A stretch of DNA of 64,000 nt, from positions 6,880-70,879 of the forward strand of contig JABIQV010000137.1 of assembly GCA_018699495.1 (NCBI GenBank), in the 5' to 3' direction. The position numbers and the translations under genes were made by a program. This document shows, piece by piece, positions 1 to 64,000 of this stretch (position 1 is its first letter; the number at the start of each line of letters is the position of its first letter). Origin of the DNA: a bacterium. GTDB lineage: Bacteria; Margulisbacteria; Marinamargulisbacteria; JABIPA01. The notes beneath the pieces were generated by a model that was given only the letters and a program-made list of their open reading frames with translations, did no database searches and was not told where the DNA came from.

Positions 1-2
1 AG

Positions 3-383
3 GTGGTTGTTGATATGCAATCGAAGTTAGTTAAGCAAGAGCCGGAAGACTGGAAGCATCATTTTAAATTGGCATTTGGACAATTTTTTAAAGGGGACAA
101 GGAAATTGCTCAAAAAAGCTTTCTAAAGGTCTTGGAATTGGACCCGAAAAATGTGTGGGCGATGGGATATTATGCGTTGTTAGAGGGGGAAAAGGGAGAG
201 AATAGTTCGGCCATTACATGGTGCAAGAAAGCCTTAGAAATAGAACCAAACGCGACAGGTATACATTTTTTAAAAGCAGAGGGACATAGACGACAAGGCG
301 ATTTCATGAAGGCGATTGGGCATATGATGATTGTTGGTCGATTAACTACCGAGGAAAATATTGAGCTTCCGAAAGAACTTTAG
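3..383 (+). CDS. TPR-repeat protein, C-terminal part; ORF likely continues upstream of the window
   Basis: ORF-track protein has TPR-like repeated helical motifs (LKVLELDPKNVWAMGYYALL..., ALEIEPNATGIHFLKAEGHRRQGDFMKA). The open frame runs to the window edge. Confidence 0.4.
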   Translation: MVVDMQSKLVKQEPEDWKHHFKLAFGQFFKGDKEIAQKSFLKVLELDPKNVWAMGYYALLEGEKGENSSAITWCKKALEIEPNATGIHFLKAEGHRRQGDFMKAIGHMMIVGRLTTEENIELPKEL

Positions 384-957
384 ATGGATTAGACAAAGAA
401 AACAATTTTCTGTAGGTCTTTTTACTGGAGTGGCATTTATTGCCTTTGTCTATCTGTTTTTCTCGTCTCCTGAAGTTACAGATCTTCCGGGAAAAAAGGG
501 AGGGCTTCCCGACTTTAGATTTGAAGATATCATTATTTCAGAATTCGATTCGGGAAAGGCTGTCTGGGAGATTAACGCGACTCATGCACATCTATACAGA
601 GATAGTGAAACGTCTTTTTTAAGAGGTGTTGAAGGGACAGTATATAGTGATGAGAAGGAACTTGTTGTTTTCAAGGCGCCCAGTGCGGAACTTAACCTTA
701 ATAAGTCTATTTTAAAATTATTAAATGTGGTTGCCAGTATAAATTTTGATACGTTAACAACGATTATAAGAGCAGACGAATTAGTTTGGGATGGGGCTAA
801 GCAGTCCTTTGAAGGGAGCGGGCAAGTTCAGATCGAATCAGAGTTAGGTGTGATGAAAGGGGATTATTTTTTGGTTTCTATTCCGTTTAGAAAAATTCGG
901 ATCGAATCGAATTCTAAAGCGCATTTCAATTATAGTAAGACTCGTCCAGCAAATTAG
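361..957 (+). CDS. N-terminally anchored periplasmic protein, possibly LptC-like (LPS export)
   Basis: Single N-terminal TM (FSVGLFTGVAFIAFVYLFF) followed by a beta-rich domain whose layout resembles LptC/OstA-like beta-jellyroll proteins. The TTG start is uncertain. Confidence 0.35.
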   Translation: MSFRKNFRWIRQRKQFSVGLFTGVAFIAFVYLFFSSPEVTDLPGKKGGLPDFRFEDIIISEFDSGKAVWEINATHAHLYRDSETSFLRGVEGTVYSDEKELVVFKAPSAELNLNKSILKLLNVVASINFDTLTTIIRADELVWDGAKQSFEGSGQVQIESELGVMKGDYFLVSIPFRKIRIESNSKAHFNYSKTRPAN

Positions 958-1016
958 ATTATAGAGCGTTGATTTAATATAGTTGGAAAACTCGCCAAAT
1001 AATCTTATACTGCAGC

Positions 1017-1745
1017 ATGCGACAAAGCCCTTTACTTTCTTTTCTCTCTAATAATTCTTCTTATTCAAGGCGAGACTTATTTGCTTTTTTAAAAGATAAG
1101 CAAGTGAAAGTAAACCAAGTTGTGGTCACTGACGGATCCATGCCTATAATACCCAACCAAGATGTTGTGAAAGTTGGACGTCAGATAATTAAGAATCATA
1201 AAAAAGTATACTTCAAATTTAACAAGCCGGTAGGGGTTGTTAATTCCTTAAATGATCCGAAACATAGAAAAGATTTGAAAAGCTACATAAAGAAATGCAA
1301 GGAGCCCGTATTCCCAGTAGGACGATTGGATATGGACTCTGAGGGACTTCTTTTATTCACAAATAATGGAGAATTAGCGAACCAAATTATGCACCCAAAA
1401 TTTGAAATTGAGAAAAAGTATGTAGTTGTTGTTAAAAAAGACGACGAAAAGAATACGCTGAAGTTTAAATCAGAATTATTACCGCGATTAGAAAAAGGGC
1501 TTTTCTTAGATGATGGTCCGATAGCGTTTAAATCGGCACTCTTCTTAAAGAAGGACACTGTTGAAGTTGTTCTTACTGAAGGGCGAAATCGGATAATACG
1601 ACGAGTGTTTCAACATTTTGGTTACGAAGTGGTTTCGTTGAAACGCATTGAAATTGGAAGCGTTAAATTGAATCAGTTGAAAGCTGGTCAAATGACAGAA
1701 CTTTCGTTACACGAATTGAAGAGTCTTCAAAGTTTGATGACGTAA
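1017..1745 (+). CDS. rRNA pseudouridine synthase, RsuA/RluB family (S4 domain plus PseudoU_synth_2)
   Basis: Catalytic motif VGRLDMDSEGLLLFTNNGELANQIMHP with the conserved Asp of RsuA/RluB/RluE. N-terminal S4-like RNA-binding region. Confidence 0.8.
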   Translation: MRQSPLLSFLSNNSSYSRRDLFAFLKDKQVKVNQVVVTDGSMPIIPNQDVVKVGRQIIKNHKKVYFKFNKPVGVVNSLNDPKHRKDLKSYIKKCKEPVFPVGRLDMDSEGLLLFTNNGELANQIMHPKFEIEKKYVVVVKKDDEKNTLKFKSELLPRLEKGLFLDDGPIAFKSALFLKKDTVEVVLTEGRNRIIRRVFQHFGYEVVSLKRIEIGSVKLNQLKAGQMTELSLHELKSLQSLMT

Positions 1746-1757
1746 GGTCAAAAAATA

Positions 1758-1786
1758 TTGACATGGTATGAGTCTTTTCTTATAGT
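1758..1786 (+). promoter_or_regulatory. sigma70-type promoter TTGACA-17nt-TATAGT reading into tRNA-Met
   Basis: Seen directly: ttgaca (1758-1763), 17-nt spacer, tatagt (1781-1786), about 65 nt upstream of the tRNA 5' end. Confidence 0.5.
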
Positions 1787-1852
1787 TTGTAGTCCAGAAT
1801 AAGTTTGGGAAAGATGATTTATGTAATAATCAGTTTTTCTTAGTTCCTTTTT

Positions 1853-1929
1853 GGCGGCGTAGCTCAGTTGGTTAGAGCACACGGCTCATACCCGTGTTGT
1901 CACTGGTTCGAATCCAGTCGCCGCTACCA
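1853..1929 (+). tRNA. tRNA with CAU anticodon (elongator tRNA-Met, or tRNA-Ile2 if lysidine-modified), CCA encoded
   Basis: GGCGGCGTAGCTCAGTTGGTTAGAGCACACGGCTCATACCCGTG...TTCGAATCC...CGCCGCTACCA. Cloverleaf has a 7-bp acceptor with G1-U72, D-loop AGTTGGTTAGAGC, anticodon loop CTCATAC and T-loop GGTTCGAATCC. Confidence 0.9.
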
Positions 1930-2145
1930 TTTTTCATCTTCACAATTTTAGCTTCGGTCGATATCGGGCCCTCCGGGCGCCCCGACGATAACTCCCTGCT
2001 CTAGAAATTGCGAATATGAAAAATGGATGAGTTAACTTTAACTTTAGACTATTGTCGTGCTAGAAAAGGGCGTTCCTATTTCATGGAACGGACGGACGAA
2101 GGGTTTTTTTGTGGTGGGTAGTTTGGGTGTCGTTTTTTTTTCATT
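1930..2145 (+). ncRNA. Candidate tRNA trailer / small structured RNA: GC-rich palindromic core followed by T-runs
   Basis: Unusually GC-rich segment cggtcgatatcgggccctccgggcgccccgacg (contains perfect palindromes GGGCCC and GGGCGCCC) in an otherwise AT-rich genome. Downstream hairpin cgttcc..ggaacg and T-runs lie at 2104-2110 and 2133-2141. No ORF. Confidence 0.25.
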
Positions 2146-2194
2146 CCCTTTTTTTTAGATGGATGTTTTTCATATGATAAAATAAAATGAAACT

Positions 2195-2971
2195 ATGTAT
2201 TTGATAACTTTAAAGACGATTATTTCAATCGTAGCCATTTATGGTCTCATTTTTATTTCAGAACGAAATCCAAAATTGGGCGGGTTGCTTGCTGGTTTGC
2301 CATTGGGTGTAGGCATAATGATTTTCTTCTATGGAATTGAACAAGGAATCGATTTTGTTATTCTGGGAATACCGTATGGGGTGTCTGGACTTGTCAGTAT
2401 GTTGGCTTTTACTATTGGATTTTATTGGGGTGGGAAACGATTTCTCGATCGACCATTGTTGCATGTGGCAAGCGCAACTTTATTCGGATTGATTGCTTTT
2501 TTTTGTGTCAGTTATGGAATCTCTCTTGTCGAGGTAACCTTAATATCTAGCTTAGTTATATTTTTAGGAGGATTTATGTTTTCCGTTTTATTTTTCAAAT
2601 ACATCCCTATAGATACAAATTCTATAGCCAGTCCTAAAAAAATGACACTTTTAACTGGGGTTTTTCGAGTTGTATTTGTTGTAGCGTTCGTCTTGTTTTT
2701 TACAGGGATAGCAAGTTTGATAGGGTCTAAATGGGCTGGGATTATGGCTTCTTTTCCAATTACCCTTTGCCCATTGCTCATTATATTAGCTTATTCATAC
2801 AAAGATGAAGTATATCCAGTTGTGCTAAAAAACTTCTCATACAGCATTGCAACATTGGTTGTTTTTTATTTGTTTGTATTTGGTTTGTTTCCAATTATTG
2901 GTGTTTATTTGGGAACACTTATTTCATATCTTATTTGTTTGATTTATGTATTTTTCTTGAAGAAAATATAG
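2195..2971 (+). CDS. polytopic inner-membrane protein with an internal two-fold repeat (uncharacterised)
   Basis: About 8 predicted TM helices. The N and C halves share the pattern K(L/W)(G/A)G(L/I)(L/M)A(G/S)(L/F)P. No recognisable catalytic motif. Confidence 0.5.
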   Translation: MYLITLKTIISIVAIYGLIFISERNPKLGGLLAGLPLGVGIMIFFYGIEQGIDFVILGIPYGVSGLVSMLAFTIGFYWGGKRFLDRPLLHVASATLFGLIAFFCVSYGISLVEVTLISSLVIFLGGFMFSVLFFKYIPIDTNSIASPKKMTLLTGVFRVVFVVAFVLFFTGIASLIGSKWAGIMASFPITLCPLLIILAYSYKDEVYPVVLKNFSYSIATLVVFYLFVFGLFPIIGVYLGTLISYLICLIYVFFLKKI

Positions 2972-3157
2972 ATAATAAATTATCGATAGGTAATTTGGTG
3001 ATGGGAAAATATATCCAGTTGGGATCTCTTTATCAGATTTTTATGTTTCTCGAGAAACGATATTTTCTTGGATTCATTTTGTCGGGAGAGCTAATAAACT
3101 TTATCTTTAAAAAAAAGAAAATTTTTAAATTGTAGACTTAGGGACATTTCAAAAACC

Positions 3158-5935
3158 GTGGTGTATACTATTTTTATGAAAATAAAATTTGGGTTCCCAA
3201 TAATTGCGCTCGCTCTTGTAACTATTTTATCTTATCTGATTCTTCAGTTTTATCCCGATATCCTTTGGTTTGATTCGTTCGGCTATCAGCACGTATGGTG
3301 GGATGTATTTAAGATAAAATCGGTCGTGTTTCTGTCCGTTTTTCTGACCTCATTTATATTTTTATATATTAATTTAGGTATTGCAAAAAAGGTCTCTTCC
3401 GAAAAAAAGTCGGATTCATCTGGGCCAGCAACAAATAAAAATTTCGACATGTTATTAAAGATTTTTCCAGCTTTAGAGTCCTATAAGTTTTTAATAGACC
3501 TTCCAAAAAAATTAAATAATTTGTTTTTATTAGTAGGATCGTTGGTCATGTCGTTTTTCTTTGCTATTTCTTCGATACCAGATTGGGTGGAAGTCGCGTC
3601 GTTTTTTAATAAAGTCTCTTTTAATATTTTAGATCCAATTTTAAACACGGACGTAGGGTTTTATGTGTTTTCACTCCCATTTTTTCAACTGCTCTATCAG
3701 TGGGCAATCTCCGCCGTCGTGTTGGCCCTTATATTAAGTGTTTGGATTTATTTCAGCAGTAGCGTGGTACAACATCTGTTTAAAAAAGAATCTCCATCTT
3801 CAGGTGCAAAAATTCATATTTTTATTTTATTAAGTTTAATAGCATTTTTGTTTGGGTTTAAAACGTGGCTTTCAATTTTTCAGTTAACGTTATCTGATGG
3901 GGGCGTCGTTTTTGGAGGAGGGTTTGCAGACGTAAATGTTTACTTAGTTGGAATCCGATTATTTATGTTCGGTTTACTAGGATTTGGACTTGTATTATTA
4001 GTCAGCGGGTTTAAAAAAGGACTGCGAATCCCTTTAACTTATTTTGTTGGATTATTAATAGTTGGAGTGGGGGTTAAAATTGTACCGGGAGTTGTTCAGA
4101 ATTTATCAGTAGATCCAAATGAAATGGAGAAGGAAGTTCCTTATATTGCTCACAATATTGAGTTTACTAGGAAAGCATATGGGTTGGAGAAAATTAACGA
4201 ACAAGATTTTTCAGTTACTTACAATTTGACGGCCGAAGATATGAAAGCGAATAAGAACACGATAAAAAATATTCGCCTTTGGAATTTAGATCCTATCAAG
4301 CAAACCTTTCGTCAATTGCAAGAAATTAGGCCTTATTACGAGTTTCTAAATGTTGATGTAGATAGATATAAAATCAATGGAGAATTAAGACAAGTTATGT
4401 TGTCTGCAAGAGAAATGAACACATCTGAGTTGTCTGAGAAGGCTCAGTCATGGGTGAATAAACATTTATTTTATACACATGGGTATGGGGCCGTAATGGC
4501 GCCAGTCGACGAGAAAACGTTAGAAGGTTTACCGAAGTTTACCATTAAAAACATTCCCCCTGAATCAAGTGGGACAGTAGATATCTCGAGACCAGGAATC
4601 TATTTTGGAGAGAGAAAAAATCCATATAGTATTGTTAATACGACGCATGAAGAGTTTGATTTTCCGGTTATGGGCGACGATTCTTACGAGAAAACAGTCT
4701 ATAAAGGACTGGGGGGTGTAAAACTTTCGTCATGGGTGCGACGGTTACTTTATGCATATAGATTTTCAGATATAAATATTTTTATTTCCCCATTAATAAC
4801 GTCTGAATCTAGAGTAATTTACGATCGTCATATTGGGTTGATTTCTAAAAAAATTGCTCCCTTTTTAGCTTATGATTCGGACCCTTATTTGGTCATTGAT
4901 GACAAAGGCCATATGGTGTGGCTACAGGATGCATATGTCTTGTCCAAAAATTATCCGTATTCGGAACCTTTTGATGGCAGGTTTAATTACATAAGAAATT
5001 CGGTGAAAATTACGATTGATGCGTATAGCGGCGATATAAATTATTACATTGCAGACCAGGAAGATCCTATCGTAAAAGTATTCAATAACATTCTACCTGA
5101 CTTATTTAAGCCAATTGGTCAGATGCCTATGGATTTGAAGAAACATATTCGATATCCAAAGTCTCTTTTTGTTGTGCAGTCTCAAATTTATAAGACGTAT
5201 CATATGACCAACCCAAAAGTCTTTTACAATCGAGAAGATGTTTGGAATATTCCATTTGAACAAGATGGAACGACAAAAAAGGTTAGAGAACCTTATTACA
5301 TGATATTGAAGTTGCCCGGAGAAGAAACAGAATCGTTTATTTCGATGATTCCATATACACCGGCAAACAAAAATAATATGGTTGCATGGTTAGGTGTCAC
5401 CTGTGATCAGTCGAATTATGGTCAACTTAATGTTTATAAATTTCCAAAAAATCGGACGATATTTGGGCCCACTCAAATAGAATCTCGTATTGATCAAAAT
5501 ACGGAAATTTCTCAGAAATTGACCCTTTGGGACCAATCTGGTTCGGGCGTTCTTCGTGGAAATATAATGATCATTCCAATCGAAAATTCGTTGATTTATG
5601 TAGAGCCAATTTATTTGCAGGCGACCCAAAGTAAATTGCCGGAACTAAAACGTATTATATTAGGGTATGACAACACAATTTCTATGGGAAGTACGTTGGA
5701 GGAGGTAATAGAAAAAACGTTTCCATCCAAGGAAAAAAAACAAGACAATATAATTCGGACACAGGTATCTGTAATCTCTGAAACAGATGAAGATAGTAGT
5801 GGAAACTCTATTAAACGAGTGATCGGCGAGTTGCGCAATAATATTAATCAGTTAAAGCAAAATATTTCAGAAATAACGAAGCAACTTGATTCTGCCTTAA
5901 ACTCTGTTATAAAATACGCCGAAAATACAGAGTGA
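3158..5935 (+). CDS. UPF0182 family membrane protein
   Basis: 925 aa with an N-terminal multi-TM domain, then a large soluble region (YTHGYGAVMAPVDE, WLQDAYVLSKNYPYSEPF). Size and architecture match the UPF0182 family found in actinobacteria and Leptospira. Confidence 0.65.
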   Translation: MVYTIFMKIKFGFPIIALALVTILSYLILQFYPDILWFDSFGYQHVWWDVFKIKSVVFLSVFLTSFIFLYINLGIAKKVSSEKKSDSSGPATNKNFDMLLKIFPALESYKFLIDLPKKLNNLFLLVGSLVMSFFFAISSIPDWVEVASFFNKVSFNILDPILNTDVGFYVFSLPFFQLLYQWAISAVVLALILSVWIYFSSSVVQHLFKKESPSSGAKIHIFILLSLIAFLFGFKTWLSIFQLTLSDGGVVFGGGFADVNVYLVGIRLFMFGLLGFGLVLLVSGFKKGLRIPLTYFVGLLIVGVGVKIVPGVVQNLSVDPNEMEKEVPYIAHNIEFTRKAYGLEKINEQDFSVTYNLTAEDMKANKNTIKNIRLWNLDPIKQTFRQLQEIRPYYEFLNVDVDRYKINGELRQVMLSAREMNTSELSEKAQSWVNKHLFYTHGYGAVMAPVDEKTLEGLPKFTIKNIPPESSGTVDISRPGIYFGERKNPYSIVNTTHEEFDFPVMGDDSYEKTVYKGLGGVKLSSWVRRLLYAYRFSDINIFISPLITSESRVIYDRHIGLISKKIAPFLAYDSDPYLVIDDKGHMVWLQDAYVLSKNYPYSEPFDGRFNYIRNSVKITIDAYSGDINYYIADQEDPIVKVFNNILPDLFKPIGQMPMDLKKHIRYPKSLFVVQSQIYKTYHMTNPKVFYNREDVWNIPFEQDGTTKKVREPYYMILKLPGEETESFISMIPYTPANKNNMVAWLGVTCDQSNYGQLNVYKFPKNRTIFGPTQIESRIDQNTEISQKLTLWDQSGSGVLRGNIMIIPIENSLIYVEPIYLQATQSKLPELKRIILGYDNTISMGSTLEEVIEKTFPSKEKKQDNIIRTQVSVISETDEDSSGNSIKRVIGELRNNINQLKQNISEITKQLDSALNSVIKYAENTE

Positions 5936-5942
5936 GGTAAGA

Positions 5943-6209
5943 ATGCCAACATACGAATATAAATGCAAATCATGCACACATACCTTTGATACGATTCAGT
6001 CCATGAAAGATGACACGTTAACCGTTTGTCCGGAATGCAATGGAGAAATATTTAGAGTTATCGGTAAAAATATAGGGATATCATTTAGTGGTCCAGGGTT
6101 CTACGTTACAGATTCCAAGAAGTCTGAAAAGACGGAGTCTGTAAAAAAAGAAAGTAGTAAAAAAAAGGATAATCGGTCTTCAGAGTTAAAAAAACAGAAG
6201 GCTTGTTAA
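5943..6209 (+). CDS. FmdB-family zinc-ribbon protein
   Basis: MPTYEYKCKSCTHTFDT...CPECNG has the CxxC...CxxC zinc ribbon with the characteristic MPxYEYxC N-terminus. Lys/Ser-rich tail. Starts 7 nt after UPF0182. Confidence 0.75.
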   Translation: MPTYEYKCKSCTHTFDTIQSMKDDTLTVCPECNGEIFRVIGKNIGISFSGPGFYVTDSKKSEKTESVKKESSKKKDNRSSELKKQKAC

Positions 6210-6466
6210 TTTAGGCTGAGATTTATTTTTAGAGTTACGGAATAGAATTCTAAAACGAGTGTATAGGCATTGCTTCGCCTAAATTCTTTGAGGGTATCCT
6301 TTACAGGCAACTTATTTAGCTCGTTTGGGTTGGGCAATGGTGATTCCTTCATTAATATCTCCTTGGTACTTAATTGGTTCCCAAAATTGGAGGTTTTCAA
6401 ACATTCAATTTTTTAAATATTAAATGAAATCATACAAAATGAACCGGTAATATCTTATTTTTTAGA

Positions 6467-6826
6467 TTGTTACAGTCTCTCAATAAACAGTGCTTGTCTG
6501 AAGGGAAAAATAACCTTTATAATGGGTATAGAATTCCGTATTCGTTTATGATTAAAAAAATAATATTTGTAGAACCAACCAGTTTGGGAAAATGTTTAGC
6601 AATTTTAGTGTCATTTTTGACCTTTCTTATATTAGGGCCATTGATGGTACAGGCTGTTATAAATGGAAAATTTGATTTTAGAGCAGGCATGATTTATTTG
6701 ATATTTTTATTGATTCAACCGTTTCTAGGCTTTTTCTTAGGGACTTTGATAGGGTACGTTTATAATTATTCGGCCAAAAAATTTGGAGGAATAGAAATTA
6801 TTTTTGAAGAAATGAGCACAGAATGA
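6467..6826 (+). CDS. small two-TM membrane protein heading the beta-oxidation operon (probable true start ATG about 6548)
   Basis: Hydrophobic segments LAILVSFLTFLILGPLMV and LIFLLIQPFLGFFLGTLIGYV. Stop overlaps the start of the acyl-CoA ligase (ATGA-type coupling). Confidence 0.4.
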   Translation: MLQSLNKQCLSEGKNNLYNGYRIPYSFMIKKIIFVEPTSLGKCLAILVSFLTFLILGPLMVQAVINGKFDFRAGMIYLIFLLIQPFLGFFLGTLIGYVYNYSAKKFGGIEIIFEEMSTE

Positions 6827-8625
6827 CACCTTTTAACCATTTGTTAGACATAATGTTTAACAGTTATGACCAACGTAAAGACAAGTCTGTTTTATTTGAA
6901 AAACAGGACGGTGAGTATAAAGGGCTTACGTCTTCAGCTTTAATGTCTAAAATAGCAATCCTATCGAGCTGGCTTGTTAGTCAGGGTATTTCAAAAGGCA
7001 CACGATGTGCTATTTTGTCTCAAAATCGCCCGGAGTGGGTTATATCTGATTTTGCGATTTTTGGAGCCTGTTCAATTTGTGTTCCTATTTATCCCACTCT
7101 GTCGTCTTCCGAATCTATCTATATATTAAAACATAGTGAATCAACGGTTCTGTTCGTAGACACAACGGAAAATTTAGAGAAAATTTTGGGAGAATACCAA
7201 TCGTTAGAGTCCTTAAACGTGATCGTATGTTTTGATAAGTATTCACGGCTTAATAAGTCAGGAAATAGTGTAAATAAGTCGTCAATAAGCGTTCTTTTTT
7301 GGGAGTCAATTTTTGAGAACGTCAAACCAAGTGTTGAATCAATAGACACGTTAAAAGGACGAGTAACAAACTTAAATAGAAAAGATGTAGCAAGTATTGT
7401 GTATACCTCTGGCACGACAGGTAGACCTAAAGGCGTTAAATTAACCCATGGAAACTTTTTAGCGAATGTCGAAGATGTAATGGCAGTTATACCGTTGTCT
7501 TCAAGAGAAAAAGTTTTGTCATTTTTGCCGCTATCCCATGTATTTGAGCGAACGGCCGGATATTACACTGTTTTGGCTGCTGGAGGACAAATATATTACG
7601 CAGAAAGTATTGAGTCGGTTGGTGACAATATTAGAGAAGTGAAGCCAACAGTAGTGGTGAGTGTGCCGAGACTTTATGAAAAGATTCAATCAAAAATTTT
7701 AAATGGTCTGTCGGGGTTAAAGGCGCCTATTTTTTATTGGGCTCTAAAAACAGGTCGTGAATGGAATATCGATAAAAAACAAGGTTTAGGTATGAAGTTT
7801 AAACTTAGAATAGCAGAGACGTTAGTTTTTAAAAAAATAAGAAAAGGAACCGGCGGGAATTTGAGGTTTTTTGTTTCAGGAGGAGCTCCACTGGCAAAAG
7901 AGGTTGGGGAGTTTTTTCTTTCACTCGGTATTTTAATTTTGGAAGGGTATGGAATGACTGAAACATCGCCAGTTATTTCATGTAATCGACCGTCAGCGTA
8001 TAAAATGGGATCAATAGGAAAACCGTTGCCGCAGGTACAGGTCAAACTAGCAGACGACGGTGAATTATTGGTAAAAGGACCTAGCGTCATGGACGGGTAC
8101 CTAAACGACGAAGATAAAACGAACGAGGTACTCCAACTTGATGGATGGCTTCATACTGGAGATATCGCTCAAATTGATAAAGATGATTTTATAAAAATTA
8201 TTGATAGGAAAAAGGAACTGATTGTTCTTTCAAATGGAAAAAATATTCCGCCAATGAAAATAGAAAGTGAAGTGGGCTTAAGTAGATATATCACTCAAGT
8301 GATCGTCATTGGAGAGAAGCGACCGTTTTTGGCTGCTTTAATCGTGCCTGATTTCGAAAAGTTGGACGATATATCCAAATTAATAGACGTTCCATTTACG
8401 ACGCGAACTGAATTTTTTGCGGATAAACGAGTTGTCGATTTTTATTACGCATCAATTGAAAAACGTCAGCGTAAATTTTCTCATTTTGAAAAAATTAAGA
8501 AGTTTAAATTATTGACTAGAGAATTTACTCAAGAAGAAGGAGAGCTAACGCCCACATTAAAACTTAAGAGAAAAAAAATAGTTCAAAAATATACAGATGA
8601 TATAAATTTACTCTATTCGTCTTGA
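6823..8625 (+). CDS. long-chain-fatty-acid--CoA ligase (AMP-binding, FadD-like)
   Basis: AMP-binding signature YTSGTTGRPKGV. GYGMTETS and the C-terminal ExxxxTPTxKLKR motif typical of acyl-CoA synthetases. Confidence 0.85.
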   Translation: MTPFNHLLDIMFNSYDQRKDKSVLFEKQDGEYKGLTSSALMSKIAILSSWLVSQGISKGTRCAILSQNRPEWVISDFAIFGACSICVPIYPTLSSSESIYILKHSESTVLFVDTTENLEKILGEYQSLESLNVIVCFDKYSRLNKSGNSVNKSSISVLFWESIFENVKPSVESIDTLKGRVTNLNRKDVASIVYTSGTTGRPKGVKLTHGNFLANVEDVMAVIPLSSREKVLSFLPLSHVFERTAGYYTVLAAGGQIYYAESIESVGDNIREVKPTVVVSVPRLYEKIQSKILNGLSGLKAPIFYWALKTGREWNIDKKQGLGMKFKLRIAETLVFKKIRKGTGGNLRFFVSGGAPLAKEVGEFFLSLGILILEGYGMTETSPVISCNRPSAYKMGSIGKPLPQVQVKLADDGELLVKGPSVMDGYLNDEDKTNEVLQLDGWLHTGDIAQIDKDDFIKIIDRKKELIVLSNGKNIPPMKIESEVGLSRYITQVIVIGEKRPFLAALIVPDFEKLDDISKLIDVPFTTRTEFFADKRVVDFYYASIEKRQRKFSHFEKIKKFKLLTREFTQEEGELTPTLKLKRKKIVQKYTDDINLLYSS

Positions 8626-8687
8626 GCAATGCGAGTAAATCGAGGACTAACTAAGTTGTCGGTTAAAAATAAGTTCGGAGGAAGTAA

Positions 8688-9977
8688 ATGAAGGAACGAA
8701 TAGCGATTATTGATGGAATAAGAACTCCTCAAGCTAAGGCAGGAGAACAGTTGAGATCTGTTTCTGCTGACGATTTAGGTGCATATGCTTTAAAAGAACT
8801 TTTGGCTAGAACTGAGTTTCCGAAAGAGAACATAGATGAAGTAATAATTGGAAATGTTGCTCAGCCTGCCAATGCTGCAAATATTAGTCGAGTCATCGCG
8901 TTGAAGTCCGGATTCCCTAATTCTATTTCAGCCTTAACGGTGCATAGGAACTGTGCGTCTGGCATGGAGTCTATTACATCGGCAGCTTGTAAAATATTAG
9001 CTGGGCAAGGAAATATTATCGTTGCTGGCGGAACGGAATCGATGTCTCATATTCCGTTATTATACGGGAAAAAAATGACAGCTTTTTTTGAAAAAATGAT
9101 GAGAGCGAAAACGCTAAAACAAAAATTATCTATTTTATCTAGTTTTAGATTGTCTTTTTTAAAACCAATTATAGGCGTTGTTGAAGGACTGACAGATCCT
9201 GTCTGTGGATTGATTATGGGATTAACAGCTGAAAACTTGGCTAGGGAATTTAAGATAAGTCGGGAAGCACAAGACGACTATGCCTTGAATAGTCACTTAA
9301 AAGCACTGGATGCAATAAAAAGTGGACGATTAGCTGAAGAAATTGTTCCGGTACCGCTTCAACCAAAATATGACACCGTCTTGAAAGATGACAAAGGCCC
9401 AAGAGAAGGTCAATCAATGAAGGCGTTATCAAAACTAAGACCTTTTTTTGATAGAAAAGCAGGAACGGTTACCGTTGGAAATTCCTGTCCTTTAACGGAT
9501 GGTGCTGCAATGACGTTATTGATGTCTGAGTCTCGAGCAAAAGAGATTGGCTTAACACCAATGGGCTACTTAAAAGCATTTTCTTATGCCGGGTTAGAGC
9601 CGGAACGAATGGGGTTAGGCCCAGTTTATGCAACGTCAAAATTGCTTGATAACACAGGGTTTACGATGAAAGATTTTGACTTAGTGGAATTAAATGAAGC
9701 GTTTGCTGCACAAGTTATAGGAAACGAATGTGCGTTTAAATCAGATGCGTTCTCTTCAAAATTTTTAGGAAAAGATAAAGCCTTAGGTGAAATTGATCCA
9801 TCTATATTGAACGTAAACGGAGGGGCAATTGCATTGGGCCATCCGGTAGGAACAACGGGTACTCGGTTGGTAATAACGATATTAAAAGAGTTGAAGCGCC
9901 GTAATAAGCAGAGGGGTCTCGCGACCTTATGTATCGGAGGTGGGCAGGGCGCTGCTTTAGCTTTGGAGGTTGACTAG
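8688..9977 (+). CDS. fadA: acetyl-CoA C-acyltransferase (3-ketoacyl-CoA thiolase, FadA-like)
   Basis: Thiolase motifs: active-site Cys in NRNCASGMES and the C-terminal NVNGGAIALGHPVGTTG plus CIGGGQG. RBS ggagg upstream. Confidence 0.85.
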   Translation: MKERIAIIDGIRTPQAKAGEQLRSVSADDLGAYALKELLARTEFPKENIDEVIIGNVAQPANAANISRVIALKSGFPNSISALTVHRNCASGMESITSAACKILAGQGNIIVAGGTESMSHIPLLYGKKMTAFFEKMMRAKTLKQKLSILSSFRLSFLKPIIGVVEGLTDPVCGLIMGLTAENLAREFKISREAQDDYALNSHLKALDAIKSGRLAEEIVPVPLQPKYDTVLKDDKGPREGQSMKALSKLRPFFDRKAGTVTVGNSCPLTDGAAMTLLMSESRAKEIGLTPMGYLKAFSYAGLEPERMGLGPVYATSKLLDNTGFTMKDFDLVELNEAFAAQVIGNECAFKSDAFSSKFLGKDKALGEIDPSILNVNGGAIALGHPVGTTGTRLVITILKELKRRNKQRGLATLCIGGGQGAALALEVD

Positions 9978-12097
9978 TGAAAACAACTAATTTTTCCTTA
10001 ATTACGAAAAACGGGATAGGTAGATTAACATTTGATTTGGAAGATGAAAAAGTAAATAAACTTACAACGCCTGTGATGAAGGAATTAAATAAATTATTAG
10101 ATGAACTGAAGCATAAAAGAGAAATAAAAGTACTTATTTTTTGTAGTGCTAAAAAGGATATCTTTATTGCAGGGGCCGATATCAGGGAAATTCAAGATAT
10201 ATCGGATCCTTCTGAAGGTGAAAATAAGGCGTTAATGGGGCAAGCCGTTTTAAATAAAATCGAGGCGCTCCCATTCCCGACTATTTCAGCAATTGATGGA
10301 GCGGCGTTAGGTGGCGGGTGCGAGTTTGCTTTAGCTTGTACATTTCGAATCGCTTCAGACAATCCAAAAACACAGTTAGGACTTCCTGAAGTAAGTTTAG
10401 GAATTATACCTGGATTTGGCGGAACGCAGCGGTTACCAAGACTTATCGGAGTCAGTAAAGCGATGCCATTGATATTAACAGGTAAATCGATCGACCATAA
10501 AAAATCAGAAAAAATTGGATTGATAGATGCGTTCTATTCTCAGGCATTTTTTGATGATGGCGTAGAATCTTTTGCAAAATCGATCATAGAAGGATCTTCT
10601 GAAAAACGTATTGAAAAAAGGAGAAAGAAGCAATCCTTTTTGATTGATAATACTCCTATTGGACGAGCAATCGTTTATAAAAAGTCTCAAGCATCTGTTT
10701 TAAAGATGACGAAAGGGCATCTTCCAGCCCCTTTGAAAGCAATTAAAGCCGTTAAGTATGGACTAAAAAAGTCATTAGAAAAAGGGCTCATTGTAGAAGC
10801 TCAATATTTTTCAGATTTAGTTGTTACGGATGTCTGTAAAAATTTGATTCAACTATTTTTTACTGGGGAAGAACTGAAAAAGTTTTCTGGTGTAAGAGAC
10901 CAAGTATTAAGTAAACCTGTAACCTTTAAAAACGGTGGTGTTCTTGGTGCCGGTTTAATGGGAGGCGGAATCGCATGGTTATTAAGTTATAGAGGGTTGA
11001 ATGTTCGATTAAAGGATATTGGATGGGATGCCGTTGCAAAGGCATTTCATACGGCTGATAAAATCTATTCTCAGTTGGTAAAAAAACGGCGTATTAAACA
11101 TATAATGAAATCTGTATATATGAATCGATTATCTGCTACCATCACTAACTCAGGCTTTTATCATTCTGACATTATTGTGGAGGCCGTTGTCGAAAATCTG
11201 GACATTAAAAAAAGTGTGTATTCAGAACTTGAGCCTCGCATAAAATCATCGGCCATTATTGCCTCAAATACGTCGGCCTTAGACATAACAGAACTTGCAG
11301 ATGGTTTGAAAAATCCGGAACGTTTTATAGGCATGCATTTTTTTAGTCCAGTAAATAAAATGCCGCTTGTAGAAATTATTCCTGGGGAAAAAACATCTGA
11401 TAAAACCGTGATGGAAACGGTAGCTTTTGTAAAACAATTGAAGAAAACGCCGATTGTTGTTTCGAACTGTCCGGGGTTTTTGATTAATCGGATATTAATG
11501 CCGTATGTTACAGAAGCTATTAAAATGGTTTCAGAAGGTGTGAGTATTAAATTGATTGATAGTGTCGCTGTTAAATTTGGCATGCCGCTTGGTCCGCTCG
11601 AATTGGCGGATGAAGTGGGCTTAGATGTTGGCTATAAAGTGGCAAAAATTTTAGAAGATGGATATGGAGATCGAATGACAGTAGATTCGTTTTTTGAATC
11701 CATTCACAGAAAAAAAGAGTTATTAGGCAAAAAGTCAGGAAAAGGATTTTATATTCATAATAGTGGCAAAAAAGAAGTTAATCCAGAAATTTCACTCGGT
11801 AAAAAAAGCAATTGTTCAGCCTCGATAATCGAAGAACGGTTATTTTTTATTATGATTAATGAAGCGGCTCGATGCATCGATGAAGGTGTTGTCGATAACC
11901 CAAGATTTTTAGATATGGCTATGTTAATGGGGACAGGATTCCCTGTGTTTAGAGGAGGCCTGTGTCGATATGCCGACACGATCGGTGCATCATTAATAGT
12001 TGATAGGCTAACGTCTTTAGAAGAAACGTGTGGGAATCGGTTTAATCCTGCAGATTTATTGATAACGTATAGAGACGAACGTAAGAGTTTTTATTAA
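9977..12097 (+). CDS. fadB: fatty-acid oxidation complex alpha subunit (enoyl-CoA hydratase / 3-hydroxyacyl-CoA dehydrogenase, FadB/FadJ-like)
   Basis: N-terminal crotonase fold (AIDGAALGGGCEFALAC), central NAD Rossmann (GVLGAGLMGGGIA), C-terminal 3HCDH domains. GTG start with a ggagg RBS. 706 aa. Confidence 0.85.
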   Translation: MKTTNFSLITKNGIGRLTFDLEDEKVNKLTTPVMKELNKLLDELKHKREIKVLIFCSAKKDIFIAGADIREIQDISDPSEGENKALMGQAVLNKIEALPFPTISAIDGAALGGGCEFALACTFRIASDNPKTQLGLPEVSLGIIPGFGGTQRLPRLIGVSKAMPLILTGKSIDHKKSEKIGLIDAFYSQAFFDDGVESFAKSIIEGSSEKRIEKRRKKQSFLIDNTPIGRAIVYKKSQASVLKMTKGHLPAPLKAIKAVKYGLKKSLEKGLIVEAQYFSDLVVTDVCKNLIQLFFTGEELKKFSGVRDQVLSKPVTFKNGGVLGAGLMGGGIAWLLSYRGLNVRLKDIGWDAVAKAFHTADKIYSQLVKKRRIKHIMKSVYMNRLSATITNSGFYHSDIIVEAVVENLDIKKSVYSELEPRIKSSAIIASNTSALDITELADGLKNPERFIGMHFFSPVNKMPLVEIIPGEKTSDKTVMETVAFVKQLKKTPIVVSNCPGFLINRILMPYVTEAIKMVSEGVSIKLIDSVAVKFGMPLGPLELADEVGLDVGYKVAKILEDGYGDRMTVDSFFESIHRKKELLGKKSGKGFYIHNSGKKEVNPEISLGKKSNCSASIIEERLFFIMINEAARCIDEGVVDNPRFLDMAMLMGTGFPVFRGGLCRYADTIGASLIVDRLTSLEETCGNRFNPADLLITYRDERKSFY

Positions 12098-12158
12098 GAG
12101 TGTTTGGACAACTTGGCGCGTGGGTATAGCTAAGTATAAATGATCAGGAGGATCCTAT

Positions 12159-14057
12159 TTGAAAATATCAGATAATCTCGAGAAACAAGCTGCGTTGGAT
12201 TTAACGGAGGATTCGAGAGAAGAAGAATGGAAGTTTGAAAGTTTTGTTGGTGAGCTATTTAAGGGGAATTTTAGATGGGATTTAATTCATCCTTATCGCG
12301 TACAACCTGAAGCGGACAAAAAAATTGGGGATAAGGTTTGTTCTGAGTTAGAGGGTGTATTAAAAGAATATATTGATCCAGATGCAGTTGATAAAAATGA
12401 AGAGGTTCCAGAGTCAGCCTTAAATGCATTGAAAAAGCATGGGTATTTTGGAATGAAAATTCCAAAGGAATATGGAGGTATGGGTTTATCTGTCGTAAAT
12501 TATACCCGAGCAATGGCTTTGGTGGGAAGTTATTGTGGATCAACAGCTGTATGGTTATCCGCACATCAGAGTATTGGGGTGCCGCAACCTCTAAAAATGT
12601 TTGGGACAAAAAGTCAAAAAGAAAAGTATTTTCCTCAATTAGCAAAAGGAGCTGTATCGGCATTTGCTTTAACGGAACCAGATGTAGGATCCGATCCCGC
12701 AAAAATGACCACAACAGCGACCCCTGTAGATGGGGGTGACAATTATTTAATCAATGGAGATAAATTATATATTACAAATGGTCCAGTGGCAGATTTGCTC
12801 ATTGTTATGGCAATGACACCTTCTATAATTGTTGATGGAAAAGAACGAAAACAAATTACTGCTTTTATAGTGCCTACGGATGACCCTGGGTTCGACGTAA
12901 TTCATGAATGTTCGTTTATGGGGATAAGAGGAATAAAAAATGGGTGGCTAAGATTTACAAATGTTAAGGTATCAAAGACGGATATTATTGGGCCTCTTGG
13001 TAAAGGATTAAAAGTTGCATTAGCCACATTAAATACAGGGCGATTAACGATTCCTGCAATATCAACAGCATCTGGAAAAGCGTGTATGGTAATGACAAAG
13101 CATTGGGTAAATGAACGTGTTCAATGGGGTAACAAAATTGGTAACCATCAGGCCGTTCAAATTAAATTGGCAAAAATGGCCGCTGACACATTTGCCATGG
13201 AAAGTATTTCTGACTTAACAGCGGTATGGGCGGATAATGAAAATGCTGATATCCGGTTAGAAGCAGCTATGGCAAAGTATTTCGGCTCTGAAGTTTCGTG
13301 TGCGATAGCCGATGAAACGCTTCAAATTCGAGGTGGACGAGGGTTTGAAACGGCTGAGTCATTAAGAGCAAGAGGAGAATCTCCTTTTCCAGTCGAAAGA
13401 ATGGTAAGAGATTTAAGAATTAATCGGATAATAGAAGGTACTAGCGAAATTATGCAGCTTTTTATTGCAAGAGAAGCGATGGACGTTCATATAAAATTTA
13501 TAATGGGAATATTAAGCCCTAAAAAAGGAACGTCTTTATTAGGGGCTTTTTGGAAGGCAATAAAGTTTTATAGTATTTGGTATCCAAAACAATGGGTTCG
13601 TTTACCAAAATTATATAATGTAAATGGATTGTCACGGGCAAATCGGTGTCATCTGACATATATTTCAAAGACGAGCAAAAAATTGGCGAGGGCCTTGTTT
13701 CATACCATGGGTAAATATCAGACTAAACTTGAAAAGGAACAAATGATTTTGGCAAAATTTGTCGATATTGGAACGGATTTATTTGCAATGTCAGCAAGTT
13801 TGGCTCATGCAGAGTATCTCCTATCTCAAGATAATGCAGATAAAAATATTCAAAACGTCGTCAACCTTTTTTGCACGCAGGCAAGGCATCGGATTAAATC
13901 AAATTTTAAACTAGTTTCAAAAAAGGATCGTAAGTTGATTCAGGTGGTGAGCCAATGGTTGGTAGACGGTGATATTTCAGAACGAACGCAAGGAATTGTT
14001 CAGCCCGAAATTGTTTCTCAAAAAAACGGCCCAGAAACCAGCCCAAAAAATGGCTAG
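12159..14057 (+). CDS. acyl-CoA dehydrogenase with C-terminal extension (FadE-like)
   Basis: ACAD N/M/C domains (FALTEPDVGSDPA, ...QIRGGRGFE... catalytic region) plus about 200-aa C-terminal extension as in bacterial FadE. TTG start with a caggagga RBS. Confidence 0.85.
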   Translation: MKISDNLEKQAALDLTEDSREEEWKFESFVGELFKGNFRWDLIHPYRVQPEADKKIGDKVCSELEGVLKEYIDPDAVDKNEEVPESALNALKKHGYFGMKIPKEYGGMGLSVVNYTRAMALVGSYCGSTAVWLSAHQSIGVPQPLKMFGTKSQKEKYFPQLAKGAVSAFALTEPDVGSDPAKMTTTATPVDGGDNYLINGDKLYITNGPVADLLIVMAMTPSIIVDGKERKQITAFIVPTDDPGFDVIHECSFMGIRGIKNGWLRFTNVKVSKTDIIGPLGKGLKVALATLNTGRLTIPAISTASGKACMVMTKHWVNERVQWGNKIGNHQAVQIKLAKMAADTFAMESISDLTAVWADNENADIRLEAAMAKYFGSEVSCAIADETLQIRGGRGFETAESLRARGESPFPVERMVRDLRINRIIEGTSEIMQLFIAREAMDVHIKFIMGILSPKKGTSLLGAFWKAIKFYSIWYPKQWVRLPKLYNVNGLSRANRCHLTYISKTSKKLARALFHTMGKYQTKLEKEQMILAKFVDIGTDLFAMSASLAHAEYLLSQDNADKNIQNVVNLFCTQARHRIKSNFKLVSKKDRKLIQVVSQWLVDGDISERTQGIVQPEIVSQKNGPETSPKNG

Positions 14058-15195
14058 AGATGACGTAAAAAGAGCTTACGATATGGCGTTGATAACGCTT
14101 CGGAATCGTTATGATGTTAAAGGGATATTAGCAGGGAAGAATCATTTTTCCGATTTGTGGGCACGTGACTGTTGTTTTGCAGCAATGGGAAGTTTAAGCA
14201 TCGGAGATTCTGACATTGTCGAGAGAAGTTTAAATACATTATTTTCGAATATAAGTTCGGATGGACAAGTTCCTTTACGGGTTGGTCAAAAACATTTCAT
14301 GTTGAAGTACTTGTTTAAAATGCAGGGAAATAATCAACCCCGATACACAGAAGATAAAAACGTTTCGTTGTCAGTAGATAACAATCCTTTGTCAATTATT
14401 GTGGCGAGTCGGTGTTATTTGGGGTCTTCTAATTTAGGGCGAGCCAAAAAAAATTATCCAATTATGAAACAAATTATCGATTGGCAGTTTTCTCAAGATA
14501 AAGACAATGATGGACTTATAGAAGAAGGGTTTTATGCCGGTTGGGCAGATAGCCTCAAAAAACATGGGAATGTTTTTTATACGAATGTTTTACATTATAA
14601 ATCGTTAGTTGAAATGTCTAAACTAGCGGAAGCCTTAGGTAACGATGACGACAGCAAATTATATGGGGATTTATCGGAATCAGTGAGAGTAAGGATTCAA
14701 GAAAAGTTTTGGAACGGAAACTATTTTATCGATTGGATTGATTCAAGAAAGCGAGAGTTTTTTTCAACAGACGGTAATATGCTTGCTATTATTTTTGGGG
14801 TAGCTGATCAGAAACAGGGTAAACAAATTATGTCATTTGTTCGTGAAAATAAGCTAAATCAGAAAGAAGGGGTAAGAACCAATTTTCCTGTTTATCCCGA
14901 CCATCACGTTTACCCCTTATTTCGATTAATCAATATGAAAGATTACCACAATGGGATGGTGTGGTTATGGTTGGGAGGGATTTATGCAATTGCTCTATCT
15001 ACTCTTGGATTAAAAGAAGAAGCGGAAGAAACTATTAAAAATATATCAACCCAAATTATTAAATATAATGAAGTATATGAAGTTTATGAAGATGGAAAGC
15101 CTGTAAATAGATTATTTTATAAGAGTGAAGATGGATTTGCTTGGACGTCCGGAATCTTTGTATGGGCCTGTCATGAAGTCGGTATGATTTCTTGA
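14050..15195 (+). CDS. six-hairpin glycosidase, amylo-alpha-1,6-glucosidase (GDE_C)-like
   Basis: Motifs LWARDCCFAAMGS, DGQVPLRVGQ, GWADSLKKHGNVFYTNVL and HNGMVWLWLGG are typical of (alpha/alpha)6 GDE_C/GH63-like hydrolases. ATG at 14050 overlaps the acyl-CoA dehydrogenase stop by 8 nt. Confidence 0.5.
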   Translation: MARDDVKRAYDMALITLRNRYDVKGILAGKNHFSDLWARDCCFAAMGSLSIGDSDIVERSLNTLFSNISSDGQVPLRVGQKHFMLKYLFKMQGNNQPRYTEDKNVSLSVDNNPLSIIVASRCYLGSSNLGRAKKNYPIMKQIIDWQFSQDKDNDGLIEEGFYAGWADSLKKHGNVFYTNVLHYKSLVEMSKLAEALGNDDDSKLYGDLSESVRVRIQEKFWNGNYFIDWIDSRKREFFSTDGNMLAIIFGVADQKQGKQIMSFVRENKLNQKEGVRTNFPVYPDHHVYPLFRLINMKDYHNGMVWLWLGGIYAIALSTLGLKEEAEETIKNISTQIIKYNEVYEVYEDGKPVNRLFYKSEDGFAWTSGIFVWACHEVGMIS

Positions 15196-15704
15196 TTTAA
15201 AGTTTTAATATGCAACTCAAGTCGAGTGGCGACTTGATAGAAATTATATGGAGATCCAATGTCAAATACACTATTCGCATACACTGAGTACAAAGAAAGT
15301 CTCTCTTTGTGCACCTCTTCTACAGATTTATTTGCAAGTCCAATGACCCCTCTGTTCTCATAGTTTTCGATTCTACTCTTTATGTTTTCAATCGAGTCTT
15401 TGAGGTAAATTATGTGTGATATTGATTGAAGGTGAGCCATTGCTTTTTTTGAATAAACACAGCTTCCCCCGGTTGCTATAAGAGTTGGTAATTCAAATGA
15501 TAATCCACAAATGGCTCTTTCTTCTTCTTCAAGAAATTTGTCTTCCCCATTTTGTTGAATAAACAAAGGAAAGCTCATTTTTAGATTCTTTCTAAGAATT
15601 GCATCTGTATCAATTTGGCCAGACTGAAGAGTTTTTGACACATGTTTTGAGAGACTGGTTTTTCCGACACCAGACATTCCAATGAGAGTAATCGTTTGTT
15701 TCAT
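15171..15704 (-). CDS. aroK: shikimate kinase
   Basis: Walker A LIGMSGVGKTSLSK, DTD motif (QIDTDAIL) and IATGGS core of shikimate kinases. 177 aa. Confidence 0.6.
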   Translation of the reverse strand: MKQTITLIGMSGVGKTSLSKHVSKTLQSGQIDTDAILRKNLKMSFPLFIQQNGEDKFLEEEERAICGLSFELPTLIATGGSCVYSKKAMAHLQSISHIIYLKDSIENIKSRIENYENRGVIGLANKSVEEVHKERLSLYSVYANSVFDIGSPYNFYQVATRLELHIKTLNQEIIPTS

Positions 15705-15790
15705 ATTAACCTATTGTAAAATTATTTTAAGATTTGTTCTATGGTATGATTAATATTCATAAATTGAACAATGAATTAGGAGAATAAATA

Positions 15791-16189
15791 ATGTCCAATA
15801 TAAGTACTACTATTGAAGAAATTAAAACAGAGAAGGCTGCTCTTCCATTAGGACATTACGCTCAAGCCGTAGCACATAATGGTATTTTATACGTATCAGG
15901 TCAATTGCCTATTGATCCTTTGAATACGGACTCTAAAATTGAGGGAATAAAAGAACAAACATTACAGACGCTAAAAAACTTGGAAGCCGTTTTATTGGCT
16001 GGGGGGAGTAGCATAGAAAATGTTTTAAAATGTACAATTTTTATTTCAGATATTAGTCTTTGGGCTGATGCAAATGAAGTGTATGGAACATTTTTTGGAG
16101 AGCATCGCCCGGCAAGATCCGCGGTTCCAACGAAAGACCTACCAAGAGGTTTTTTTATTGAAATTGAAGCAATAGCTGCTCAAAAATAG
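15791..16189 (+). CDS. ridA: RidA/YjgF family reactive-intermediate deaminase
   Basis: 132 aa. C-terminal PARSAVPTKDLPRGFFIEIEAIA signature of the YjgF/RidA family. Confidence 0.85.
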   Translation: MSNISTTIEEIKTEKAALPLGHYAQAVAHNGILYVSGQLPIDPLNTDSKIEGIKEQTLQTLKNLEAVLLAGGSSIENVLKCTIFISDISLWADANEVYGTFFGEHRPARSAVPTKDLPRGFFIEIEAIAAQK

Positions 16190-16193
16190 AATT

Positions 16194-17114
16194 ATGTATA
16201 CATCTGTTTCAATTCAGGACGGAATAGAATATCTACCTTCTTTTTTTTCTGATATTTATAAATACTTCGATACGGAAGAATCAATAGCGGCTGTCAAAGA
16301 TGCTTTTGAAAAAAAAATTGATTTAATTAAAACTGGCAAAATTGAAGGCAGACTAATACTAAAAGATAATAGCCCTGTGGGGTTTGGATGGGTAGAGCTC
16401 ACAGCTCCTGCTTATGGGAACATGATGTTACATTGTTACGATGATGAAACTGCGGCTAAATTGGCAGAAGACTTTGTAGACCAAAAATTGGTCAAAGGCC
16501 GTTTGTTGGAACTCGTTCAGTTTAAATCAACGACGCCTTATATAAACATTTTCGACAGATATAAGATGCATAGAAATTTTAGACAACGAATGGGTATTTC
16601 CTTGGATTCAGAGAAATGGCTTCATCCGTCACTACCTTCCGATCTTACCTATGAAGAGATGGATGAATCAACTATTTCTGATACAGGGACACTCAGCTAT
16701 TTGGCGCATCAAATTAGTCAGGATCAACAAGGATACGAAGGGTTATACAGTATCCAAAATAGAGTGAAGCTAGAAAAAAGTGTATTAGCTAATGAAAGGG
16801 GTAAATTCAATCCGACGGCTAGCTTTGTTTTAAAATTAAAGGATGAAATTGTTGGGTTCGTTACGATCATTGATATAACGTGTTGGGGATATGAGAGAGT
16901 TCCTTGGGTTTTTGATATAGCGGTTAGCCCTAAATATCATGGGCAGGGATTTGGGAAACAGTTGATGTTGGAATGTATGGCTCGTTTAACGGATATGGAC
17001 TATCCAGTGATTGGTCTGGCGGTAACTGTTTCAAATGAAAACGCCAGAAAATTGTACGAAAAATTAGGGTACCAACTTGTTGAACAGTTTTATGAATTTA
17101 TAGATTTATCGTGA
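16194..17114 (+). CDS. GNAT family N-acetyltransferase (tandem GNAT folds, C-terminal one intact)
   Basis: C-terminal acetyl-CoA binding motif VSPKYHGQGFGKQLMLECMARL...NARKLYEKLGY. The N-terminal half looks like a degenerate GNAT. Confidence 0.6.
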   Translation: MYTSVSIQDGIEYLPSFFSDIYKYFDTEESIAAVKDAFEKKIDLIKTGKIEGRLILKDNSPVGFGWVELTAPAYGNMMLHCYDDETAAKLAEDFVDQKLVKGRLLELVQFKSTTPYINIFDRYKMHRNFRQRMGISLDSEKWLHPSLPSDLTYEEMDESTISDTGTLSYLAHQISQDQQGYEGLYSIQNRVKLEKSVLANERGKFNPTASFVLKLKDEIVGFVTIIDITCWGYERVPWVFDIAVSPKYHGQGFGKQLMLECMARLTDMDYPVIGLAVTVSNENARKLYEKLGYQLVEQFYEFIDLS

Positions 17115-18520
17115 ATTTTCAGAAAAAAAAAGATAAAGAAGTAAGAATTTTAGTGCAACGAGCCGACCGATTAGGCGATGTTGTTTTTTCTTTACCTGTT
17201 TTGGAGCGGATAAAACAAAATTATCCTTCAGCAACCATTGATTTTTTGACCTCAAAGATAGGGAACGATTTTGTAAACGGGCATCCATTGATCAACCAAA
17301 CGATAGTAAGCCCAGAGAATCCATTAAAGACAGTATTTGTAAATTATCTAAAAAGCAGAGAGTATGATTTTTATATTTCTTTGTGGAATGAGCCAAAATT
17401 TGCATATTTGGGGAAACGGGTAGGAATTCCGTGCCGCATCGGGGATTCTTCAAATTTGAGCTTGAAATGGCTGTATACACATCCTGTACATCAAAATTGG
17501 AGAGATTTTACTAAACATCAAATCGAATTTAATTTGGATTTATTAAAACCTTTAAAATGTGGAGAGGGACCCATTATAAAGTCGATCCCTACATCTCCAA
17601 TAATTGATGATGATGTTTGCTCAAAAATAAAACTCGTTAACGCTGAATCCCTTCAGGTTATTTTAATATTCATAGGAACAGGAGGGTCGAATGCTCCAAT
17701 TCCAGAACATGAAATAAAACGGTTAGTGGACGTGTTGAGTAACAAGGATGCCTTTTTTATTATTTTATGTGGCGAAAATTCGGACATACTTTCTAAAGTG
17801 GAGGGTCCAAAAATACTAAATTTATTGGGTAACACAAGTTTAAAAGAGCTTGTTTCGTATATTAAATTTTGTGATTTTTATATTGGCCCAGATACAGGGC
17901 CTTCTCATATCGCCTCCTTTTTCAATAAACCACTTTTATTTTTTTGTGCAAGAAAACCAAACGCACCAACCCGATTTGGGCCAATGTCGACTTATTTTAA
18001 AATTATTCGAAAAGATTATTCATGCCCTTATTTTTGCCAGAGTAGAAAATGTACAATCTCTTGTTTTCCATATGTGACAGCAAATGTCTTACATCATGAA
18101 CTAACAAAAATTGTACTCGAAAATAGAGGGAAGAAACCTGTTTTTTCCGAGTCAGCAATCAAAACGATTCATATGCTTAACTCGGTAAGAGTTATGTATT
18201 TGGTGAACAATCGATTTGATTTTATGAGAAGTAAAAAAGCCATTGAAAAAGCCACGAGCAGGGGCTTAATCATTTTTCCTTATTTGGTTAGGAAATCTAA
18301 AACCATCGATATGATGAGGTTTGCTATAAAGAAGAATATTAATGTTATCCAAAGTCATAATCAAATGTCTGTTTTTCCGCGTTTAATACAGTTTTATGTA
18401 GGCGTCATAAGACAGTACATAAAACCAATATATGTTCACCAACCCTTTATAGAAGATGTGTCAAATAGAGATTATTTAGACATGTATACCAAAGAATGGG
18501 ATAGGGTTTCTAGGCGGTGA
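17111..18520 (+). CDS. glycosyltransferase family 9 (ADP-heptose:LPS heptosyltransferase-like) with about 130-aa C-terminal extension
   Basis: RILVQRADRLGDVVFSLPVLERIK N-terminus and the GTGGSNA / GPDTGPSHIA motifs of GT9 heptosyltransferases. GTG start overlapping the upstream gene by 4 nt. Confidence 0.7.
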   Translation: MNFQKKKDKEVRILVQRADRLGDVVFSLPVLERIKQNYPSATIDFLTSKIGNDFVNGHPLINQTIVSPENPLKTVFVNYLKSREYDFYISLWNEPKFAYLGKRVGIPCRIGDSSNLSLKWLYTHPVHQNWRDFTKHQIEFNLDLLKPLKCGEGPIIKSIPTSPIIDDDVCSKIKLVNAESLQVILIFIGTGGSNAPIPEHEIKRLVDVLSNKDAFFIILCGENSDILSKVEGPKILNLLGNTSLKELVSYIKFCDFYIGPDTGPSHIASFFNKPLLFFCARKPNAPTRFGPMSTYFKIIRKDYSCPYFCQSRKCTISCFPYVTANVLHHELTKIVLENRGKKPVFSESAIKTIHMLNSVRVMYLVNNRFDFMRSKKAIEKATSRGLIIFPYLVRKSKTIDMMRFAIKKNINVIQSHNQMSVFPRLIQFYVGVIRQYIKPIYVHQPFIEDVSNRDYLDMYTKEWDRVSRR

Positions 18521-20064
18521 AAAGCATATTAATTGTACGTCCAGATGCAATAGGGGACGTCGTGTTAATGACCCCTATGTTACAGAGATTAAAAGCATAT
18601 TACCCATCTGCTCAACTGACGATTTTACTTCAAAATTATACCGTTCCACTATTATCTGAACATAACGACGTGTTCCAAATAATTGGAGATTGGAAAAAGG
18701 AAGGACGTGCAAAAGGTGTTGTAGGTTTTTTTAACTATGTAAAAGAAATTCGTTCGCATAATTTTGATTGTGTTATTTTTTCATATATAGATGCGTATTA
18801 CGTGAAGTTATGTTTTTTTGCAGGAATTCCGTGTCGAATTGGTGACGGAAATAGGGTGAGTACTCGATTATTTTTAACACATAAAATGAATCAGTCGTTT
18901 AGAAATCTTTTTTGTCATGAAGTTGAGCAAAATTTTTCTCTTTTGGAGCCTTTGGGTATATCGTGGTCATTGGAGAAATGTGATGAGCCAATATCCAGAA
19001 TAGTCGCAAATTTTAAAACACCTGCTTCATCAGATATTCAAAGAATATTAGTCGAGAATGGGTGGGACCGAAAACAGTCTTTAATAATTATTCATCCGTC
19101 TTCTGGTGGAGGCAACCGAGCTTGGAAACCGGAACTTTATGGGATGTTAATTGATTTAGTACATGAGCACACAAAACATAAAGTAGTTCTGACAGGCGCA
19201 GGTAGGGCAGAAACAAAAATTGTCGATGTTGTTTTGAAAAATTGCAAATCCACTGTGATCAATTTGGTGAATAAAACCACATTACATGAGTTAATGGACT
19301 TGGTGCAGGTGGTTGAATGCGTAATAGGTACTGATACTGGGCCCACTCATATTGCGGCAGCATATGGATGTCGGGTTTTATCTGTATCCCCAACTAAATT
19401 TGTAAAAGCGATGAGGTGGGGTCCCTGGTTAACCAACTCCGCGATTGTAAGTAAGTCCTCTGGGTGCAAAGAAGTTTGTTTCCCATACAAATGCAGATTG
19501 GACGATTGTTTAGTTGCTATACAGCCGGTAGACGTATTAAATAGCTTGGTAAAGCTATTAGGTGAAGGTAGGGTTTGTTTTTCCAAGATGACCGAGACTC
19601 ATCAATTTAATGAGGGTGGTGATACATTCCAATTAATTCAAAAAAATAAAATGGATTGGTTTAAGTCGTCGGGAAAAATTTTATTATTTATTACACCTGA
19701 ATCAGAGGTTGGGGTGATAACCTACTATTTAGAGCTTTTTGAGACGAATGGTATCGATGTTAAAATCGCAACACGGCATAGGTTGAAAGAATTGTCCGTC
19801 GATAGTGACGCTATTTATTCTAAATATAGGCACAAAATACAGAAAATAGGGCTTATTCAGTTTATTAGGTTTATTAGTAAAGAAAATATTATTGTAATTC
19901 ATGGCCTAAATTTGAATTGGGGATGGAAATGGTTTTTAATAAAGCAATTGGCCGCATTATTTGTTTATTGTCCTCCTATTTTATTTGATCAAAGGGATAA
20001 AAAATTGATGGACTGGCAGCTGCTTTTTAATGCGTATCAGATGTTATATAGAGTTCAGAAATAG
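18517..20064 (+). CDS. glycosyltransferase family 9 (heptosyltransferase-like) with about 170-aa C-terminal extension
   Basis: MKSILIVRPDAIGDVVLMTPMLQRLK, IIHPSSGGGNRAWK, GTDTGPTHIAAAYG. The extension (KILLFITPESEVGVITYYLELFETNGIDVKI) resembles a GT4 N-terminal Rossmann half. Confidence 0.7.
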   Translation: MKSILIVRPDAIGDVVLMTPMLQRLKAYYPSAQLTILLQNYTVPLLSEHNDVFQIIGDWKKEGRAKGVVGFFNYVKEIRSHNFDCVIFSYIDAYYVKLCFFAGIPCRIGDGNRVSTRLFLTHKMNQSFRNLFCHEVEQNFSLLEPLGISWSLEKCDEPISRIVANFKTPASSDIQRILVENGWDRKQSLIIIHPSSGGGNRAWKPELYGMLIDLVHEHTKHKVVLTGAGRAETKIVDVVLKNCKSTVINLVNKTTLHELMDLVQVVECVIGTDTGPTHIAAAYGCRVLSVSPTKFVKAMRWGPWLTNSAIVSKSSGCKEVCFPYKCRLDDCLVAIQPVDVLNSLVKLLGEGRVCFSKMTETHQFNEGGDTFQLIQKNKMDWFKSSGKILLFITPESEVGVITYYLELFETNGIDVKIATRHRLKELSVDSDAIYSKYRHKIQKIGLIQFIRFISKENIIVIHGLNLNWGWKWFLIKQLAALFVYCPPILFDQRDKKLMDWQLLFNAYQMLYRVQK

Positions 20065-20079
20065 ATGGGGTAGGGATCT

Positions 20080-21432
20080 TTACCTTTTAGTTTTTTCTTT
20101 AACACTTTCAAACTCCATAGAATCCACAATGACTTGTAATAAATAATGAAGAACGGGAAAACGCATGAACCATCCTAACGATGCGTAGGCTAAATTGATA
20201 TGGTCAAAACAGCAGGAAATTGCAGTTACACTTTTAAATTCCATTCCATTATGATCAATATATGTAACTTGAGTTAATTTGTTCCCTGGGTAATCAGTAT
20301 CAAATTTAATGTCGAGATTGACGGCGTTAGATTTTAAAAACCACGTTCGAAATTGTTCGCATTGACTACAGTTTAATTTAAAATAGACGACCCCTTTTGG
20401 AATATCCTTCGGTTTCCATAAAAACATCCATTTTGGAACAATAGATTTATAAGTAAGCCATTCTTCTCCGAATCGGGTATCCATGTCGGATCCTTCATGA
20501 AAGTCCGATATTCCAATGACAAACAAAATAGATACAATAAAACCAATTAAAAAATAAAAAGAAGAATAAGAAATGCTTAACACTATAAATAATAACGTGT
20601 AGGACCATTGTATGGGGTTTTTGCAATAAGCATACACGCCTGTTCTAACTAATTTTTTTGTCGGGTCAAAAGGAAACGGAGTTCCATCACCTTTTGTAAC
20701 TAAATCATTTACGGCAGCTAAGGCAGGAAAAACTACAATAAAAAGTATCTGAAATTCTATGGATGACCATTCGAACGAAAGGTTGGGGAGCAAGCCATAT
20801 GCATTTAAAAGTAATGGAATTCCTAGTATGGTCGCAGTCCCAATTGTAATCACCTGTAATATAGATCGAAGACCTAAATATTTATTGTTGTAGCTGCAAT
20901 AGGCCCAAAAATACCCAGGAACGAATACAATAGCAATTAATGAGAGTTCTCCAAGTATCCAGTACGAGTTGAACTTTATAAGACCGATGTCTTGCAGCAC
21001 AGGCATAGTACATATATCAATCCAAAATAGAGAAATAGCTATTAGAAACAGATGTCGGCCTTTGAAAAAAAGAACAGGAAGTACGCCCCAAAAAAAAATC
21101 CAGATAAAATAAAGGTCAGGTGGAATGTGTAAGGAAGGGATCTTGGAAACTGTAAATTGCCATAATCCTAAGTCAGCACACATATAGTTTGTAAAAAATA
21201 ACATGACCACCATATACAAACTTGCGTAAAAAACAGCCCAGTTTGTTTTGGTATTTTGATTATTTCGTAGAAAGAAATAGCTTAATGCGATTAATACAAA
21301 TGTGACGAGAATATTTCGGATGATGGAATGGTTTGCTGTAAGAAAAACAATGTGATGTTCTTGAATTGAACTATTAAGTTTGACTATCTGAAAGACCCAT
21401 TGAGCAGTTTCTAATATTGATGAAAAAGACAT
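20080..21432 (-). CDS. three-part fusion: polytopic membrane domain + ICMT/PEMT-like methyltransferase + DCC (DUF393) thiol-disulfide oxidoreductase-like domain
   Basis: Methyltransferase signature VRTGVYAYCKNPIQWSYT ... FGEEWLTYKSIVPKWMF (the RTGxYxxxRHPxY ... EExxLxxxFGxxYxxYxxxVPR pattern). C-terminal VVYFKLNCSQCEQFRTWF (DCC-type CxxC). Confidence 0.5.
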   Translation of the reverse strand: MSFSSILETAQWVFQIVKLNSSIQEHHIVFLTANHSIIRNILVTFVLIALSYFFLRNNQNTKTNWAVFYASLYMVVMLFFTNYMCADLGLWQFTVSKIPSLHIPPDLYFIWIFFWGVLPVLFFKGRHLFLIAISLFWIDICTMPVLQDIGLIKFNSYWILGELSLIAIVFVPGYFWAYCSYNNKYLGLRSILQVITIGTATILGIPLLLNAYGLLPNLSFEWSSIEFQILFIVVFPALAAVNDLVTKGDGTPFPFDPTKKLVRTGVYAYCKNPIQWSYTLLFIVLSISYSSFYFLIGFIVSILFVIGISDFHEGSDMDTRFGEEWLTYKSIVPKWMFLWKPKDIPKGVVYFKLNCSQCEQFRTWFLKSNAVNLDIKFDTDYPGNKLTQVTYIDHNGMEFKSVTAISCCFDHINLAYASLGWFMRFPVLHYLLQVIVDSMEFESVKEKTKR

Positions 21433-21461
21433 TAAAAATTATCTAGGTTTTTAATTTGGTT

Positions 21462-22382
21462 CTAACCAAAGTAATGATCAATAAGGTATTGATTCATCAA
21501 TCCGACAGCATATTTTTCAATGGGCTCGAAGTACCATTTGGGGCCTAAGTCGCAGGTAAAATTACTCACCCAAATTACTTCTGTTTGGTTTTCTCCTTTA
21601 TCGATAAGGGTCACATCAATAGTTGACCACGTTAACCAGTGACCAATATGAGTAGTATCTTTAATAACGTTAAATGTAACGCTAGTTTTATCCCGTTCAA
21701 CAATTTTCAAAGAGAGAGTCCCTATTCCCTTAGTTTTTGATTCAAATTGGATATCGCGTGTATCGCCAATTTCTGTTCCTACGCCTGCAATATCGATAGG
21801 AGTAGGGAACCCAATTTTAAAAAATGGAGGGTAATTGTCTTTAAATTTTTGCTGTGTTTTAAATGCATCTATAGATACATTTTTATTGAATGTGATCGAT
21901 GTTTGTACAGATTGAACCGTTGGAGGCAATATGTCTTTATGAGGTTGAGCAATTACAATAATTATAGGAATAAAAAGAATTGAGAAGAGTTTTGATTTAT
22001 TTTTTGAGGTCAGACGTTTATACATCAAAATAATCAGAGCGGATATCCCATAAAAAAGAGGTGCTGCCATAATGATGCAAACCAGTCCTTCTCCAAATAA
22101 AATAGATGAAAGTAAAAGAAAGTATGTGATCGCCTTAAAAACAGTTGCTTTGGCAGTTTTGGGTGGTTTTGAAAATTTAATCATTATTAATGTGATTAAC
22201 GTAGGAAGTCCAATAAGGAGGACAAATAAAGCACTAGACGCTTGCCAGAAATCATTAATCATCCTGTAATAAAAGCTCGCGGCCGCTAATGCAATAACGA
22301 TTGCAATAAATTCAGACTTTTTACGATTTTTAAATATATTTTTGATTAAATTAATTTTCACATTTTTAGAGGTATAGTTCAA
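21462..22382 (-). CDS. membrane protein with C-terminal SRPBCC/START-like soluble domain (uncharacterised)
   Basis: Four N-terminal TM helices, then a beta-rich domain (TVTFNVIKDTTHIGHWLTWSTIDVTLIDKGENQTEVIWVSNF). Likely co-transcribed with the downstream methyltransferase-DCC gene. Confidence 0.35.
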   Translation of the reverse strand: MNYTSKNVKINLIKNIFKNRKKSEFIAIVIALAAASFYYRMINDFWQASSALFVLLIGLPTLITLIMIKFSKPPKTAKATVFKAITYFLLLSSILFGEGLVCIIMAAPLFYGISALIILMYKRLTSKNKSKLFSILFIPIIIVIAQPHKDILPPTVQSVQTSITFNKNVSIDAFKTQQKFKDNYPPFFKIGFPTPIDIAGVGTEIGDTRDIQFESKTKGIGTLSLKIVERDKTSVTFNVIKDTTHIGHWLTWSTIDVTLIDKGENQTEVIWVSNFTCDLGPKWYFEPIEKYAVGLMNQYLIDHYFG

Positions 22383-22556
22383 TTAGGTTTAGGGTAGAAA
22401 AGCACTTTATACACTTAGTTGTAAGTGAAGGTTCCTTAGGCTTTTAACGAAAAGTATAGGGTTCTTTTCAAAGAGATAACACGTGATACGATACATTTAT
22501 TCAACTTTATTGATGTCTATTTTTTGTTTTTTTGATATGATAGCCAAGAACAATTT

Positions 22557-23819
22557 ATGAGTGATAGTCAAAAATATAATTCAGAATCCACAACCCCAAT
22601 CTCCGAGTCTAATGACAAGAATCATGTGTCAAAACCGAAGTCATTAAAAAAGCAGTTTCTTACAATATTTTTAGTTGTCGCTACCGAGTTAATAGGCTTT
22701 GGACTAATAATTCCGGTTTTACCTTTAATTGGTGCAACGTATGATGTAAACCCTTTGATGTTAGGTGTTTTAATGGCGTCTTATTCATTTATGCAATTTA
22801 TTTCGGCACCAATCCTAGGAGCCTTATCAGATAAATACGGCAGAAAGCCAGTTTTAGTTTTAAGTAAACTAGGGACTGTTTTTGCGTATGCCGTTCTGGC
22901 TATAGCTCAGTCATATTGGTTGATTTTGATTTCACGATTAATTGATGGGTTCACTGGTGGAAATGTTACGACTGCGAGGGCCTATATTTCTGATATAACG
23001 ACGCCAGAAAATAGGTCGAAGGGCATGGCAATTATCGGAATATCTTTTGGGGTTGGGTTTATTTTGGGACCATCACTTGGAAGTGTTTTGTATGGAACAC
23101 AGTATGGGTACATGTTACCTGCTGCGGTCGCTGGGGGACTGTCATTTGTAGCGATGATTTTGACTATATTTTTAATAGAGGAACCTGACCATAGAACGAA
23201 AACATCGTCAGCATTAAAGCAGTTATTAAATGGGGGGAAGTTATTTAAGAACAAAACCGTTTTGCTAGTATGTGCCCTTCAATTAATCTTTTTAGTGATG
23301 TTTTCTGGATTTGAAACATCGTTCGCCTTTTACACTAATAAAATATTTGGCTACGACGAACAGAAAAACAGCGTATTGTTTATCTATGTTGGATTACTTG
23401 CGTTGTTTATTCAGGGTTATTTTTCTCAAAAAACGGTTAACAAATTTAAAGGACGAATTTCAGTCGGAATAATATGTGCGTTAATTGGATTAGGAGCCAT
23501 GGGCTTTCTTAGTAATATTTGGATTCTTTTAGTTGCGTTAGCATTTCTTTCTCTAGGGTTCAGTTTAGTTAATACGTATTTGCCATCGTTAATGTCAGTT
23601 GTGCTTCCGGAAAATCTTCGGGGCGTTGGTATGGGAATATACGAAGGCGTTGGAAGTCTCAGTCGAATCATCGGTCCGTTGGTGGCGTTTGCTTTAATTT
23701 CTTTTTCTTTAAGAGGCTATTATTTAATTTTAGCAGGGGTTTTGGTGATAGGTGTTTGTTTTTTTATTTTGTTATATAAAGATAGTCCTCAACTTGAAAA
23801 CAATGAGTCAACGACTTAA
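22557..23819 (+). CDS. MFS transporter (drug/H+ antiporter-like, 12 TM)
   Basis: MFS motif A LSDKYGRKPVLVLS between TM2 and TM3. 12 predicted helices. Confidence 0.8.
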   Translation: MSDSQKYNSESTTPISESNDKNHVSKPKSLKKQFLTIFLVVATELIGFGLIIPVLPLIGATYDVNPLMLGVLMASYSFMQFISAPILGALSDKYGRKPVLVLSKLGTVFAYAVLAIAQSYWLILISRLIDGFTGGNVTTARAYISDITTPENRSKGMAIIGISFGVGFILGPSLGSVLYGTQYGYMLPAAVAGGLSFVAMILTIFLIEEPDHRTKTSSALKQLLNGGKLFKNKTVLLVCALQLIFLVMFSGFETSFAFYTNKIFGYDEQKNSVLFIYVGLLALFIQGYFSQKTVNKFKGRISVGIICALIGLGAMGFLSNIWILLVALAFLSLGFSLVNTYLPSLMSVVLPENLRGVGMGIYEGVGSLSRIIGPLVAFALISFSLRGYYLILAGVLVIGVCFFILLYKDSPQLENNESTT

Positions 23820-24687
23820 TCAATCCGTCACTTTTAGGGGAGTAGGTATCCATTCAGGGAGGCCTGTGACGTTAACTATTCATCCGTCAAAATTAGGGTC
23901 GGGAATAGTATTTGAGCGCAAAGACAAGAGTGGCTATCAAATTCCACTGACGATTGATACGCTTCACACCGCCAACCGGTCAACAATTATTCGTAAGGGG
24001 GACGTAATTATTCAAACTCCCGAACACTTTTTATCCGCGTTATATGGCTTAGAAATTAGAGACGCTAGACTAGAGCTAGATTCAGATGAATGCCCAATAT
24101 TAAATGGTTCAGCAGACGGGATTGTTCATAAATTGGTGGCAAGTAACCTAGGTGATACCCAGGTAATAAACGAATTGGTTCATAACAGTATTTCCAACCA
24201 GGTTGGGTCGACGATAGATGTTGAGCATAGTCTAACTATTGATAAATCTCATTATGTGACTTGTGGAGAGGACAAAGAAAAATCCTTTTTAATTTTACCG
24301 TCCGATGTATGTCGCATCACTTACATATTAGAATACAGTGATTCATTTGTTGGCAATCAGATTGCAGATATTGTAGTCACTAAAAATAGTTATGAAAATC
24401 AGATATGTATGTGCCGAACGTACGGATTTGAGCATGAGATTTTGGCCTTAATCGACCGAGGTTTGATAAAAGGAGCGAGTTTAGAAAATGCTATCTTGGT
24501 TAAAGAAAATAGTTTTAGCACCGATTTAAAGTTTCCAAACGAACTTGCTCTGCATAAGATATTGGACCTTTTAGGAGATATTGCGGTACTCGGGGCATCT
24601 GTAAACGGTCATATAATTGCACGAAAAACGGGACATTTAGAAAATATTATATTGGCAAAATATTTGGTAAATCTACAAAAAGGGTGA
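23803..24687 (+). CDS. lpxC: UDP-3-O-acyl-N-acetylglucosamine deacetylase
   Basis: MSQRLNQSVTFRGVGIHSGRPVTLTIHPS ... HFLSALYGLEIRDARLELDSDECPILNGSA ... GHLENIILAKYL. Clear LpxC motifs including the zinc-binding His/Asp. The tool ORF extends upstream, but the ATG at about 23803 fits the family N-terminus. Confidence 0.9.
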   Translation: MSQRLNQSVTFRGVGIHSGRPVTLTIHPSKLGSGIVFERKDKSGYQIPLTIDTLHTANRSTIIRKGDVIIQTPEHFLSALYGLEIRDARLELDSDECPILNGSADGIVHKLVASNLGDTQVINELVHNSISNQVGSTIDVEHSLTIDKSHYVTCGEDKEKSFLILPSDVCRITYILEYSDSFVGNQIADIVVTKNSYENQICMCRTYGFEHEILALIDRGLIKGASLENAILVKENSFSTDLKFPNELALHKILDLLGDIAVLGASVNGHIIARKTGHLENIILAKYLVNLQKG

Positions 24688-24688
24688 C

Positions 24689-25009
24689 TTAAAGTCCTAG
24701 CATTTTTTGTTCCATAATAAGTAGTTTTTTAATTTTCTTTTTTAGTTTTTGAGCAATGACCTCTGGAGTCTCTACTTCTTCTTCCGGAACCATGTGTTTA
24801 CCCTGTTCAATGGGGTCTTTGTCTTTCAGAAAATGTTCTTTTTCTAAGTCATCAGGAGCGACAATTTTTTTTTTTAATTGTTCTTTTTTATTAAATGAAT
24901 TTTCTAAAACACTTCCAAATTGAGTAGCAATATAATTATCTTTGTTTACAGAATGTTTGTGGTTTGACGCATTTATACTAGCAGATTCGCTACCTATCTT
25001 TGATGACAT
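24689..25009 (-). CDS. hypothetical charged coiled-coil small protein (third gene of a three-gene small-ORF operon)
   Basis: 106 aa, Lys/Glu-rich (EEEVETPEVIAQKLKKKIKKLL). 5-nt gap to the upstream ORF. Confidence 0.4.
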   Translation of the reverse strand: MSSKIGSESASINASNHKHSVNKDNYIATQFGSVLENSFNKKEQLKKKIVAPDDLEKEHFLKDKDPIEQGKHMVPEEEVETPEVIAQKLKKKIKKLLIMEQKMLGL

Positions 25010-25014
25010 GGTGG

Positions 25015-25257
25015 TTAGATATATATCCCGTTGGAGTCTGATTCGTTAAAATGAGACGTCCCGGAAGGATTAACTTGATTGGATATTTGGTTGCCAAATG
25101 ATGATTTAATATCGTTTACGATAGCAGGATCAACATCTAATTGATCGAGTAGTCGATAGATATGCTCAGACGTTTTGTTTGGTTTAAAGAAATCTGGATT
25201 ATAGTCCGATTGCATTTTTTCAGTATTCGGAAATTGTTCCGTATACAAGTTAGCCAA
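25015..25257 (-). CDS. hypothetical acidic small protein (second gene of the operon)
   Basis: 80 aa. Overlaps the upstream ORF by 8 nt. Confidence 0.4.
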   Translation of the reverse strand: MANLYTEQFPNTEKMQSDYNPDFFKPNKTSEHIYRLLDQLDVDPAIVNDIKSSFGNQISNQVNPSGTSHFNESDSNGIYI

Positions 25258-25573
25258 TTTTATTCACCTCAGGCTTAATTAAGAGATTTTGGGCAAATGA
25301 CAATGCTTCTTGTTTTTTTGTAGGAATAGCAAGAATAGATTCTTTAACTATCTTAACCATTTTAGAATCGTTCTTTGATAATTGTTTTCCAATTACACCC
25401 TCAATTTTTAATGCGATCATGACTTCGGTTAAAATGATTTTACCTTCATCCGTGCCAATGTAGGGCAGAATATTTTTTAAAATAGACTTAAATTTGAGCT
25501 CATTCTCAGGATTTCTCATGAGAAAGTTGCTTGGTTTGTTTTTTGCTAACGCTTTTGATGAGTTGTCATTCAC
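25250..25573 (-). CDS. hypothetical small protein (first gene of the operon)
   Basis: 107 aa. Divergent from glpD with a 150-bp shared promoter region. Confidence 0.4.
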   Translation of the reverse strand: MNDNSSKALAKNKPSNFLMRNPENELKFKSILKNILPYIGTDEGKIILTEVMIALKIEGVIGKQLSKNDSKMVKIVKESILAIPTKKQEALSFAQNLLIKPEVNKIG

Positions 25574-25748
25574 AATTATTACCTCTTTTAAGTTTAAAGA
25601 ATCGACCTTATTATAGTAACCTAATTTTAGATGAATTCCTTATAAATAAAGTATCGTAAAAATATAGTCTGAATTTGCATTGATTTTTTGTGATGGGTTG
25701 GTGCTAAAAAGGGAATATGAATAAGTGAAGTTTTTTAATAGAAGAGTA

Positions 25749-27443
25749 ATGGGGACACCGATGTCTTACGATGTCGTAATTGTTGGTGGGGGAATAAATG
25801 GGTGTGCGTTAGCTAGGGAACTTTCGTTAAGAAATTTTTCGGTTTGTTTGATAGAAAAAGGAGACTTTAGTTCTGGAACAAGTTCAGCATCGTCAAAACT
25901 TGCTCATGGGGGACTCCGATATTTAGAACAATACCAATTTTCTTTGGTGAGAGAGTCTATAAAAGAGCGTTCTAACTTGCTTGAAAATGCGGCCCATTTG
26001 GTAAAGCCATTACCATTTCTTTTTCCAGTATATCAAAATCAGATATCCAGTATTAAATTAAGAGCAGGGTTATTTCTCTATGACTGTCTTAGTTTTGGGC
26101 GTGGGATAAAGAGATTCAGGTGGCTTGGTAAAAACGAACGGGCCTTAAAGAATTTGAAGAGCATCGGGTTAAAAGGGGCGGCTAGATATTATGACGCTCA
26201 AATGCAAGACTCTCGGATTGTTTTAGAAAATGTTTTGGATGCCAACAAACATGGGGCGGATTGTTTCAATTACTGTGAAGTGATGTCTTTTAAAAAAATC
26301 GGAAACAAAATTCAGTCATGCCAAGTTTTGGATCTGCTCACCCATAGTGAGTCAATTATTAGTGGCAAATTATTTTTTTTAACAGTGGGGCCGTGGACGG
26401 ACAAGGTGATATCGCGGATACCAGGAGAGACTCATTCCCCTTTATTAAAACCAAGTAGAGGGATACATATCATTTTAAAGAAGAAGATAGTGGAAGAAGC
26501 CGTCGTTATTCCTAATTTGCAGGACGGGCGACTTATATTTGTGATTCCTTGGGAGGGCAAAACATTAGTCGGTACGACGGACTTTCCTATTGGTGGAGAT
26601 ATAGACGCAGACAAAGCGTCTTCGAGTGAAATTTGCTATTTGCTTCAACAATTGACATCGATTTTTGAGGGTCTTGATTTAACTTGCGCATCTATATCGG
26701 GAATAATGTCTGGGATTAGGCCTTTGGTGGATCAAAAAGAAAAGGACCTTCAGTCTGTATCGAGAGAACATCGGTTTATTCAAATTAAAGAAAACCTAAT
26801 TAGTTTAGTGGGTGGAAAATTTACGACGTATAGAAAAATTGCTGAAGAGGCTGCTCACGCTGTTCATTTAAAGTTTGGACTCAAAGAATCGTTCGAGTCG
26901 TTAACAAATAATTGCCCAATATATGTTCGGGATTCAGAGAGGTCAAAAAGGGACGCTGGCTATTTAGCTAAGGATTCTGAAGGTAAGATCCCCGGCAACG
27001 ATAGTATGTTAGATGATAGCTTTATCATTGGAGATAAGAGGAATGAAACTTATTTGAGAGATTTATCAAAAGAACAGAAACAGCTTTCAGAAACATATGG
27101 TAAATCGGTAGGTGGCATTATAGAAATAATGGATAGAGATAGGTCGTCGACGTTATTGATATCTGGAACGACTGTGTATAGAGCAGAAATAATATACGCA
27201 ATTCAAAATGAATTTTGTCTAAAAATTATGGATTTTATAAGAAGGCGTACGACGTTGTATTTTGATTTGTTTGAAAATGAACGTATCTTGCATGAAGTGG
27301 CAGATATTTTTCAACAGCAGTTGAACTGGTCTGATGAGTACAAGCGTAGAGACATTATGGAGGTAGTAAGCCAGTTACATGGCGAACGTGAAATTATAAA
27401 TAAAGGCGTTGAACAATTTATCAGGGACGGGAACAATGAATAA
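25749..27443 (+). CDS. glpD: FAD-dependent glycerol-3-phosphate dehydrogenase
   Basis: YDVVIVGGGINGCALARELSLRNFSVCLIEKGDFSSGTSSASSKLAHGGLRYLEQ (FAD-binding GxGxxG and GGLRY motifs of GlpD/GlpA). C-terminal alpha-helical domain. Start could be GTG 25725, ATG 25749 or ATG 25761. Confidence 0.8.
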   Translation: MGTPMSYDVVIVGGGINGCALARELSLRNFSVCLIEKGDFSSGTSSASSKLAHGGLRYLEQYQFSLVRESIKERSNLLENAAHLVKPLPFLFPVYQNQISSIKLRAGLFLYDCLSFGRGIKRFRWLGKNERALKNLKSIGLKGAARYYDAQMQDSRIVLENVLDANKHGADCFNYCEVMSFKKIGNKIQSCQVLDLLTHSESIISGKLFFLTVGPWTDKVISRIPGETHSPLLKPSRGIHIILKKKIVEEAVVIPNLQDGRLIFVIPWEGKTLVGTTDFPIGGDIDADKASSSEICYLLQQLTSIFEGLDLTCASISGIMSGIRPLVDQKEKDLQSVSREHRFIQIKENLISLVGGKFTTYRKIAEEAAHAVHLKFGLKESFESLTNNCPIYVRDSERSKRDAGYLAKDSEGKIPGNDSMLDDSFIIGDKRNETYLRDLSKEQKQLSETYGKSVGGIIEIMDRDRSSTLLISGTTVYRAEIIYAIQNEFCLKIMDFIRRRTTLYFDLFENERILHEVADIFQQQLNWSDEYKRRDIMEVVSQLHGEREIINKGVEQFIRDGNNE

Positions 27444-28869
27444 AATTTATGATTTGGTCATTATCGGAGCAGGTAGTGGCGGTTTGGTTGTGGCTTCGGG
27501 AGCAGCTGGGTTGGGAGCGTCAGTCGCTTTGATAGAAAAGCATAAAATGGGTGGAGATTGCTTGAACTATGGGTGTGTTCCTAGTAAAGCTTTTTTAAAA
27601 CCTGCTCACTTAGCCAAAGACATAAACAACGCATCAGAACTGGGACTATCTGTAGGCAATGTCACGGTAGATGTTAAAGAGATAATGAATTATGTGAGGT
27701 CTGTGATAAAAGAAATTGAGCCACATGACTCTAAGGAACGGTATGAAGGGTTAGGGGTCGATGTAGTTGAAGGGGCGGCTACTCTGAAGAACAGATATTC
27801 TGTATCTGTTATGGATGCGGATAAAAATGAAACCATAATTAAAGGAAAAAAAATTGTCATTGCTACTGGGGCAGAGTCTGCGGTTCCTCCTATACCAGGG
27901 TTAAAGGATATTAATTTTCTAACAAATAAATCTATTTTTAAGTTAGAAAAGCTTCCAGAGCATTTAATTATTTTAGGAGGGGGACCGATTGGGCTTGAGT
28001 TGGGACAGGGTTTTGCTCATTTGGGTTCTAAGGTAACTGTAATTGATATGCTTCCGAGTCTTTTTCCAAATGACGATCCAGAAGTAGGTCCATTGATGGA
28101 GAAGGTGTTGAACGAAGATGGGCTGTCGTTAAAATTATCTGCAGGTATTAAACGTTTGAGTGAAAAAGATGGTCAAAAGAGTGTATTTATAGAAAATAGT
28201 TTAGGTGTTGCAGAAGAAATTATTGGGGACCATGTGCTTGTTTCTCTTGGACGACGGCCAAATTCAAAGGGGTTGAACTTGGAATCAGTTGGTGTTGCGG
28301 TCACCAAACGAGGGTTCGTAAAATGTAATAAATCCATGCAAACGTCCATACCAAATATTTATGCTTGTGGAGATGTCGTAGGTCCTTACCAATTTACTCA
28401 CATGGCTGGATATCAAGCCGGTATTATATTGAGACATAGTATTTTTAAGTTGCAAGCAAAGGTCAATTATAGAACGGTTCCTTGGGTTACATATACTCGG
28501 CCTGAAGTCGCTCATGTTGGGTTAACGGAACAAATGGCCAAAAATGAGGGCATTTTTAAAAAAATAGAAAAAGTTGATTTGACGTCTATCGATCGTGCTA
28601 AAGCAGATCATGATAGAGAGGGGTTTCTTAAGTTTATTATTGGAAAACGTAACAGATTGTTGGGTGTGACAATTGTCGGGCAAAAGGCTGGAGAAATGAT
28701 TGGGATCGGGGCGCTTGCTGTTCAAAAAAAGTTAAAAGCGTCTGAATTTTTATCGATGATTTTTCCATATCCAACGCAAAGTGAAATTTATAAATTTACA
28801 TCCTTAAATCTCGCTAAGAAAGGGTTTAAACCTTGGATGAAAATCTTGGTCAAAAAGATATTTCTTTAA
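27439..28869 (+). CDS. class I pyridine nucleotide-disulfide oxidoreductase, MerA-core/Lpd-like, lacking the C-terminal Cys pair
   Basis: FAD GxGxxG (IIGAGSGG), redox-active disulfide GGDCLNYGCVPSK, NAD site LGGGPIGLELG. C-terminal FPYPTQSE has Tyr in place of the Lpd/GR His (HPTxSE), as in the MerA core (FPYLTMVE). ATG overlaps the glpD stop (ATGA). Confidence 0.75.
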   Translation, partial: NKIYDLVIIGAGSGGLVVASGAAGLGASVALIEKHKMGGDCLNYGCVPSKAFLKPAHLAKDINNASELGLSVGNVTVDVKEIMNYVRSVIKEIEPHDSKERYEGLGVDVVEGAATLKNRYSVSVMDADKNETIIKGKKIVIATGAESAVPPIPGLKDINFLTNKSIFKLEKLPEHLIILGGGPIGLELGQGFAHLGSKVTVIDMLPSLFPNDDPEVGPLMEKVLNEDGLSLKLSAGIKRLSEKDGQKSVFIENSLGVAEEIIGDHVLVSLGRRPNSKGLNLESVGVAVTKRGFVKCNKSMQTSIPNIYACGDVVGPYQFTHMAGYQAGIILRHSIFKLQAKVNYRTVPWVTYTRPEVAHVGLTEQMAKNEGIFKKIEKVDLTSIDRAKADHDREGFLKFIIGKRNRLLGVTIVGQKAGEMIGIGALAVQKKLKASEFLSMIFPYPTQSEIYKFTSLNLAKKGFKPWMKILVKKIFL

Positions 28870-29207
28870 ATTTAAAGAAACGGATAAGTTGATAGAGTAT
28901 TTTAATGCCTTAAAAATCTAGAACAGTTCCTTAATCGTGAACGAAAATATAGAGGGTCCTCTTGTGAATACATGTAGATGTAGTCTTTTAATTCTATCCG
29001 TATTTTCGTGACGATTTAATTTTTTAAGTAATTTTCCGGATTAAATAAAAACTTTTTGAAATTTTTTTTTTTTTGTTTCGATAACTAGGTATAACCTTTA
29101 ATTAATTAATACAAAAATGTAGTATGTGTCGAATACAATCGGTTACGTATATTAATTCAGGAGACAAGTTATACAAAAATGTATATTTGTATAAAAGGGG
29201 GGCTTAA

Positions 29208-29546
29208 ATGGGAGTATATTCGAAAATGAACAACGATATCCAGCCTAATCAGGCTAAAGAAATTAAAAAAGAAGATAAGAAAAAAGTTATTAATGTGAAA
29301 GTCTATGAATATGGTCATGTGAGAGTTCACAATATTGATATGCATTCTGGAAGAGATCGGCAAAAACTTAGTTATATTCTTACATACGAGAAACATAAAT
29401 TGAGAGCTAAAGATAGAGAATTATACGAGACTTTGTTGATGAAACATAAAAAAGGAAACAAACCTCATGATTTACGGTTTTCACCACTTCATGGAATGCC
29501 TAATCGAGAGATGCATCAGTATTCCGATAAACGTTTTACTTCTTAA
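29208..29546 (+). CDS. hypothetical small basic protein (Lys/His/Arg-rich)
   Basis: 112 aa. Strong RBS aaaggggggctt, 7 nt before the ATG. Followed by a strong terminator. No recognisable family. Confidence 0.35.
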   Translation: MGVYSKMNNDIQPNQAKEIKKEDKKKVINVKVYEYGHVRVHNIDMHSGRDRQKLSYILTYEKHKLRAKDRELYETLLMKHKKGNKPHDLRFSPLHGMPNREMHQYSDKRFTS

Positions 29547-29559
29547 CTATTAAAATAAT

Positions 29560-29594
29560 AAAGGTGAATTTTTGATAAGTAAAAATTCACCTTT
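29560..29594. terminator. bidirectional intrinsic terminator (14-bp A/T-flanked stem, 7-nt loop)
   Basis: aaaggtgaattttt-gataagt-aaaaattcaccttt is a perfect inverted repeat between convergent genes, with T-runs on both strands. Confidence 0.6.
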
Positions 29595-29628
29595 ATAGTT
29601 TTGACAGAATTAATGTGAAGTTACCACG

Positions 29629-30000
29629 TTACTTGGACGTGCTTGTTACAGTGAACCCTGCCTTATCGATTTCAGATTTGATGGTGGATATAGTTAATTT
29701 AGATGAATCATAGGTGCATATTGTTTTCCCGGTTTCGATGTTTATATCACACGAAATAAATCCATCTAGTTTTTTTAAATTTGTTTTAATGGAATGTGAG
29801 CAGCTTCCGCATGAAATTCCTGTCACTAAAAGAGTGTCTTCTTTTATGGTATTTTTTTCATTGGATTGAACTTCTTGGGTTTCTAAATTTGAGTTCTGTA
29901 AAGTTTGTGAGTCGGGCGCTAGTTTTTCACCCATTGATAAAAGATTTGATGTTAAACATAAGATGACGAATATCTGAGCAAAGATTAATTTATTTTTCAT
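29629..30000 (-). CDS. secreted heavy-metal-associated (HMA) domain protein, MerP/CopZ-like
   Basis: N-terminal signal peptide (MKNKLIFAQIFVILCLTSNLLS). HMA motif GISCGSCSHSIKTNL (GxxCxxC) in a ferredoxin-like fold (DKAGFTV). Confidence 0.65.
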   Translation of the reverse strand: MKNKLIFAQIFVILCLTSNLLSMGEKLAPDSQTLQNSNLETQEVQSNEKNTIKEDTLLVTGISCGSCSHSIKTNLKKLDGFISCDINIETGKTICTYDSSKLTISTIKSEIDKAGFTVTSTSK

Positions 30001-30131
30001 TTTTTTTTCTCCATTGGTATAGATAATTTTTCACAGTTTAAACTAAAATTTGATATTTAGGTAATTCAGTAATTTTTTTTGTATAATTTTGATAGAATAC
30101 ATACAATAAAATAGATTCTTTAGGAGACCTT

Positions 30132-31253
30132 ATGACTACTCAACCAAAATCGATTCCAATGCTTGATTTACAAGCTCAGTATGAACCAATTAAAAACGAT
30201 GTATTAAATGCAATAACTAGTGTTTTTGAATCCAAACACTTTATTTTAGGACCTCAGGGAAAACTATTTGAGGCAAGTTTAGCTGACTATTGTGGGAGTG
30301 ACTACGGAGTTGGTGTTTCCTCTGGTACCGATGCCTTGATAATTGCATTGATGGCATTGGATATTAAACCAGGGGACGAAATAATCACCTCATCTATGAC
30401 CTTTTTTGCGACCGCAGGAAGTATAGCAAGAACGGGGGCTGTGCCAGTTTTTGTTGATATTGATCCTGATACCTATAATATAGATCCAAAGAAAATTGAA
30501 GAAAAAATAACGACTAAGACTAAGGCAATTATGCCCGTTCATTTATATGGACAAATGGCAGACATGGAATCCATTATGGGAATTGCTAAAAGACACAATT
30601 TACATGTTATTGAAGACGCGGCACAGGCCATAGGGGCGTCAGTTACTTGGTCAGATGGGTCTGTAAGGAAAGCCGGAACAATTGGTGATATCGGATGCTT
30701 TTCATTTTTTCCAGGGAAAAATTTGGGATGCTGTGGAGACGGTGGTGGTGTTGTTACGAATGACAAGAGTCTTTATGAAACGCTGATTCATCTTCGAAAC
30801 CATGGCGCACATCCAAAATATTATCATCAGATTATTGGTGGAAATTTCAGATTAGATGAACTTCAAGCGGCTGTTTTAAATGTTAAGTTACCGTATTTAG
30901 AAGATCAGCATAATGGCAGACAAAGAAATGCATCTTTTTATAATTCCAAATTGGAAGGGTCTCAATTTAAAACGCCGGTTGTTACATCAGGGAATCGCAT
31001 GATTTTTAATCAATATACACTAAGGTGTAAAAATAGGGACGTTGTTTTGGAAAAATTGAAAGAAAAACGTATCGCACACGCCGTATATTATCCTGTTCCA
31101 CTTCATTTGCAAGATTGTTTTAAGGAACTTGGATATAAAGAAGGAGATTTGCCTGAAACGGAACAAGCTGCTAAAGAGGTCTTTTCTATTCCAGTATTCA
31201 CAGAGTTATCTGACGAGGATAAAGAGTGGATAGTAGAGATTTTGTTAAATTAG
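30132..31253 (+). CDS. DegT/DnrJ/EryC1/StrS-family PLP-dependent sugar aminotransferase
   Basis: GPQGKLFEASLADYCG..., SFFPGKNLGCCGDGG, RNHG. The PLP-Lys region is typical of this family. 373 aa. Confidence 0.85.
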   Translation: MTTQPKSIPMLDLQAQYEPIKNDVLNAITSVFESKHFILGPQGKLFEASLADYCGSDYGVGVSSGTDALIIALMALDIKPGDEIITSSMTFFATAGSIARTGAVPVFVDIDPDTYNIDPKKIEEKITTKTKAIMPVHLYGQMADMESIMGIAKRHNLHVIEDAAQAIGASVTWSDGSVRKAGTIGDIGCFSFFPGKNLGCCGDGGGVVTNDKSLYETLIHLRNHGAHPKYYHQIIGGNFRLDELQAAVLNVKLPYLEDQHNGRQRNASFYNSKLEGSQFKTPVVTSGNRMIFNQYTLRCKNRDVVLEKLKEKRIAHAVYYPVPLHLQDCFKELGYKEGDLPETEQAAKEVFSIPVFTELSDEDKEWIVEILLN

Positions 31254-31405
31254 GAGTTTATTTTTTCTACGGCCGAGTTTGAGGCGTATGCTATTCACAA
31301 AATATGACGATCTGATCGAATAATAAGATAAACCTATTGAATCTGTGTGGGAGCTTTTTTTGCAGGGTCCAAATGGGCTATGATTAGTTTAGACCTTGCT
31401 GAAAT

Positions 31406-32539
31406 CTAGGAATCAATCGCTAAACGCTCATTGGATTTTTTCAAGTCACTATATGAAGTGTGGAATAGGGTTAAAAACCTATTTTTCTCTTTGACTGTTT
31501 CTGAGAATGCGATATTTTCAATATGTAATAGTAAAGAAGGCGATTCAAATAAAGATAGGTTAGAAAACGTATTTTCTTTAAAGGCGGTTTCTAATATATA
31601 TGAATCTAATTCAAAAGGTGGGGTAACTTCAGCCGTCGGGCTTGGATATACAGTTTCAATTATATCGAAGGCCGATGTATCACTGTCATCACTTGGGTTT
31701 ATAGATGCTTTAGTATTGGTTGTCGACATAGTCATCATATCTTCTGAAGATTCGATGAGTGATGCGACAGTAAAAGAAGCAGCTATTGCTTCTGTTTCAT
31801 AATCTAATTCTCCTGCCGATTTTTCTTCAATTATTTCATAGGGAACGTGCAGTAATCGTATGTGTTTTTCAAAGATTTCTGCAGACTCATGACGGGTTAA
31901 TGAGTCTTCTTCAATAGCCTTGTAAGTTAATAGGCGTTGGGAATCTTCCAGAGGTTTTTTATGTCTAGGAGAATTGGTTTTTGCTGTTAGTGTAGGTTCT
32001 ACAAACTCGTTTAGAGGGGGTGATGAATCGACTATTATTTTGGGAGAAGAGGAAGTCGAGTTCAGAAATGTAGTATTGATTTTACCAGATTTTCTGATAA
32101 ATGGGTCGTTGATAACTGACGAGAGAACATCTTTTTCTGAAGACAGTAAATCATCCGTTGAAAATTCAAATCCTTTGTTCTTTTTTTCTATATTAGATGA
32201 AGTGATTATTTTTGAAATAGGAGGTTTAGGTGACTTAGATATGTCATTTTTCGGGGCGCTGTCAAGAATAGGGGATGAAGAATTGACCTCTTTGTTCTTT
32301 TTGGTTGAATTAGATTTAGGAGCAACTTTAGAAATGAATCCGTTGAGACCAGGCGCATCACTAATTTCTTTATTGGCACTAGTTGTTGGAACCGTAACGG
32401 AAGAATGGTGGTCATATGACGTATTTATCGGAATAGACTTTTTAGGTTCAGTATAAGTACCCGTTTGTTTCGAAAGAGTCAGTAAACTCGATTCGATTTC
32501 TGGTAATACGAAGTATGATTTTTTAGTATTTAATGTCAT
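31406..32539 (-). CDS. Ser/Thr/Pro/Lys-rich low-complexity (intrinsically disordered) protein, unknown function
   Basis: 377 aa with compositional bias across most of its length and no catalytic motifs. The frame is long and unbroken, so it is probably real. Confidence 0.4.
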   Translation of the reverse strand: MTLNTKKSYFVLPEIESSLLTLSKQTGTYTEPKKSIPINTSYDHHSSVTVPTTSANKEISDAPGLNGFISKVAPKSNSTKKNKEVNSSSPILDSAPKNDISKSPKPPISKIITSSNIEKKNKGFEFSTDDLLSSEKDVLSSVINDPFIRKSGKINTTFLNSTSSSPKIIVDSSPPLNEFVEPTLTAKTNSPRHKKPLEDSQRLLTYKAIEEDSLTRHESAEIFEKHIRLLHVPYEIIEEKSAGELDYETEAIAASFTVASLIESSEDMMTMSTTNTKASINPSDDSDTSAFDIIETVYPSPTAEVTPPFELDSYILETAFKENTFSNLSLFESPSLLLHIENIAFSETVKEKNRFLTLFHTSYSDLKKSNERLAIDS

Positions 32540-32663
32540 TGTTTATTTGTAAAATCCTAATGAGGAGTATACCATTTATTTAAATTTAAATAACTAGGTA
32601 AGTCTACAATTTAGGTGCATGCTTATTTGGCATACGTGACTGCTTGGTGTAAGATTATTTTCT

Positions 32664-33260
32664 ATGGAAAAAAATGAATTACCAGCCTCGCCATTCGTTC
32701 TTTTTGAGGAATGGTTTAACGAAGCAAAAGCTAACCATTTGATAGGGATTCCGGAATCTTTCTGTCTATCAACTGTCAATAAAAACGGGTGTCCTGACAG
32801 TCGGATTGTACTTCTAAAGGGATGTCGAAGAAATGAATTTGTGTTTTTTACAAATTCGTTATCTACAAAAGGTCAGGATTTAAGACATAATCCAAATGTT
32901 GCAATGAATTTTTATTGGGAACCGCTTGGAAAACAAATTAGAATTCAAGGGATGGTGGAGAAAATAGATAATAATGAGTCTGACACCTACTTTGCGATGC
33001 GTCCTAGAGGAAGTCAAATTGGGGCGTGGGCATCTGAGCAAAGCCGTCCTATTCCTTCAAGAGCATATTTGGAAAAAAAAGAAGCTGATTTTACACTAAA
33101 GTTTGAAGGAGCCGAGGTTCCAAGGCCAGAACATTGGTTTGGGTATTCGGTCAAACCAAGTAAAATTGAGTTTTGGTTAAACAAAGATAATCGGTTACAC
33201 GATAGGTTTGTCTTTACCCCTCAAAATGAAGAGTGGATCCCGTCACGAGTCGCTCCTTAA
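32664..33260 (+). CDS. pdxH: pyridoxamine 5'-phosphate oxidase
   Basis: IRIQGMVEKIDNNESDTYFAMRPRGSQIGAWASEQSRPI and EFWLNKDNRLHDRFVF are PNPOx signatures. Confidence 0.85.
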   Translation: MEKNELPASPFVLFEEWFNEAKANHLIGIPESFCLSTVNKNGCPDSRIVLLKGCRRNEFVFFTNSLSTKGQDLRHNPNVAMNFYWEPLGKQIRIQGMVEKIDNNESDTYFAMRPRGSQIGAWASEQSRPIPSRAYLEKKEADFTLKFEGAEVPRPEHWFGYSVKPSKIEFWLNKDNRLHDRFVFTPQNEEWIPSRVAP

Positions 33261-33297
33261 TTTTTAGCTAACCCATGGTCAAGACACCCATATTCTC

Positions 33298-34287
33298 TTA
33301 CAGGTGATTATTTGTACTGGTAAATATTCCTCTAGCATTACCGGCCAAAAATCCTCGCATTGGGTGCCCATCGTCATAATTAAATCGTTCAATAAATTCT
33401 ATAAAAGAACCTGGCGTGTGTGTAGAAATAGAGTCTTTAAACGTGTGTAATAATGTGTCCGCGACAGTAGAGCTTTGCTTCAGTTTTTTTTCAGCAGACC
33501 CTTGAACTTCTTTTGTTCCGAACGAATTCAACGGAATATTATTGTTTTTTAACAGCACATGAAGATCCTCTAGGCTGGGGATAGAGTTTATATTGAGTTC
33601 ATTAACTAATACAGTAAAATGGTTCCAGTGAAATCCATTAATTAGGGTCCAAATCGTATAGTGAACAGCGTCATGTAGTGATTTTATGGATTGAGATTCA
33701 GCTTTTATGGTTTTAAATTCGGATGAAAGAATCGAAAATGGAGACGTTTTTAAGAGACTTGAAATTTGTTTTTCGTTTTTAGAAGAGTGTAATAAAGGTA
33801 GATCCGAATACAGTCTGTCATTAATCGCTAGAAGAGCTATCTCCCGCGATTTTTCAGGAAGGTGAGTCACATCTTGTTCGCTGATAAAAATTTTAGGCCA
33901 ATTAGTTTGTTGCGGCGGCTCATACCAGTGACAGTTTAAAAATAGGCTAGGAATAAAGATGTTTTCTTCTTTTTTATAACCATTTAAAAGAAAGAGCGGT
34001 TCGACACACGATTTTCCTGAATAGTCGTCGTTATTTGTAAGTGTGCGGATAGCAATGTGGTCGTTTATTATATGTCCTTGTTTCGTTTTTAAAAGATCGA
34101 TGACTTTTCTTGCCGTAGGTGTTCGTTCTAAAAAGGTTGAAATTTGTGAATTTCGAAATGATGAAAATACAGACACTTGATTCGCAGTTAGTCGAATGCC
34201 ATTTGAAACAAAAGGTGATTTCCTGCCCGTTATTAGAGATAGGTAATCGCTATTTTGTTCATGGGGTAGATTTTTTTTGAGTTTCAT
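33298..34287 (-). CDS. putative DUF1338 (HglS/YdcJ-like) VOC-fold metalloenzyme
   Basis: DHIAIRTL and HWNHFTVL resemble the two His-containing metal-binding motifs (HxAxR and HxNHxT) of the DUF1338 family. Assignment from memory, low confidence. Confidence 0.35.
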   Translation of the reverse strand: MKLKKNLPHEQNSDYLSLITGRKSPFVSNGIRLTANQVSVFSSFRNSQISTFLERTPTARKVIDLLKTKQGHIINDHIAIRTLTNNDDYSGKSCVEPLFLLNGYKKEENIFIPSLFLNCHWYEPPQQTNWPKIFISEQDVTHLPEKSREIALLAINDRLYSDLPLLHSSKNEKQISSLLKTSPFSILSSEFKTIKAESQSIKSLHDAVHYTIWTLINGFHWNHFTVLVNELNINSIPSLEDLHVLLKNNNIPLNSFGTKEVQGSAEKKLKQSSTVADTLLHTFKDSISTHTPGSFIEFIERFNYDDGHPMRGFLAGNARGIFTSTNNHL

Positions 34288-34639
34288 TAAGGATTCCTTT
34301 TCTTAATCATTATGATATAACTCGGCTTGTTCGGGTTCCGATACGTTCATTAACGTTACCTTCATATATTTTTGTTATCCTATTAATATTCCCGAAAGCG
34401 TTTTGGTTTAAACCTATCGAACTTCAATGCAGTCGTTTATGCAAAAAAGAGGGGGGTGATCCTACTCTTGTAAACGTGTCACCATAATCGTATGGGGAAG
34501 ATAAAACGTTTGTGTTTCGAAAACTATCCCAGAAAGGGAATCTCTTTTATTCGAGGAATATGTCAAATTTTGTTCAGAGACTTTTAATAGAAACTAGACC
34601 CAAGTCGATTAGGATGCGCTGTATATATAAAACGAGGGT

Positions 34640-35227
34640 CTAAGAATAATACGTTTCGGGAAATAGTCGTCGTTCGACAATTTCAATCATAATATGCAAT
34701 ATCATCATATGAATTTCTTGAATTCTATCAGAGGTTTCTCCAGGAACTATCCATTCAATATCAGCAACACCTTTTAACTTACCACCCGATTTACCTAGAA
34801 GAGCAATTGTTTTTAACCCTTTTTTTGATGCCGCTTCGAAGGCATTGATCACATTTTGAGAATTCCCTGATGTTGAGATCCCAAGAAAAATATCTTGTTC
34901 GAGGCCAAACGCCTCAACACCCCGAGAAAAGATATAATCAAAACCAAAGTCATTTCCTACGCACGTAATATGAGATGGGTCGGAAAGTGATAGTGCTGGT
35001 AAGGGACGGCGATTGCCACGGAATCTTCCGGTGAATTCTTCTGCAAAATGCATAGCGTCACAAGAGCTACCGCCGTTACCACATATTAGTGCTTTACCAC
35101 CGTTATTAAAGGAATTTGTAAGAAGATTAGCTGCGTGTTCAACTTTTTCAAAATTGGATGGGTCACTACAAAAAGCATCCAGTGATTTTTTTCCGTTTTC
35201 AAAGGCTTCAGTTATTTTGTTAATCAT
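34640..35227 (-). CDS. gmhA: D-sedoheptulose-7-phosphate isomerase (SIS domain)
   Basis: ALICGNGGSSCDAMHFAEEF and ISTSGNS are GmhA/DiaA SIS-domain signatures. 195 aa. Confidence 0.8.
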   Translation of the reverse strand: MINKITEAFENGKKSLDAFCSDPSNFEKVEHAANLLTNSFNNGGKALICGNGGSSCDAMHFAEEFTGRFRGNRRPLPALSLSDPSHITCVGNDFGFDYIFSRGVEAFGLEQDIFLGISTSGNSQNVINAFEAASKKGLKTIALLGKSGGKLKGVADIEWIVPGETSDRIQEIHMMILHIMIEIVERRLFPETYYS

Positions 35228-35265
35228 CGATTAGTCCCTTAAGCGAGTTTGTTCTCTGTAGTGAG

Positions 35266-35295
35266 CCGGGTCTATGACTTTTGAAATAGACCCGG
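35266..35295. terminator. hairpin (10-bp perfect stem ccgggtctat/atagacccgg) downstream of sdhB, a candidate operon terminator
   Basis: Seen directly. No strong U-tract follows, hence the modest confidence. Confidence 0.4.
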
Positions 35296-35365
35296 TATTA
35301 AGTAAATATGCCGTAGTTAACACTAGATTTATATCAGAACTCTATAAAAACCGTAGCAATTTAAA

Positions 35366-36121
35366 TTAACTGAAAATTCCAGCTTTCATAAAATCTTTAT
35401 TCATTGCAGCAATATTAGCGACACTTATTCCCTTAGGGCAGGCCGCTTCACATTCATATGCGTTAGAACAATTCCCGAAGCCTGATTTGTCCATGGCCAA
35501 TACCATGCTCTTCACACGAGATTTTCGCTCTGCCTGACCTTGAGGTAGTTTTGCAAGGTGATTTACCTTTGCTGCTACAAAAAGCATGGCTGACGCATTT
35601 GGACACGCTGCAACACAAGCAGAACATCCAATACATTGTGCGGAATTAAACGCATCATCTGCATCAGGTTTAGGAATAAGAATTGCGTTCGCATCTTGAC
35701 CGGACCCCGTTTTGGCAGAAATAAATCCCCCACTTTTGATAATATTATCAAAAGCAGATCTATCAACAACTAAGTCTTTAACAATAGGAAGTGATGTACT
35801 TCTAAATGGTTCAATAGTAATTGTTTCATTATTTTTGAATTCTCTCATATGAAGTTGGCAAAGAGTCGTGTTCTTTAATGGTCCATGAGGGCGCCCATTA
35901 ACCATCGCTCCACATGTTCCACAAATGCCTTCTCTACAATCATGATCAAACTCTATAGGGTCTTGACCTTTTTTTGTTAAATCTTCATTTAGAACATCAA
36001 TCATCTCTAAAAAAGAAGAGTTTACATCTACGTTTTTAACGTCATATGCTTCAAATTTACCAGCAGATTTTGGTGATTTTTGTCGCCATACATTTAGGGT
36101 TAAATTAATTTTATCGCTCAT
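35366..36121 (-). CDS. sdhB: succinate dehydrogenase / fumarate reductase iron-sulfur subunit
   Basis: 2Fe-2S ligands [10 protein letters not shown], 4Fe-4[13 protein letters not shown] and 3Fe-4[13 protein letters not shown] motifs. Confidence 0.9.
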
Positions 36122-38034
36122 TATTTGTAACTCCTTTGTGCAAGATCAATTGCCGAGTATTCGAGTTTCTCTTTGTGAAGTTCTTGTGGTTTGTTTTCAC
36201 CTTTGTGTTCCCATGCTCCAACATAACAAAATTTATCATCTTGTCGCAGAGCTTCGCCTTCTTTGGTTTGGCTTTCTTCTCTAAAATGGCCACCGCAGCT
36301 TTCTTCTCTATGAAGAGCGTCACGCACCATTAATTCACCAAATTCTAAAAAGTCAGCAACTCGCCCAGCTTTTTCTAAGCTAGAATTAAGATTGTTACTG
36401 TCACCAGGAACCTTTAGGTTTTTCCAAAATTCTTCTCTTATTTTTGGAATTTTTTCTAATGCTTCTTTTAGACCTTCTGCGTTTCTAGACATTCCACATT
36501 TGTCCCAAAGTAACATTCCCAATTCTCTATGAAAATCATCAGCAGTTCGTTTTCCATTAATATTCAATAAAGTATTCACTCTATTAATTACGTCTTGTTC
36601 TGCTTGTTTGAATTCAGATTGGTCAGAGTTACAAGATCCAGGCGTTTCGTCCGCTAAAAAGTTTCCGATAGTATAAGGAATGACAAAATACCCATCTGCT
36701 AATCCTTGCATAAGCGCACTAGCACCTAGTCTATTTGCACCATGGTCAGAAAAGTTAGCTTCACCAAGTACGAACAGTCCAGGGATATTGCTTTCCAAAT
36801 TATAATCGACCCAAAGACCACCCATTGTGTAATGAATTGCGGGGTAAATACTCATAGGGGATGTGTATGGGTCGCTTCCGGTAATTCGCTCATACATTTC
36901 AAATAAGTTTCCGTATCGAGCACGAATTGTATTTTCTCCAAGTCTATCAATCGCGGCAGCGAAGTCTAAATAAACAGCGAGTCCAGTTGGACCAACTCCT
37001 TTTCCATCGTCGCAAGCATATTTTGCATTTCTGGATGCCAAATCACGTGGAACTAAGTTTCCAAAGCTTGGGTATTTTCGTTCTAGGTAATAATCTCGTT
37101 CATTCTCTGGAATGTCTTTAGGATCTCGTGTATCACCCTTTTTTTTCGGAACCCAAACTCTACCATCATTTCGTAAGCTTTCACTCATCAGGGTAAGTTT
37201 AGATTGGTGGTCTCCGTGAACTGGGATACATGTTGGATGAATCTGTGTGTAACAAGGGTTCGCAAAGTAAGCTCCTTTTTTATGAGCTCTCCAAGCTGCC
37301 GTAACATTACATGCCATTGCATTGGTTGAAAGATAAAATGCATTTCCGTATCCACCGGTAGCAAGTATTACCGCATCGGCAGAATGGCGTTCTATTTTAC
37401 CTGTACGAAGATTTCGAACAATAATTCCTTTAGCCTTACCGTCAACAATAACAAGTTCCATCATTTCACGACTTGTGAATAATGTAACGCCGCCTTTGTT
37501 TACTTCTTTCATCATTGCTTGATACGCACCAATTAAAAGTTGCTGTCCAGTTTGACCTTTAGCGTAAAAGGTTCGAGAAACTTGAGCGCCTCCAAATGAT
37601 CGATTGTCTAATAGGCCACCATAGTCTCTTGCAAAAGGCACGCCTTGAGCAACGCATTGGTCGATAATGTTTACACTGATTTCTGATAATCGATGAACGT
37701 TCGCTTCTCTTGAACGGAAGTCTCCACCTTTTACAGTATCATAAAATAAACGATGAACACTGTCTCCATCATTACAATAATTTTTAGCGGCATTAATACC
37801 ACCTTGAGCAGCAATGCTATGAGCACGTCGTGGGCTTTCATGAAAACAAAAAGCATTTACGTTATACCCAAGTTCAGAAAGAGAAGCCGCCGCAGAACTT
37901 CCAGCAAGTCCTGTCCCAACAACAATAACCGTATATTTACGTTTATTTGCTGGGTTAACCAATTTCATATTAAATTTATGATTCGTCCATTTTTCGTTAA
38001 TAGCCCCTTCTGGAATATTTGATTTTAAATCCAT
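36121..38034 (-). CDS. sdhA: succinate dehydrogenase / fumarate reductase flavoprotein subunit
   Basis: [15 protein letters not shown] site, covalent-FAD His region ([10 protein letters not shown]), catalytic HYTMGG and RLGASAL motifs. Confidence 0.9.
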
Positions 38035-38043
38035 AATTTCCTC

Positions 38044-38715
38044 CTACGCCGTTGGCGCAAATCCTAGATAAATTAGGATTGCAATCGCACTAAAACCAAG
38101 CATTAAACCAGTAGCTAATCCTACGCTCGTTTTTTTAATGAGATGGTTATATTTTTCGCTGAATATCCCAAATGTTTGAAAAACGCTTTGTATTGCATGC
38201 GATAAATGGCAACCTAAAGCGGCTAAACCAATACAGTAGCCGATAACTCTAAATATATTTTGAAAATAATTGTAAACAAGCCCATATAAACCTAAGTCTT
38301 CCCCCATAACGATACTCGCAGCACCATGATGATTCGTAAAACGAAAGTCGATAAGATGAAAAATAATAAATATAAGAAGAGCCGTTCCAGATATTGGCAT
38401 AATTTTGACCAAGATTTTTGTTGCAACTTCTTCTCGATATCCTTTTTTACGTGCACGCTTATTTTCGACAACAATTTTAAATGTTGTAAATAAATGAAGA
38501 AGGAAAATTCCAAGTAGGCCGAATTCAATAACATAAAGAAATGGTTTCGTAGATTGAAGGGTGTTTACCCAAGCGTTAAATACGTCTGGACCTTTGAATA
38601 AAAGAAAGTTCTCAAGCAGATGAATAACCACAAATGCACTCAACATAAGTCCAGTAAGAGCGGCTATTTGTTTTTTCCCAATTGATGACGCAAAATATTG
38701 TTTAATAGGTAACAT
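38044..38715 (-). CDS. sdhC: succinate dehydrogenase cytochrome b subunit (single-subunit, 5-TM type)
   Basis: 223 aa and 5 TM helices, with His residues positioned for bis-heme ligation (HLLENF, HLFTTF, HLIDF, HLSHAI). Directly upstream of sdhA. Confidence 0.7.
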   Translation of the reverse strand: MLPIKQYFASSIGKKQIAALTGLMLSAFVVIHLLENFLLFKGPDVFNAWVNTLQSTKPFLYVIEFGLLGIFLLHLFTTFKIVVENKRARKKGYREEVATKILVKIMPISGTALLIFIIFHLIDFRFTNHHGAASIVMGEDLGLYGLVYNYFQNIFRVIGYCIGLAALGCHLSHAIQSVFQTFGIFSEKYNHLIKKTSVGLATGLMLGFSAIAILIYLGFAPTA

Positions 38716-38728
38716 ATGAATTTCCTTT

Positions 38729-39667
38729 TTAACCTACGGTTAAAGCTAATTTATCAACAACGGTTTGAACAGCTTGAGCTGAAGACTGAAGTGATTTTTT
38801 TTCGCTTTCATTGAGGTTTAATTCAATAATTGATTCTATTCCATTTGCCCCAAGTGCAACTGGAACGCCACAGTAAAGGTTATCGATTCCATATTCGCCA
38901 TTACAAAGTGCACATACAGGAAGAATTCGTTTTGAATCCAAAACTATAGCTTCAACCATTGCTACAGCAGAAGACGAAGGAGCATAGAAAGCGCTGCCTG
39001 TTTTTAGAAATTTGACGATTTCAGCTCCACCGTGTTTTGTTCGATTATTAATTTCTTCGATTTTTTCAGCAGGTAATAATTCAGTAATAGTAATTCCATT
39101 TACAGTAGAAAATTGTGGTACGGGAACCATTGTATCTCCGTGGCCACCTAATACCATTGCTCTAACATCTTTAATAGAACAATTTAAAGCTTCAGCGATA
39201 AAACAAGCATATCGAGATGAATCCAAAACACCAGCCATTCCAAATACTTTTTTGGAAGGAAGGCCAGACTTTTGCCACGCCAAGTGAGTCATGACATCTA
39301 AAGGATTAGAAACGATAACAAATATTGCATTTGGAGAATACTTAGTCGCTTGTTCTACAACACTGCCAACTATTTTTGCATTTGTATTTAAAAGGTCATC
39401 TCTAGACATGCCAGGTTTTCGTGCTATTCCTGCTGTTACTACAAAGATGTCTGAATTTGCTGTGTCTTCGTAATTGTTTGTTCCTATGATTTTTGTGTCA
39501 AAGCCTTCTACAGCAGCAGATTGCATCATGTCTAATGCTTTTCCTTGAGGCATTCCCTCTACGATATCAATAAGAACGACATCAGCAAGTTGCTTTTCTA
39601 CGATTCGCTGAGCGGCAGTTGCCCCTACAAATCCTGCCCCTACTACTGTTACTTTATGCTTAGCCAT
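38729..39667 (-). CDS. mdh: malate dehydrogenase (LDH-like, NAD-dependent)
   Basis: [19 protein letters not shown] Rossmann fold. Substrate-specificity Arg in [13 protein letters not shown]. Catalytic His in [10 protein letters not shown]. Confidence 0.9.
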
Positions 39668-39755
39668 ATTAATGCTCCTTTAATTATATTAGATTAATTA
39701 GTTTATTTTATGAAAATTTTATGTTTAACAAGACGTCATTATAGCGAGGAATTAT

Positions 39756-39795
39756 CATATGCATAACCCCTTTAGCTAAAGGGGTTATGCATATG
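39756..39795. promoter_or_regulatory. perfect 40-bp palindrome (20-bp arms) 89-128 bp upstream of mdh; candidate operator or structured element
   Basis: catatgcataacccctttag|ctaaaggggttatgcatatg. Verified base by base as a perfect reverse complement. No flanking U-tract on either strand. Confidence 0.4.
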
Positions 39796-39812
39796 AGAGA
39801 GGATTAGGGAAA

Positions 39813-40142
39813 TTAGAGGACATTAATGGAGGAATCAATAATTCTTGCCCATTCAACCATTCCTCCAATCATATTCCTAACCTTTTTGAAGTTTTTGGAA
39901 AGAAGGAATTTAGTTGCAGCACCGCTTCGTCCACCTACTCTACAAATAACGATGTAATTACCCGTTATATCTAAAGATGATACGTTTTCTTCAATTTTGC
40001 TGAGGGGAAAAAACATCGCATTAGAAATGTGACCAAACTGGAATTCTTGTTCTTCACGAACATCGAGTAAAACGATATCAGACATTGATTCGGAGTTTAG
40101 TTGAGAAACGTCGGTACATGTGATTTCAGGTATAGGTAACAT
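39813..40142 (-). CDS. rhodanese-like single-domain sulfurtransferase
   Basis: Active-site Cys loop ICRVGGRSGAATKFL. 109 aa. Confidence 0.75.
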   Translation of the reverse strand: MLPIPEITCTDVSQLNSESMSDIVLLDVREEQEFQFGHISNAMFFPLSKIEENVSSLDITGNYIVICRVGGRSGAATKFLLSKNFKKVRNMIGGMVEWARIIDSSINVL

Positions 40143-40241
40143 TTATTCTCCCTTTACATATTTGATAGGTGGTTGATTTTTTTTAAACCATAACAACCTT
40201 TATAGTAGACAATAATCTTCTCAATTGTCTATCATGGCCGC

Positions 40242-41240
40242 ATGATTTTTTTAGTAACAGGAGCTGCAGGATTTATAGGATCTAATTTTGTAGACTATTT
40301 ATTAACTGATGAGCGTAACGACATTTTCGCAATCGATAATTTAGACGACTTTTATTCTTCAGACATTAAAAAGGAAAATTGTCGGTTGTTTCAAAATCAT
40401 CCCAGGGTTCATTTTGAGAAATTAGATATAAATGAGACGGAGGCCTTTCAACGCTCTGTTTCACGTTTTTTAAAGTGTAGAAATGCACTGTCTAAAAGAC
40501 GGATTCATATTATTCATTTCGCTGCCAGACCAGGTGTGGCTCAATCTTTTACGACACCTGATTTGACGAATAAAAGCAACGTAATAGGAACTAGATCTGT
40601 GTTACATATCGCAAAAATAATAGGGGCTAGCACCTTCATATTTGCGTCGTCGTCGTCTGTTTATGGCAAATTGGGCAGTGTCCCATTTCATGAAGACTTG
40701 AATTTGGGTGAGCCTATGTCTCCTTATGCGGCTTCGAAAGTTGAAGGAGAAATCCTTTGTAGCTCGTTTGCAATGGAAAATAAAAATTGTTCGGTCAGGG
40801 TATTACGGTTTTTTACAGTGTATGGAAATCGGCAGCGTCCAGATATGGCAATCACAAAGTTTGCACGGACAGCCATATCTAATCAACAAATTGTTCTATA
40901 CAATAACGGCAATAACTATAGAGACTTTACTCACGTGAATGACATCGTCGAGGGCATACATCTTGTCATAAAAGGGTCGATTGCCGGATTCGGTGTATTT
41001 AATATTGGGTCGGGGGGGTCTATTAAACTTGAAAAGTTGGCCAATTTGGTCGTAAATCATCTTGCAAGTAAATCTAAAGTAATAAAGCAAAAAGCCATTA
41101 AGGGGGATATGATTAGAACCCAAGCCGATATATCTAAAGTAAAAAAATTAGGATATGCCCCTAGGATTTTTATTGAAAAAGGTGTAAAAACGTTTTTAGA
41201 TGAATATTTAAGCGCAAGAGTCATAGAAGCGGAGAATTAG
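40242..41240 (+). CDS. NAD-dependent nucleotide-sugar epimerase/dehydratase (extended SDR)
   Basis: GAAGFIGSNF Rossmann fold and the catalytic YAASK (YxxxK). Confidence 0.8.
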   Translation: MIFLVTGAAGFIGSNFVDYLLTDERNDIFAIDNLDDFYSSDIKKENCRLFQNHPRVHFEKLDINETEAFQRSVSRFLKCRNALSKRRIHIIHFAARPGVAQSFTTPDLTNKSNVIGTRSVLHIAKIIGASTFIFASSSSVYGKLGSVPFHEDLNLGEPMSPYAASKVEGEILCSSFAMENKNCSVRVLRFFTVYGNRQRPDMAITKFARTAISNQQIVLYNNGNNYRDFTHVNDIVEGIHLVIKGSIAGFGVFNIGSGGSIKLEKLANLVVNHLASKSKVIKQKAIKGDMIRTQADISKVKKLGYAPRIFIEKGVKTFLDEYLSARVIEAEN

Positions 41241-41241
41241 A

Positions 41242-41799
41242 ATGAATATTATTGAAAAGGGTGCTTGTATTGGGAAAGGGACACGTATTTCCTATTTTTC
41301 TCATGTTTTAGCAAGTGCAGTAATCGGGGATGAATGCGTCTTAGGGCAAAACGTTTTTGTTGGGAATCATGTGAAGATCGGAAATAAGTGCAAAATACAA
41401 AATAATGTATCTTTGTTTGAAGGTGTTGAATTAGAAGACTATGTATTTTGTGGACCCTCTATGGTTTTTACAAACGTCATTAACCCTCGGTGTAAATTTC
41501 CTCAAAACGACGCTCGATTTTATAAGAAAACGTTGATAAAAGAAGGCGCATCGATCGGGGCAAACGCAACAATTGTTTGCGGCAATACATTAGGAATGCA
41601 TTGTTTTATTGGGTCGGGAGCAGTTGTAACAAAAGATGTTCCAGATTATGCCATGATAATAGGGGTTCCAGGACGTCAGTCAGGGTGGATGTCGGAAGGG
41701 GGAGAAAAACTTATCTTTGATAGTCGGGGTAAGGCTGTTTGCAAAAAAAGTAATACAGTTTATGAACTCACGGACGGTAGAGTTACTCGGGTCAGCTAG
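41242..41799 (+). CDS. hexapeptide-repeat sugar N-acetyltransferase (left-handed beta-helix)
   Basis: Repeated [LIV]G-x4 hexapeptides (IGDECVLGQNVFVGNHVKIGNKCKIQNNVSL). 2-nt gap after the epimerase. Confidence 0.75.
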   Translation: MNIIEKGACIGKGTRISYFSHVLASAVIGDECVLGQNVFVGNHVKIGNKCKIQNNVSLFEGVELEDYVFCGPSMVFTNVINPRCKFPQNDARFYKKTLIKEGASIGANATIVCGNTLGMHCFIGSGAVVTKDVPDYAMIIGVPGRQSGWMSEGGEKLIFDSRGKAVCKKSNTVYELTDGRVTRVS

Positions 41800-42038
41800 T
41801 TTATTTGTAAACTGGGTCGTCGCCAAAATAGTGTCAGTACTAAATGAGCCCATAAGGTAAAAAGATTGGCATGAGTTTCTATTATAAATGTCGACACGCT
41901 GGGCTGGGGGCGCTCATTCCCTGGTCTTAATTTTTCATACTTGACTAATCCAATTGAGATAATAATGTATAATTGCTGTGTGCAAACTTTTATGATATAA
42001 TTATTAAAAATTTAGAGTAGATTAATAGGTGGTTTATA

Positions 42039-44390
42039 ATGTTACGATTTTATGAAATTGCAGATACAATTGACCAAGAAGTCAATCAATTTGAAGAAGA
42101 TATTAAGGATTTTGTAGCCGGGACAATTAACCCCATTAAATTCAAAGCTATTCGGGTGGCTCACGGCATTTATGAGCAACGACAAGAGCATACGTATATG
42201 ATACGAATAAGATGTGCTGCCGGAGGAATAACTCCGGTGCAGCTTAAAAAATGTTCTGAGCTTGGTGAACAGTATGGCAGTGGCGAGGTTCATTTTACGA
42301 CACGTAGAGAAGTTCAGCTGCACAACGTATTGATTCAAGATATAGTAACTGTTATCCGGGAATTATTAACCGTAGGGTTAAGCACACGTGGTGGCGGTGG
42401 GAACACAATTAGAAATATCCTAACATCACCAAATTCAGGTGTAGATAAAGAAGATATTTTTGATGTTGATCCTTATGCAATTGAATTAACATCTCGAATG
42501 GTTAAAGAACCTGATTCATGGAATTTACCAAGAAAGTTTAAAATTGCATTTTCAAATAATTCAAAAGACACGGCCTATACGCAAGCAACTTGCTTAGGGT
42601 TTGTGGCGACTAAAAAAGAAGATCAAGACGGGTTCGAAGTGTATTGTGCGGGGGGTATGGGTGCTAAGCCAATGGTTGGGCACCTATTGATGGACTTCGT
42701 GCCAGCAGAGAAAGCCTACCAAGTGACGAAAGCGTTAAAGGTCATGTTTGATAAACATGGAAACAGACGAAGTAAATTTTCAAATCGGCTAAAATTTTTA
42801 TGGAAAAAATTACAGCGAGAAGAATTTGTGAGTTTGTTTCTTGAAGAATATAATAAGATCTCTTCAGATAAGAATCTGGATTTGAAAATTGTCGATTTAG
42901 ACAATAGACCAAAAATAGATGCCTCTGTAAAAGTGGACGCTCCAAAAGACGATAAATTTGACATTTGGAAAGAAAGATATTGTTTGGCTCAAAAACAAGA
43001 GGGGTTGTATTGTATTAAAATCCCGTTGCAGCTTGGTGATTTAGTTTCAAATGACGGACTGTCGTTAACTAAATTAGTAGAGTTGTTTGGTGAAAATACG
43101 ATTCGGTGTGATAGAGCTCAAAATATTCGGTTAAGGAATATACCTGAAGCTTATTTGGGAAATATATATAACTGTGTAAGTTCATTCGAGAGGTCTCTTG
43201 TTGAGCATGCGTCTTTTATAGGAAACATGATTAATTGCACCGGAGCTCAAACATGTAAATTAGGTATTTGTTTGCCAAGAGGATTATCTGTGGCAATTCG
43301 TGATAAATTGGTTTCGTCTAACTTGGATTTAGATAGATTAGCTGATTTCCGATTAAATATGTCTGGATGTCCAAACACATGTGGATTACATCATATTGCT
43401 GATTTAGGATTCTTTGGCAAAGTGGCTAGAAAAGAAGGTCAGATGTATCCAGCTTACTATGTTCTTGCGGGAGCACGTGTAGCCGCTGGAGAAACAAAGT
43501 ATGCTGAAAAATTAAATGAAATTGCTTCACATCATATTCCGAATTTTGTTCATGATTTTTTGCAAGCGTATTTGATTAATGCGGAAGAATACAAAAATTA
43601 TCAAGATTATTTAGAAGATGAAGGCAAAGACGTTATTAAATCATTGTGTGAAAAATATAGTAATGTTCCTTTGTTTAGTGAAGACGAATCATTTTACATA
43701 GACTTTGGAGCGACTAGAAAATTATCGTTGGACGAAATGGGATCTGCTGAGTGTTCCGCAGGAATGTTTGACATGATTGATGTAGATAGAAAAGTTATTC
43801 GAAGAGAGCTTAAGCAACTTGATGCTGGAACAGGCACTTTAGAAGAAAGCTTGTACAATATTACCTTTTCTTCAACTAGAATGCTTCTTGTAACGAGAGG
43901 TCTAGATGTAAAGAGAGACGAACAGGCTTTTCAGTCATTTGATAAACATTTTGTAGAAACAGATCTAATTTCAAAAGAGTTTAGGTCAGTCGTTCAGCTG
44001 GGAGAATTGGTAGCAAAAGGTGACTTAGACAAATCTGTTTTAACAGGTAAAAAATCTGAAATTATTGGGCTTTCTTCAGCCGTAAATGAACTTTATACAA
44101 ATATGGATGACAGTCTGAGATTTAAAAAAGAAACAGTTGTTTCCGTTGATAAAAAGGAAGAAGCTGAACTTGTCGAAAAGGATTATAGAGGCGTTGCGTG
44201 TCCGATGAATTTTGTGAAGACAAAATTAGTTTTGGAAATGATTGCATCTGGTCAAAAACTACAGATACTTTTAGACGATGGGGAACCAATTGAAAATGTT
44301 CCTAACTCTGTAAAACTTGAAGGACATAAAATTTTAGAGCAGATAAAAACACCAGATGGTCACTGGCAAGTATTAATTCAAAAAAAATAA
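42039..44390 (+). CDS. ferredoxin-type sulfite/nitrite reductase hemoprotein fused to a C-terminal TusA-like sulfur-carrier domain
   Basis: Siroheme/4Fe-4S Cys clusters NCTGAQTCKLGIC and MSGCPNTCGLHH. C-terminal YRGVACPMNFVKTKLVLEMI...LLDDGEP has the TusA CPxP motif. Confidence 0.75.
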   Translation: MLRFYEIADTIDQEVNQFEEDIKDFVAGTINPIKFKAIRVAHGIYEQRQEHTYMIRIRCAAGGITPVQLKKCSELGEQYGSGEVHFTTRREVQLHNVLIQDIVTVIRELLTVGLSTRGGGGNTIRNILTSPNSGVDKEDIFDVDPYAIELTSRMVKEPDSWNLPRKFKIAFSNNSKDTAYTQATCLGFVATKKEDQDGFEVYCAGGMGAKPMVGHLLMDFVPAEKAYQVTKALKVMFDKHGNRRSKFSNRLKFLWKKLQREEFVSLFLEEYNKISSDKNLDLKIVDLDNRPKIDASVKVDAPKDDKFDIWKERYCLAQKQEGLYCIKIPLQLGDLVSNDGLSLTKLVELFGENTIRCDRAQNIRLRNIPEAYLGNIYNCVSSFERSLVEHASFIGNMINCTGAQTCKLGICLPRGLSVAIRDKLVSSNLDLDRLADFRLNMSGCPNTCGLHHIADLGFFGKVARKEGQMYPAYYVLAGARVAAGETKYAEKLNEIASHHIPNFVHDFLQAYLINAEEYKNYQDYLEDEGKDVIKSLCEKYSNVPLFSEDESFYIDFGATRKLSLDEMGSAECSAGMFDMIDVDRKVIRRELKQLDAGTGTLEESLYNITFSSTRMLLVTRGLDVKRDEQAFQSFDKHFVETDLISKEFRSVVQLGELVAKGDLDKSVLTGKKSEIIGLSSAVNELYTNMDDSLRFKKETVVSVDKKEEAELVEKDYRGVACPMNFVKTKLVLEMIASGQKLQILLDDGEPIENVPNSVKLEGHKILEQIKTPDGHWQVLIQKK

Positions 44391-44402
44391 AAAGGAACCG
44401 AT

Positions 44403-44777
44403 ATGGACACGAAGAATCAGTATCAAGCTGAAATTAAAAATGGCAAACTAGTTAAGGAAGACGGGTCGTTTTTTAGGGCGGCTCCATTTGAAGTTCGTTC
44501 AGAAGACGCCATCTATACAGTAGAATACATTAGAGATCACGAAAAAGAAGTTGTTTATAGGGTACAAGAAGATGGTAAAACAATTGGCGAATATGGACAT
44601 CCCTTTTTTGTTCCTAATGAAGGGCCTGAAAAAGCAATCGAACAGTATTCAAATTGTTCGGCATTATTTCATGCGTTTGTTGTGTTAAATATAACAAAGC
44701 AGAAAGATTTTCGACAATATTTTGAATCTAATTCGGATTCGTTAGTATACAAAATTAGTCAAACAACGTTTCTTTAG
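44403..44777 (+). CDS. hypothetical protein, likely co-transcribed with the sulfite reductase-TusA gene
   Basis: 124 aa. 12-nt gap to the upstream gene. Followed by a strong terminator. Confidence 0.4.
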   Translation: MDTKNQYQAEIKNGKLVKEDGSFFRAAPFEVRSEDAIYTVEYIRDHEKEVVYRVQEDGKTIGEYGHPFFVPNEGPEKAIEQYSNCSALFHAFVVLNITKQKDFRQYFESNSDSLVYKISQTTFL

Positions 44778-44818
44778 GTTTTTATCTTCAGGTAACGACC
44801 TATAACAGTTGCATCACA

Positions 44819-44856
44819 TAAAAACACCCCGTCATATTGATGGGGTGTTTTTGTTG
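44819..44856 (+). terminator. rho-independent terminator
   Basis: aaaacacccc-gtcatattga-tggggtgtttttg is a GC stem followed by a T-run. Confidence 0.65.
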
Positions 44857-44882
44857 TTACCCAATCAAATTTTAGATATAAT
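44854..44882 (+). promoter_or_regulatory. sigma70-type promoter TTGTTA-17-TATAAT for aconitase
   Basis: Seen directly. The -10 lies only 8 nt before the first in-frame ATG (44890). A downstream ATG at about 44908 gives a better leader. Confidence 0.45.
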
Positions 44883-44889
44883 CTGATTT

Positions 44890-47148
44890 ATGATATTTAA
44901 TATAGATATGATAAAAAACGTTTACGCAAATTACGAAACATCTTTAGAAAGGGTAAGAAACCAATTAAATCGACCGTTAACATATGCAGAGAAAATTTTA
45001 TATTCGCACATGGAGGAATCTACATCGTATAAATCTTTAAAAAGAGGAGCGTCGTATGGTGGGTTTTTTCCAGATAGGGTAGCGATGCAGGATGCTACAG
45101 CACAGATGGCTTTACTTCAGTTTATGCAAGCTGGAAAATCGTCTACGGCTGTGCCGTCTTCCGTTCATTGTGATCATTTAATTTTAGCAAAATCAGGCGC
45201 TAAAGAAGACATTATTAGTGCAAAAGAAGTTAACAAAGAAATTTATGACTTTTTGTCCTCAGTATCGAATAAATATGGCATTGGATTCTGGAAACCAGGA
45301 TCAGGAATTATTCATCAAATCGTTTTGGAAAATTATGCATTTCCAGGCTGTATGATGGTTGGTACAGATTCACATACACCAAATGCTGGTGGAATAGGAG
45401 CTGTTGCAATTGGAGTCGGTGGCGCTGATGCTGTCGACGTTATGGTTGGTCTTCCATGGGAACTTTTATGTCCTAAATTTATTGGAGTAAAACTTACTGG
45501 TAAATTAAGTGGATGGACATCTGCTAAGGACGTCATCTTATATTTGGCTGGTAAACTGACGGTTAAAGGTGGCACTGGCGCAATTGTCGAATATTTCGGT
45601 GAAGGTGCTGAAAATATTTCGTGTACTGGAAAAGGAACAATTTGTAATATGGGTGCCGAAATTGGGGCAACGACATCTCTATTTCCATATGATGAAAGAA
45701 TGAAAGAGTATTTGATTGCAACTGATAGACAAGATGTTGTTGATGCAGCCGCTAGTGTGGAAGGGCAATTGAAAGCAGATAAAGAAGTATTGGAAAATCC
45801 TGAAAAATATTACGATCAGGTAATTGAACTCAACTTAGATGAACTTGAGCCTTATATCAATGGTCCATTTTCTCCTGATGTAGCGACCCCTATTTCTCTT
45901 ATGAAAGAAAAGGTAGAAGAAAATGGGTGGCCTGATAAGATTGAAGTTGGACTCATTGGGTCGTGTACTAATTCTTCATATGAAGATATGACACGATCTG
46001 CTTCGGTAGCTGAGGATGCGCTTTCAAAAAATATCAAATGTAAAGGTGAATTTACAGTTACACCTGGGTCAGAAATGATTCGAAGTACAATTGAGAGAGA
46101 TGGCTTGTTAGAGACGTTTCGAAATGTTGGTGGCCAAGTGTTAGCGAATGCTTGTGGACCTTGTATAGGACAGTGGGCAAGACACACGACAGACCCAACG
46201 AAAAAAAATACGATATTGACGTCTTATAATAGAAATTTTTCTAAAAGAAATGACGGAAATCCAAATACTCATGCCTTTGTAGCGTCTCCTGAAATAGTAA
46301 CAGCGCTAACGTTAGCGGGACGGCTGTCTTTTAACCCTTTAACAGATACGTTGACTTCAGGTTCTGGAGAACAAGTGAAGTTGACTGAACCAAAAGGAAT
46401 TGAGTTACCAACGAAGGGATTTACGTTTGAAGATAATGGGTTTCAGCCAGCATCAAAAAATGCTGAAGATGCTGAGGTGAAGGTTAGCCCAACGTCTGAT
46501 AGAATCCAGTTGCTAGAAGGTTTTTCTGCATGGGATGGGTCTGACATAAAAGGCTTGAAATTGCTAATTAAAGCAAAAGGAAAGTGCACAACCGACCATA
46601 TTTCAATGGCTGGACCATGGTTAAAGTATCGAGGACATTTAGACAATATTTCTAACAATTTGTTAATGGGTGCATTGAACGCATTTAATGACGAAGTGAA
46701 TTCTGTTAAAAATCAGTTAACAAATGGTTCCGGAGAAGTTTCAGCGGTTGCACGAGAGTACAAAAAAGCTGGGGTTTCTACTATAGTGGTAGGCGACGAA
46801 AACTATGGAGAAGGATCGTCTCGTGAACATGCAGCAATGGAACCTAGGCATTTAGGTGTTTCGGTTGTAATTACTAAATCGTTCGCAAGAATTCATGAGA
46901 CTAATTTAAAGAAACAAGGTGTTTTGGCACTGATCTTTTCTGACAAATCTGACTATGACAAAATTCAAGAAGATGACAGCATTGATGTTGTTGGCTTAGA
47001 AGGATTTACTCCTGAGAGTAAATTGTCCGTAACCCTTAACCACAATGATGGAACGTCTGAATCAATCGGTGTTGAGCATACGTTTAGTGCCGCTCAGATT
47101 GAGTGGTTTAAGGCAGGGTCTGCTTTGAACGAAATTAAAAATCGATAA
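44890..47148 (+). CDS. acnA: aconitate hydratase (about 750-aa mitochondrial-type AcnA)
   Basis: Fe-S ligands in [18 protein letters not shown] and [10 protein letters not shown]. Substrate-binding SRxxR region [10 protein letters not shown]. Confidence 0.9.
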
Positions 47149-47180
47149 TAGAATTTTTTAGTTTTATATAGCGTTTATTT

Positions 47181-47226
47181 TAAAAAGGCCCATTTTCTTT
47201 ATGTTTTAGGGGAGTGGGCCTTTTTT
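47181..47226. terminator. bidirectional intrinsic terminator between aconitase and the convergent small gene
   Basis: aaaaaggccca...tgggcctttttt, with an A-run upstream and a T-run downstream. Confidence 0.6.
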
Positions 47227-47269
47227 GATCATTAGGAAAAAAACGATTAATAGCTATGTGGTGAGAGAC

Positions 47270-47533
47270 TTAAATATTTATTGATGCTAAAAGCTCGGGG
47301 TTACACGTAGGGCAACCGACTCCTTTACAGGCCGCACAAGTTTTCATTGCTTGAGGGGGAGAAACGTTGCTATTCATAGCAGAGATATTTTTTACAGAGC
47401 TTTCTATACTTATTATATCTTTTCCGAGTTCTTTACCAGGAGACTCTTCTGATTTCAAAGAATTATTTAATGGAGATTGTCGGGAATCCGGATTATAAGA
47501 TTGTGGCTCTTTGGGGAATATATTTAAATCCAT
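47270..47533 (-). CDS. small protein with C-terminal DnaJ-type zinc-finger knuckle (CxxCxGxG-CxxC)
   Basis: CAACKGVGCPTCNP at the C-terminus. N-terminal 60 aa is Ser/Pro-rich low complexity. Confidence 0.4.
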   Translation of the reverse strand: MDLNIFPKEPQSYNPDSRQSPLNNSLKSEESPGKELGKDIISIESSVKNISAMNSNVSPPQAMKTCAACKGVGCPTCNPELLASINI

Positions 47534-47610
47534 AGACTTTATTATATTCTAATGTATGCCCATGTTTCAATAAAAAATATTGTGGGAATATATAGTATTG
47601 GAAAACATTT

Positions 47611-48540
47611 ATGAAATATAAAATATTATCTTCTGGAATTTGGAACTCTTTTTTCTCAAAAAAAGACACTTGCGTGTTATGTGATTTAATTCAGAATAAT
47701 TGTTTAGACGAAAAAGTTGGTAAGCGTGTTGTAGACCGAATGAGAAGCTGTTTTGATTTAGGGATTTATAATCAAAGTTCGTCTAAAGAAGTGTTTTCTA
47801 AAAAAGTGAGTGAAAGTTTAATTAAGTTTTCTGGAGATATGCATTTTCAATTAAATTACAATCCAGAAAAAATTGATAAAAGTAATGAAGAGCGAGTGCA
47901 TTTGGAATTTTGTGCTAGTCGAAATTATGGATTTGAAGGCTTGAATGACTTGGGAAATAATATTATCCATTTAGTTGTTGGCGGATTTGTAGACCCAAAT
48001 TTAGGAAATAAAAGTGCGGAAAAGGCTTGTATCAATGAACTAAAAAAATTGAAATTAAAGAGTCCTAAAGTGGTAATCATTGATTTAAGAAATAATGGAG
48101 GAGGGCATCCGAAAATGGTGTACCTATTAGCAAGCTTTTTTTTACCAGAATTTACATCTTTGAGCAAAATTAGAATTAAGGAAAATGGAAATATTAGTAC
48201 TTCTGATTATCGTACGCACTCGTATGAGGAGATTCCAATTCAGGATAGGATATTAGACGCCAGGCTACATATATTAACAAGCTCTCAAACCTTCTCTGCT
48301 GCAGAAGAATTTGTTTATTTGATGAAGCATTTAAGAGATGCAAAGGTAATAGGCGAAAAAACCAAGGGAGGAGCACATCCTTGTTCAACTCATCATATCA
48401 ATGATGATTTTTCAGTGTGTGTTCCAAATGGGGAAATAATTGTTTCAAAAACAAATGGAAATTGGGAAGGAACAGGAGTTTTACCGGATATTGAATGTTG
48501 CTCAACCGAGGCTTTGAAAACATCGTTAAAAACATTATGA
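47611..48540 (+). CDS. S41 (C-terminal processing / tail-specific) peptidase-like protein without signal peptide or PDZ domain
   Basis: IIDLRNNGGG and TSSQTFSAAEEF (catalytic Ser) with downstream Lys are the S41 Ser-Lys dyad motifs. No hydrophobic N-terminus. Confidence 0.55.
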   Translation: MKYKILSSGIWNSFFSKKDTCVLCDLIQNNCLDEKVGKRVVDRMRSCFDLGIYNQSSSKEVFSKKVSESLIKFSGDMHFQLNYNPEKIDKSNEERVHLEFCASRNYGFEGLNDLGNNIIHLVVGGFVDPNLGNKSAEKACINELKKLKLKSPKVVIIDLRNNGGGHPKMVYLLASFFLPEFTSLSKIRIKENGNISTSDYRTHSYEEIPIQDRILDARLHILTSSQTFSAAEEFVYLMKHLRDAKVIGEKTKGGAHPCSTHHINDDFSVCVPNGEIIVSKTNGNWEGTGVLPDIECCSTEALKTSLKTL

Positions 48541-48655
48541 ATGGATAACATCTAATCGTTTAAAAATATTTTAACTTTAGGAATGTCAAAGATAATCAAA
48601 CGAAGAGAGAAGTAAAAAAAGTCTTATCGCTCGAATGGCTCAAAAAGTTTTCAGG

Positions 48656-48713
48656 TTGAAAGTCCTGAATCGTGACGCATATCAATGATATGTAAACGAT
48701 TCAAGACTTTCAA
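48656..48713. repeat. long imperfect hairpin (17-bp arms, 16/17 paired) between convergent genes
   Basis: ttgaaagtcctgaatcg ... cgattcaagactttcaa. The 24-nt loop is itself near-palindromic (catatcaatgatatg). Confidence 0.4.
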
Positions 48714-48730
48714 GGTGGGAAGTTTTTGAG

Positions 48731-49255
48731 TTATTCGTCGTCGTCGGAGTCAGAGAGGATATCATTCCAAGCTGCGATATCCGCCGCATGAGCTTCTTTT
48801 AACTTGCTAGTGTCACCATTTATAGTAATAGAAATAATGTCGTCTCCCATTTGAATCGTATTCACAGTAGACATATCAACTTCAGATTGAACTTCTCCAA
48901 AAATAGTATGTTTGTTATCCAACCAAGGTGTTTCAACGTGAGTTACGAAAAACTGACTACCATTGGTACCCGGGCCGGCATTAGCCATAGATAAAATTCC
49001 AGGTTTGCTATGTGTTAATGATGAATCAAACTCATCTTCGAATTGATATCCAGGAGATCCAGCCCCAGTTCCATCAGGGCATCCTCCTTGAATCATAAAA
49101 TTATCAATAACTCTATGAAAAGAAAGACCATTGTAATAGCCACGTTCACTTAAATTTACAAAGTTTAGTACCGTTACGGGAGCTTTTTCTTCAAATAGGT
49201 TTAAATTAATATTTCCTTTTTTAGTTTCGATCGTTGCTGTTAAATTTGTAGACAT
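48731..49255 (-). CDS. cyclophilin-type peptidyl-prolyl cis-trans isomerase
   Basis: [23 protein letters not shown] and [10 protein letters not shown] are cyclophilin signatures. Confidence 0.9.
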
Positions 49256-49296
49256 AGTTAGTTCCTTTTTATCTTATTATATTTTGTTGTCTTGTT

Positions 49297-49791
49297 TTAT
49301 TTGATTTGGCTTCGATTTCCAAGTCCTTTATCGAACATTAAAAGTCCTGCAGAGTTATCTTTTATCATATTAAGTTCAGTTAAAATATCCCTAAACGTCA
49401 CTTCCTCCTCAACTTGTTCAGTAACGAACCCTTGAAGAAAGTTTTCGGCAGAATAATCTTTTTCTAATTTTGCTATGGAAACAAGTGCATTTATTTTTTT
49501 TGAAATAGTTTTTTCATGAGCTAGCCCAGACTCGAAAACATCTTGAATTGTAGCCCAAGTGGTTGTCGGCTTATTTATTCCTTCAAGAGAAACACTTCCT
49601 TCAACATCAGAAATAAACGAACTAAATTGTTTGTAGTGGTCATATTCTTCGTCTGCCTGAAGAGACATCCAATGCGCACTTCCTTTGTACCCTTTGTTCT
49701 CCAAATCATTCGACATTGCCAAATAGATGTAAAAAGATTCGAGTTCCGCATTGCATTGAATATTTAGAGCATCTTGCATTTTTTTTGTCAT
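49297..49791 (-). CDS. non-heme ferritin (Ftn-like)
   Basis: Ferroxidase-centre ligands in ELESFYIYLAMS / EEYDHYKQF / AHEKT. 164 aa. Confidence 0.8.
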   Translation of the reverse strand: MTKKMQDALNIQCNAELESFYIYLAMSNDLENKGYKGSAHWMSLQADEEYDHYKQFSSFISDVEGSVSLEGINKPTTTWATIQDVFESGLAHEKTISKKINALVSIAKLEKDYSAENFLQGFVTEQVEEEVTFRDILTELNMIKDNSAGLLMFDKGLGNRSQIK

Positions 49792-50129
49792 AGTAGTGAC
49801 TCCTTTTTTAGTTTGTAGACCGTTAAAAAGATAGTAAGTAGGTTACGTTTCAATCGTGGCCTAGTTCAATTTTTAAACATTTTATTAATATAAGATTTTT
49901 TCTTTTATTAATTTATTAAGCTCAATTGTACTAGAAAACTAGAATTCAGGCTATTTTTCGAAAAGTCGTGTAGTTACGAAATGACTAAAACGTTAGTAGA
50001 AGTGAAGAGCAATGGGGGTTGTATGGAACGACTATTTGGGGTTCTAAAGCGGAAATTGGCCAATAATTAATGACTAGGTCCCTTGATTAAATTTGACTGG
50101 ATAACTAAATATTTGTAAACTTGTGCCCC

Positions 50130-51584
50130 ATGAAACGAGTACGATTTGCACCATCCCCAACAGGAAATTTACATATAGGAACGCTTAGAACAGCTTTATT
50201 TAATTGGTTGTTTGCAAAGAGATACAATGCCACTTATATTCTAAGAATAGAAGATACGGATAAAGCCAGATCTAAACCTGAATATGAAGGCAATATATAT
50301 GAAGGAATGGATTGGATGGGAATTATTGAGGACGAGGGACCTAAAAAAGGTGGGAAGTTTGGACCGTACAGGCAAACCGAGCGAATCGTAGATGGTATTT
50401 ACCAAAAACAACTTGATAGATTACTGGAAGAAAAGAAAGCCTATTATTGTTTTTGTACGGATCACGATTTGGACGGTGAACGGGAAGACGCGAAACATAA
50501 AAATCGGCCCTATATTTATTCAAGAAAGTGTCTACATCTGAGCGCAGAAGAAATCGATGAAAAGTTAAAGTCCGACATATCTAGAACAGTAAAATTTGAA
50601 ATTCCTGATACGAAGTCACTCATTGTATCCGATGGCGTTCGGGATGATATCGACTTTGACTGTAGGTTAATTTCTGATTTTGTTTTACTTAAGTCGGATG
50701 GGAACCCTTCCTATAACTACTCTGTCGTTGTAGATGACGCCTTAATGGGAATTACAGATGTGATTCGGGGTGAAGACCATATCTCAAATACTCCAAGACA
50801 ATTGTTACTGTTTAAAGCCTTAGGCTTCACTCCACCTCAATACCATCATTTACCTATGATATTGGGCCAGGATAAAAGTAAACTCTCAAAACGGCATGGG
50901 GCAACAGCTGTAACGGACTACGAAAATCAGGGTTATTTATCGGATGCGTTATACAACTTTTTAGCGTTACTTGGGTGGTCTCCTACGGATACCACCGAAA
51001 TTTTCGATAGAACATCTCTTTCCACTTTATTTTCGATGGACAGAATATCCAAGTCTAACGCAGTATTTGATGTTACAAAACTAAAGTGGATGAATGGACA
51101 GTATATTAGGTCATTAGAACCAGCCGCGCTTGCCGAAAAAGTTAAACCATTTATAGATGATATCAATTTAGCAATATTAGATACATACACAGAAAGTGAC
51201 GTTGTGAAAATCATTTATTCTGTAAGAGATAACATTGCATTATTACCAGATATAAATGGATACTTGGAATCGTTTAATACATCCTTTATATCCTTTTCAG
51301 AGAAGGTTAAATCTTTTCAGTTTTCGGATAGCGAGAAGCAGGTTGTTTTAGATTTTTGTTGCAGTGTTTTTGAACACTCTGAATTCACATCAGAGAATAT
51401 ATCAGAAACAATGGATGTTATTGTTACCAAAAATGATGGCAAAAAGGGAAAAGTATTCAAGCCAATTCGTAAAGCGTTGATAGGTCTTGAAAGAGGTCCC
51501 AACATAGTAGAAATAGTAAGCCTTTTAGGAAAAGACGTTCTTTCAGAGCGTGCTTCCTTTTTAGGTAAGTATTTTTCTGCCTGA
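50130..51584 (+). CDS. gltX: glutamate--tRNA ligase
   Basis: HIGH motif (SPTGNLHIGTLRTALFNW) and KMSKS motif (KLSKRHG). Confidence 0.9.
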   Translation: MKRVRFAPSPTGNLHIGTLRTALFNWLFAKRYNATYILRIEDTDKARSKPEYEGNIYEGMDWMGIIEDEGPKKGGKFGPYRQTERIVDGIYQKQLDRLLEEKKAYYCFCTDHDLDGEREDAKHKNRPYIYSRKCLHLSAEEIDEKLKSDISRTVKFEIPDTKSLIVSDGVRDDIDFDCRLISDFVLLKSDGNPSYNYSVVVDDALMGITDVIRGEDHISNTPRQLLLFKALGFTPPQYHHLPMILGQDKSKLSKRHGATAVTDYENQGYLSDALYNFLALLGWSPTDTTEIFDRTSLSTLFSMDRISKSNAVFDVTKLKWMNGQYIRSLEPAALAEKVKPFIDDINLAILDTYTESDVVKIIYSVRDNIALLPDINGYLESFNTSFISFSEKVKSFQFSDSEKQVVLDFCCSVFEHSEFTSENISETMDVIVTKNDGKKGKVFKPIRKALIGLERGPNIVEIVSLLGKDVLSERASFLGKYFSA

Positions 51585-51813
51585 AGCGTCTCCAGATAGA
51601 CTCTAAATTTATCCTAACCTTCAAGTTACAAATAAACCCCCGACTGTAGATTTGTTAGCAGGGGGTAATGAACCTTTAATTTTTAGATATTAGTAATAGC
51701 TTGAACTGTTAGTTTATTAAGGGGCAATAATATTTTTTTAGAGAAATTTAGTGAAACTTAAAGTGAAATATATTTTGTCGAACATACAAAATCGCAAATT
51801 TTTGAGGGGAATA

Positions 51814-52140
51814 TTATTTAAAAATTTTAATTCTAGGGGTTCCGTGAGGAGGTTTGTGGGTAGGTTCCAACTCCAACTCCAAATCATGTAGAGTAATATC
51901 TGCCTTATTAAGAACTATATTTGAGTTATTCAAATCTACTGGACTTACCAATTGAGCTTGACGCGCTTCCAACTGAACTTTAGATGATGGGTCCTTAATT
52001 ATGGAACGGTTGGAAGGGTGGTTATCATATCCTCTGACATTGAGGGTTCCTGGTTGCGTTATATTTTTTGGATCAATACCACTTGGTAAAGGAGTGGCTA
52101 AAAGATGAGGAATCTTACTGGGTATTGAGTGAATTGACAT
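51814..52140 (-). CDS. hypothetical Pro-rich small protein
   Basis: ORF only. No motif support. Confidence 0.3.
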   Translation of the reverse strand: MSIHSIPSKIPHLLATPLPSGIDPKNITQPGTLNVRGYDNHPSNRSIIKDPSSKVQLEARQAQLVSPVDLNNSNIVLNKADITLHDLELELEPTHKPPHGTPRIKIFK

Positions 52141-52233
52141 AATTGGTTCCTATTCAGTTTCTAATTTATTTCAACGTGTATAGACATTATCTAACCTAGT
52201 ATTTAATATATCAAGATAGTTGGTAAAAATCAA

Positions 52234-53151
52234 ATGTTGAAAGATAAAATACATAAAAATTTATTAGAAATATCCCAAAAATTTGTTCGAATTCGAGGCC
52301 GCAATGTGCACAAAGGATCCTGTGGCAAGGTTTTAGTCATTGCTGGGTCGTTAGATATGATTGGTGCGGGAATATTAACGTCAATGGCATGTCTGAAGGC
52401 GGGAGCTGGTGTCGTTCATTTTGTAACTGTCAGGGATGTCGTTCCATTTATTTCTATTTCTTATCCTGAATTAATTGTTCATGGAATGGAAAGCGAAAAC
52501 GGAGTATTAACTCACTCATGCTTTGACTTAATTAAATCTCTTTTTCAGAAATATAGTTTCGATGCCTGTGCTATTGGACCGGGTTTAACTCAATGTTTAA
52601 GTGTTTCAAAATTGGTACACTCATTGATTGGTTATTTATCGGAAAGAAAATGCAAAACCGTAATAGATGCAGACGCGTTGACTATTCTTTCAGATCTGCC
52701 AGCCGACGTTTTGGGGACGTCTGAAAATTATGTCTTAACTCCTCATATGGGAGAATTTAAACGGCTATATCGTTCGGACTTAAAAATTGATTTTGTGGAT
52801 AAAAATAATAGGTGTGATGTCGCTAAACAATTGGCAGTATCTGTAAACCAAGTAGTGTTGTTAAAGGGGCCTGGAACCGTGGTTACGGACGGGAATAAAA
52901 GCTACATAAATTTCACCGGAAATGAAGGAATGGCGACAGCTGGTTCCGGGGATGTTTTGACAGGAATAATAGCTTCATTTTTAGCGCAAGGATTAGTTTC
53001 TTTTGAGGCAGCGTGCTTCGGTGCATATATTCATGGCTTAAGCGGAGACAAGGCATTTGGTATAAATGGGATAGGGTTAATTGCATCCGATATTTTGGAT
53101 GAGGTGCCGCGTAGTTTAAAAAAATTAAAGGATTTTCATGATAACTCTTAA
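52234..53151 (+). CDS. nnrD: ADP-dependent NAD(P)H-hydrate dehydratase (YjeF C-terminal domain)
   Basis: KGSCGKVLVIAGS..., LLKGPGTVVTDG, GMATAGSGDVLTGIIASFLAQG are signature motifs. Confidence 0.8.
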   Translation: MLKDKIHKNLLEISQKFVRIRGRNVHKGSCGKVLVIAGSLDMIGAGILTSMACLKAGAGVVHFVTVRDVVPFISISYPELIVHGMESENGVLTHSCFDLIKSLFQKYSFDACAIGPGLTQCLSVSKLVHSLIGYLSERKCKTVIDADALTILSDLPADVLGTSENYVLTPHMGEFKRLYRSDLKIDFVDKNNRCDVAKQLAVSVNQVVLLKGPGTVVTDGNKSYINFTGNEGMATAGSGDVLTGIIASFLAQGLVSFEAACFGAYIHGLSGDKAFGINGIGLIASDILDEVPRSLKKLKDFHDNS

Positions 53152-54400
53152 AATTCGGAACAAAATTCGGGACCACTTAAACGTGACAAATGACTATTTT
53201 TTTTCCGGGCCATTTGGATTGGAGAAATTCAGTCTGGATAACATATGTTTGTTTTTGGAGGATGAATCCTGTTTTGGGTTGGCTTTAAAGAGACCTAAAC
53301 ATAAAGGTATTTTATATGGTGTATGTCATGCCTTAGCAAGACGAGTTTTAAATTTTCTATCGGTTGAAGAGAGAGTTGGGATTGTTTCTAAAAAGCTTTC
53401 ATATTTTGGAATTTGGTCAATGTTGAGCAAGTTTTTAGATAGGGAAATGTCGGCCGATAATTTGACGGATGTGTCGGATATTGGAATGGGAGATTCAATA
53501 TATTTATTAACGTTTAATAATGTGAAGAAAAAAGTTGTGCTAAAAGGAAAGGGGCAGTGTACGCAATCTATTTTTGGGGACTTTTTGCATCAACTTGATT
53601 TGCCACATGTAACAAGTTGCTATTATGAAAGCCGCGGAAAAGGGTGGGAACTTTCAGAATGTGCCGAAATTAAAAATTTAAGCGACACGGTAAGTAAGGA
53701 AAATGTGGAAACTTATATATCAGATCTAGGGATGCACGCAGCGATAGGCGATGTGTTAGGTAGAGGGGACAGGCATTTAGAAAATTATGGGATTAAAGAA
53801 GATCGTGTGGTCCCTTTTGATGTTTCGTTTTTATTTTGTAAAGACAATAATAAGTGGTGTATGAAGTATCTTTTTGGTGGGATGTATGAGTTTTCAACTC
53901 TTTGGTATATGTCCAGATCGGCTCGTTTTGAAGAGTGTGTAGGCAAGTTTTTTAAAGGGTACGAAAAGGGGATTTCTCGGTTACAAGATAACGTGACGGC
54001 GATTGAAACATTAGTGGATAGAGTCTTAAAAAATGAGTCGTTGGAAAACAGTCTGTTAGTAAATAGAGAGCATAAAGCTGAAATTTTGGAACGAGTAATC
54101 GATAAGTTAAACTCAGAATCTTTTTTAATGGAGCAGACCTGTTTATATAGAGAAAGTTTTAAGGAAATGAAGAAGCGCCAGGTATATAAGGAACTATTAA
54201 ATCAACTATATGAATCAAAGCCCGAAGTGATTAAAAAAAATCAGTTACTCTATATGTACTATTTATCTGACAAAGATCGGGTATCAAGTTTTTTTCTGAG
54301 CGAAGACAAACCCATGAATCTTTTCGATGATATTGAAAAATTGGCAAAATCTGTATTAGATTTAGAAAAGATAGAAATAGTCCGCCGAATCAACGATTAA
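53138..54400 (+). CDS. atypical kinase-like protein with a PI3/4-kinase / HipA-type catalytic loop
   Basis: GRGDRHLENYG matches DRHxxN of PI3/4K and DxHxxN of HipA_C. An activation-segment-like PFDVSF lies 18 residues later. Overlaps the nnr stop by 14 nt. Confidence 0.4.
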   Translation: MITLKIRNKIRDHLNVTNDYFFSGPFGLEKFSLDNICLFLEDESCFGLALKRPKHKGILYGVCHALARRVLNFLSVEERVGIVSKKLSYFGIWSMLSKFLDREMSADNLTDVSDIGMGDSIYLLTFNNVKKKVVLKGKGQCTQSIFGDFLHQLDLPHVTSCYYESRGKGWELSECAEIKNLSDTVSKENVETYISDLGMHAAIGDVLGRGDRHLENYGIKEDRVVPFDVSFLFCKDNNKWCMKYLFGGMYEFSTLWYMSRSARFEECVGKFFKGYEKGISRLQDNVTAIETLVDRVLKNESLENSLLVNREHKAEILERVIDKLNSESFLMEQTCLYRESFKEMKKRQVYKELLNQLYESKPEVIKKNQLLYMYYLSDKDRVSSFFLSEDKPMNLFDDIEKLAKSVLDLEKIEIVRRIND

Positions 54401-55875
54401 ACAAGGTTATAAAAAAATTGCTTGGATTCGTCGAGCACCGTTTCTCCAAATTTTTTGTCTATGGATTCGGAATATATTCGTCCTATAGGCTCGGTTCCGG
54501 AAAGTCGTATAAGTACCCAGCTGTCATTTTCAAAGTTTATTCTTAATCCATCCGTTTGGTTAATAGTTTTAACAGACGTACTAAAAAACTGATTTAATTC
54601 ATCAGAAGAAATTGATGAAAGTTTGTCTATAATTAAAGGTTTATTGGTTTGTTCAAAGCTGACTTCAGTCTCTGCAAAAAAGAAGTTTCCATATTTTTTC
54701 TTTATATTTTCTCGAAGGACGGACAAGGGAATATTCGTTTCAGAGAGAATATATAATATGTAAATTGCAGGTAAGAAACCACATTTATCAAACGAATGAA
54801 ACGACGTAGAAAACCCACCAGACGATTCTATCCCTGCAACAAACTCTTGATGGTTAAACGCGTTGTCAAAAAATGGGGAAAAATATTTAAAACCTACGCC
54901 AGTTTGATGATAGGTAATGTTATTTTTCAAGCAAAATGTTTGAAGTATATTTGATGAAGCAACCGTTGAAGCTACGCCATGAATAGGCATTCCCTGTTCA
55001 TGAAGATAGTCGAGAATGATTACGGACGATTCTTCAGGGGTTAAGTGATTGCCCGTTTCATCTAATATTATATGGCGGTCACCGTCGGGGTCATTACTAA
55101 CACCAAGCGCCGCTTTGTTTAATCTAATGGACTCTTTTAAAGCAGTTAACGAAGAGATTTTGGTTGGGTTAGGTTCAATATTTGCAAAGTCAGAAAGTGG
55201 TTCGTTGTGGAGCAGATGAAAAGGTGATTTGAGCGAATTAGCAAATTTTGACCAAATCGACCCAGTTGTTCCATGTTTGGCATCTACGCAAAACGGGATG
55301 GTGTTATTGATAGAAAGGCCTGAGCGACGGACTTCTGAAAGAACGGATTCTACAAAGGAATCATCGTGATCAATGAATGAGATGTAGGGTGTATCGGATT
55401 CTTTGATTTTTAAAGAATGAGTCGACTCAGGGTTATATAGTTTATTTGCTGACACCTCAATTGTGTCCGTGACATATTGAGGTGCAGGGGCTCCATTTTT
55501 TATATTGTATTTTAGACCATTATATTCTTTTGGATTATGGGAAGCCGTTAAAATAAAACCGCCGCAACAGGTATTGTTTTTTATATACCAAGATACGACT
55601 GGAGTAGGTGTTACATGATCAAAAATTTGAATGTTAACTTTATTTTTTGCACAAATAGAAGCAATGGCCTGGGTATATGAACCCTCTTGTAACGTTGGTG
55701 AATTACCGGTTCTTGGATCATAACCTAAACATAAAGTCGGGTTTGATTCTGTTTCTTTAACGATGTCACATACGGCTTGGGTAATGGAGATAACGTGTTC
55801 AACCGTAAAAGACTCTCCCTGAATACCTCTATGACCAGATGTTCCAAAACGGATAGGGTGTTTGATTTTGATCAT
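54397..55875 (-). CDS. phosphomannomutase/phosphoglucomutase (alpha-D-phosphohexomutase family)
   Basis: Active-site phosphoserine loop TASHNPKEYNGLK and metal-binding DPDGDR. Confidence 0.85.
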   Translation of the reverse strand: MIKIKHPIRFGTSGHRGIQGESFTVEHVISITQAVCDIVKETESNPTLCLGYDPRTGNSPTLQEGSYTQAIASICAKNKVNIQIFDHVTPTPVVSWYIKNNTCCGGFILTASHNPKEYNGLKYNIKNGAPAPQYVTDTIEVSANKLYNPESTHSLKIKESDTPYISFIDHDDSFVESVLSEVRRSGLSINNTIPFCVDAKHGTTGSIWSKFANSLKSPFHLLHNEPLSDFANIEPNPTKISSLTALKESIRLNKAALGVSNDPDGDRHIILDETGNHLTPEESSVIILDYLHEQGMPIHGVASTVASSNILQTFCLKNNITYHQTGVGFKYFSPFFDNAFNHQEFVAGIESSGGFSTSFHSFDKCGFLPAIYILYILSETNIPLSVLRENIKKKYGNFFFAETEVSFEQTNKPLIIDKLSSISSDELNQFFSTSVKTINQTDGLRINFENDSWVLIRLSGTEPIGRIYSESIDKKFGETVLDESKQFFYNLV

Positions 55876-55917
55876 TAGTAAGTTACCTCAAATAAGTTTT
55901 TAAATTAAACAAAATAT

Positions 55918-56004
55918 TGGTACCGAGAACAGGACTTGAACCTGCACGAAGTTGCCTTCACTAGCCCCTCAAGCTAGCGTGTCTACCAATTCCACCACCT
56001 CGGC
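55918..56004 (-). tRNA. tRNA-Leu(GAG), type II with long variable arm, CCA encoded
   Basis: The reverse complement reads GCCGAGGTGGTGGAATTGGTAGACACGCTAGCTTGAGGGGCTAGTGAAGGCAACTTCGTGCAGGTTCAAGTCCTGTTCTCGGTACCA. Anticodon loop is TTGAGGG. Confidence 0.9.
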
Positions 56005-56140
56005 ATTCTTAAGGAATAATAGTTTATACTGGAAGCTGAATAATGTGAATTATTGATTTTTTTAATTTTTGGGATTAACACGGATTAATAAGCAGATTTT
56101 ATCTTGAGGCTTCATTAAGGAACGGCTAATATATAAGGTT

Positions 56141-57016
56141 ATGACAAAACTTTCTTATTTTAAAATTGGAAAACAAACATTTGATATGTCGAAGCCTCAT
56201 ATAGTTGGTGTTTTGAATATGACTCCAGATTCGTTTTCAGATGGCGGTCAGTTTTTAGATACAGATAGAGCCTTGGTTCAAATTGAAAAGCTAATTCAAG
56301 ATGGTGCGTCTATTATTGATATTGGAGCGGAATCAACGCGTCCAGGAGCGGATAATATCGATGCTTCTAAACAGATACAAAGACTTAGTCCTGTAGTTAA
56401 AGCGTATAAAAAATATTTCTCTGCCCCGTTGTCAATTGATACGACCAACTCTGATGTGTTTTCTTATTGTCTTTCAAATGGAGCAGACATGCTGAATGAT
56501 GTATCTGGCCTTCAAGATGACCTTAAAATGATAGATATTGTTTCAGAGGCAGGATGCTCGGTAGTAATCATGCATAGACAAGGAATGTCAAAAACGATGC
56601 AAGACGACCCTCGTTATAAAAATGTAATAGACGAAATTTCTTCTTTTTTTTCAGATACATGTAGAAAATTAAAGAGCAACGACGTATCTTCTATTTTGAT
56701 TGACCCGGGAATTGGATTTGGGAAGTCTCTAGATCATAATTTAAAGATATTACGGAATTTAGATGAATTGTGTCACGCCGATTTCCCTCTTTTTATTGGG
56801 ACCTCCCGTAAGTCTTTTATAGAGCATGTTACGGGAGCTTCGTTCGCGGAACGACTGCCAGGCACTATTGCTTCAAATTTGTATGCATTTCAAAAAGGCG
56901 CTCGATTTTTTAGGGTTCACGATGTTAAGGAACTAAAACAATCGTTTGATATTCATGACGCAATTATTAACGGAGATATCAATAAAAGCAGGAAAGTTGG
57001 GGATAAAATTGGCTAA
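56141..57016 (+). CDS. folP: dihydropteroate synthase
   Basis: VGVLNMTPDSFSDGG and the pterin-binding barrel motifs (DIGAESTRPG, SIDT). Confidence 0.9.
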   Translation: MTKLSYFKIGKQTFDMSKPHIVGVLNMTPDSFSDGGQFLDTDRALVQIEKLIQDGASIIDIGAESTRPGADNIDASKQIQRLSPVVKAYKKYFSAPLSIDTTNSDVFSYCLSNGADMLNDVSGLQDDLKMIDIVSEAGCSVVIMHRQGMSKTMQDDPRYKNVIDEISSFFSDTCRKLKSNDVSSILIDPGIGFGKSLDHNLKILRNLDELCHADFPLFIGTSRKSFIEHVTGASFAERLPGTIASNLYAFQKGARFFRVHDVKELKQSFDIHDAIINGDINKSRKVGDKIG

Positions 57017-57494
57017 ACAAATTGAACAGGATATATTTTTAGGACTAGGATCTAATTTAGGCAATAAACAGGCTCAAATTTATTCTGCAATAGCTCAATT
57101 AAAGCAGAACCCCGCCATTCGGATTATCGAAGTGTCTAAGTTTTATAAAACGGAAGCAGTGTCTAACGATGAGCAGCCTCCATACATTAATGCAGCTTTA
57201 AAAATAGAAACATCATTGTCTCCACAAGAACTTTTAAAAGTTACACAGGATGTGGAAAAAAAATTAGGAAGAACAGGGAAGTCAACCAATAAAAGTCGGC
57301 TCATAGATATTGATATTCTTTTTTACAATAATCATATTATATGTGATGAGGACTTAATTATTCCCCATCCTCGTGCTCATGAGAGAGAATTTGTTTTGAT
57401 TCCAATGATGGATTTATCTCGACGATTTGAGCATCCAATGGTGGACGAATCGATAGAAACCATTTACAAGAGGATAGTCAGTATTTCTGAGTAG
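57009..57494 (+). CDS. folK: 2-amino-4-hydroxy-6-hydroxymethyldihydropteridine pyrophosphokinase
   Basis: IFLGLGSNLG, DIDIL and PHPRAHEREFVLIPM are HPPK motifs. Probable TTG start at 57009 or 56997, overlapping the folP stop. The ORF-track start at 56946 is probably too far upstream. Confidence 0.8.
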   Translation: MAKQIEQDIFLGLGSNLGNKQAQIYSAIAQLKQNPAIRIIEVSKFYKTEAVSNDEQPPYINAALKIETSLSPQELLKVTQDVEKKLGRTGKSTNKSRLIDIDILFYNNHIICDEDLIIPHPRAHEREFVLIPMMDLSRRFEHPMVDESIETIYKRIVSISE

Positions 57495-57498
57495 GTTA

Positions 57499-58026
57499 AT
57501 GAATTTTAAAATTTCAAATTTAGAGGGGTTACGTCTCTTCGCTGAACAATTAGCCATTTTTTTACAAGGGGGAGAACTGTTTTTGTTAGATGGGACCTTG
57601 GGTGCAGGTAAAACTACATTTGTTCGATCGGTATCAGAAGCACTAGGAACGACAGATAATGTTTGCTCTCCGACGTTTAGTTTAATTCAACGATATAAGG
57701 GTGCTCTTTCAATTGTTCACATGGATTTATATCGATTAGAGTCTGAGAGAGAGCTAGACTTTTTGGATATAGAGGAATTGTTGAATAATAAGGATATTAA
57801 ATTTATAGAATGGGGAATGAAATTTCCTGAATATTTTGATCAACCTTATATTTTAATTCGTTTGACTGTTCCAGAACGTGATGAAAATACTGTGGCTGAA
57901 ACCAATATTGAAGGAGGAGAACAGAGAGTTCTTTCGTTTTCGATTCATAATGTTCAAAAAAGTAACACGTCTTTAAATTTGCTTTTTGGAAAATTGGAAA
58001 AATGGGTAGATACATTTGAACAGTGA
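57499..58026 (+). CDS. tsaE: tRNA threonylcarbamoyladenosine biosynthesis ATPase TsaE (YjeE)
   Basis: P-loop LDGTLGAGKTTFVRSV and SPTFSL motifs of YjeE. Confidence 0.8.
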   Translation: MNFKISNLEGLRLFAEQLAIFLQGGELFLLDGTLGAGKTTFVRSVSEALGTTDNVCSPTFSLIQRYKGALSIVHMDLYRLESERELDFLDIEELLNNKDIKFIEWGMKFPEYFDQPYILIRLTVPERDENTVAETNIEGGEQRVLSFSIHNVQKSNTSLNLLFGKLEKWVDTFEQ

Positions 58027-58059
58027 TGGGTTTCTGTAAATCCAATAATTTAAAACGTG

Positions 58060-59037
58060 TTATATGTCTTGCGACCGACGGTTTTTATATTTGTTGCCTT
58101 TTCTTTTTTTTGGAATATCATCTGGATTAATTTTAGAAAAAACCCGCAGCTTTGCGGATCGAGACCGAGAGTTTCGTTTGATCTCGTTTTGACTAGGTTT
58201 AATAACTTTTTTGTGGCATGCGGTAAACGTATCTGAATGAGTTCGGATAAATTGCTTTATGAGTCTATCTTCGAGTGAGTGGAAACTAATAATTGCAATT
58301 GTACTTCCAGGAACAGTAATACCATCTAATTGCGACAATATATGTTTAATATGGTGCAGTTCCTGATTGACTTCTATTCGAAGCGACTGAAAAACCTGAG
58401 CACATGTTCTCAAGTAAACAGATCTCTTGTTTCTGAAATAAAAACTTTTTTTAATGCTGGTAATGAGGTCAAAGGTTGTTTCGAGCTTACCACGTTGAGC
58501 AATAATAGTTTCGACAAATTTTTCGACACGTCTTAATTCACCGTAATCCTGAAAAATATGGGTGAGTTCTTCGGTAGAATAGGTATCTAAGATTATTTTT
58601 GCGGTTAAGGGCAAAGAATCATTCATTCTCATGTCTAACGGTTCATCTTTTTGGTGGGTAAACCCCTTTTCGGATGAGTCTAAATGGAACGATGATATAC
58701 CTAAATCTAACAGGAGAAAGTTAAAATGGGATATTTTTTTGGAAGCTAATATAGTCGAAATTTCTGAAAAATTTCCTTTTACAATCTCACATCTAGATTC
58801 TTCAGAAAAACGGTTGCGGCAATAAGAAATAGCCGTCTTATCTTGGTCGATTCCAATTAGAGATGAGTGGGTATCTATGGCGTTGATAATTTCAGAAGAA
58901 TGCCCGCCATAACCAACCGTACCATCAATATAAATAAAGGGATCGGTCGGAGATTCCTTTTTTGGTAAGTAGGCTAAAATATCTGTCACCATTATTGGGA
59001 CATGAGGATGTATGCCGATTAGTTCGTTGTTATTCAT
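58060..59037 (-). CDS. rsmH: 16S rRNA (cytosine1402-N4)-methyltransferase
   Basis: HVPIMVTDIL..., DGTVGYGGHS, ISFHSLEDR are MraW/RsmH signatures. Confidence 0.9.
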   Translation of the reverse strand: MNNNELIGIHPHVPIMVTDILAYLPKKESPTDPFIYIDGTVGYGGHSSEIINAIDTHSSLIGIDQDKTAISYCRNRFSEESRCEIVKGNFSEISTILASKKISHFNFLLLDLGISSFHLDSSEKGFTHQKDEPLDMRMNDSLPLTAKIILDTYSTEELTHIFQDYGELRRVEKFVETIIAQRGKLETTFDLITSIKKSFYFRNKRSVYLRTCAQVFQSLRIEVNQELHHIKHILSQLDGITVPGSTIAIISFHSLEDRLIKQFIRTHSDTFTACHKKVIKPSQNEIKRNSRSRSAKLRVFSKINPDDIPKKRKGNKYKNRRSQDI

Positions 59038-59052
59038 ATAAATAATGTACCA

Positions 59053-59829
59053 CTAGATGGGCGAGTCTAAAATGATTTTTTTGATTTTAGATGCAGCATC
59101 GGGAAGGCTTTTTGGGGTAACAATGATTAAGCCAACCTTACAATCTTTCTTATGAACATCGTTTAGGTACTGGTAATACAATGAATCGTTTGAAAATGGA
59201 CTAAGCGTAATACCCAAGCATGGAATGGTAAGCTCAATTGAAAAAAGATCCGAGATGTTTAATAGACAAAGAGGCGCCATAATATCCCATAGTTTGACGT
59301 TGTTTTTGTAAAAAAACTGAATATTGCCTCTTAGCATTTCTAATAAGCTAAATCCGATGGAATTGTATTTGATATAAATGCAGTTAAATTCATATATGAT
59401 TTTATCATGACTAATTTTTTCAATAATAGAGGACGGTCTAAATTCTGTTCCAACAATATTAGTTGGGCAAATTCTTAAGTTATCTGGTGCGATTATATGA
59501 CTAGGGCTATCAGAAAAAATATGATCGCCAGAGACACCAATAGTGGCGTTTTCGTTTGGGATCCCTACGACAGATATCCATGGCGTACCATTTTTAATCG
59601 CGCAAATGTGGATAGTCACTTCATGTTTGTTCTCGATGTAATTAGATGTGCCATCTATTGGGTCAATATACCAGACGAGATCTTTTTCTGATATTTCGGA
59701 CTTTTGACCTTCTTCACCTATTATTTTTGACTTTGGAAAATTTAAATAAATCCAATCTCGAAATAGTAGCTCAATCCCTTTATCTATATCGGTTACAAAA
59801 TCCCCAGGCCCTTTTTTACTAATTTTCAT
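59053..59829 (-). CDS. inositol monophosphatase family protein (SuhB/CysQ-like)
   Basis: Metal-binding motifs EE..., WYIDPIDGTSNYI and ..D... of the IMPase fold. Confidence 0.8.
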   Translation of the reverse strand: MKISKKGPGDFVTDIDKGIELLFRDWIYLNFPKSKIIGEEGQKSEISEKDLVWYIDPIDGTSNYIENKHEVTIHICAIKNGTPWISVVGIPNENATIGVSGDHIFSDSPSHIIAPDNLRICPTNIVGTEFRPSSIIEKISHDKIIYEFNCIYIKYNSIGFSLLEMLRGNIQFFYKNNVKLWDIMAPLCLLNISDLFSIELTIPCLGITLSPFSNDSLYYQYLNDVHKKDCKVGLIIVTPKSLPDAASKIKKIILDSPI

Positions 59830-60245
59830 TTTTGGTTTTCCAATCAGAATTAGTTGTTGGGCTATTTTTACTAGGTTAACTAGAGAATCAAGGACTTTTT
59901 TTGGTTAGATGTAGATGAAGAAGGGAGATGATAAGTCGCAATTCTTGACGGTAAAACAGGGACGGAAATAGTATCGGAAGAGAAAATATGTCCATCGGCG
60001 CTCATTTGGGGCAAATAAACAATGGTAGACGAAGCGTCTGGTAAGTATTCTGGGCGTCTCCAATTCATTGCAAATTTCTTTCCCTTTTTTAGTAAATTCA
60101 AAACGTTAGTCTATAACTGATAGCTAGTTTAATACATATCGACATGAACTGCATTTCTTTTCGGAAACAAAAAAAAATGCTAAACTTATAGTGATTCCAT
60201 ATCTATATATTACTGGCTTTTTGTTATAAAAAGGAGACGTTTTTA

Positions 60246-62555
60246 ATGTTTATTTCCCAAAATTTACTGTTCTACTTTGGTGTAGGAGCTGGTCTCCTTT
60301 CGTTGCTCTATTCCTTTATAACCCGAGTGTCCTTGGCAAAGGATAAGGACTGCTCTAATTCCAAAGATTTAATTCAGCGGATTAAAGATGGTGGAATTGC
60401 ATTTTTCAAACAGCATCTAAACATTATTTTAATTCCCATTTTCATACTGAGTATAGTTTTTTACAAATTTGATGGGTTAGGCGGTCATCATATGGTGTTG
60501 GTGGTAGCCTTTGTATGGGGATGTTCTTGGTCAGGAGTTAGTGCTTTTATAGGTATGAAAATGTGTTCGACTTATATTCCTAAAGTGGTGCACGCAGCAA
60601 AATCATCGTTCGGTATTGCTGCAGCTACATCTTTAAAAGTAGGACGGGTATATGCCTTTTTAATTGTAGGCTTGGTTCTAGTCGATTTTTCGGTATTTGT
60701 CGCATTAGTGGATTTCATAATAGATAATAACTGGCTTAATATTTCCGACAGATTGCTAACAGATATAGGCGCTGGATACCCCTGGTCGAAGGACGTAATA
60801 AGTTCAGATGCTTTTATAGAAATGAAAATTGGGGAAATTTCGTATAGTGCGCTAGCGTATTGTTTTGGCGTGTCTATTCAGTCTGTTTTTATTAAAGTTG
60901 GGGGCGGCCTTTTTACCAAGATTAGTGACGTAGCTTCAGATGGGTTTGGTAAAAACGACGTTGAACTAAGTGGTAAAGATGTCAGGAACCCTATAGTGAT
61001 TTCTGACTTAGTTGGGGGCCAGGTGAATAATATTGGGGGCGTTGGTGTAGGGATATATCAAATAATAACGTTAGCTTTGTTTACTGTCAGCGCTATTGGG
61101 AGTATTTTTGCACACCATCAATTAGTGGGATATACCCCTGAACATTTATTTAAGCTTCCATTCTTTTTATTTGGAGTGGGTGTCGTCGCTGCAATGATTT
61201 CATATTTGTTTCTTTCAATAAAAAATGTACAGACTAAGCTGCGATTGAAAAAGAGCCTATCATTTACGCTTGCTGGTACAGGCTTATTGATTATTCTTTT
61301 TGTAGGCGGTTTGGGGCACTTTGAATTATTAGGATGGAAAATGATTTCACCAGTAATTGTCGGGGTTTTTATTGCTATTTTAATTGAGCAGTGGACGGTT
61401 TATTTTACGTATTCGGACAGCTCGATATCGCGATCTGTTACGGTCTCATCCCGAGAGGGAGATGTATTACCCTTATTAAGAGGTGTTGGGCATGGGTTTT
61501 TGGCAATTTTACTTCCCGTTGTTTTGGTAACGATAGGAATAATTTCTGGTTTTTTTCTTTTTGATGGAGTTGAAAACGTAATGAAGGGGTTTTATGGGAT
61601 TTCTCTGGTAGGTGTCGGTGTTGCATCGTTATTACCATGTTTCATAATTAATGCCATTGTTGGACCAGTAAATAATAATGCATTTGGATGCGCTTCTATG
61701 CTTAATTATGATGAAAAAATTATAGATCGAACCAGGAAGTTAGCTGATCACGGGAATATAACATCTGGCGTATTCAAAATGATTGAAAACGCGCTTATGT
61801 TATTGTGCGGATTGCCCTTAGTTATTATATTTTTTGATTATTTTTTGAGGGTTATGAAGGAATCTGGTCTAACATCTATTATTTATGTTGAAGGACATGG
61901 GTTTACCGTCTCAGAAAAATTAGCGTATGCAAAAGGTGTGTATTTTATTCCAAATATGAGTATAAACGCCTTGCTTGATATTTTTGATGTGCGGTTGCTT
62001 AATCCTTATACAATTGCTGGTTTTTTAGGTGGGTTTATGTTGTTTTCTGTAATTACAGGTATTATTTTTATTATCGTTTCAAATGGAGCAACTCTACTTA
62101 TTAGAGAAGCCAGAAATCAGATCACTCAAGATGAATTAATTATGGACGGTGAGTCGCTCCCAAACTATCAATCTATTATAGTTACAGCCGCCAAATATTC
62201 ACAAAAATGGATGTTGTTACCGGTGGTCTTTACATGTTTCGCACCTTTTTTAGTAGGAAGTACACTTGGTGTTGCTGGAACTATCGGATTTCTCATGGCG
62301 AGTTTGTTTTTTTCGTTTTGTATTGTGACTATATTTTTAATCACCGGTGTTGTATTAGAGTCAGCTAAAAATAGATATGAAGCTCATGAAAACGGTTCCA
62401 TTGCGAATCCTGCCCTTGTACTAGCAGGTAATTTTGGACACGTCTTAAAAGACGCTGTCGCTCCTATTATTATGCCCCTTATGAAGATTACCATGTTGAT
62501 TTCGATAGTGTTTTGGCCATTAGTGTTAGTGATGAAGACGCTACTAAGAATTTAA
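60246..62555 (+). CDS. membrane-integral pyrophosphatase (H+/Na+-PPase) homolog with degenerate catalytic acidic motifs
   Basis: 769 aa, about 16 TM helices. Collinear with M-PPase signatures (GGGLFTKISDVASDGFGK, RNP, GPVNNNAFG, GNITSG, VLKDAVAP), but canonical Asp of [16 protein letters not shown] and GDTIGDPLKD are replaced by G/N/Q/H. Confidence 0.65.
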   Translation: MFISQNLLFYFGVGAGLLSLLYSFITRVSLAKDKDCSNSKDLIQRIKDGGIAFFKQHLNIILIPIFILSIVFYKFDGLGGHHMVLVVAFVWGCSWSGVSAFIGMKMCSTYIPKVVHAAKSSFGIAAATSLKVGRVYAFLIVGLVLVDFSVFVALVDFIIDNNWLNISDRLLTDIGAGYPWSKDVISSDAFIEMKIGEISYSALAYCFGVSIQSVFIKVGGGLFTKISDVASDGFGKNDVELSGKDVRNPIVISDLVGGQVNNIGGVGVGIYQIITLALFTVSAIGSIFAHHQLVGYTPEHLFKLPFFLFGVGVVAAMISYLFLSIKNVQTKLRLKKSLSFTLAGTGLLIILFVGGLGHFELLGWKMISPVIVGVFIAILIEQWTVYFTYSDSSISRSVTVSSREGDVLPLLRGVGHGFLAILLPVVLVTIGIISGFFLFDGVENVMKGFYGISLVGVGVASLLPCFIINAIVGPVNNNAFGCASMLNYDEKIIDRTRKLADHGNITSGVFKMIENALMLLCGLPLVIIFFDYFLRVMKESGLTSIIYVEGHGFTVSEKLAYAKGVYFIPNMSINALLDIFDVRLLNPYTIAGFLGGFMLFSVITGIIFIIVSNGATLLIREARNQITQDELIMDGESLPNYQSIIVTAAKYSQKWMLLPVVFTCFAPFLVGSTLGVAGTIGFLMASLFFSFCIVTIFLITGVVLESAKNRYEAHENGSIANPALVLAGNFGHVLKDAVAPIIMPLMKITMLISIVFWPLVLVMKTLLRI

Positions 62556-62872
62556 GAGGTTCAAGCAAGGTATTGGTTTTTATCGATAAAGGTGACGGGG
62601 CTTCAATAAAACGACCAAAGTGAGAGTGCGTTTAGTAACGATCACGATAGGGTTAATCCACCTAAAATTTGGTTAAAGAGGAATGACGGGACTATGAATT
62701 TTTTATGATGGAGTTGTCAAAATTTGAAACTGTTTAACAGATTTTTCGATATGAGGACCAATGAAAGACAGATATAACGCGTTTCTTCAGTCTACACGAT
62801 TTAGTATTTCGTATTCTTTTGTATGTGGGTCGTTTTTGGTTCGCTCAAAGGTTTAGTGCTAAACTTAATATA

Positions 62873-63733
62873 ATGGATAATATTTTTATTATAGGACCTA
62901 CAGCAATTGGGAAATCGGAATATGCGTTAAACCTCGCACTGTCAATGAAAGGCGATATTGTATCGGCCGATGCATTCCAAGTATATAAAGGAATGGATAT
63001 TGGAACGGCAAAGGTAATAGAGGCGGGGCAACAATCTGTAAAACATCATCTTATCGATATCCTTGAACCCGATGACCCTTATTCTGTAGTAGAATTTATT
63101 AGACGGTCAACTTCTTTACTAGAAGCATCAAAAATAAATGGGCGTCCGTTAATTTTTTGTGGAGGAACGGGGTTTTATGTAAATGCTTTTCTGTACAATT
63201 ATGAATTGACGGGCCCTGGTGAAAACACCGATATCAGAAACGAATTACTTTTAGAAAAAAGAGGAAAAGAACCCACTTATTTATGGAATAAGTTAGAGAA
63301 AATCGATAAAGAAGCCTCCCTTGTTTTGAACCCCAATGATGAGAAGCGACTGATAAGAGCGATAGAATATAAATTAGAAACAGGATTGAGTATTACGTCT
63401 TTGAAAAAGAACGAGTCAATACGGTCTGATTTTAAAGTGATAGGATTAACGGCAGAAAGAGAGCGGATTCGAGAGAGAATCGATATCCGGGTAGACCAAA
63501 TGTTTGCAGCGGGTCTTGTTGGGGAAGTTGAAGCATTATTAGAAAAAGGATTTTCCCCCAAATTAAAAGCCTTCGAGGCAATAGGGTATAAAGAGGTTAT
63601 CGCGTATTTGGAAGGTAGTATGGGGTTAGAAGAAGTGATAATATTAGTCAAAATAAAAACAAGGCAATTTGCCAAACGGCAAATGAATTGGTTTAAACGA
63701 GTTCAAAATGTTGAATGGATCACCATCAAGTAA
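62873..63733 (+). CDS. miaA: tRNA dimethylallyltransferase
   Basis: P-loop IIGPTAIGKSEYAL. DAFQVYKGMDIGTAK. 304-aa tool ORF with the probable true start at the internal ATG (MDNIFIIGPTA). Confidence 0.9.
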   Translation: MDNIFIIGPTAIGKSEYALNLALSMKGDIVSADAFQVYKGMDIGTAKVIEAGQQSVKHHLIDILEPDDPYSVVEFIRRSTSLLEASKINGRPLIFCGGTGFYVNAFLYNYELTGPGENTDIRNELLLEKRGKEPTYLWNKLEKIDKEASLVLNPNDEKRLIRAIEYKLETGLSITSLKKNESIRSDFKVIGLTAERERIRERIDIRVDQMFAAGLVGEVEALLEKGFSPKLKAFEAIGYKEVIAYLEGSMGLEEVIILVKIKTRQFAKRQMNWFKRVQNVEWITIK

Positions 63734-63749
63734 TAAACATACAGAAGTA

Positions 63750-64000
63750 AAATGGATAGTTGGCGCACTTGCGTTACTAGGGACCCTATTAATTACTTTA
63801 ATCATTTTTACCCCTTATATTCCATATAGTATTTCTTTAAATGAAGGGGACCAATCAAGTTCAACCGTTTTCTCTCCTCGATACTTAGAATTTCAGACAG
63901 AAGACGATATCGTAAAAACTGCGGAACTTAAGAAAAAAAGGGAATCTCTGGTTAAAGGTATTTTTATTATCGATAAAAATATTAATAAAATGATTCAGTC
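63750..64000 (+). CDS. partial ORF (3'-truncated at window edge): N-terminally anchored membrane protein, unknown
   Basis: Open frame from about 63750 to the window end encoding a hydrophobic helix (WIVGALALLGTLLITLIIF) followed by a polar region. Start codon not identifiable. Confidence 0.25.

What the first reader, a model, noticed from the sequence alone, without database searches (positions are those of the whole stretch)
53138..54400. Bacterial ORF with a PI3/4-kinase / HipA-type catalytic loop, translationally overlapping nnr
**What the sequence shows:**
- The 420-aa product contains GRGDRHLENYG. This is a literal match to the DRHxxN catalytic loop of the PI3K/PI4K/PIKK superfamily, and to DxHxxN of the HipA_C toxin kinases.
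- Exactly 18 residues downstream lies PFDVSF, at the spacing of the DFG / Y-D-L-V-S activation-segment metal ligand.
- A Gly/Lys-rich stretch (VVLKGKGQCTQS) about 80 residues upstream is positioned like a nucleotide-binding loop.
- No HipB-like HTH partner is adjacent. Instead the gene overlaps the stop of NAD(P)H-hydrate dehydratase by 14 nt, which suggests co-expression.

**Inference:** this is an atypical lipid or protein kinase fold in a spirochete-like core region, of unknown substrate. It could be an orphan HipA-like kinase (YjjJ/CtkA style), or a novel small-molecule kinase functionally linked to metabolite repair.
Basis: partly seen in the sequence, partly recalled or inferred. Interest (0 to 1): 0.7.

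Follow-up and report, generated by a model that had tools for sequence, protein, structure and literature searches.

The report
Uncharacterised bacterial PI3K/PIKK-like kinase family
The ORF is a real, strongly conserved gene for a soluble kinase whose catalytic core most resembles the PI3K/PI4K/PIKK kinases known mainly from eukaryotes (and LanM lanthipeptide dehydratases); it defines an unnamed family found almost only in the candidate phylum Margulisbacteria, and its link to the neighbouring NAD(P)HX-repair gene is inherited gene order, not a functional pairing.

Summary
ORF 53138-54400 (+) encodes 420 aa containing GRGDRHLENYG (208-218) and PFDVSF (226-231), and it overlaps the nnrD stop by 14 nt.

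The catalytic set is invariant or nearly so across 76 members that share 22-37% identity with the window protein (one closer ortholog at 75%): K136, D211, H213, N216, D228 and P-loop D114/G116.

All 30 genome loci carry Margulisbacteria-type labels or unresolved ones, so the region is not spirochete-like. nnrD lies upstream in only 16 of 28 loci, gltX in 11, and a distant clade sits between a tautomerase gene and trpFBA. The nnr functional link is therefore not supported.

Best reading: an active, soluble ATP/Mg kinase with a housekeeping role and an unknown substrate, forming a new family in a known superfamily.

The parts
53138..54400 (+). 420-aa kinase-like ORF, a member of an unnamed PI3K/PIKK/LanM-like family
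53138..53452 (+). N-terminal helical region (aa 1-105) specific to the family, with invariant R68 and N72 and near-invariant L59, Y60, H64, K86
   Evidence: Helices 4-20, 33-41 and 62-100 in the model. Conservation counts. No Pfam match.
53477..53497 (+). P-loop equivalent D114-I-G-M-G-D-S120 on the beta1-beta2 hairpin
   Evidence: D114 and G116 are 76/76. Strands 109-114 and 121-126. D114->K136 is 22 residues, as in CylM D252->K274 and LtnM1 D198->K220.
53543..53545 (+).
   Evidence: 76/76 invariant. Lies on strand 132-137. Aligned by hhalign to LtnM1 K220, the LanM ATP lysine.
53759..53788 (+). Catalytic loop G208-R-G-D-R-H-L-E-N-Y217 (GDRHxxN)
   Evidence: D211 74/76 (plus 2 E), R212 75/76, H213 76/76, N216 76/76. 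Aligned to GDRHxxN of Vps34 and Mec1 and to DMHYSN of LtnM1.
53819..53836 (+). DFG-equivalent D228-V-S-F-L-F, with D228 the metal-binding Asp
   Evidence: D228 76/76, L232 and F233 over 90%. Aligned to HIDFG of Vps34, VDFDCLF of Mec1 and IDLETLF of LtnM1.
53846..53890 (+). Activation-segment-like conserved stretch N237..W240..Y244..G248..E251. It is aromatic/acidic, not basic, and is the probable acceptor-binding site (inference).
   Evidence: Y244 76/76, W240 and E251 75/76, N237 72/76.
54245..54304 (+). C-terminal family signature L370-L-Y-M-Y-Y-L-S-D-K-D-R-V-S-S-F-F-L-S-E389. Inferred to pack against the activation segment as k-alpha11/FATC does in PIKKs or the KA domain does in LanM.
   Evidence: M373 75/76, Y374 71/76, R381 67/76, F385 72/76. 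pLDDT above 90. The structural role is inference by analogy.
52234..53151 (+). nnrD: stand-alone NAD(P)HX dehydratase (305 aa, no YjeF_N epimerase domain), upstream and co-directional
   Evidence: Pfam Carb_kinase 2.9e-54, aa 33-293. Adjacent to the kinase in 16 of 28 loci only.
53128..53151 (+). Junction: AAGGA (53128-53132), 5-nt spacer, kinase ATG (53138), and the 14-nt overlap with the nnrD stop (TAA at 53149-53151)
   Evidence: Sequence read directly. Similar overlaps of -4 to -41 nt occur with either nnrD or gltX as the upstream gene.
50121..51584 (+). gltX (glutamyl-tRNA synthetase), the more constant upstream member of the syntenic block
   Evidence: Pfam tRNA-synt_1c 5.7e-92. Present upstream in most loci.
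54397..55875 (-). Phosphoglucomutase/phosphomannomutase gene, convergent, with stop codons overlapping by 4 nt. A constant downstream neighbour, but it cannot be co-transcribed with the kinase.
   Evidence: Pfam PGM_PMM_I-IV. Synteny.

Best explanation
The gene encodes a soluble, cytoplasmic, catalytically competent Mg-ATP phosphotransferase. It belongs to a previously unnamed family on the PI3K/PI4K/PIKK-LanM ('lipid-kinase-like') branch of the protein-kinase-like superfamily.

Mechanism, by homology:
- The beta1-beta2 hairpin D114-IGMG and K136 on beta3 hold the ATP phosphates.
- N216 and D228 bind the metal ions.
- D211/H213 of the GDRHxxN loop orient and deprotonate a substrate hydroxyl for in-line attack on the gamma-phosphate.
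- The aromatic/acidic segment 237-251, the family-specific N-terminal helices (R68, N72) and the C-terminal MYYL..R..FF motif probably shape the acceptor site. This last point is inference.

The family behaves as a vertically inherited core gene of Margulisbacteria-type bacteria, and it always sits inside compact housekeeping operons.

The phosphate acceptor is not established. My ranking is a protein/peptide Ser/Thr hydroxyl (as in PIKKs and LanM) at about 40%, a soluble metabolite at about 30%, and a phosphoinositide or other lipid at about 15%.

Shown here: the fold, conservation of the catalytic residues, purifying selection, taxonomic range, and the lack of a fixed nnr partnership. Inferred: actual kinase activity, residue roles, and substrate class.
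For: Fold:
- AF2 pLDDT 81.5 with 6 sequences and 94.7, pTM 0.92, with 76 sequences. Topology is canonical: three N-lobe strands, a helix, two more strands, a hinge, a long helix, the catalytic loop, a beta6/7 hairpin, the D228 segment, then helices.
- Foldseek top hit is Vps34, E 3.6e-4.

Sequence:
- The family profile against PDB returns only PI3K/PIKK among the 60 hits shown (Mec1 3.2e-5, Vps34 1e-4).
- In Pfam, PI3_PI4_kinase is touched by 40/76 members (best 3.3e-5) and DUF4135 by 38/76 (best 3.5e-9).
- hhalign to LtnM1/LtnM2 gives E 3.8e-4, in register from the P-loop through Lys, DxHxxN and PID..LF.

Conservation and selection:
- K136, H213, N216, D228, D114 and G116 are 76/76; D211 is 74/76.
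- dN/dS is 0.09, similar to the neighbouring PGM at 0.075.

Soluble: no TM-like segment, GRAVY -0.31, family median pI 5.8.

Core/housekeeping:
- The gene holds the same syntenic slot across 30 species-level genomes.
- The other two contexts are also housekeeping (dnaB, rpsT, accDA; rpoD, trpFBA, maf).
- There is no significant PADLOC or PHROG match.
Against: - No enzymatic data exist for any member, and every database name is 'hypothetical protein'.
- Neither PF00454 nor PF13575 reaches its gathering score on the window protein (DUF4135 scores 21.1 bits against a cutoff of 29; PF00454 is not reported).
- hhalign probability to LanM is only 36%.
- K136 could not be aligned directly to a PI3K lysine, because the search for full-length PI3K sequences returned only fragments.
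- Some distant relatives (P0132, P0141, P0145) have degraded catalytic loops, so parts of the wider family may be non-catalytic.
- Gene context gives no consistent substrate clue.
Confidence: 0.75

Rival explanations
1. It is a phosphoinositide or other membrane-lipid kinase, a functional PI3K/PI4K analogue that phosphorylates an inositol-lipid headgroup at the inner membrane face.
Against: - PIKK protein kinases (mTOR, Tel1) score just as high, and the best sequence hit is Mec1.
- The post-DFG segment is aromatic/acidic rather than basic.
- The protein is acidic and lacks strongly hydrophobic segments.
- No PIK helical, C2 or other lipid-kinase accessory domain was found.
- The IMPase-family neighbour is missing from the P0003 locus, where glycosyltransferase genes occupy that side.
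- PI synthesis in this phylum was not examined and is not known to me.
Confidence: 0.15
2. It is a LanM-like bifunctional kinase/lyase (a stand-alone DUF4135 dehydratase) that phosphorylates Ser/Thr of a peptide or protein and then eliminates the phosphate.
For: - DUF4135 is the best Pfam lead (window 2e-4; best member 3.5e-9; 38/76 members).
- hhalign to LtnM1/M2 is in register.
- The P-loop Asp D114 is invariant, at the LanM spacing of 22 residues before the Lys. The D->D spacing of 17 also matches CylM.
- PID[IL]xxLF resembles the LanM motif PIDLETLF.
- A conserved R381-x-S383 lies about 150 residues after D228, roughly where CylM R506/T512 lie.
Against: - The LanM P-loop His (CylM H254, at D+2) corresponds to an invariant Gly116.
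- The alignment stops before the KA domain, and the protein is about 200 residues shorter than a LanM dehydratase domain.
- R381 is only 67/76 conserved, and its spacing to S383 (2) differs from R506-T512 (6).
- No LanC-like cyclase, precursor peptide, transporter or other RiPP gene appears in any of the three contexts.
Confidence: 0.08
3. It is a functional partner of NnrD: a kinase acting in NAD(P)HX or NAD-related metabolite repair, co-expressed through the 14-nt overlap.
For: - The 14-nt overlap and internal SD.
- nnrD is immediately upstream in 16 of 28 loci, down to 28% kinase identity.
- nnrD here lacks the usual epimerase domain.
- One distant kinase-like segment (P0146) lies on the same strand as NUDIX, nicotinamidase-like and NAPRTase genes.
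- The distant clade is near maf, a house-cleaning enzyme.
Against: - 11 of 28 loci have gltX, not nnrD, upstream. One has dnaB plus an unknown gene.
- nnrD-less loci are interspersed with nnrD-bearing ones in the kinase tree, so the kinase persists without the neighbour.
- The distant clade (P0149, P0155, P0156) has no nnr nearby.
- Start/stop overlap occurs equally with gltX, so it reflects compact operons.
- The whole block gltX..tsaE is syntenic housekeeping.
Confidence: 0.06
4. It is an orphan HipA/CtkA-type toxin or effector Ser/Thr kinase.
Against: - No member hits HipA_C at E<=1.
- There is no HipB/HTH partner.
- The gene sits in a fixed syntenic slot with dN/dS 0.09, unlike mobile toxin-antitoxin loci.
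- No PADLOC hit.
Confidence: 0.03
5. It is a non-phosphotransferase: a kinase-fold ATPase or scaffold, in the way Bud32 acts as an ATPase in KEOPS, or a pseudokinase.
Against: Within the main family every residue needed for phosphotransfer is invariant or nearly so, including the catalytic D211/H213 pair. tsaE is three genes away on the other side of a convergent gene and is not linked in the other contexts.
Confidence: 0.05

Closest known systems
PI3K/PI4K/PIKK catalytic domain (Pfam PF00454; e.g. Vps34, PI3Kalpha, PI4KIIIbeta, mTOR, ATM/Tel1, ATR/Mec1, SMG1)
   Different: - Stand-alone 420-aa bacterial protein with no PIK helical, C2, FAT or FATC regions, and no PF00454 hit on the window protein.
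- DFG is replaced by D-[IVL]-S.
- The Asp-Asp spacing is 17 residues; the alignment to Vps34 needs a one-residue gap there.
- It has a P-loop Asp (D114).
- The activation segment is acidic/aromatic.
- It has its own N-terminal helical region and C-terminal MYYL..R..FF motif.
LanM class II lanthipeptide synthetase dehydratase domain (DUF4135, PF13575; CylM, LicM2, LtnM1/M2)
   Same: - Strongest Pfam lead (best member 3.5e-9; 38/76 members).
- hhalign in register across P-loop, Lys, DxHxxN and PID..LF.
- Identical spacings: Asp(P-loop)->Lys 22 and Asp->Asp 17.
- Bacterial origin.
   Different: - About 200 residues shorter, with no alignable KA domain or capping helices.
- The LanM P-loop His is an invariant Gly here.
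- No fused or neighbouring LanC cyclase, precursor peptide or transporter.
- Window protein is below the Pfam threshold (21.1 vs 29 bits).
- Housekeeping rather than biosynthetic-cluster context.
Actin-fragmin kinase (Physarum, PDB 1cja) and other minimal atypical kinases (PI4KIIalpha, CotH)
   Different: No sequence-level signal to these families. Their catalytic-loop motifs and accessory elements differ.
HipA / CtkA (HipA_C, PF07804)
   Same: Same superfamily fold, with a DxHxxN-type loop followed by an Asp-containing strand.

Membership tests
PI3K/PI4K (Pfam PF00454 PI3_PI4_kinase) | Profile match at or above the Pfam gathering score | tested here: not met
   The window protein has no PF00454 hit even at E<=10. 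40 of 76 family members match only weakly, best E 3.3e-5.
PI3K/PI4K (Pfam PF00454 PI3_PI4_kinase) | Catalytic loop GDRHxxN | tested here: met
   G210-D-R-H-L-E-N216. D211 74/76, R212 75/76, H213 and N216 76/76. Aligned to the Vps34 and Mec1 loops.
PI3K/PI4K (Pfam PF00454 PI3_PI4_kinase) | Metal-binding Asp of the DFG motif after the catalytic loop | tested here: met
   D228 is 76/76 and aligns to the D of HIDFG (Vps34) and VDFD (Mec1). The motif itself is D-[IVL]-S, not DFG, and the alignment to Vps34 needs a one-residue gap between the two Asp.
PI3K/PI4K (Pfam PF00454 PI3_PI4_kinase) | ATP-binding Lys on N-lobe strand beta3 | tested here: inconclusive
   K136 is invariant, lies on predicted strand 132-137, and aligns to the LanM ATP lysine. 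No residue-level alignment to a PI3K lysine was obtained (one search returned only fragments).
PI3K/PI4K (Pfam PF00454 PI3_PI4_kinase) | Three-dimensional similarity of the catalytic domain | tested here: met
PI3K/PI4K (Pfam PF00454 PI3_PI4_kinase) | PIK helical accessory domain / C2 or other lipid-kinase modules | tested here: not met
   The Pfam scan at E<=10 shows nothing besides weak DUF4135. The protein is only 420 aa.
PI3K/PI4K (Pfam PF00454 PI3_PI4_kinase) | Phosphoinositide kinase activity | not testable with these tools
   Requires a biochemical assay.
PIKK protein kinases (mTOR/ATM/ATR/SMG1) | FAT and FATC regions flanking the kinase domain | tested here: not met
   No such Pfam hits, and the length is 420 aa. 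The conserved C-terminal motif 370-389 has no detected similarity to FATC.
PIKK protein kinases (mTOR/ATM/ATR/SMG1) | Kinase-domain fold and catalytic loop | tested here: met
LanM dehydratase domain (DUF4135, PF13575) | Profile match at or above the Pfam gathering score | tested here: not met
   Window protein scores 21.1 bits against a cutoff of 29. 38/76 members match, best E 3.5e-9. hhalign to LtnM1/M2 gives probability 36%, E 3.8e-4.
LanM dehydratase domain (DUF4135, PF13575) | Phosphorylation residues (CylM K274, D347, H349, N352, D364) | tested here: met
   K136, D211, H213, N216 and D228, with spacings 75 and 17 against 73 and 17 in CylM.
LanM dehydratase domain (DUF4135, PF13575) | P-loop elimination residues Asp252 and His254 | tested here: not met
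   The Asp is present (D114, 76/76, 22 residues before the Lys as in CylM). The position two residues later is an invariant Gly116, not His.
LanM dehydratase domain (DUF4135, PF13575) | KA-domain elimination residues Arg506 and Thr512 | tested here: inconclusive
   The hhalign match ends at residue 236, so no KA domain is alignable. A conserved R381 (67/76) and S383 exist at a roughly comparable distance, but with different spacing.
LanM dehydratase domain (DUF4135, PF13575) | Association with a LanC-type cyclase and precursor peptide genes | tested here: not met
   Neighbours are gltX, nnrD, PGM, folP, folK and tsaE, or dnaB/rpsT/accDA, or rpoD/trpFBA.
HipA_C toxin kinases / CtkA | HipA_C profile match | tested here: not met
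   0 of 76 members at E<=1. None for the window protein at E<=10.
HipA_C toxin kinases / CtkA | Adjacent HipB-type antitoxin / toxin-antitoxin organisation | tested here: not met
   No HTH gene is adjacent. The PhdYeFM/YoeB pair next to the kinase in L003/L004 is a separate, complete TA module and is absent elsewhere.
HipA_C toxin kinases / CtkA | Closest structural neighbour | tested here: not met

The most novel reading that the evidence does not exclude
This family is a vertically inherited, housekeeping bacterial lineage of the PI3K/PI4K/PIKK-type kinase domain. It sits in sequence and structure between the PI3K/PIKK kinases, known mainly from eukaryotes, and the bacterial LanM dehydratase domain. 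As a free-standing prokaryotic 'minimal PI3K/PIKK core' it could represent the ancestral state of that branch, and it may regulate a core process in Margulisbacteria through a substrate class not yet associated with this fold in bacteria.
Probability: 0.2. Interest if true: 0.8.

Novelty: new variant of a known kind. Interest (0 to 1): 0.55.

Why it matters
As far as I know, PI3K/PI4K/PIKK-type catalytic domains are regarded as essentially eukaryotic. The bacterial examples I am aware of are secreted effectors or the heavily elaborated LanM dehydratase domain.

This family is different. It is compact (about 400-470 aa), soluble and strongly constrained. It has about 190 sequence clusters, nearly all from one candidate phylum related to Cyanobacteria, and it sits in core operons. 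It keeps every catalytic residue of that kinase branch, yet no Pfam or NCBIfam model reaches its threshold on the window protein, and every source name seen for a member is 'hypothetical protein'.

Three things follow:
- It offers a tractable minimal model for the PI3K/PIKK catalytic core.
- It is a data point for how the PI3K/PIKK and LanM kinase domains are related.
- It is a candidate regulator or enzyme of unknown substrate in a phylum with no cultured free-living representatives that I know of.

The practical outcome for annotation is a new family definition. The tempting 'nnr-linked metabolite-repair kinase' and 'HipA-like toxin' labels should not be propagated.

Tried and rejected
It returned only exon-sized fragments of 105 aa or less. 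This was a dead end.
- The afdb50 fold library was not available, so no search was made against predicted structures of uncharacterised bacterial proteins.
- The promoter/terminator scan of 49500-56500 was not enriched over shuffles and says nothing about operon boundaries.
- Rfam found only two tRNAs and no rRNA, so the window itself could not be placed by rRNA. Taxonomy rests on the record titles of related loci. The closest genome (76% identity) is labelled only 'bacterium'.
- NCBIfam, PADLOC and PHROGs gave nothing meaningful.
- Literature searches found no description of this family.
- HipA/CtkA membership was considered and rejected.
- A RiPP/LanM role was considered and rejected: no cluster genes, and the elimination residues are incomplete.
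- A secreted effector role was considered because some Margulisbacteria and the PVC-labelled relative are animal-associated. It is disfavoured: no strongly hydrophobic N-terminal segment, presence in planktonic marine and lake genomes, and a fixed core-operon position.
- P0146 (4,960 aa), with a kinase-like segment followed by NUDIX, nicotinamidase-like and NAPRTase domains, was judged a probable fused gene call and was not pursued.


Full report
**1. The observation**

ORF 53138..54400 (+) is present and encodes 420 aa. The cited strings sit at GRGDRHLENYG 208-218, PFDVSF 226-231 and VVLKGKGQCTQS 133-144. DRHxxN occurs only once in the six-frame translation of the whole window.

The upstream ORF 52234..53151 is a stand-alone NAD(P)HX dehydratase (Pfam Carb_kinase 2.9e-54; 305 aa, no YjeF_N epimerase domain). 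Its TAA stop at 53149-53151 lies 14 nt inside the kinase ORF. An AAGGA at 53128-53132 precedes the ATG by 5 nt. Downstream, a PGM/PMM gene converges on the ORF with a 4-nt overlap of the stop codons. The factual part of the finding is therefore correct.

**2. Is it a real, constrained gene family?**

A word-indexed search of 5.8 billion proteins found only five relatives, at 96, 76, 37, 29 and 28% identity. An exhaustive HMMER profile search of 1.84 billion cluster representatives found 187 at E<1e-3 and 112 at E<1e-30, mostly 380-480 aa.

I aligned 76 full-length members (A2). They are 22-37% identical to the window protein, apart from one 75% ortholog. The invariant columns are R68, N72, D114, G116, K136, H213, N216, D228 and Y244. 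D211 is 74 D plus 2 E, R212 is 75/76, and W240, E251, Y275 and M373 are 75/76.

Against the 76%-identical ortholog, dN/dS is about 0.09. That is comparable with the neighbouring PGM (0.075) and nnrD (0.14). dS is near saturation, so the figures are approximate.

**3. Fold**

AlphaFold2 with six sequences gave pLDDT 81.5 and pTM 0.82. With the 76-sequence alignment it gave pLDDT 94.7 and pTM 0.92, with the same topology:
- an N-terminal helical region (aa 1-100);
- three strands (109-114, 121-126, 132-137), a helix (142-152), and two more strands (160-165, 168-174);
- a short hinge, then a long helix (194-207) leading into the 208-217 loop;
- a beta-hairpin (217-226), then D228;
- an all-helical C-terminal half.

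This is the canonical protein-kinase-like arrangement.

**4. Sequence-level relationships**

- The window protein alone has only a sub-threshold DUF4135 hit in Pfam (E 2e-4; 21.1 bits against a cutoff of 29; aa 118-235) and nothing meaningful in NCBIfam.
- Alone against PDB sequences, it weakly matches Vps34 across the catalytic loop and DFG region (E 0.34).
- The family profile raises this to Mec1 3.2e-5 and Vps34 1e-4, followed by ATR, SMG1, PI3Kdelta/alpha/beta, ATM and TOR. All 60 listed hits are PI3K/PIKK.
- Scanning each of the 76 members against Pfam, only two families recur: PI3_PI4_kinase (40 members, best 3.3e-5) and DUF4135 (38 members, best 3.5e-9). HipA_C never appears.

DUF4135 is the dehydratase domain of class II lanthipeptide synthetases, which has a lipid-kinase fold (PMC4550811). 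I took two authentic LanM enzymes (LtnM1 and LtnM2 of plasmid pMRC01) and ran hhalign against the family. The result was E 3.8e-4, probability 36%, over 110 columns. It is in register from the P-loop through the beta3 lysine (K136 to LtnM1 K220), the DxHxxN loop (GDRHLEN to SDMHYSN) and PFDVSFLF to PIDLETLF.

The spacings match CylM closely:

| Interval | This protein | CylM |
|---|---|---|
| P-loop Asp -> Lys | 22 | 22 |
| Lys -> catalytic Asp | 75 | 73 |
| catalytic Asp -> metal Asp | 17 | 17 |

The LanM features needed for phosphate elimination are incomplete, however. The P-loop His is an invariant Gly here. The match also ends before the KA domain that carries Arg506 and Thr512.

The family therefore lies on the PI3K/PIKK-LanM branch but is not a member of either curated family.

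**5.

The stretch VVLKGKGQ is not a glycine-rich loop. Only V134 and K136 are conserved (family consensus V-x-K-x-E), and they lie on beta3. The phosphate-binding loop is D114-I-G-M-G-x-S120, between beta1 and beta2. The 'FDV' Asp is D228, which is the DFG-equivalent.

**6. Who has it**

A scan of one genome per GTDB species found 30 loci. Their record titles are Candidatus Margulisiibacteriota, Marinamargulisbacteria, 'UBP8_UBA817', or unclassified 'bacterium'. A few MAGs carry submitter labels of Actinomycetota or Rickettsiales, but they share the same synteny. The closest genome (76%) is a Saanich Inlet MAG labelled only 'bacterium'.

Marinamargulisbacteria are described as marine, aerobic heterotrophs in a lineage sibling to the Cyanobacteria group (PMC6349859). 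The window is therefore not spirochete-like.

A small, distant clade (P0149, P0155, P0156; about 21% identity to the window protein) occurs in a 'PVC group bacterium' MAG from the bryozoan Bugula and in metagenomes. It keeps K...GRNDRHLGN...D. Other outliers (P0132, P0141, P0145) have degraded catalytic loops.

**7. Gene context and the nnr hypothesis**

Across Margulisbacteria the block is gltX - [nnrD] - kinase - PGM (convergent) - folP - folK - tsaE. Among the 28 loci with enough upstream sequence:
- nnrD is immediately upstream in 16;
- gltX is the upstream gene in 11, one of them with a 0.9-kb spacer holding an unrelated minus-strand ORF;
- L009 has yitT-dnaB-unknown-kinase, followed by DUF192, rpsT, accD and accA.

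The predicted kinase start overlaps or abuts the upstream stop whichever gene that is. Offsets are -4 to -41 nt in 14 loci, with either nnrD or gltX. In a neighbour-joining tree of the kinases, nnrD-less loci are interspersed with nnrD-bearing ones, for example L014/L019 against L016/L018. The tree is star-like and unrooted, so this shows only that the distribution is patchy.

The distant clade sits in dnaG-rpoD-(4-OT tautomerase)-kinase-trpF-trpB-trpA-maf-dus, again tightly packed and again without nnr.

The overlap with nnrD thus reflects compact housekeeping operons and inherited synteny. It is not a dedicated partnership. The only theme common to all contexts is core, informational or biosynthetic genes, which argues for a housekeeping role. 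It argues against a toxin, defence, RiPP or effector function. Consistent with this, there are no meaningful PADLOC or PHROG hits.

**8. Mechanism**

By homology with PI3K/PIKK and LanM enzymes (residue roles as described in PMC4550811), I infer the following:
- K136 and the D114/G116 hairpin position the ATP phosphates.
- N216 and D228 ligate the metals.
- D211/H213 activate a substrate hydroxyl.

Every one of these residues is invariant or nearly so, so I predict an active phosphotransferase rather than a pseudokinase.

The protein is soluble and mildly acidic: pI 6.5, family median 5.8, GRAVY -0.31, and no TM-like segment. The segment following D228 is aromatic/acidic (N237, W240, Y244, G248, E251) and not basic. 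Together with equal or better similarity to protein-directed PIKKs and peptide-directed LanMs, this makes a phosphoinositide substrate less likely than a protein, peptide or soluble-metabolite hydroxyl. That ranking is inference only.

**9. Novelty and verdict**

No paper retrieved describes the family. Every source name seen is 'hypothetical protein'. No curated model reaches its threshold.

It is a new family, and a new architectural variant, within a well-known superfamily. The HipA alternative, the nnr functional link and the taxonomic guess are not supported.

Interest is moderate to fairly high. A compact, chromosomal, phylum-wide bacterial PI3K/PIKK-like kinase is unexpected and bears on the origin of that kinase branch, but its substrate and role remain unknown.

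Noticed in passing
window 52234-53151: nnrD here is a stand-alone dehydratase (305 aa; the Carb_kinase domain only, aa 33-293). It lacks the N-terminal YjeF_N epimerase domain that, to my knowledge, is usually fused to it in bacteria. Orthologs in related loci are similarly short, with aligned ORFs of about 270-340 aa. Whether a separate epimerase exists elsewhere in these genomes was not checked.
   Followed up: partly
window 51814-52140 (-): A small divergent ORF (108 aa, Pro/Ser-rich, no Pfam hit) lies between gltX and nnrD. It has a counterpart in the 76% ortholog genome (L001 3967-4248) but is only 40% identical, with dN/dS about 0.46. It is either a fast-evolving small protein or not a real gene.
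   Followed up: partly
window 47611-48540 (+): A 309-aa Peptidase_S41 (C-terminal processing protease family) ORF sits between aconitase and the cyclophilin gene. The orthologous block of the related genome (L001/L007) has no gene there, so this is a lineage-specific insertion or loss.
   Followed up: no
window 34000-40000: GC skew is strongly positive across almost the whole window but turns negative at 34-40 kb. That stretch coincides with a run of minus-strand genes (33298-39667), so the skew seems to follow the coding strand rather than mark a replication feature.
   Followed up: no
window 42039-44390 (+): A 783-aa protein combines nitrite/sulfite reductase domains (NIR_SIR_ferr + NIR_SIR) with a C-terminal TusA sulfurtransferase domain, which looks like an unusual fusion. 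It is conserved in the related genome.
   Followed up: no
L003 4001-4521 and L004 3499-4019: In one freshwater lineage a complete PhdYeFM/YoeB-type toxin-antitoxin pair is inserted between the kinase gene and PGM. It is absent from all other loci, so it is a local insertion unrelated to the kinase.
   Followed up: no
protein P0146 (4,960 aa, Logan contig of 16,993 nt): A giant predicted protein, probably several same-strand genes fused by the gene caller. It contains a kinase-like segment (aa 2523-2699) followed by NUDIX, isochorismatase/nicotinamidase-like and NAPRTase domains (NAD salvage). This is a second, independent NAD-related neighbourhood for a relative of this kinase. It may be coincidence.
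   Followed up: no
protein P0141 (538 aa): A distant relative with a degraded catalytic loop (GGRDFTN) carries a C-terminal MTS-type methyltransferase domain (aa 349-457). This is either a genuine fusion or two merged gene calls.
   Followed up: no
L009 4379-5899 (+): In the one Margulisbacteria locus lacking gltX/nnrD upstream, the gene preceding the kinase, and apparently overlapping its start, encodes a 506-aa protein with no Pfam match.
   Followed up: no
L038-L042 (distant clade): In the distant clade, a 59-63-aa 4-oxalocrotonate-tautomerase-family gene immediately precedes the kinase-like gene. It overlaps the kinase start by 4 nt in L038/L039 and is separated by 3-4 nt in L040-L042. trpF-trpB-trpA follow directly. 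This order is conserved at 39-50% kinase identity.
   Followed up: partly
window 56946-57494 (+): The mechanical folK ORF (TTG start at 56946) overlaps folP by 71 nt. In the ortholog genome the called folK (161 aa, L001 9117-9602) begins just after folP ends, and the phmmer alignment starts at window residue 19. The true folK start in the window is therefore probably downstream of 56946.
   Followed up: no

Follow-up and report, generated by a model that had tools for sequence, protein, structure and literature searches.

The open reading frame (ORF) at positions 60,246–62,555 of the 64,000-nt window (the whole stretch of DNA analyzed here) probably encodes a non-catalytic descendant of the membrane-integral pyrophosphatases (M-PPases), i.e., a pseudoenzyme, most likely a non-enzymatic membrane scaffold. 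Judging from its residues, the 769-aa protein should be unable to hydrolyze PPi or to pump H+ or Na+ by the canonical mechanism, and the locus is neither an artefact nor a pseudogene. Reviews treat the M-PPases as one uniform family, primary pumps whose active site is nearly invariant and which have no homologues among the known ion pumps. The results described below point to a non-catalytic M-PPase branch which is held under selection and, outside the window lineage, is tied to two uncharacterized partner genes. The literature searches returned no example of an inactive or pseudoenzyme M-PPase; the protein described here would be a specific instance of a membrane pump turned pseudoenzyme.

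Family membership was evident over the entire length of the protein, with Pfam PF03030 matching at profile positions 2–645 of 645 (E = 7e-85, 286 bits) and phmmer giving E = 2e-37 against the Thermotoga enzyme 4AV3. Together with the HMMER and MAFFT alignments, these matches supported the motif-by-motif correspondence with M-PPases described in an earlier sequence-only reading of this DNA. The scores against all 12 M-PPase equivalog models, on the other hand, were 154–288 bits versus cutoffs of 546–1,321, none of which was reached, the top score being 287.5 bits versus a cutoff of 894. The 16-helix M-PPase fold appears to be kept in the AF2 model (pLDDT 84.4, pTM 0.88), which gave Foldseek TM values of about 0.79–0.89 with the Thermotoga (4AV3 and 5LZQ), Vigna (4A01) and Pyrobaculum (8B37) structures, although this retention is partly inherited from the AF2 input alignment, composed mostly of canonical enzymes. 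With the same caution, the retained scaffold proposed earlier agreed with the model (pLDDT 84; TM 0.80–0.89 against solved structures). The best match in both sequence and structure was the K+-dependent, Na+-translocating TmPPase of Thermotoga maritima (4AV3/5LZQ; models NF001954/NF001960; TM 0.80–0.86), with the same multi-helix architecture and collinear motifs, but the identity was 20–21% and the scores with NF001954/NF001960 were 266–288 bits versus cutoffs of 546–894. The H+-translocating VrPPase of Vigna radiata (4A01) and PaPPase of Pyrobaculum (8B37) had the same fold (TM 0.79–0.89, rmsd of approximately 3–3.7 Å) and PF03030 in common with the window protein, which differs from them in its catalytic and gate losses and in having Leu276 at position 6.57. 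Within the 64 kb window there was no second M-PPase, nor any canonical hppA or soluble PPase. The description of the protein as a paralog in the earlier reading found no support within these 64 kb. The features of the locus are listed in Table 1.

Table 1. Features of the M-PPase-like locus, with positions in the window and residues of the 769-aa protein.
Feature	Position	Strand	Remarks
Shine-Dalgarno AGGAG	60232..60236	+	9 nt before ATG; also in the sister genome (L001)
Gene of the M-PPase-fold protein	60246..62555	+	Uninterrupted ORF, 769 aa, 2,310 nt
Helix 5-6 motif block, aa 215-272, FIKVGGGLFTKISDVASDGFGK...RNPIVISDLVGGQVNNIGGVGVGIYQ	60888..61061	+	Keeps K225, D228, D232, D254; lost: R242/5.50 (K217), E268/5.76 (G243), D269/5.77 (K244), D283/6.39 (G258), D287/6.43 (N262), D294/6.50 (G269), E6.53 (Q272)
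Helix 11 motif, aa 470-481, AIVGPVNNNAFG	61653..61688	+	D500/11.50 is A470, D507/11.57 is N477
Helix 12 motif, aa 503-511, GNITSGVFK	61752..61778	+	Keeps N504 (N534-equivalent) and K511 (12.50)
Lineage-specific insertion, aa ~541-580	61866..61985	+	Only in the window and sister proteins; modelled with low confidence as two short strands
Helix 15-16 motif block, aa 701-747, GVVLESAKN...LAGNFGHVLKDAVAPIIMPLMK	62346..62486	+	Keeps K708, K735, D736, K747 (16.50); lost: D691/15.61 (E705, conservative), D723/16.31 (G728), D727/16.35 (H732), D/N16.46 (M743)
Relic of the small partner, RYWFLSIKVTGLQ (stop) NDQSESAFSNDHDRVNPPKIWLKRNDGTMNFL	62568..62705	+	In-frame stop; tblastn E=4.5e-6 and frame translation

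Residues are given in the Vigna numbering and/or the helix numbering, and the columns were assigned from three independent HMMER and MAFFT alignments. The comparison set of 92 canonical hits was invariant at the Asp columns 283, 287, 294, 507, 691 and 727; column 723 was scored separately from this six-column table, using later alignments. Twelve acidic residues make up the hydrolytic center (D5.61, D5.65, E5.76, D5.77, D6.35, D6.39, D6.43, D11.57, D15.61, D16.31, D16.35 and D16.39; these and the gate residues are as listed in PMC6882861). Eight of them were replaced, one conservatively (D15.61E), and four were unchanged, namely D228 (5.61), D232 (5.65), D254 (6.35) and D736 (16.39); D245 was kept too. 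The earlier statement that nearly every catalytic Asp is replaced was therefore right in direction and overstated in extent. Its pairing of GNFGHVLKD with GDTIGDPLKD correctly indicated the loss of both Asp but was one residue short, the proper helix 16 register being A-G-N-F-G-H against G-D-T-V-G-D, so that D16.31 corresponds to Gly and not to Asn. The profile alignment left the substitutions standing with this single motif shifted, and GPVNNNAFG in place of GPISDNAGG was reproduced by the independent alignments, as was the D507 to N477 change. All three PPi-contacting lysines (K5.58, K15.64 and K16.38) were present as K225, K708 and K735. In terms of the TmPPase residues, the window protein keeps K5.58, K15.64, K16.38, D5.61, D5.65, D6.35, D16.39, K12.50 and K16.50; unlike TmPPase, it has no D6.43, D6.50, E6.53, S6.54, D16.46, D11.50 or R5.50, and E5.76, D5.77, D6.39, D11.57, D16.31 and D16.35 are likewise missing, with Glu replacing Asp at 15.61.

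The losses concern both hydrolysis and ion translocation. The pair activating the nucleophile, D6.43 and D16.39, is broken, since D6.43 became N262 and only D736 is left. With D16.39 alone activating water 'the enzyme is inactive' (PMC5150537), and D6.43 and D6.50 have been described as 'catalytical essential general bases' (PMC10897367). That the canonical Asp residues are essential, as stated in the sequence-only reading, agrees with the literature, in which residues missing from the window protein are called essential to hydrolysis and to ion gating (PMC5150537, PMC10897367, PMC6882861). From the ionic gate (D6.50, E6.53 or E6.57, S6.54, D/N16.46, K16.50 and S5.43), only K747 and S210 are retained, the other positions reading G269, Q272, I273 and M743; by-eye reading of the alignment placed Leu276 at 6.57, leaving no proton acceptor of the E6.57 type. 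According to the alignments, the protein lacks the coupling-funnel D11.50 and nearly the whole ionic gate, and replacement of these residues would remove the known conduction path. A PPi-hydrolyzing pump still working on alternative residues might be argued from the presence of D16.39, of all three lysines and of four Asp ligands, and from the strong full-length match to PF03030. We consider it very improbable, given the essential role of D6.43 and D6.50 and the inactivity of the D16.39-only state, the replacement of 8 of the 12 acidic Mg2+ ligands (one by Glu), the destroyed Na+/H+ gate and a score far below every equivalog cutoff. The closest relative, moreover, kept its ligands, so their loss in the window lineage is recent and not compensated, which also counts against an active pump.

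The same residues could also suggest a new use of the scaffold, be it as a passive channel, as a transporter or as a Mg2+-independent binder of anions or phosphorylated ligands, with a less acidic pocket formed by the three lysines with K217, K244 and H732. The sequence-only reading had likewise proposed a channel, transporter or regulator, or a different chemistry. The replacements do move the pocket from strongly acidic to neutral or basic, the fold is predicted to be intact, and K225, K708, K735, D228, D232, D254, D736 and K747 are kept under selection. Nevertheless, this explanation is wholly inferential and seems improbable to us: the changes of D6.50, E6.53, S6.54 and position 16.46 to G, Q, I and M and of D11.50 to A speak against conservation of the ion path, no other conserved polar network could be recognized from only two close sequences, and neither transporter-type genes nor a regulatory context were seen around the ORF.

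An artefactual origin of the substitutions, either by sequencing and assembly errors or in a chimeric MAG contig, has practically no probability left and is effectively refuted by independent assemblies. It could have been suspected because the IMPase-like gene adjoining the ORF has a homopolymer frameshift in the window and the assembly of one relative (L003) is rich in indels. The changes in question, in contrast, are substitutions spread over four motifs with no indels, and the residues are identical in separate NCBI, ENA and Logan assemblies, as the sequence-only reading had anticipated in arguing against sequencing error. The protein from the separate ENA and Logan assemblies was 99% identical, with 7 amino acid differences and none at the substituted catalytic columns; the same 90% cluster has one more member in JGI/ENA; and synteny with the sister genome holds on both flanks of the ORF. 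The exact protein is deposited in NCBI as MBT6121440.1 under the annotation 'hypothetical protein HOH45_08270'. A scan for promoters and terminators yielded sites no commoner than in shuffled sequence.

On the evidence of its codons and flanking signals, the ORF is a real gene that looks translated and is subject to purifying selection. Compared with the syntenic, 82%-identical sister HOG98_00190, its dN/dS was 0.076, within the range of 0.04–0.18 found for 10 neighboring genes; this value is an average over the window and sister lineages and is imprecise because dS, at approximately 1.3, is close to saturation. Polarized changes numbered 36 in the window lineage and 30 in the sister, hence no overall rate acceleration. 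The erosion was concentrated in the active site: of 17 ancestral canonical columns, 7 had changed in the window lineage (binomial P = 3.7e-4, given a background of about 9%). Elsewhere the protein was as constrained as the housekeeping neighbors. All seven replacements (R217K, E243G, D258G, D477N, D705E, D728G and D732H) hit family-invariant residues. In the comparison with the 99%-identical relatives, nonsynonymous changes outnumbered synonymous ones by 7 to 3 (omega of approximately 0.7); a recent relaxation of selection is suggested by this ratio but was not accepted, as the difference from the neighbors was not significant (Fisher p = 0.10).

The sister gene is followed by two partner genes, a small and a large one, both of which are absent from the 99% relatives L003 and L004. 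In the window, the small partner survives as a relic starting 12 nt past the stop codon of the ORF and aligning to residues ~72–117 of the sister's 146-aa protein, its N-terminal ~70 codons and C-terminus being deleted and only about 30% amino acid identity being left. No tblastn trace of the large partner was found in the window, where miaA begins at 62,819; copies of the partners might still lie elsewhere in the genome, beyond these 64 kb. Such a degree of decay, with an internal stop, indicates that partner loss is old on the time scale of the split between the window and sister lineages. The combination of partner loss and active-site erosion also fits an early decay of the whole module.

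The ORF might accordingly be viewed as being in the earliest phase of gene loss, where deletion of the partners made the module useless and the frame is open only for lack of time. The relic and the missing large partner, the substitutions at family-invariant residues and the recent excess of nonsynonymous changes would all suit such a scenario, which we nonetheless regard as rather unlikely. The 2,310-nt ORF is unbroken in independent assemblies, its overall omega is at the level of the housekeeping neighbors with no excess rate over the sister, and the recent excess falls short of significance. Furthermore, the ribosome-binding site is conserved in the sister, and the PPase-like ORF has stayed clean while the loss of the partner is old. 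A selectively maintained pseudoenzyme remains our preferred explanation. Pseudoenzymes, as characterized in PMC5106787 and PMC10211241, are homologues deficient in catalysis that have been retained for other, non-catalytic functions, and the window protein resembles them in general by its conserved predicted fold, its missing catalytic residues and its purifying selection.

The window protein belongs to a rare and apparently undescribed clade of M-PPase-like proteins, examples of which are those of Ca. Margulisbacteria EXS67 (locus L037/L165), P0125, P0231, P0200, P0097, P0138 and the sister HOG98_00190; the tree of this clade is a rough neighbor-joining tree only. An affinity of the host to Margulisbacteria is suggested by the nearest named MAGs that carry the module and by a PPIase of 63–64% identity, and SI072, the isolate name of the sister, reads like a sample code from Saanich Inlet. 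Of the 16 clade proteins, one retains D6.43, one retains D6.50 and none has D11.50, whereas the Mg/PPi ligands persist in 13–16. In the window protein these three positions are N262, G269 and A470, and all the clade-specific motifs, DLVGxQVN, GE(S/T)LP(D/N)Y, SQKW and VLKD..AP, are present (as SDLVGGQVNN, GESLPNY, SQKW and HVLKDAVAP). It differs from the rest of the clade by the additional loss of R5.50 (unique among the 16), D6.39, D11.57, D16.31, D16.35 and E5.76, as well as by the decay of the small partner and deletion of the large one. The ligand cage (D6.39, D11.57, D16.31, D16.35 and R5.50), kept by 13–15 of the 16 members, reads G, N, G, H and K in the window. Degeneration was stepwise, as most of the Mg/PPi ligands are retained in the 82%-identical sister. 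The cage can be lost with the partners still in place, as in P0111 (L172), which has no cage but kept both partners.

In each of the 15 loci sampled outside the window lineage, a small homologous alpha/beta protein of ~100–150 aa is encoded directly downstream of the clade gene, and stop and start codons often overlap. A profile search over 17,969 ORF segments placed it next to none of approximately 150 canonical loci (Fisher p~1e-21). Wherever the contig goes on, the small partner is followed by a further protein, which is variable, usually large and devoid of Pfam domains. These large partners could not be united into a single family, as they comprised two or more unrelated families and some unassigned proteins. 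The partner proteins had no significant family in Pfam, NCBIfam or PADLOC, apart from one LeoBC match. Concerning the distribution of the clade, a profile search of a large protein database, over the same candidate pool, did not return its members. Scans of genomes and metagenomes with DNA patterns recovered mostly canonical M-PPases and therefore say little about clade abundance; the degenerate hits were confined to L037, L042, L050, L059, L085 and L159.

In the ancestral module, the M-PPase scaffold probably served its partners from within the membrane, as a subunit binding Mg-PPi or as an anchor. The window protein would now most likely be a ligand-independent structural membrane protein, and any residual anion binding might proceed through the Lys triad (K225, K708 and K735) and the four Asp. 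More tentatively, the PPase-like, small alpha/beta and large variable proteins might together form an unrecognized three-component membrane system, in which an ancient ion-pump scaffold has turned into a non-hydrolyzing Mg-PPi receptor or anchor controlling its partners; the window protein could then be an 'orphan' scaffold still selected for a partner-independent role. We hold this possibility with doubt. A natural series for studying the scaffold without hydrolysis would extend from the canonical enzyme through the cage-bearing clade devoid of D6.43 and D6.50 to the cage- and partner-less window protein. The automated JGI label of the clade proteins is 'K(+)-stimulated pyrophosphate-energized sodium pump'. 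Taken at face value in metabolic reconstructions, this label would erroneously attribute energy conservation from PPi to Margulisbacteria-like lineages and to related uncultivated ones.

Some of the large partners have a glycine-rich hydrophobic hairpin and a weak LeoBC match. The match to this dynamin-like model, treated here as a lead only, covers ~100 residues in the large partners of the sister and L171 and probably reflects the hairpin.

The M-PPase-like ORF, which NCBI names 'hypothetical protein HOH45_08270 [bacterium]', gave a full-length match to Pfam PF03030 (H_PPase; E=7e-85, profile positions 2-645 of 645) and aligned with the solved M-PPases of Thermotoga (4av3, E=2e-37) and Vigna (4a01, E=3e-34). 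Its AF2 model (pLDDT 84.4, pTM 0.88), which leans on canonical sequences, was superposed on the Thermotoga, Vigna and Pyrobaculum enzymes with TM-scores of 0.80-0.89. In family profile and fold it is an M-PPase superfamily member, but it fails at the acidic residues of the hydrolytic centre, at the nucleophile pair, at the ionic gate and in the equivalog scores: 154-288 bits on NCBI's twelve functional M-PPase models, none of whose cutoffs (546-1321) was reached. Because these defining functional features are gone, the protein should not be filed as a pyrophosphatase or ion pump. No second M-PPase homologue was found in the 64-kb window.

Coordinates of the features discussed, in the window and in the loci L001 (sister), L171 (MAG GCA_050250935.1) and L166 (metagenome contig)
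Feature	Sequence	Position	Strand	Remarks
M-PPase-like gene	window	60246-62555	+	intact ORF, 769 aa
Insertion of ~30 residues	window	61866-61985		aa ~541-580, between helices 12 and 13
Small-partner relic	window	62568-62705		in frame after the stop codon: RYWFLSIKVTGLQ, stop, NDQSESAFSNDHDRVNPPKIWLKRNDGTMNFL; tblastn E=4.5e-6
mdh and succinate-dehydrogenase/fumarate-reductase-type genes	window	36124-39679	-	
IMPase-like gene (PF00459)	window	59053-60069	-	divergent; first 57 codons in one frame, other 281 in another; 1-nt frameshift near ~59897 in an A-run ('NQKK')
ORF inside miaA	window	63277-63675	-	probably spurious
LeoBC-matching large partner	L001	12752-14830		aa 328-441, E=1.3e-9
LeoBC-matching large partner	L171	8593-10356		E=1e-4
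mdh/succinate-dehydrogenase-type genes	L171	10398-14011		immediately 3' of the complete module
ECF sigma factor and NrsF-type anti-sigma factor	L166	5480-6660		Margulisbacteria-type contig; directly 5' of the module

Catalytic columns were assigned by HMMER pairwise alignments and three MAFFT alignments, which were concordant, and are numbered by helix according to PMC6882861. The motifs picked out by the sequence-only reading proved real in these alignments, although the last one had been paired with a shift of one residue (the counterpart of D16.31 is Gly728 and not Asn729). Its statement that nearly every catalytic Asp is replaced is overstated: four of the 12 acidic ligands remain unchanged and a fifth is a D-to-E exchange. 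Replaced positions are R5.50 (K217), E5.76 (G243), D5.77 (K244), D6.39 (G258), D6.43 (N262), D6.50 (G269), E6.53 (Q272), S6.54 (I273), D11.50 (A470), D11.57 (N477), D15.61 (E705), D16.31 (G728), D16.35 (H732) and D/N16.46 (M743). Those kept are S5.43 (S210), K5.58 (K225), D5.61 (D228), D5.65 (D232) and D6.35 (D254) in helices 5-6, the N534-equivalent N504 and K12.50 (K511) in the helix 12 region, and K15.64 (K708), K16.38 (K735), D16.39 (D736) and K16.50 (K747) in helices 15-16. Canonical hits were invariant (92/92) at six Asp columns (283, 287, 294, 507, 691 and 727 in Vigna numbering).

The intact frame is neither an artefact nor a dead gene. A 99%-identical protein, with seven amino-acid differences and none at catalytic columns, was found in separate ENA and Logan assemblies, and JGI/ENA hold a further member of its 90% cluster. 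In searches of 5.8 billion clustered proteins and, by exhaustive HMMER, of 1.84 billion representatives, the sole other close relative was the 82%-identical HOG98_00190 from the MAG 'bacterium SI072_bin107' (the sister), after which the next match was only 27% identical. Window and sister are syntenic on both flanks of the gene and share a strong AGGAG ribosome-binding site 9 nt 5' of the ATG. Their Nei-Gojobori dN/dS was 0.076 (dN 0.097, dS 1.29, the latter near saturation), with values of 0.04-0.18 for ten neighbouring genes (gltX 0.068, PGM 0.075, miaA 0.067). The insertion between helices 12 and 13 is common to both, absent from other clade members and canonical enzymes, and modelled by AF2 as two short strands at low confidence. 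JGI/IMG labels both the window-type and the sister proteins 'K(+)-stimulated pyrophosphate-energized sodium pump', which would mislead metabolic reconstructions; NCBI PGAP calls them hypothetical.

Many of the top exhaustive-search matches are likewise degenerate at catalytic columns. The nearest of them, P0125, P0231, P0200 and P0237, have in common with the window protein derived motifs absent in canonical enzymes: DLVGDQVN, DDLRNP, GE(S/T)LP(D/N)Y, SQKW and GDVLKD..AP. The members, grouped in a tree that is neighbour-joining only, come from Candidatus Margulisiibacteriota (L037, on the same contig as L165), Candidatus Marinamargulisbacteria (L042, L059), unclassified bacteria (L050, L171) and metagenomes (L085, L159, L166-L170, L172, L173). 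Among 16 module-type proteins, D6.43 and D6.50 were each kept in one, D11.50 in none and D15.61 in three; D6.35 and D16.39 were kept in all 16, R5.50, D5.61 and D5.65 in 15, D6.39 and D11.57 in 14, and D16.31, D16.35 and K16.38 in 13. What marks the clade is thus that the residues for water activation and ion gating are lost while the Mg/PPi ligand cage is kept; the outliers, which have lost the cage too, are the window protein and P0111. About 25 clusters of the best 150 matches (proteins P0096-P0244) were degenerate M-PPase-like ones, and P0099, P0101, P0111, P0126, P0132, P0156, P0171 and P0202 were non-canonical at 12-18 of 18-21 scored columns. The non-catalytic branch is diverse, but each of its lineages is rare.

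In canonical enzymes, the attacking water has to be activated by both D6.43 and D16.39, the D16.39-only state being one in which 'the enzyme is inactive' (PMC5150537); D6.43 and D6.50 are described as 'catalytical essential general bases' (PMC10897367), and the Na+/H+ site is made of D6.50, E6.53/6.57, S6.54 and D/N16.46 (PMC6882861, PMC5150537, PMC10897367). Since the clade lacks the water-activating and Na+/H+-site residues, and the window protein most Mg2+ ligands as well, we infer that the latter would neither hydrolyse PPi nor pump ions by the known mechanism.

All 15 clade loci carry, next after the M-PPase-like gene and often overlapping it by 4 nt, a gene for a 100-154 aa protein without a Pfam match and, wherever the contig extends, a third encoding another Pfam-less protein (390-919 aa where seen in full). 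The small partners are homologous, as a profile from seven recovered the other seven (E=1e-31 to 1.5e-6). When a profile of all fourteen was run as a control against the 17,969 ORF segments (2.2 Mb) of all 174 loci retrieved, it matched only directly 3' of degenerate PPase-like genes (Fisher p~1e-21) and nowhere near the ~150 canonical M-PPase genes. The family is very rare, with five clusters, all unnamed, in 5.8 billion proteins. The large partners belong to at least two unrelated families, others being unassigned. Those of the sister and L171 weakly matched the PADLOC LeoBC model over ~100 residues, a stretch that in the sister includes a hydrophobic, glycine-rich hairpin, and no GTPase domain was detected. 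A glycine-rich hydrophobic paddle is a feature of LeoABC, which are dynamin-like proteins of bacteria (PMC4159319); the likeness is only a lead. In L166, the large partner is followed by an additional Pfam-less gene (684 aa).

In the window and its 99% relatives, only a 263-nt spacer separates the M-PPase-like gene from miaA, where the sister has genes for 146 and 692 aa. The spacer holds a truncated, stop-interrupted relic of the small partner, aligned by tblastn with the sister's small protein (residues ~72-117, KYYVLSINLKGLQLNEKSDVGISKYQYSFNTNKMRLNGKDVTKEFV) at ~30% identity; the large partner is gone. As this divergence far exceeds that of the adjoining 82%-identical protein, the loss of the partners lies well back in time, and since then the PPase-like ORF has remained open and constrained.

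The active site has degenerated stepwise. Window and sister share the losses of D5.77, D6.43, D6.50, E6.53, S6.54, D11.50 and 16.46, whereas R5.50, E5.76, D6.39, D11.57, D15.61, D16.31 and D16.35 are still canonical in the sister, so that these seven were replaced after the split, on the window's branch. Polarised with outgroups, the differences comprised 36 window-specific changes (including R217K, E243G, D258G, D477N, D500A, D705E, K716N, H721N, D728G and D732H) and 30 sister-specific ones, conservative swaps at variable sites, so that a general acceleration is absent. Since 7 of 17 ancestral canonical columns changed in the window against a per-site background of ~9% (binomial P=3.7e-4), constraint was released specifically at the cage that binds Mg/PPi rather than across the whole protein. 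The main rival explanation, that the whole module is in an early stage of decay, would account for the lost partners, the active-site erosion and the recent 7N:3S pattern (omega ~0.7; not significant, p=0.10), but a decaying gene sits poorly with a frame intact across independent assemblies, an omega equal to that of housekeeping genes, no excess in rate and an adjoining relic far more decayed than the ORF itself.

The best reading is that the window protein would be a selected, ligand-independent structural membrane protein; within the degenerate clade it is a derived member without partners. In the ancestral module, the scaffold may plausibly have been a membrane-embedded Mg-PPi-binding or anchoring subunit serving the partners, because most clade members retain the ligand cage. 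P0111 has lost the cage with its partners still present, so at least one lineage can do without the cage. Residual anion binding in the window protein may involve K225, K708, K735 and the four Asp. A literature search over 8 million full texts for inactive, pseudo or degenerate M-PPases or a Margulisbacteria pyrophosphatase found nothing relevant. According to a 2022 review, no known ion pump is homologous to mPPases, and the subfamilies it lists are all catalytic. Overall, we rate the finding as a branch of pseudoenzymes within a family of pumps, together with a conserved gene module not yet described.

As to the host, a PPIase of 63-64% identity and the closest of the named MAGs that bear the module point to a Margulisbacteria affinity. 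Between the window and L171, identity is 76-77% for the mdh and succinate-dehydrogenase/fumarate-reductase-type genes (49% for the cytochrome subunit), which makes the L171 organism a fairly close relative in which both partners are still present. In one locus of the 99% relatives (L003, ENA ERZ10646505 contig_16505), many genes are each broken into two pieces (carbohydrate kinase, pterin-binding, PGM, CNNM/CorC); this looks like an indel-rich assembly, whose truncations are not to be taken as biology. The IMPase-like gene is whole (338-339 aa) in the other (L004) and in the sister, its frameshift in the window being either a homopolymer assembly error or a genuine recent inactivation. GC skew is strongly positive over the window (1-64000), the one exception being the stretch at 34-40 kb, whose genes are on the minus strand.
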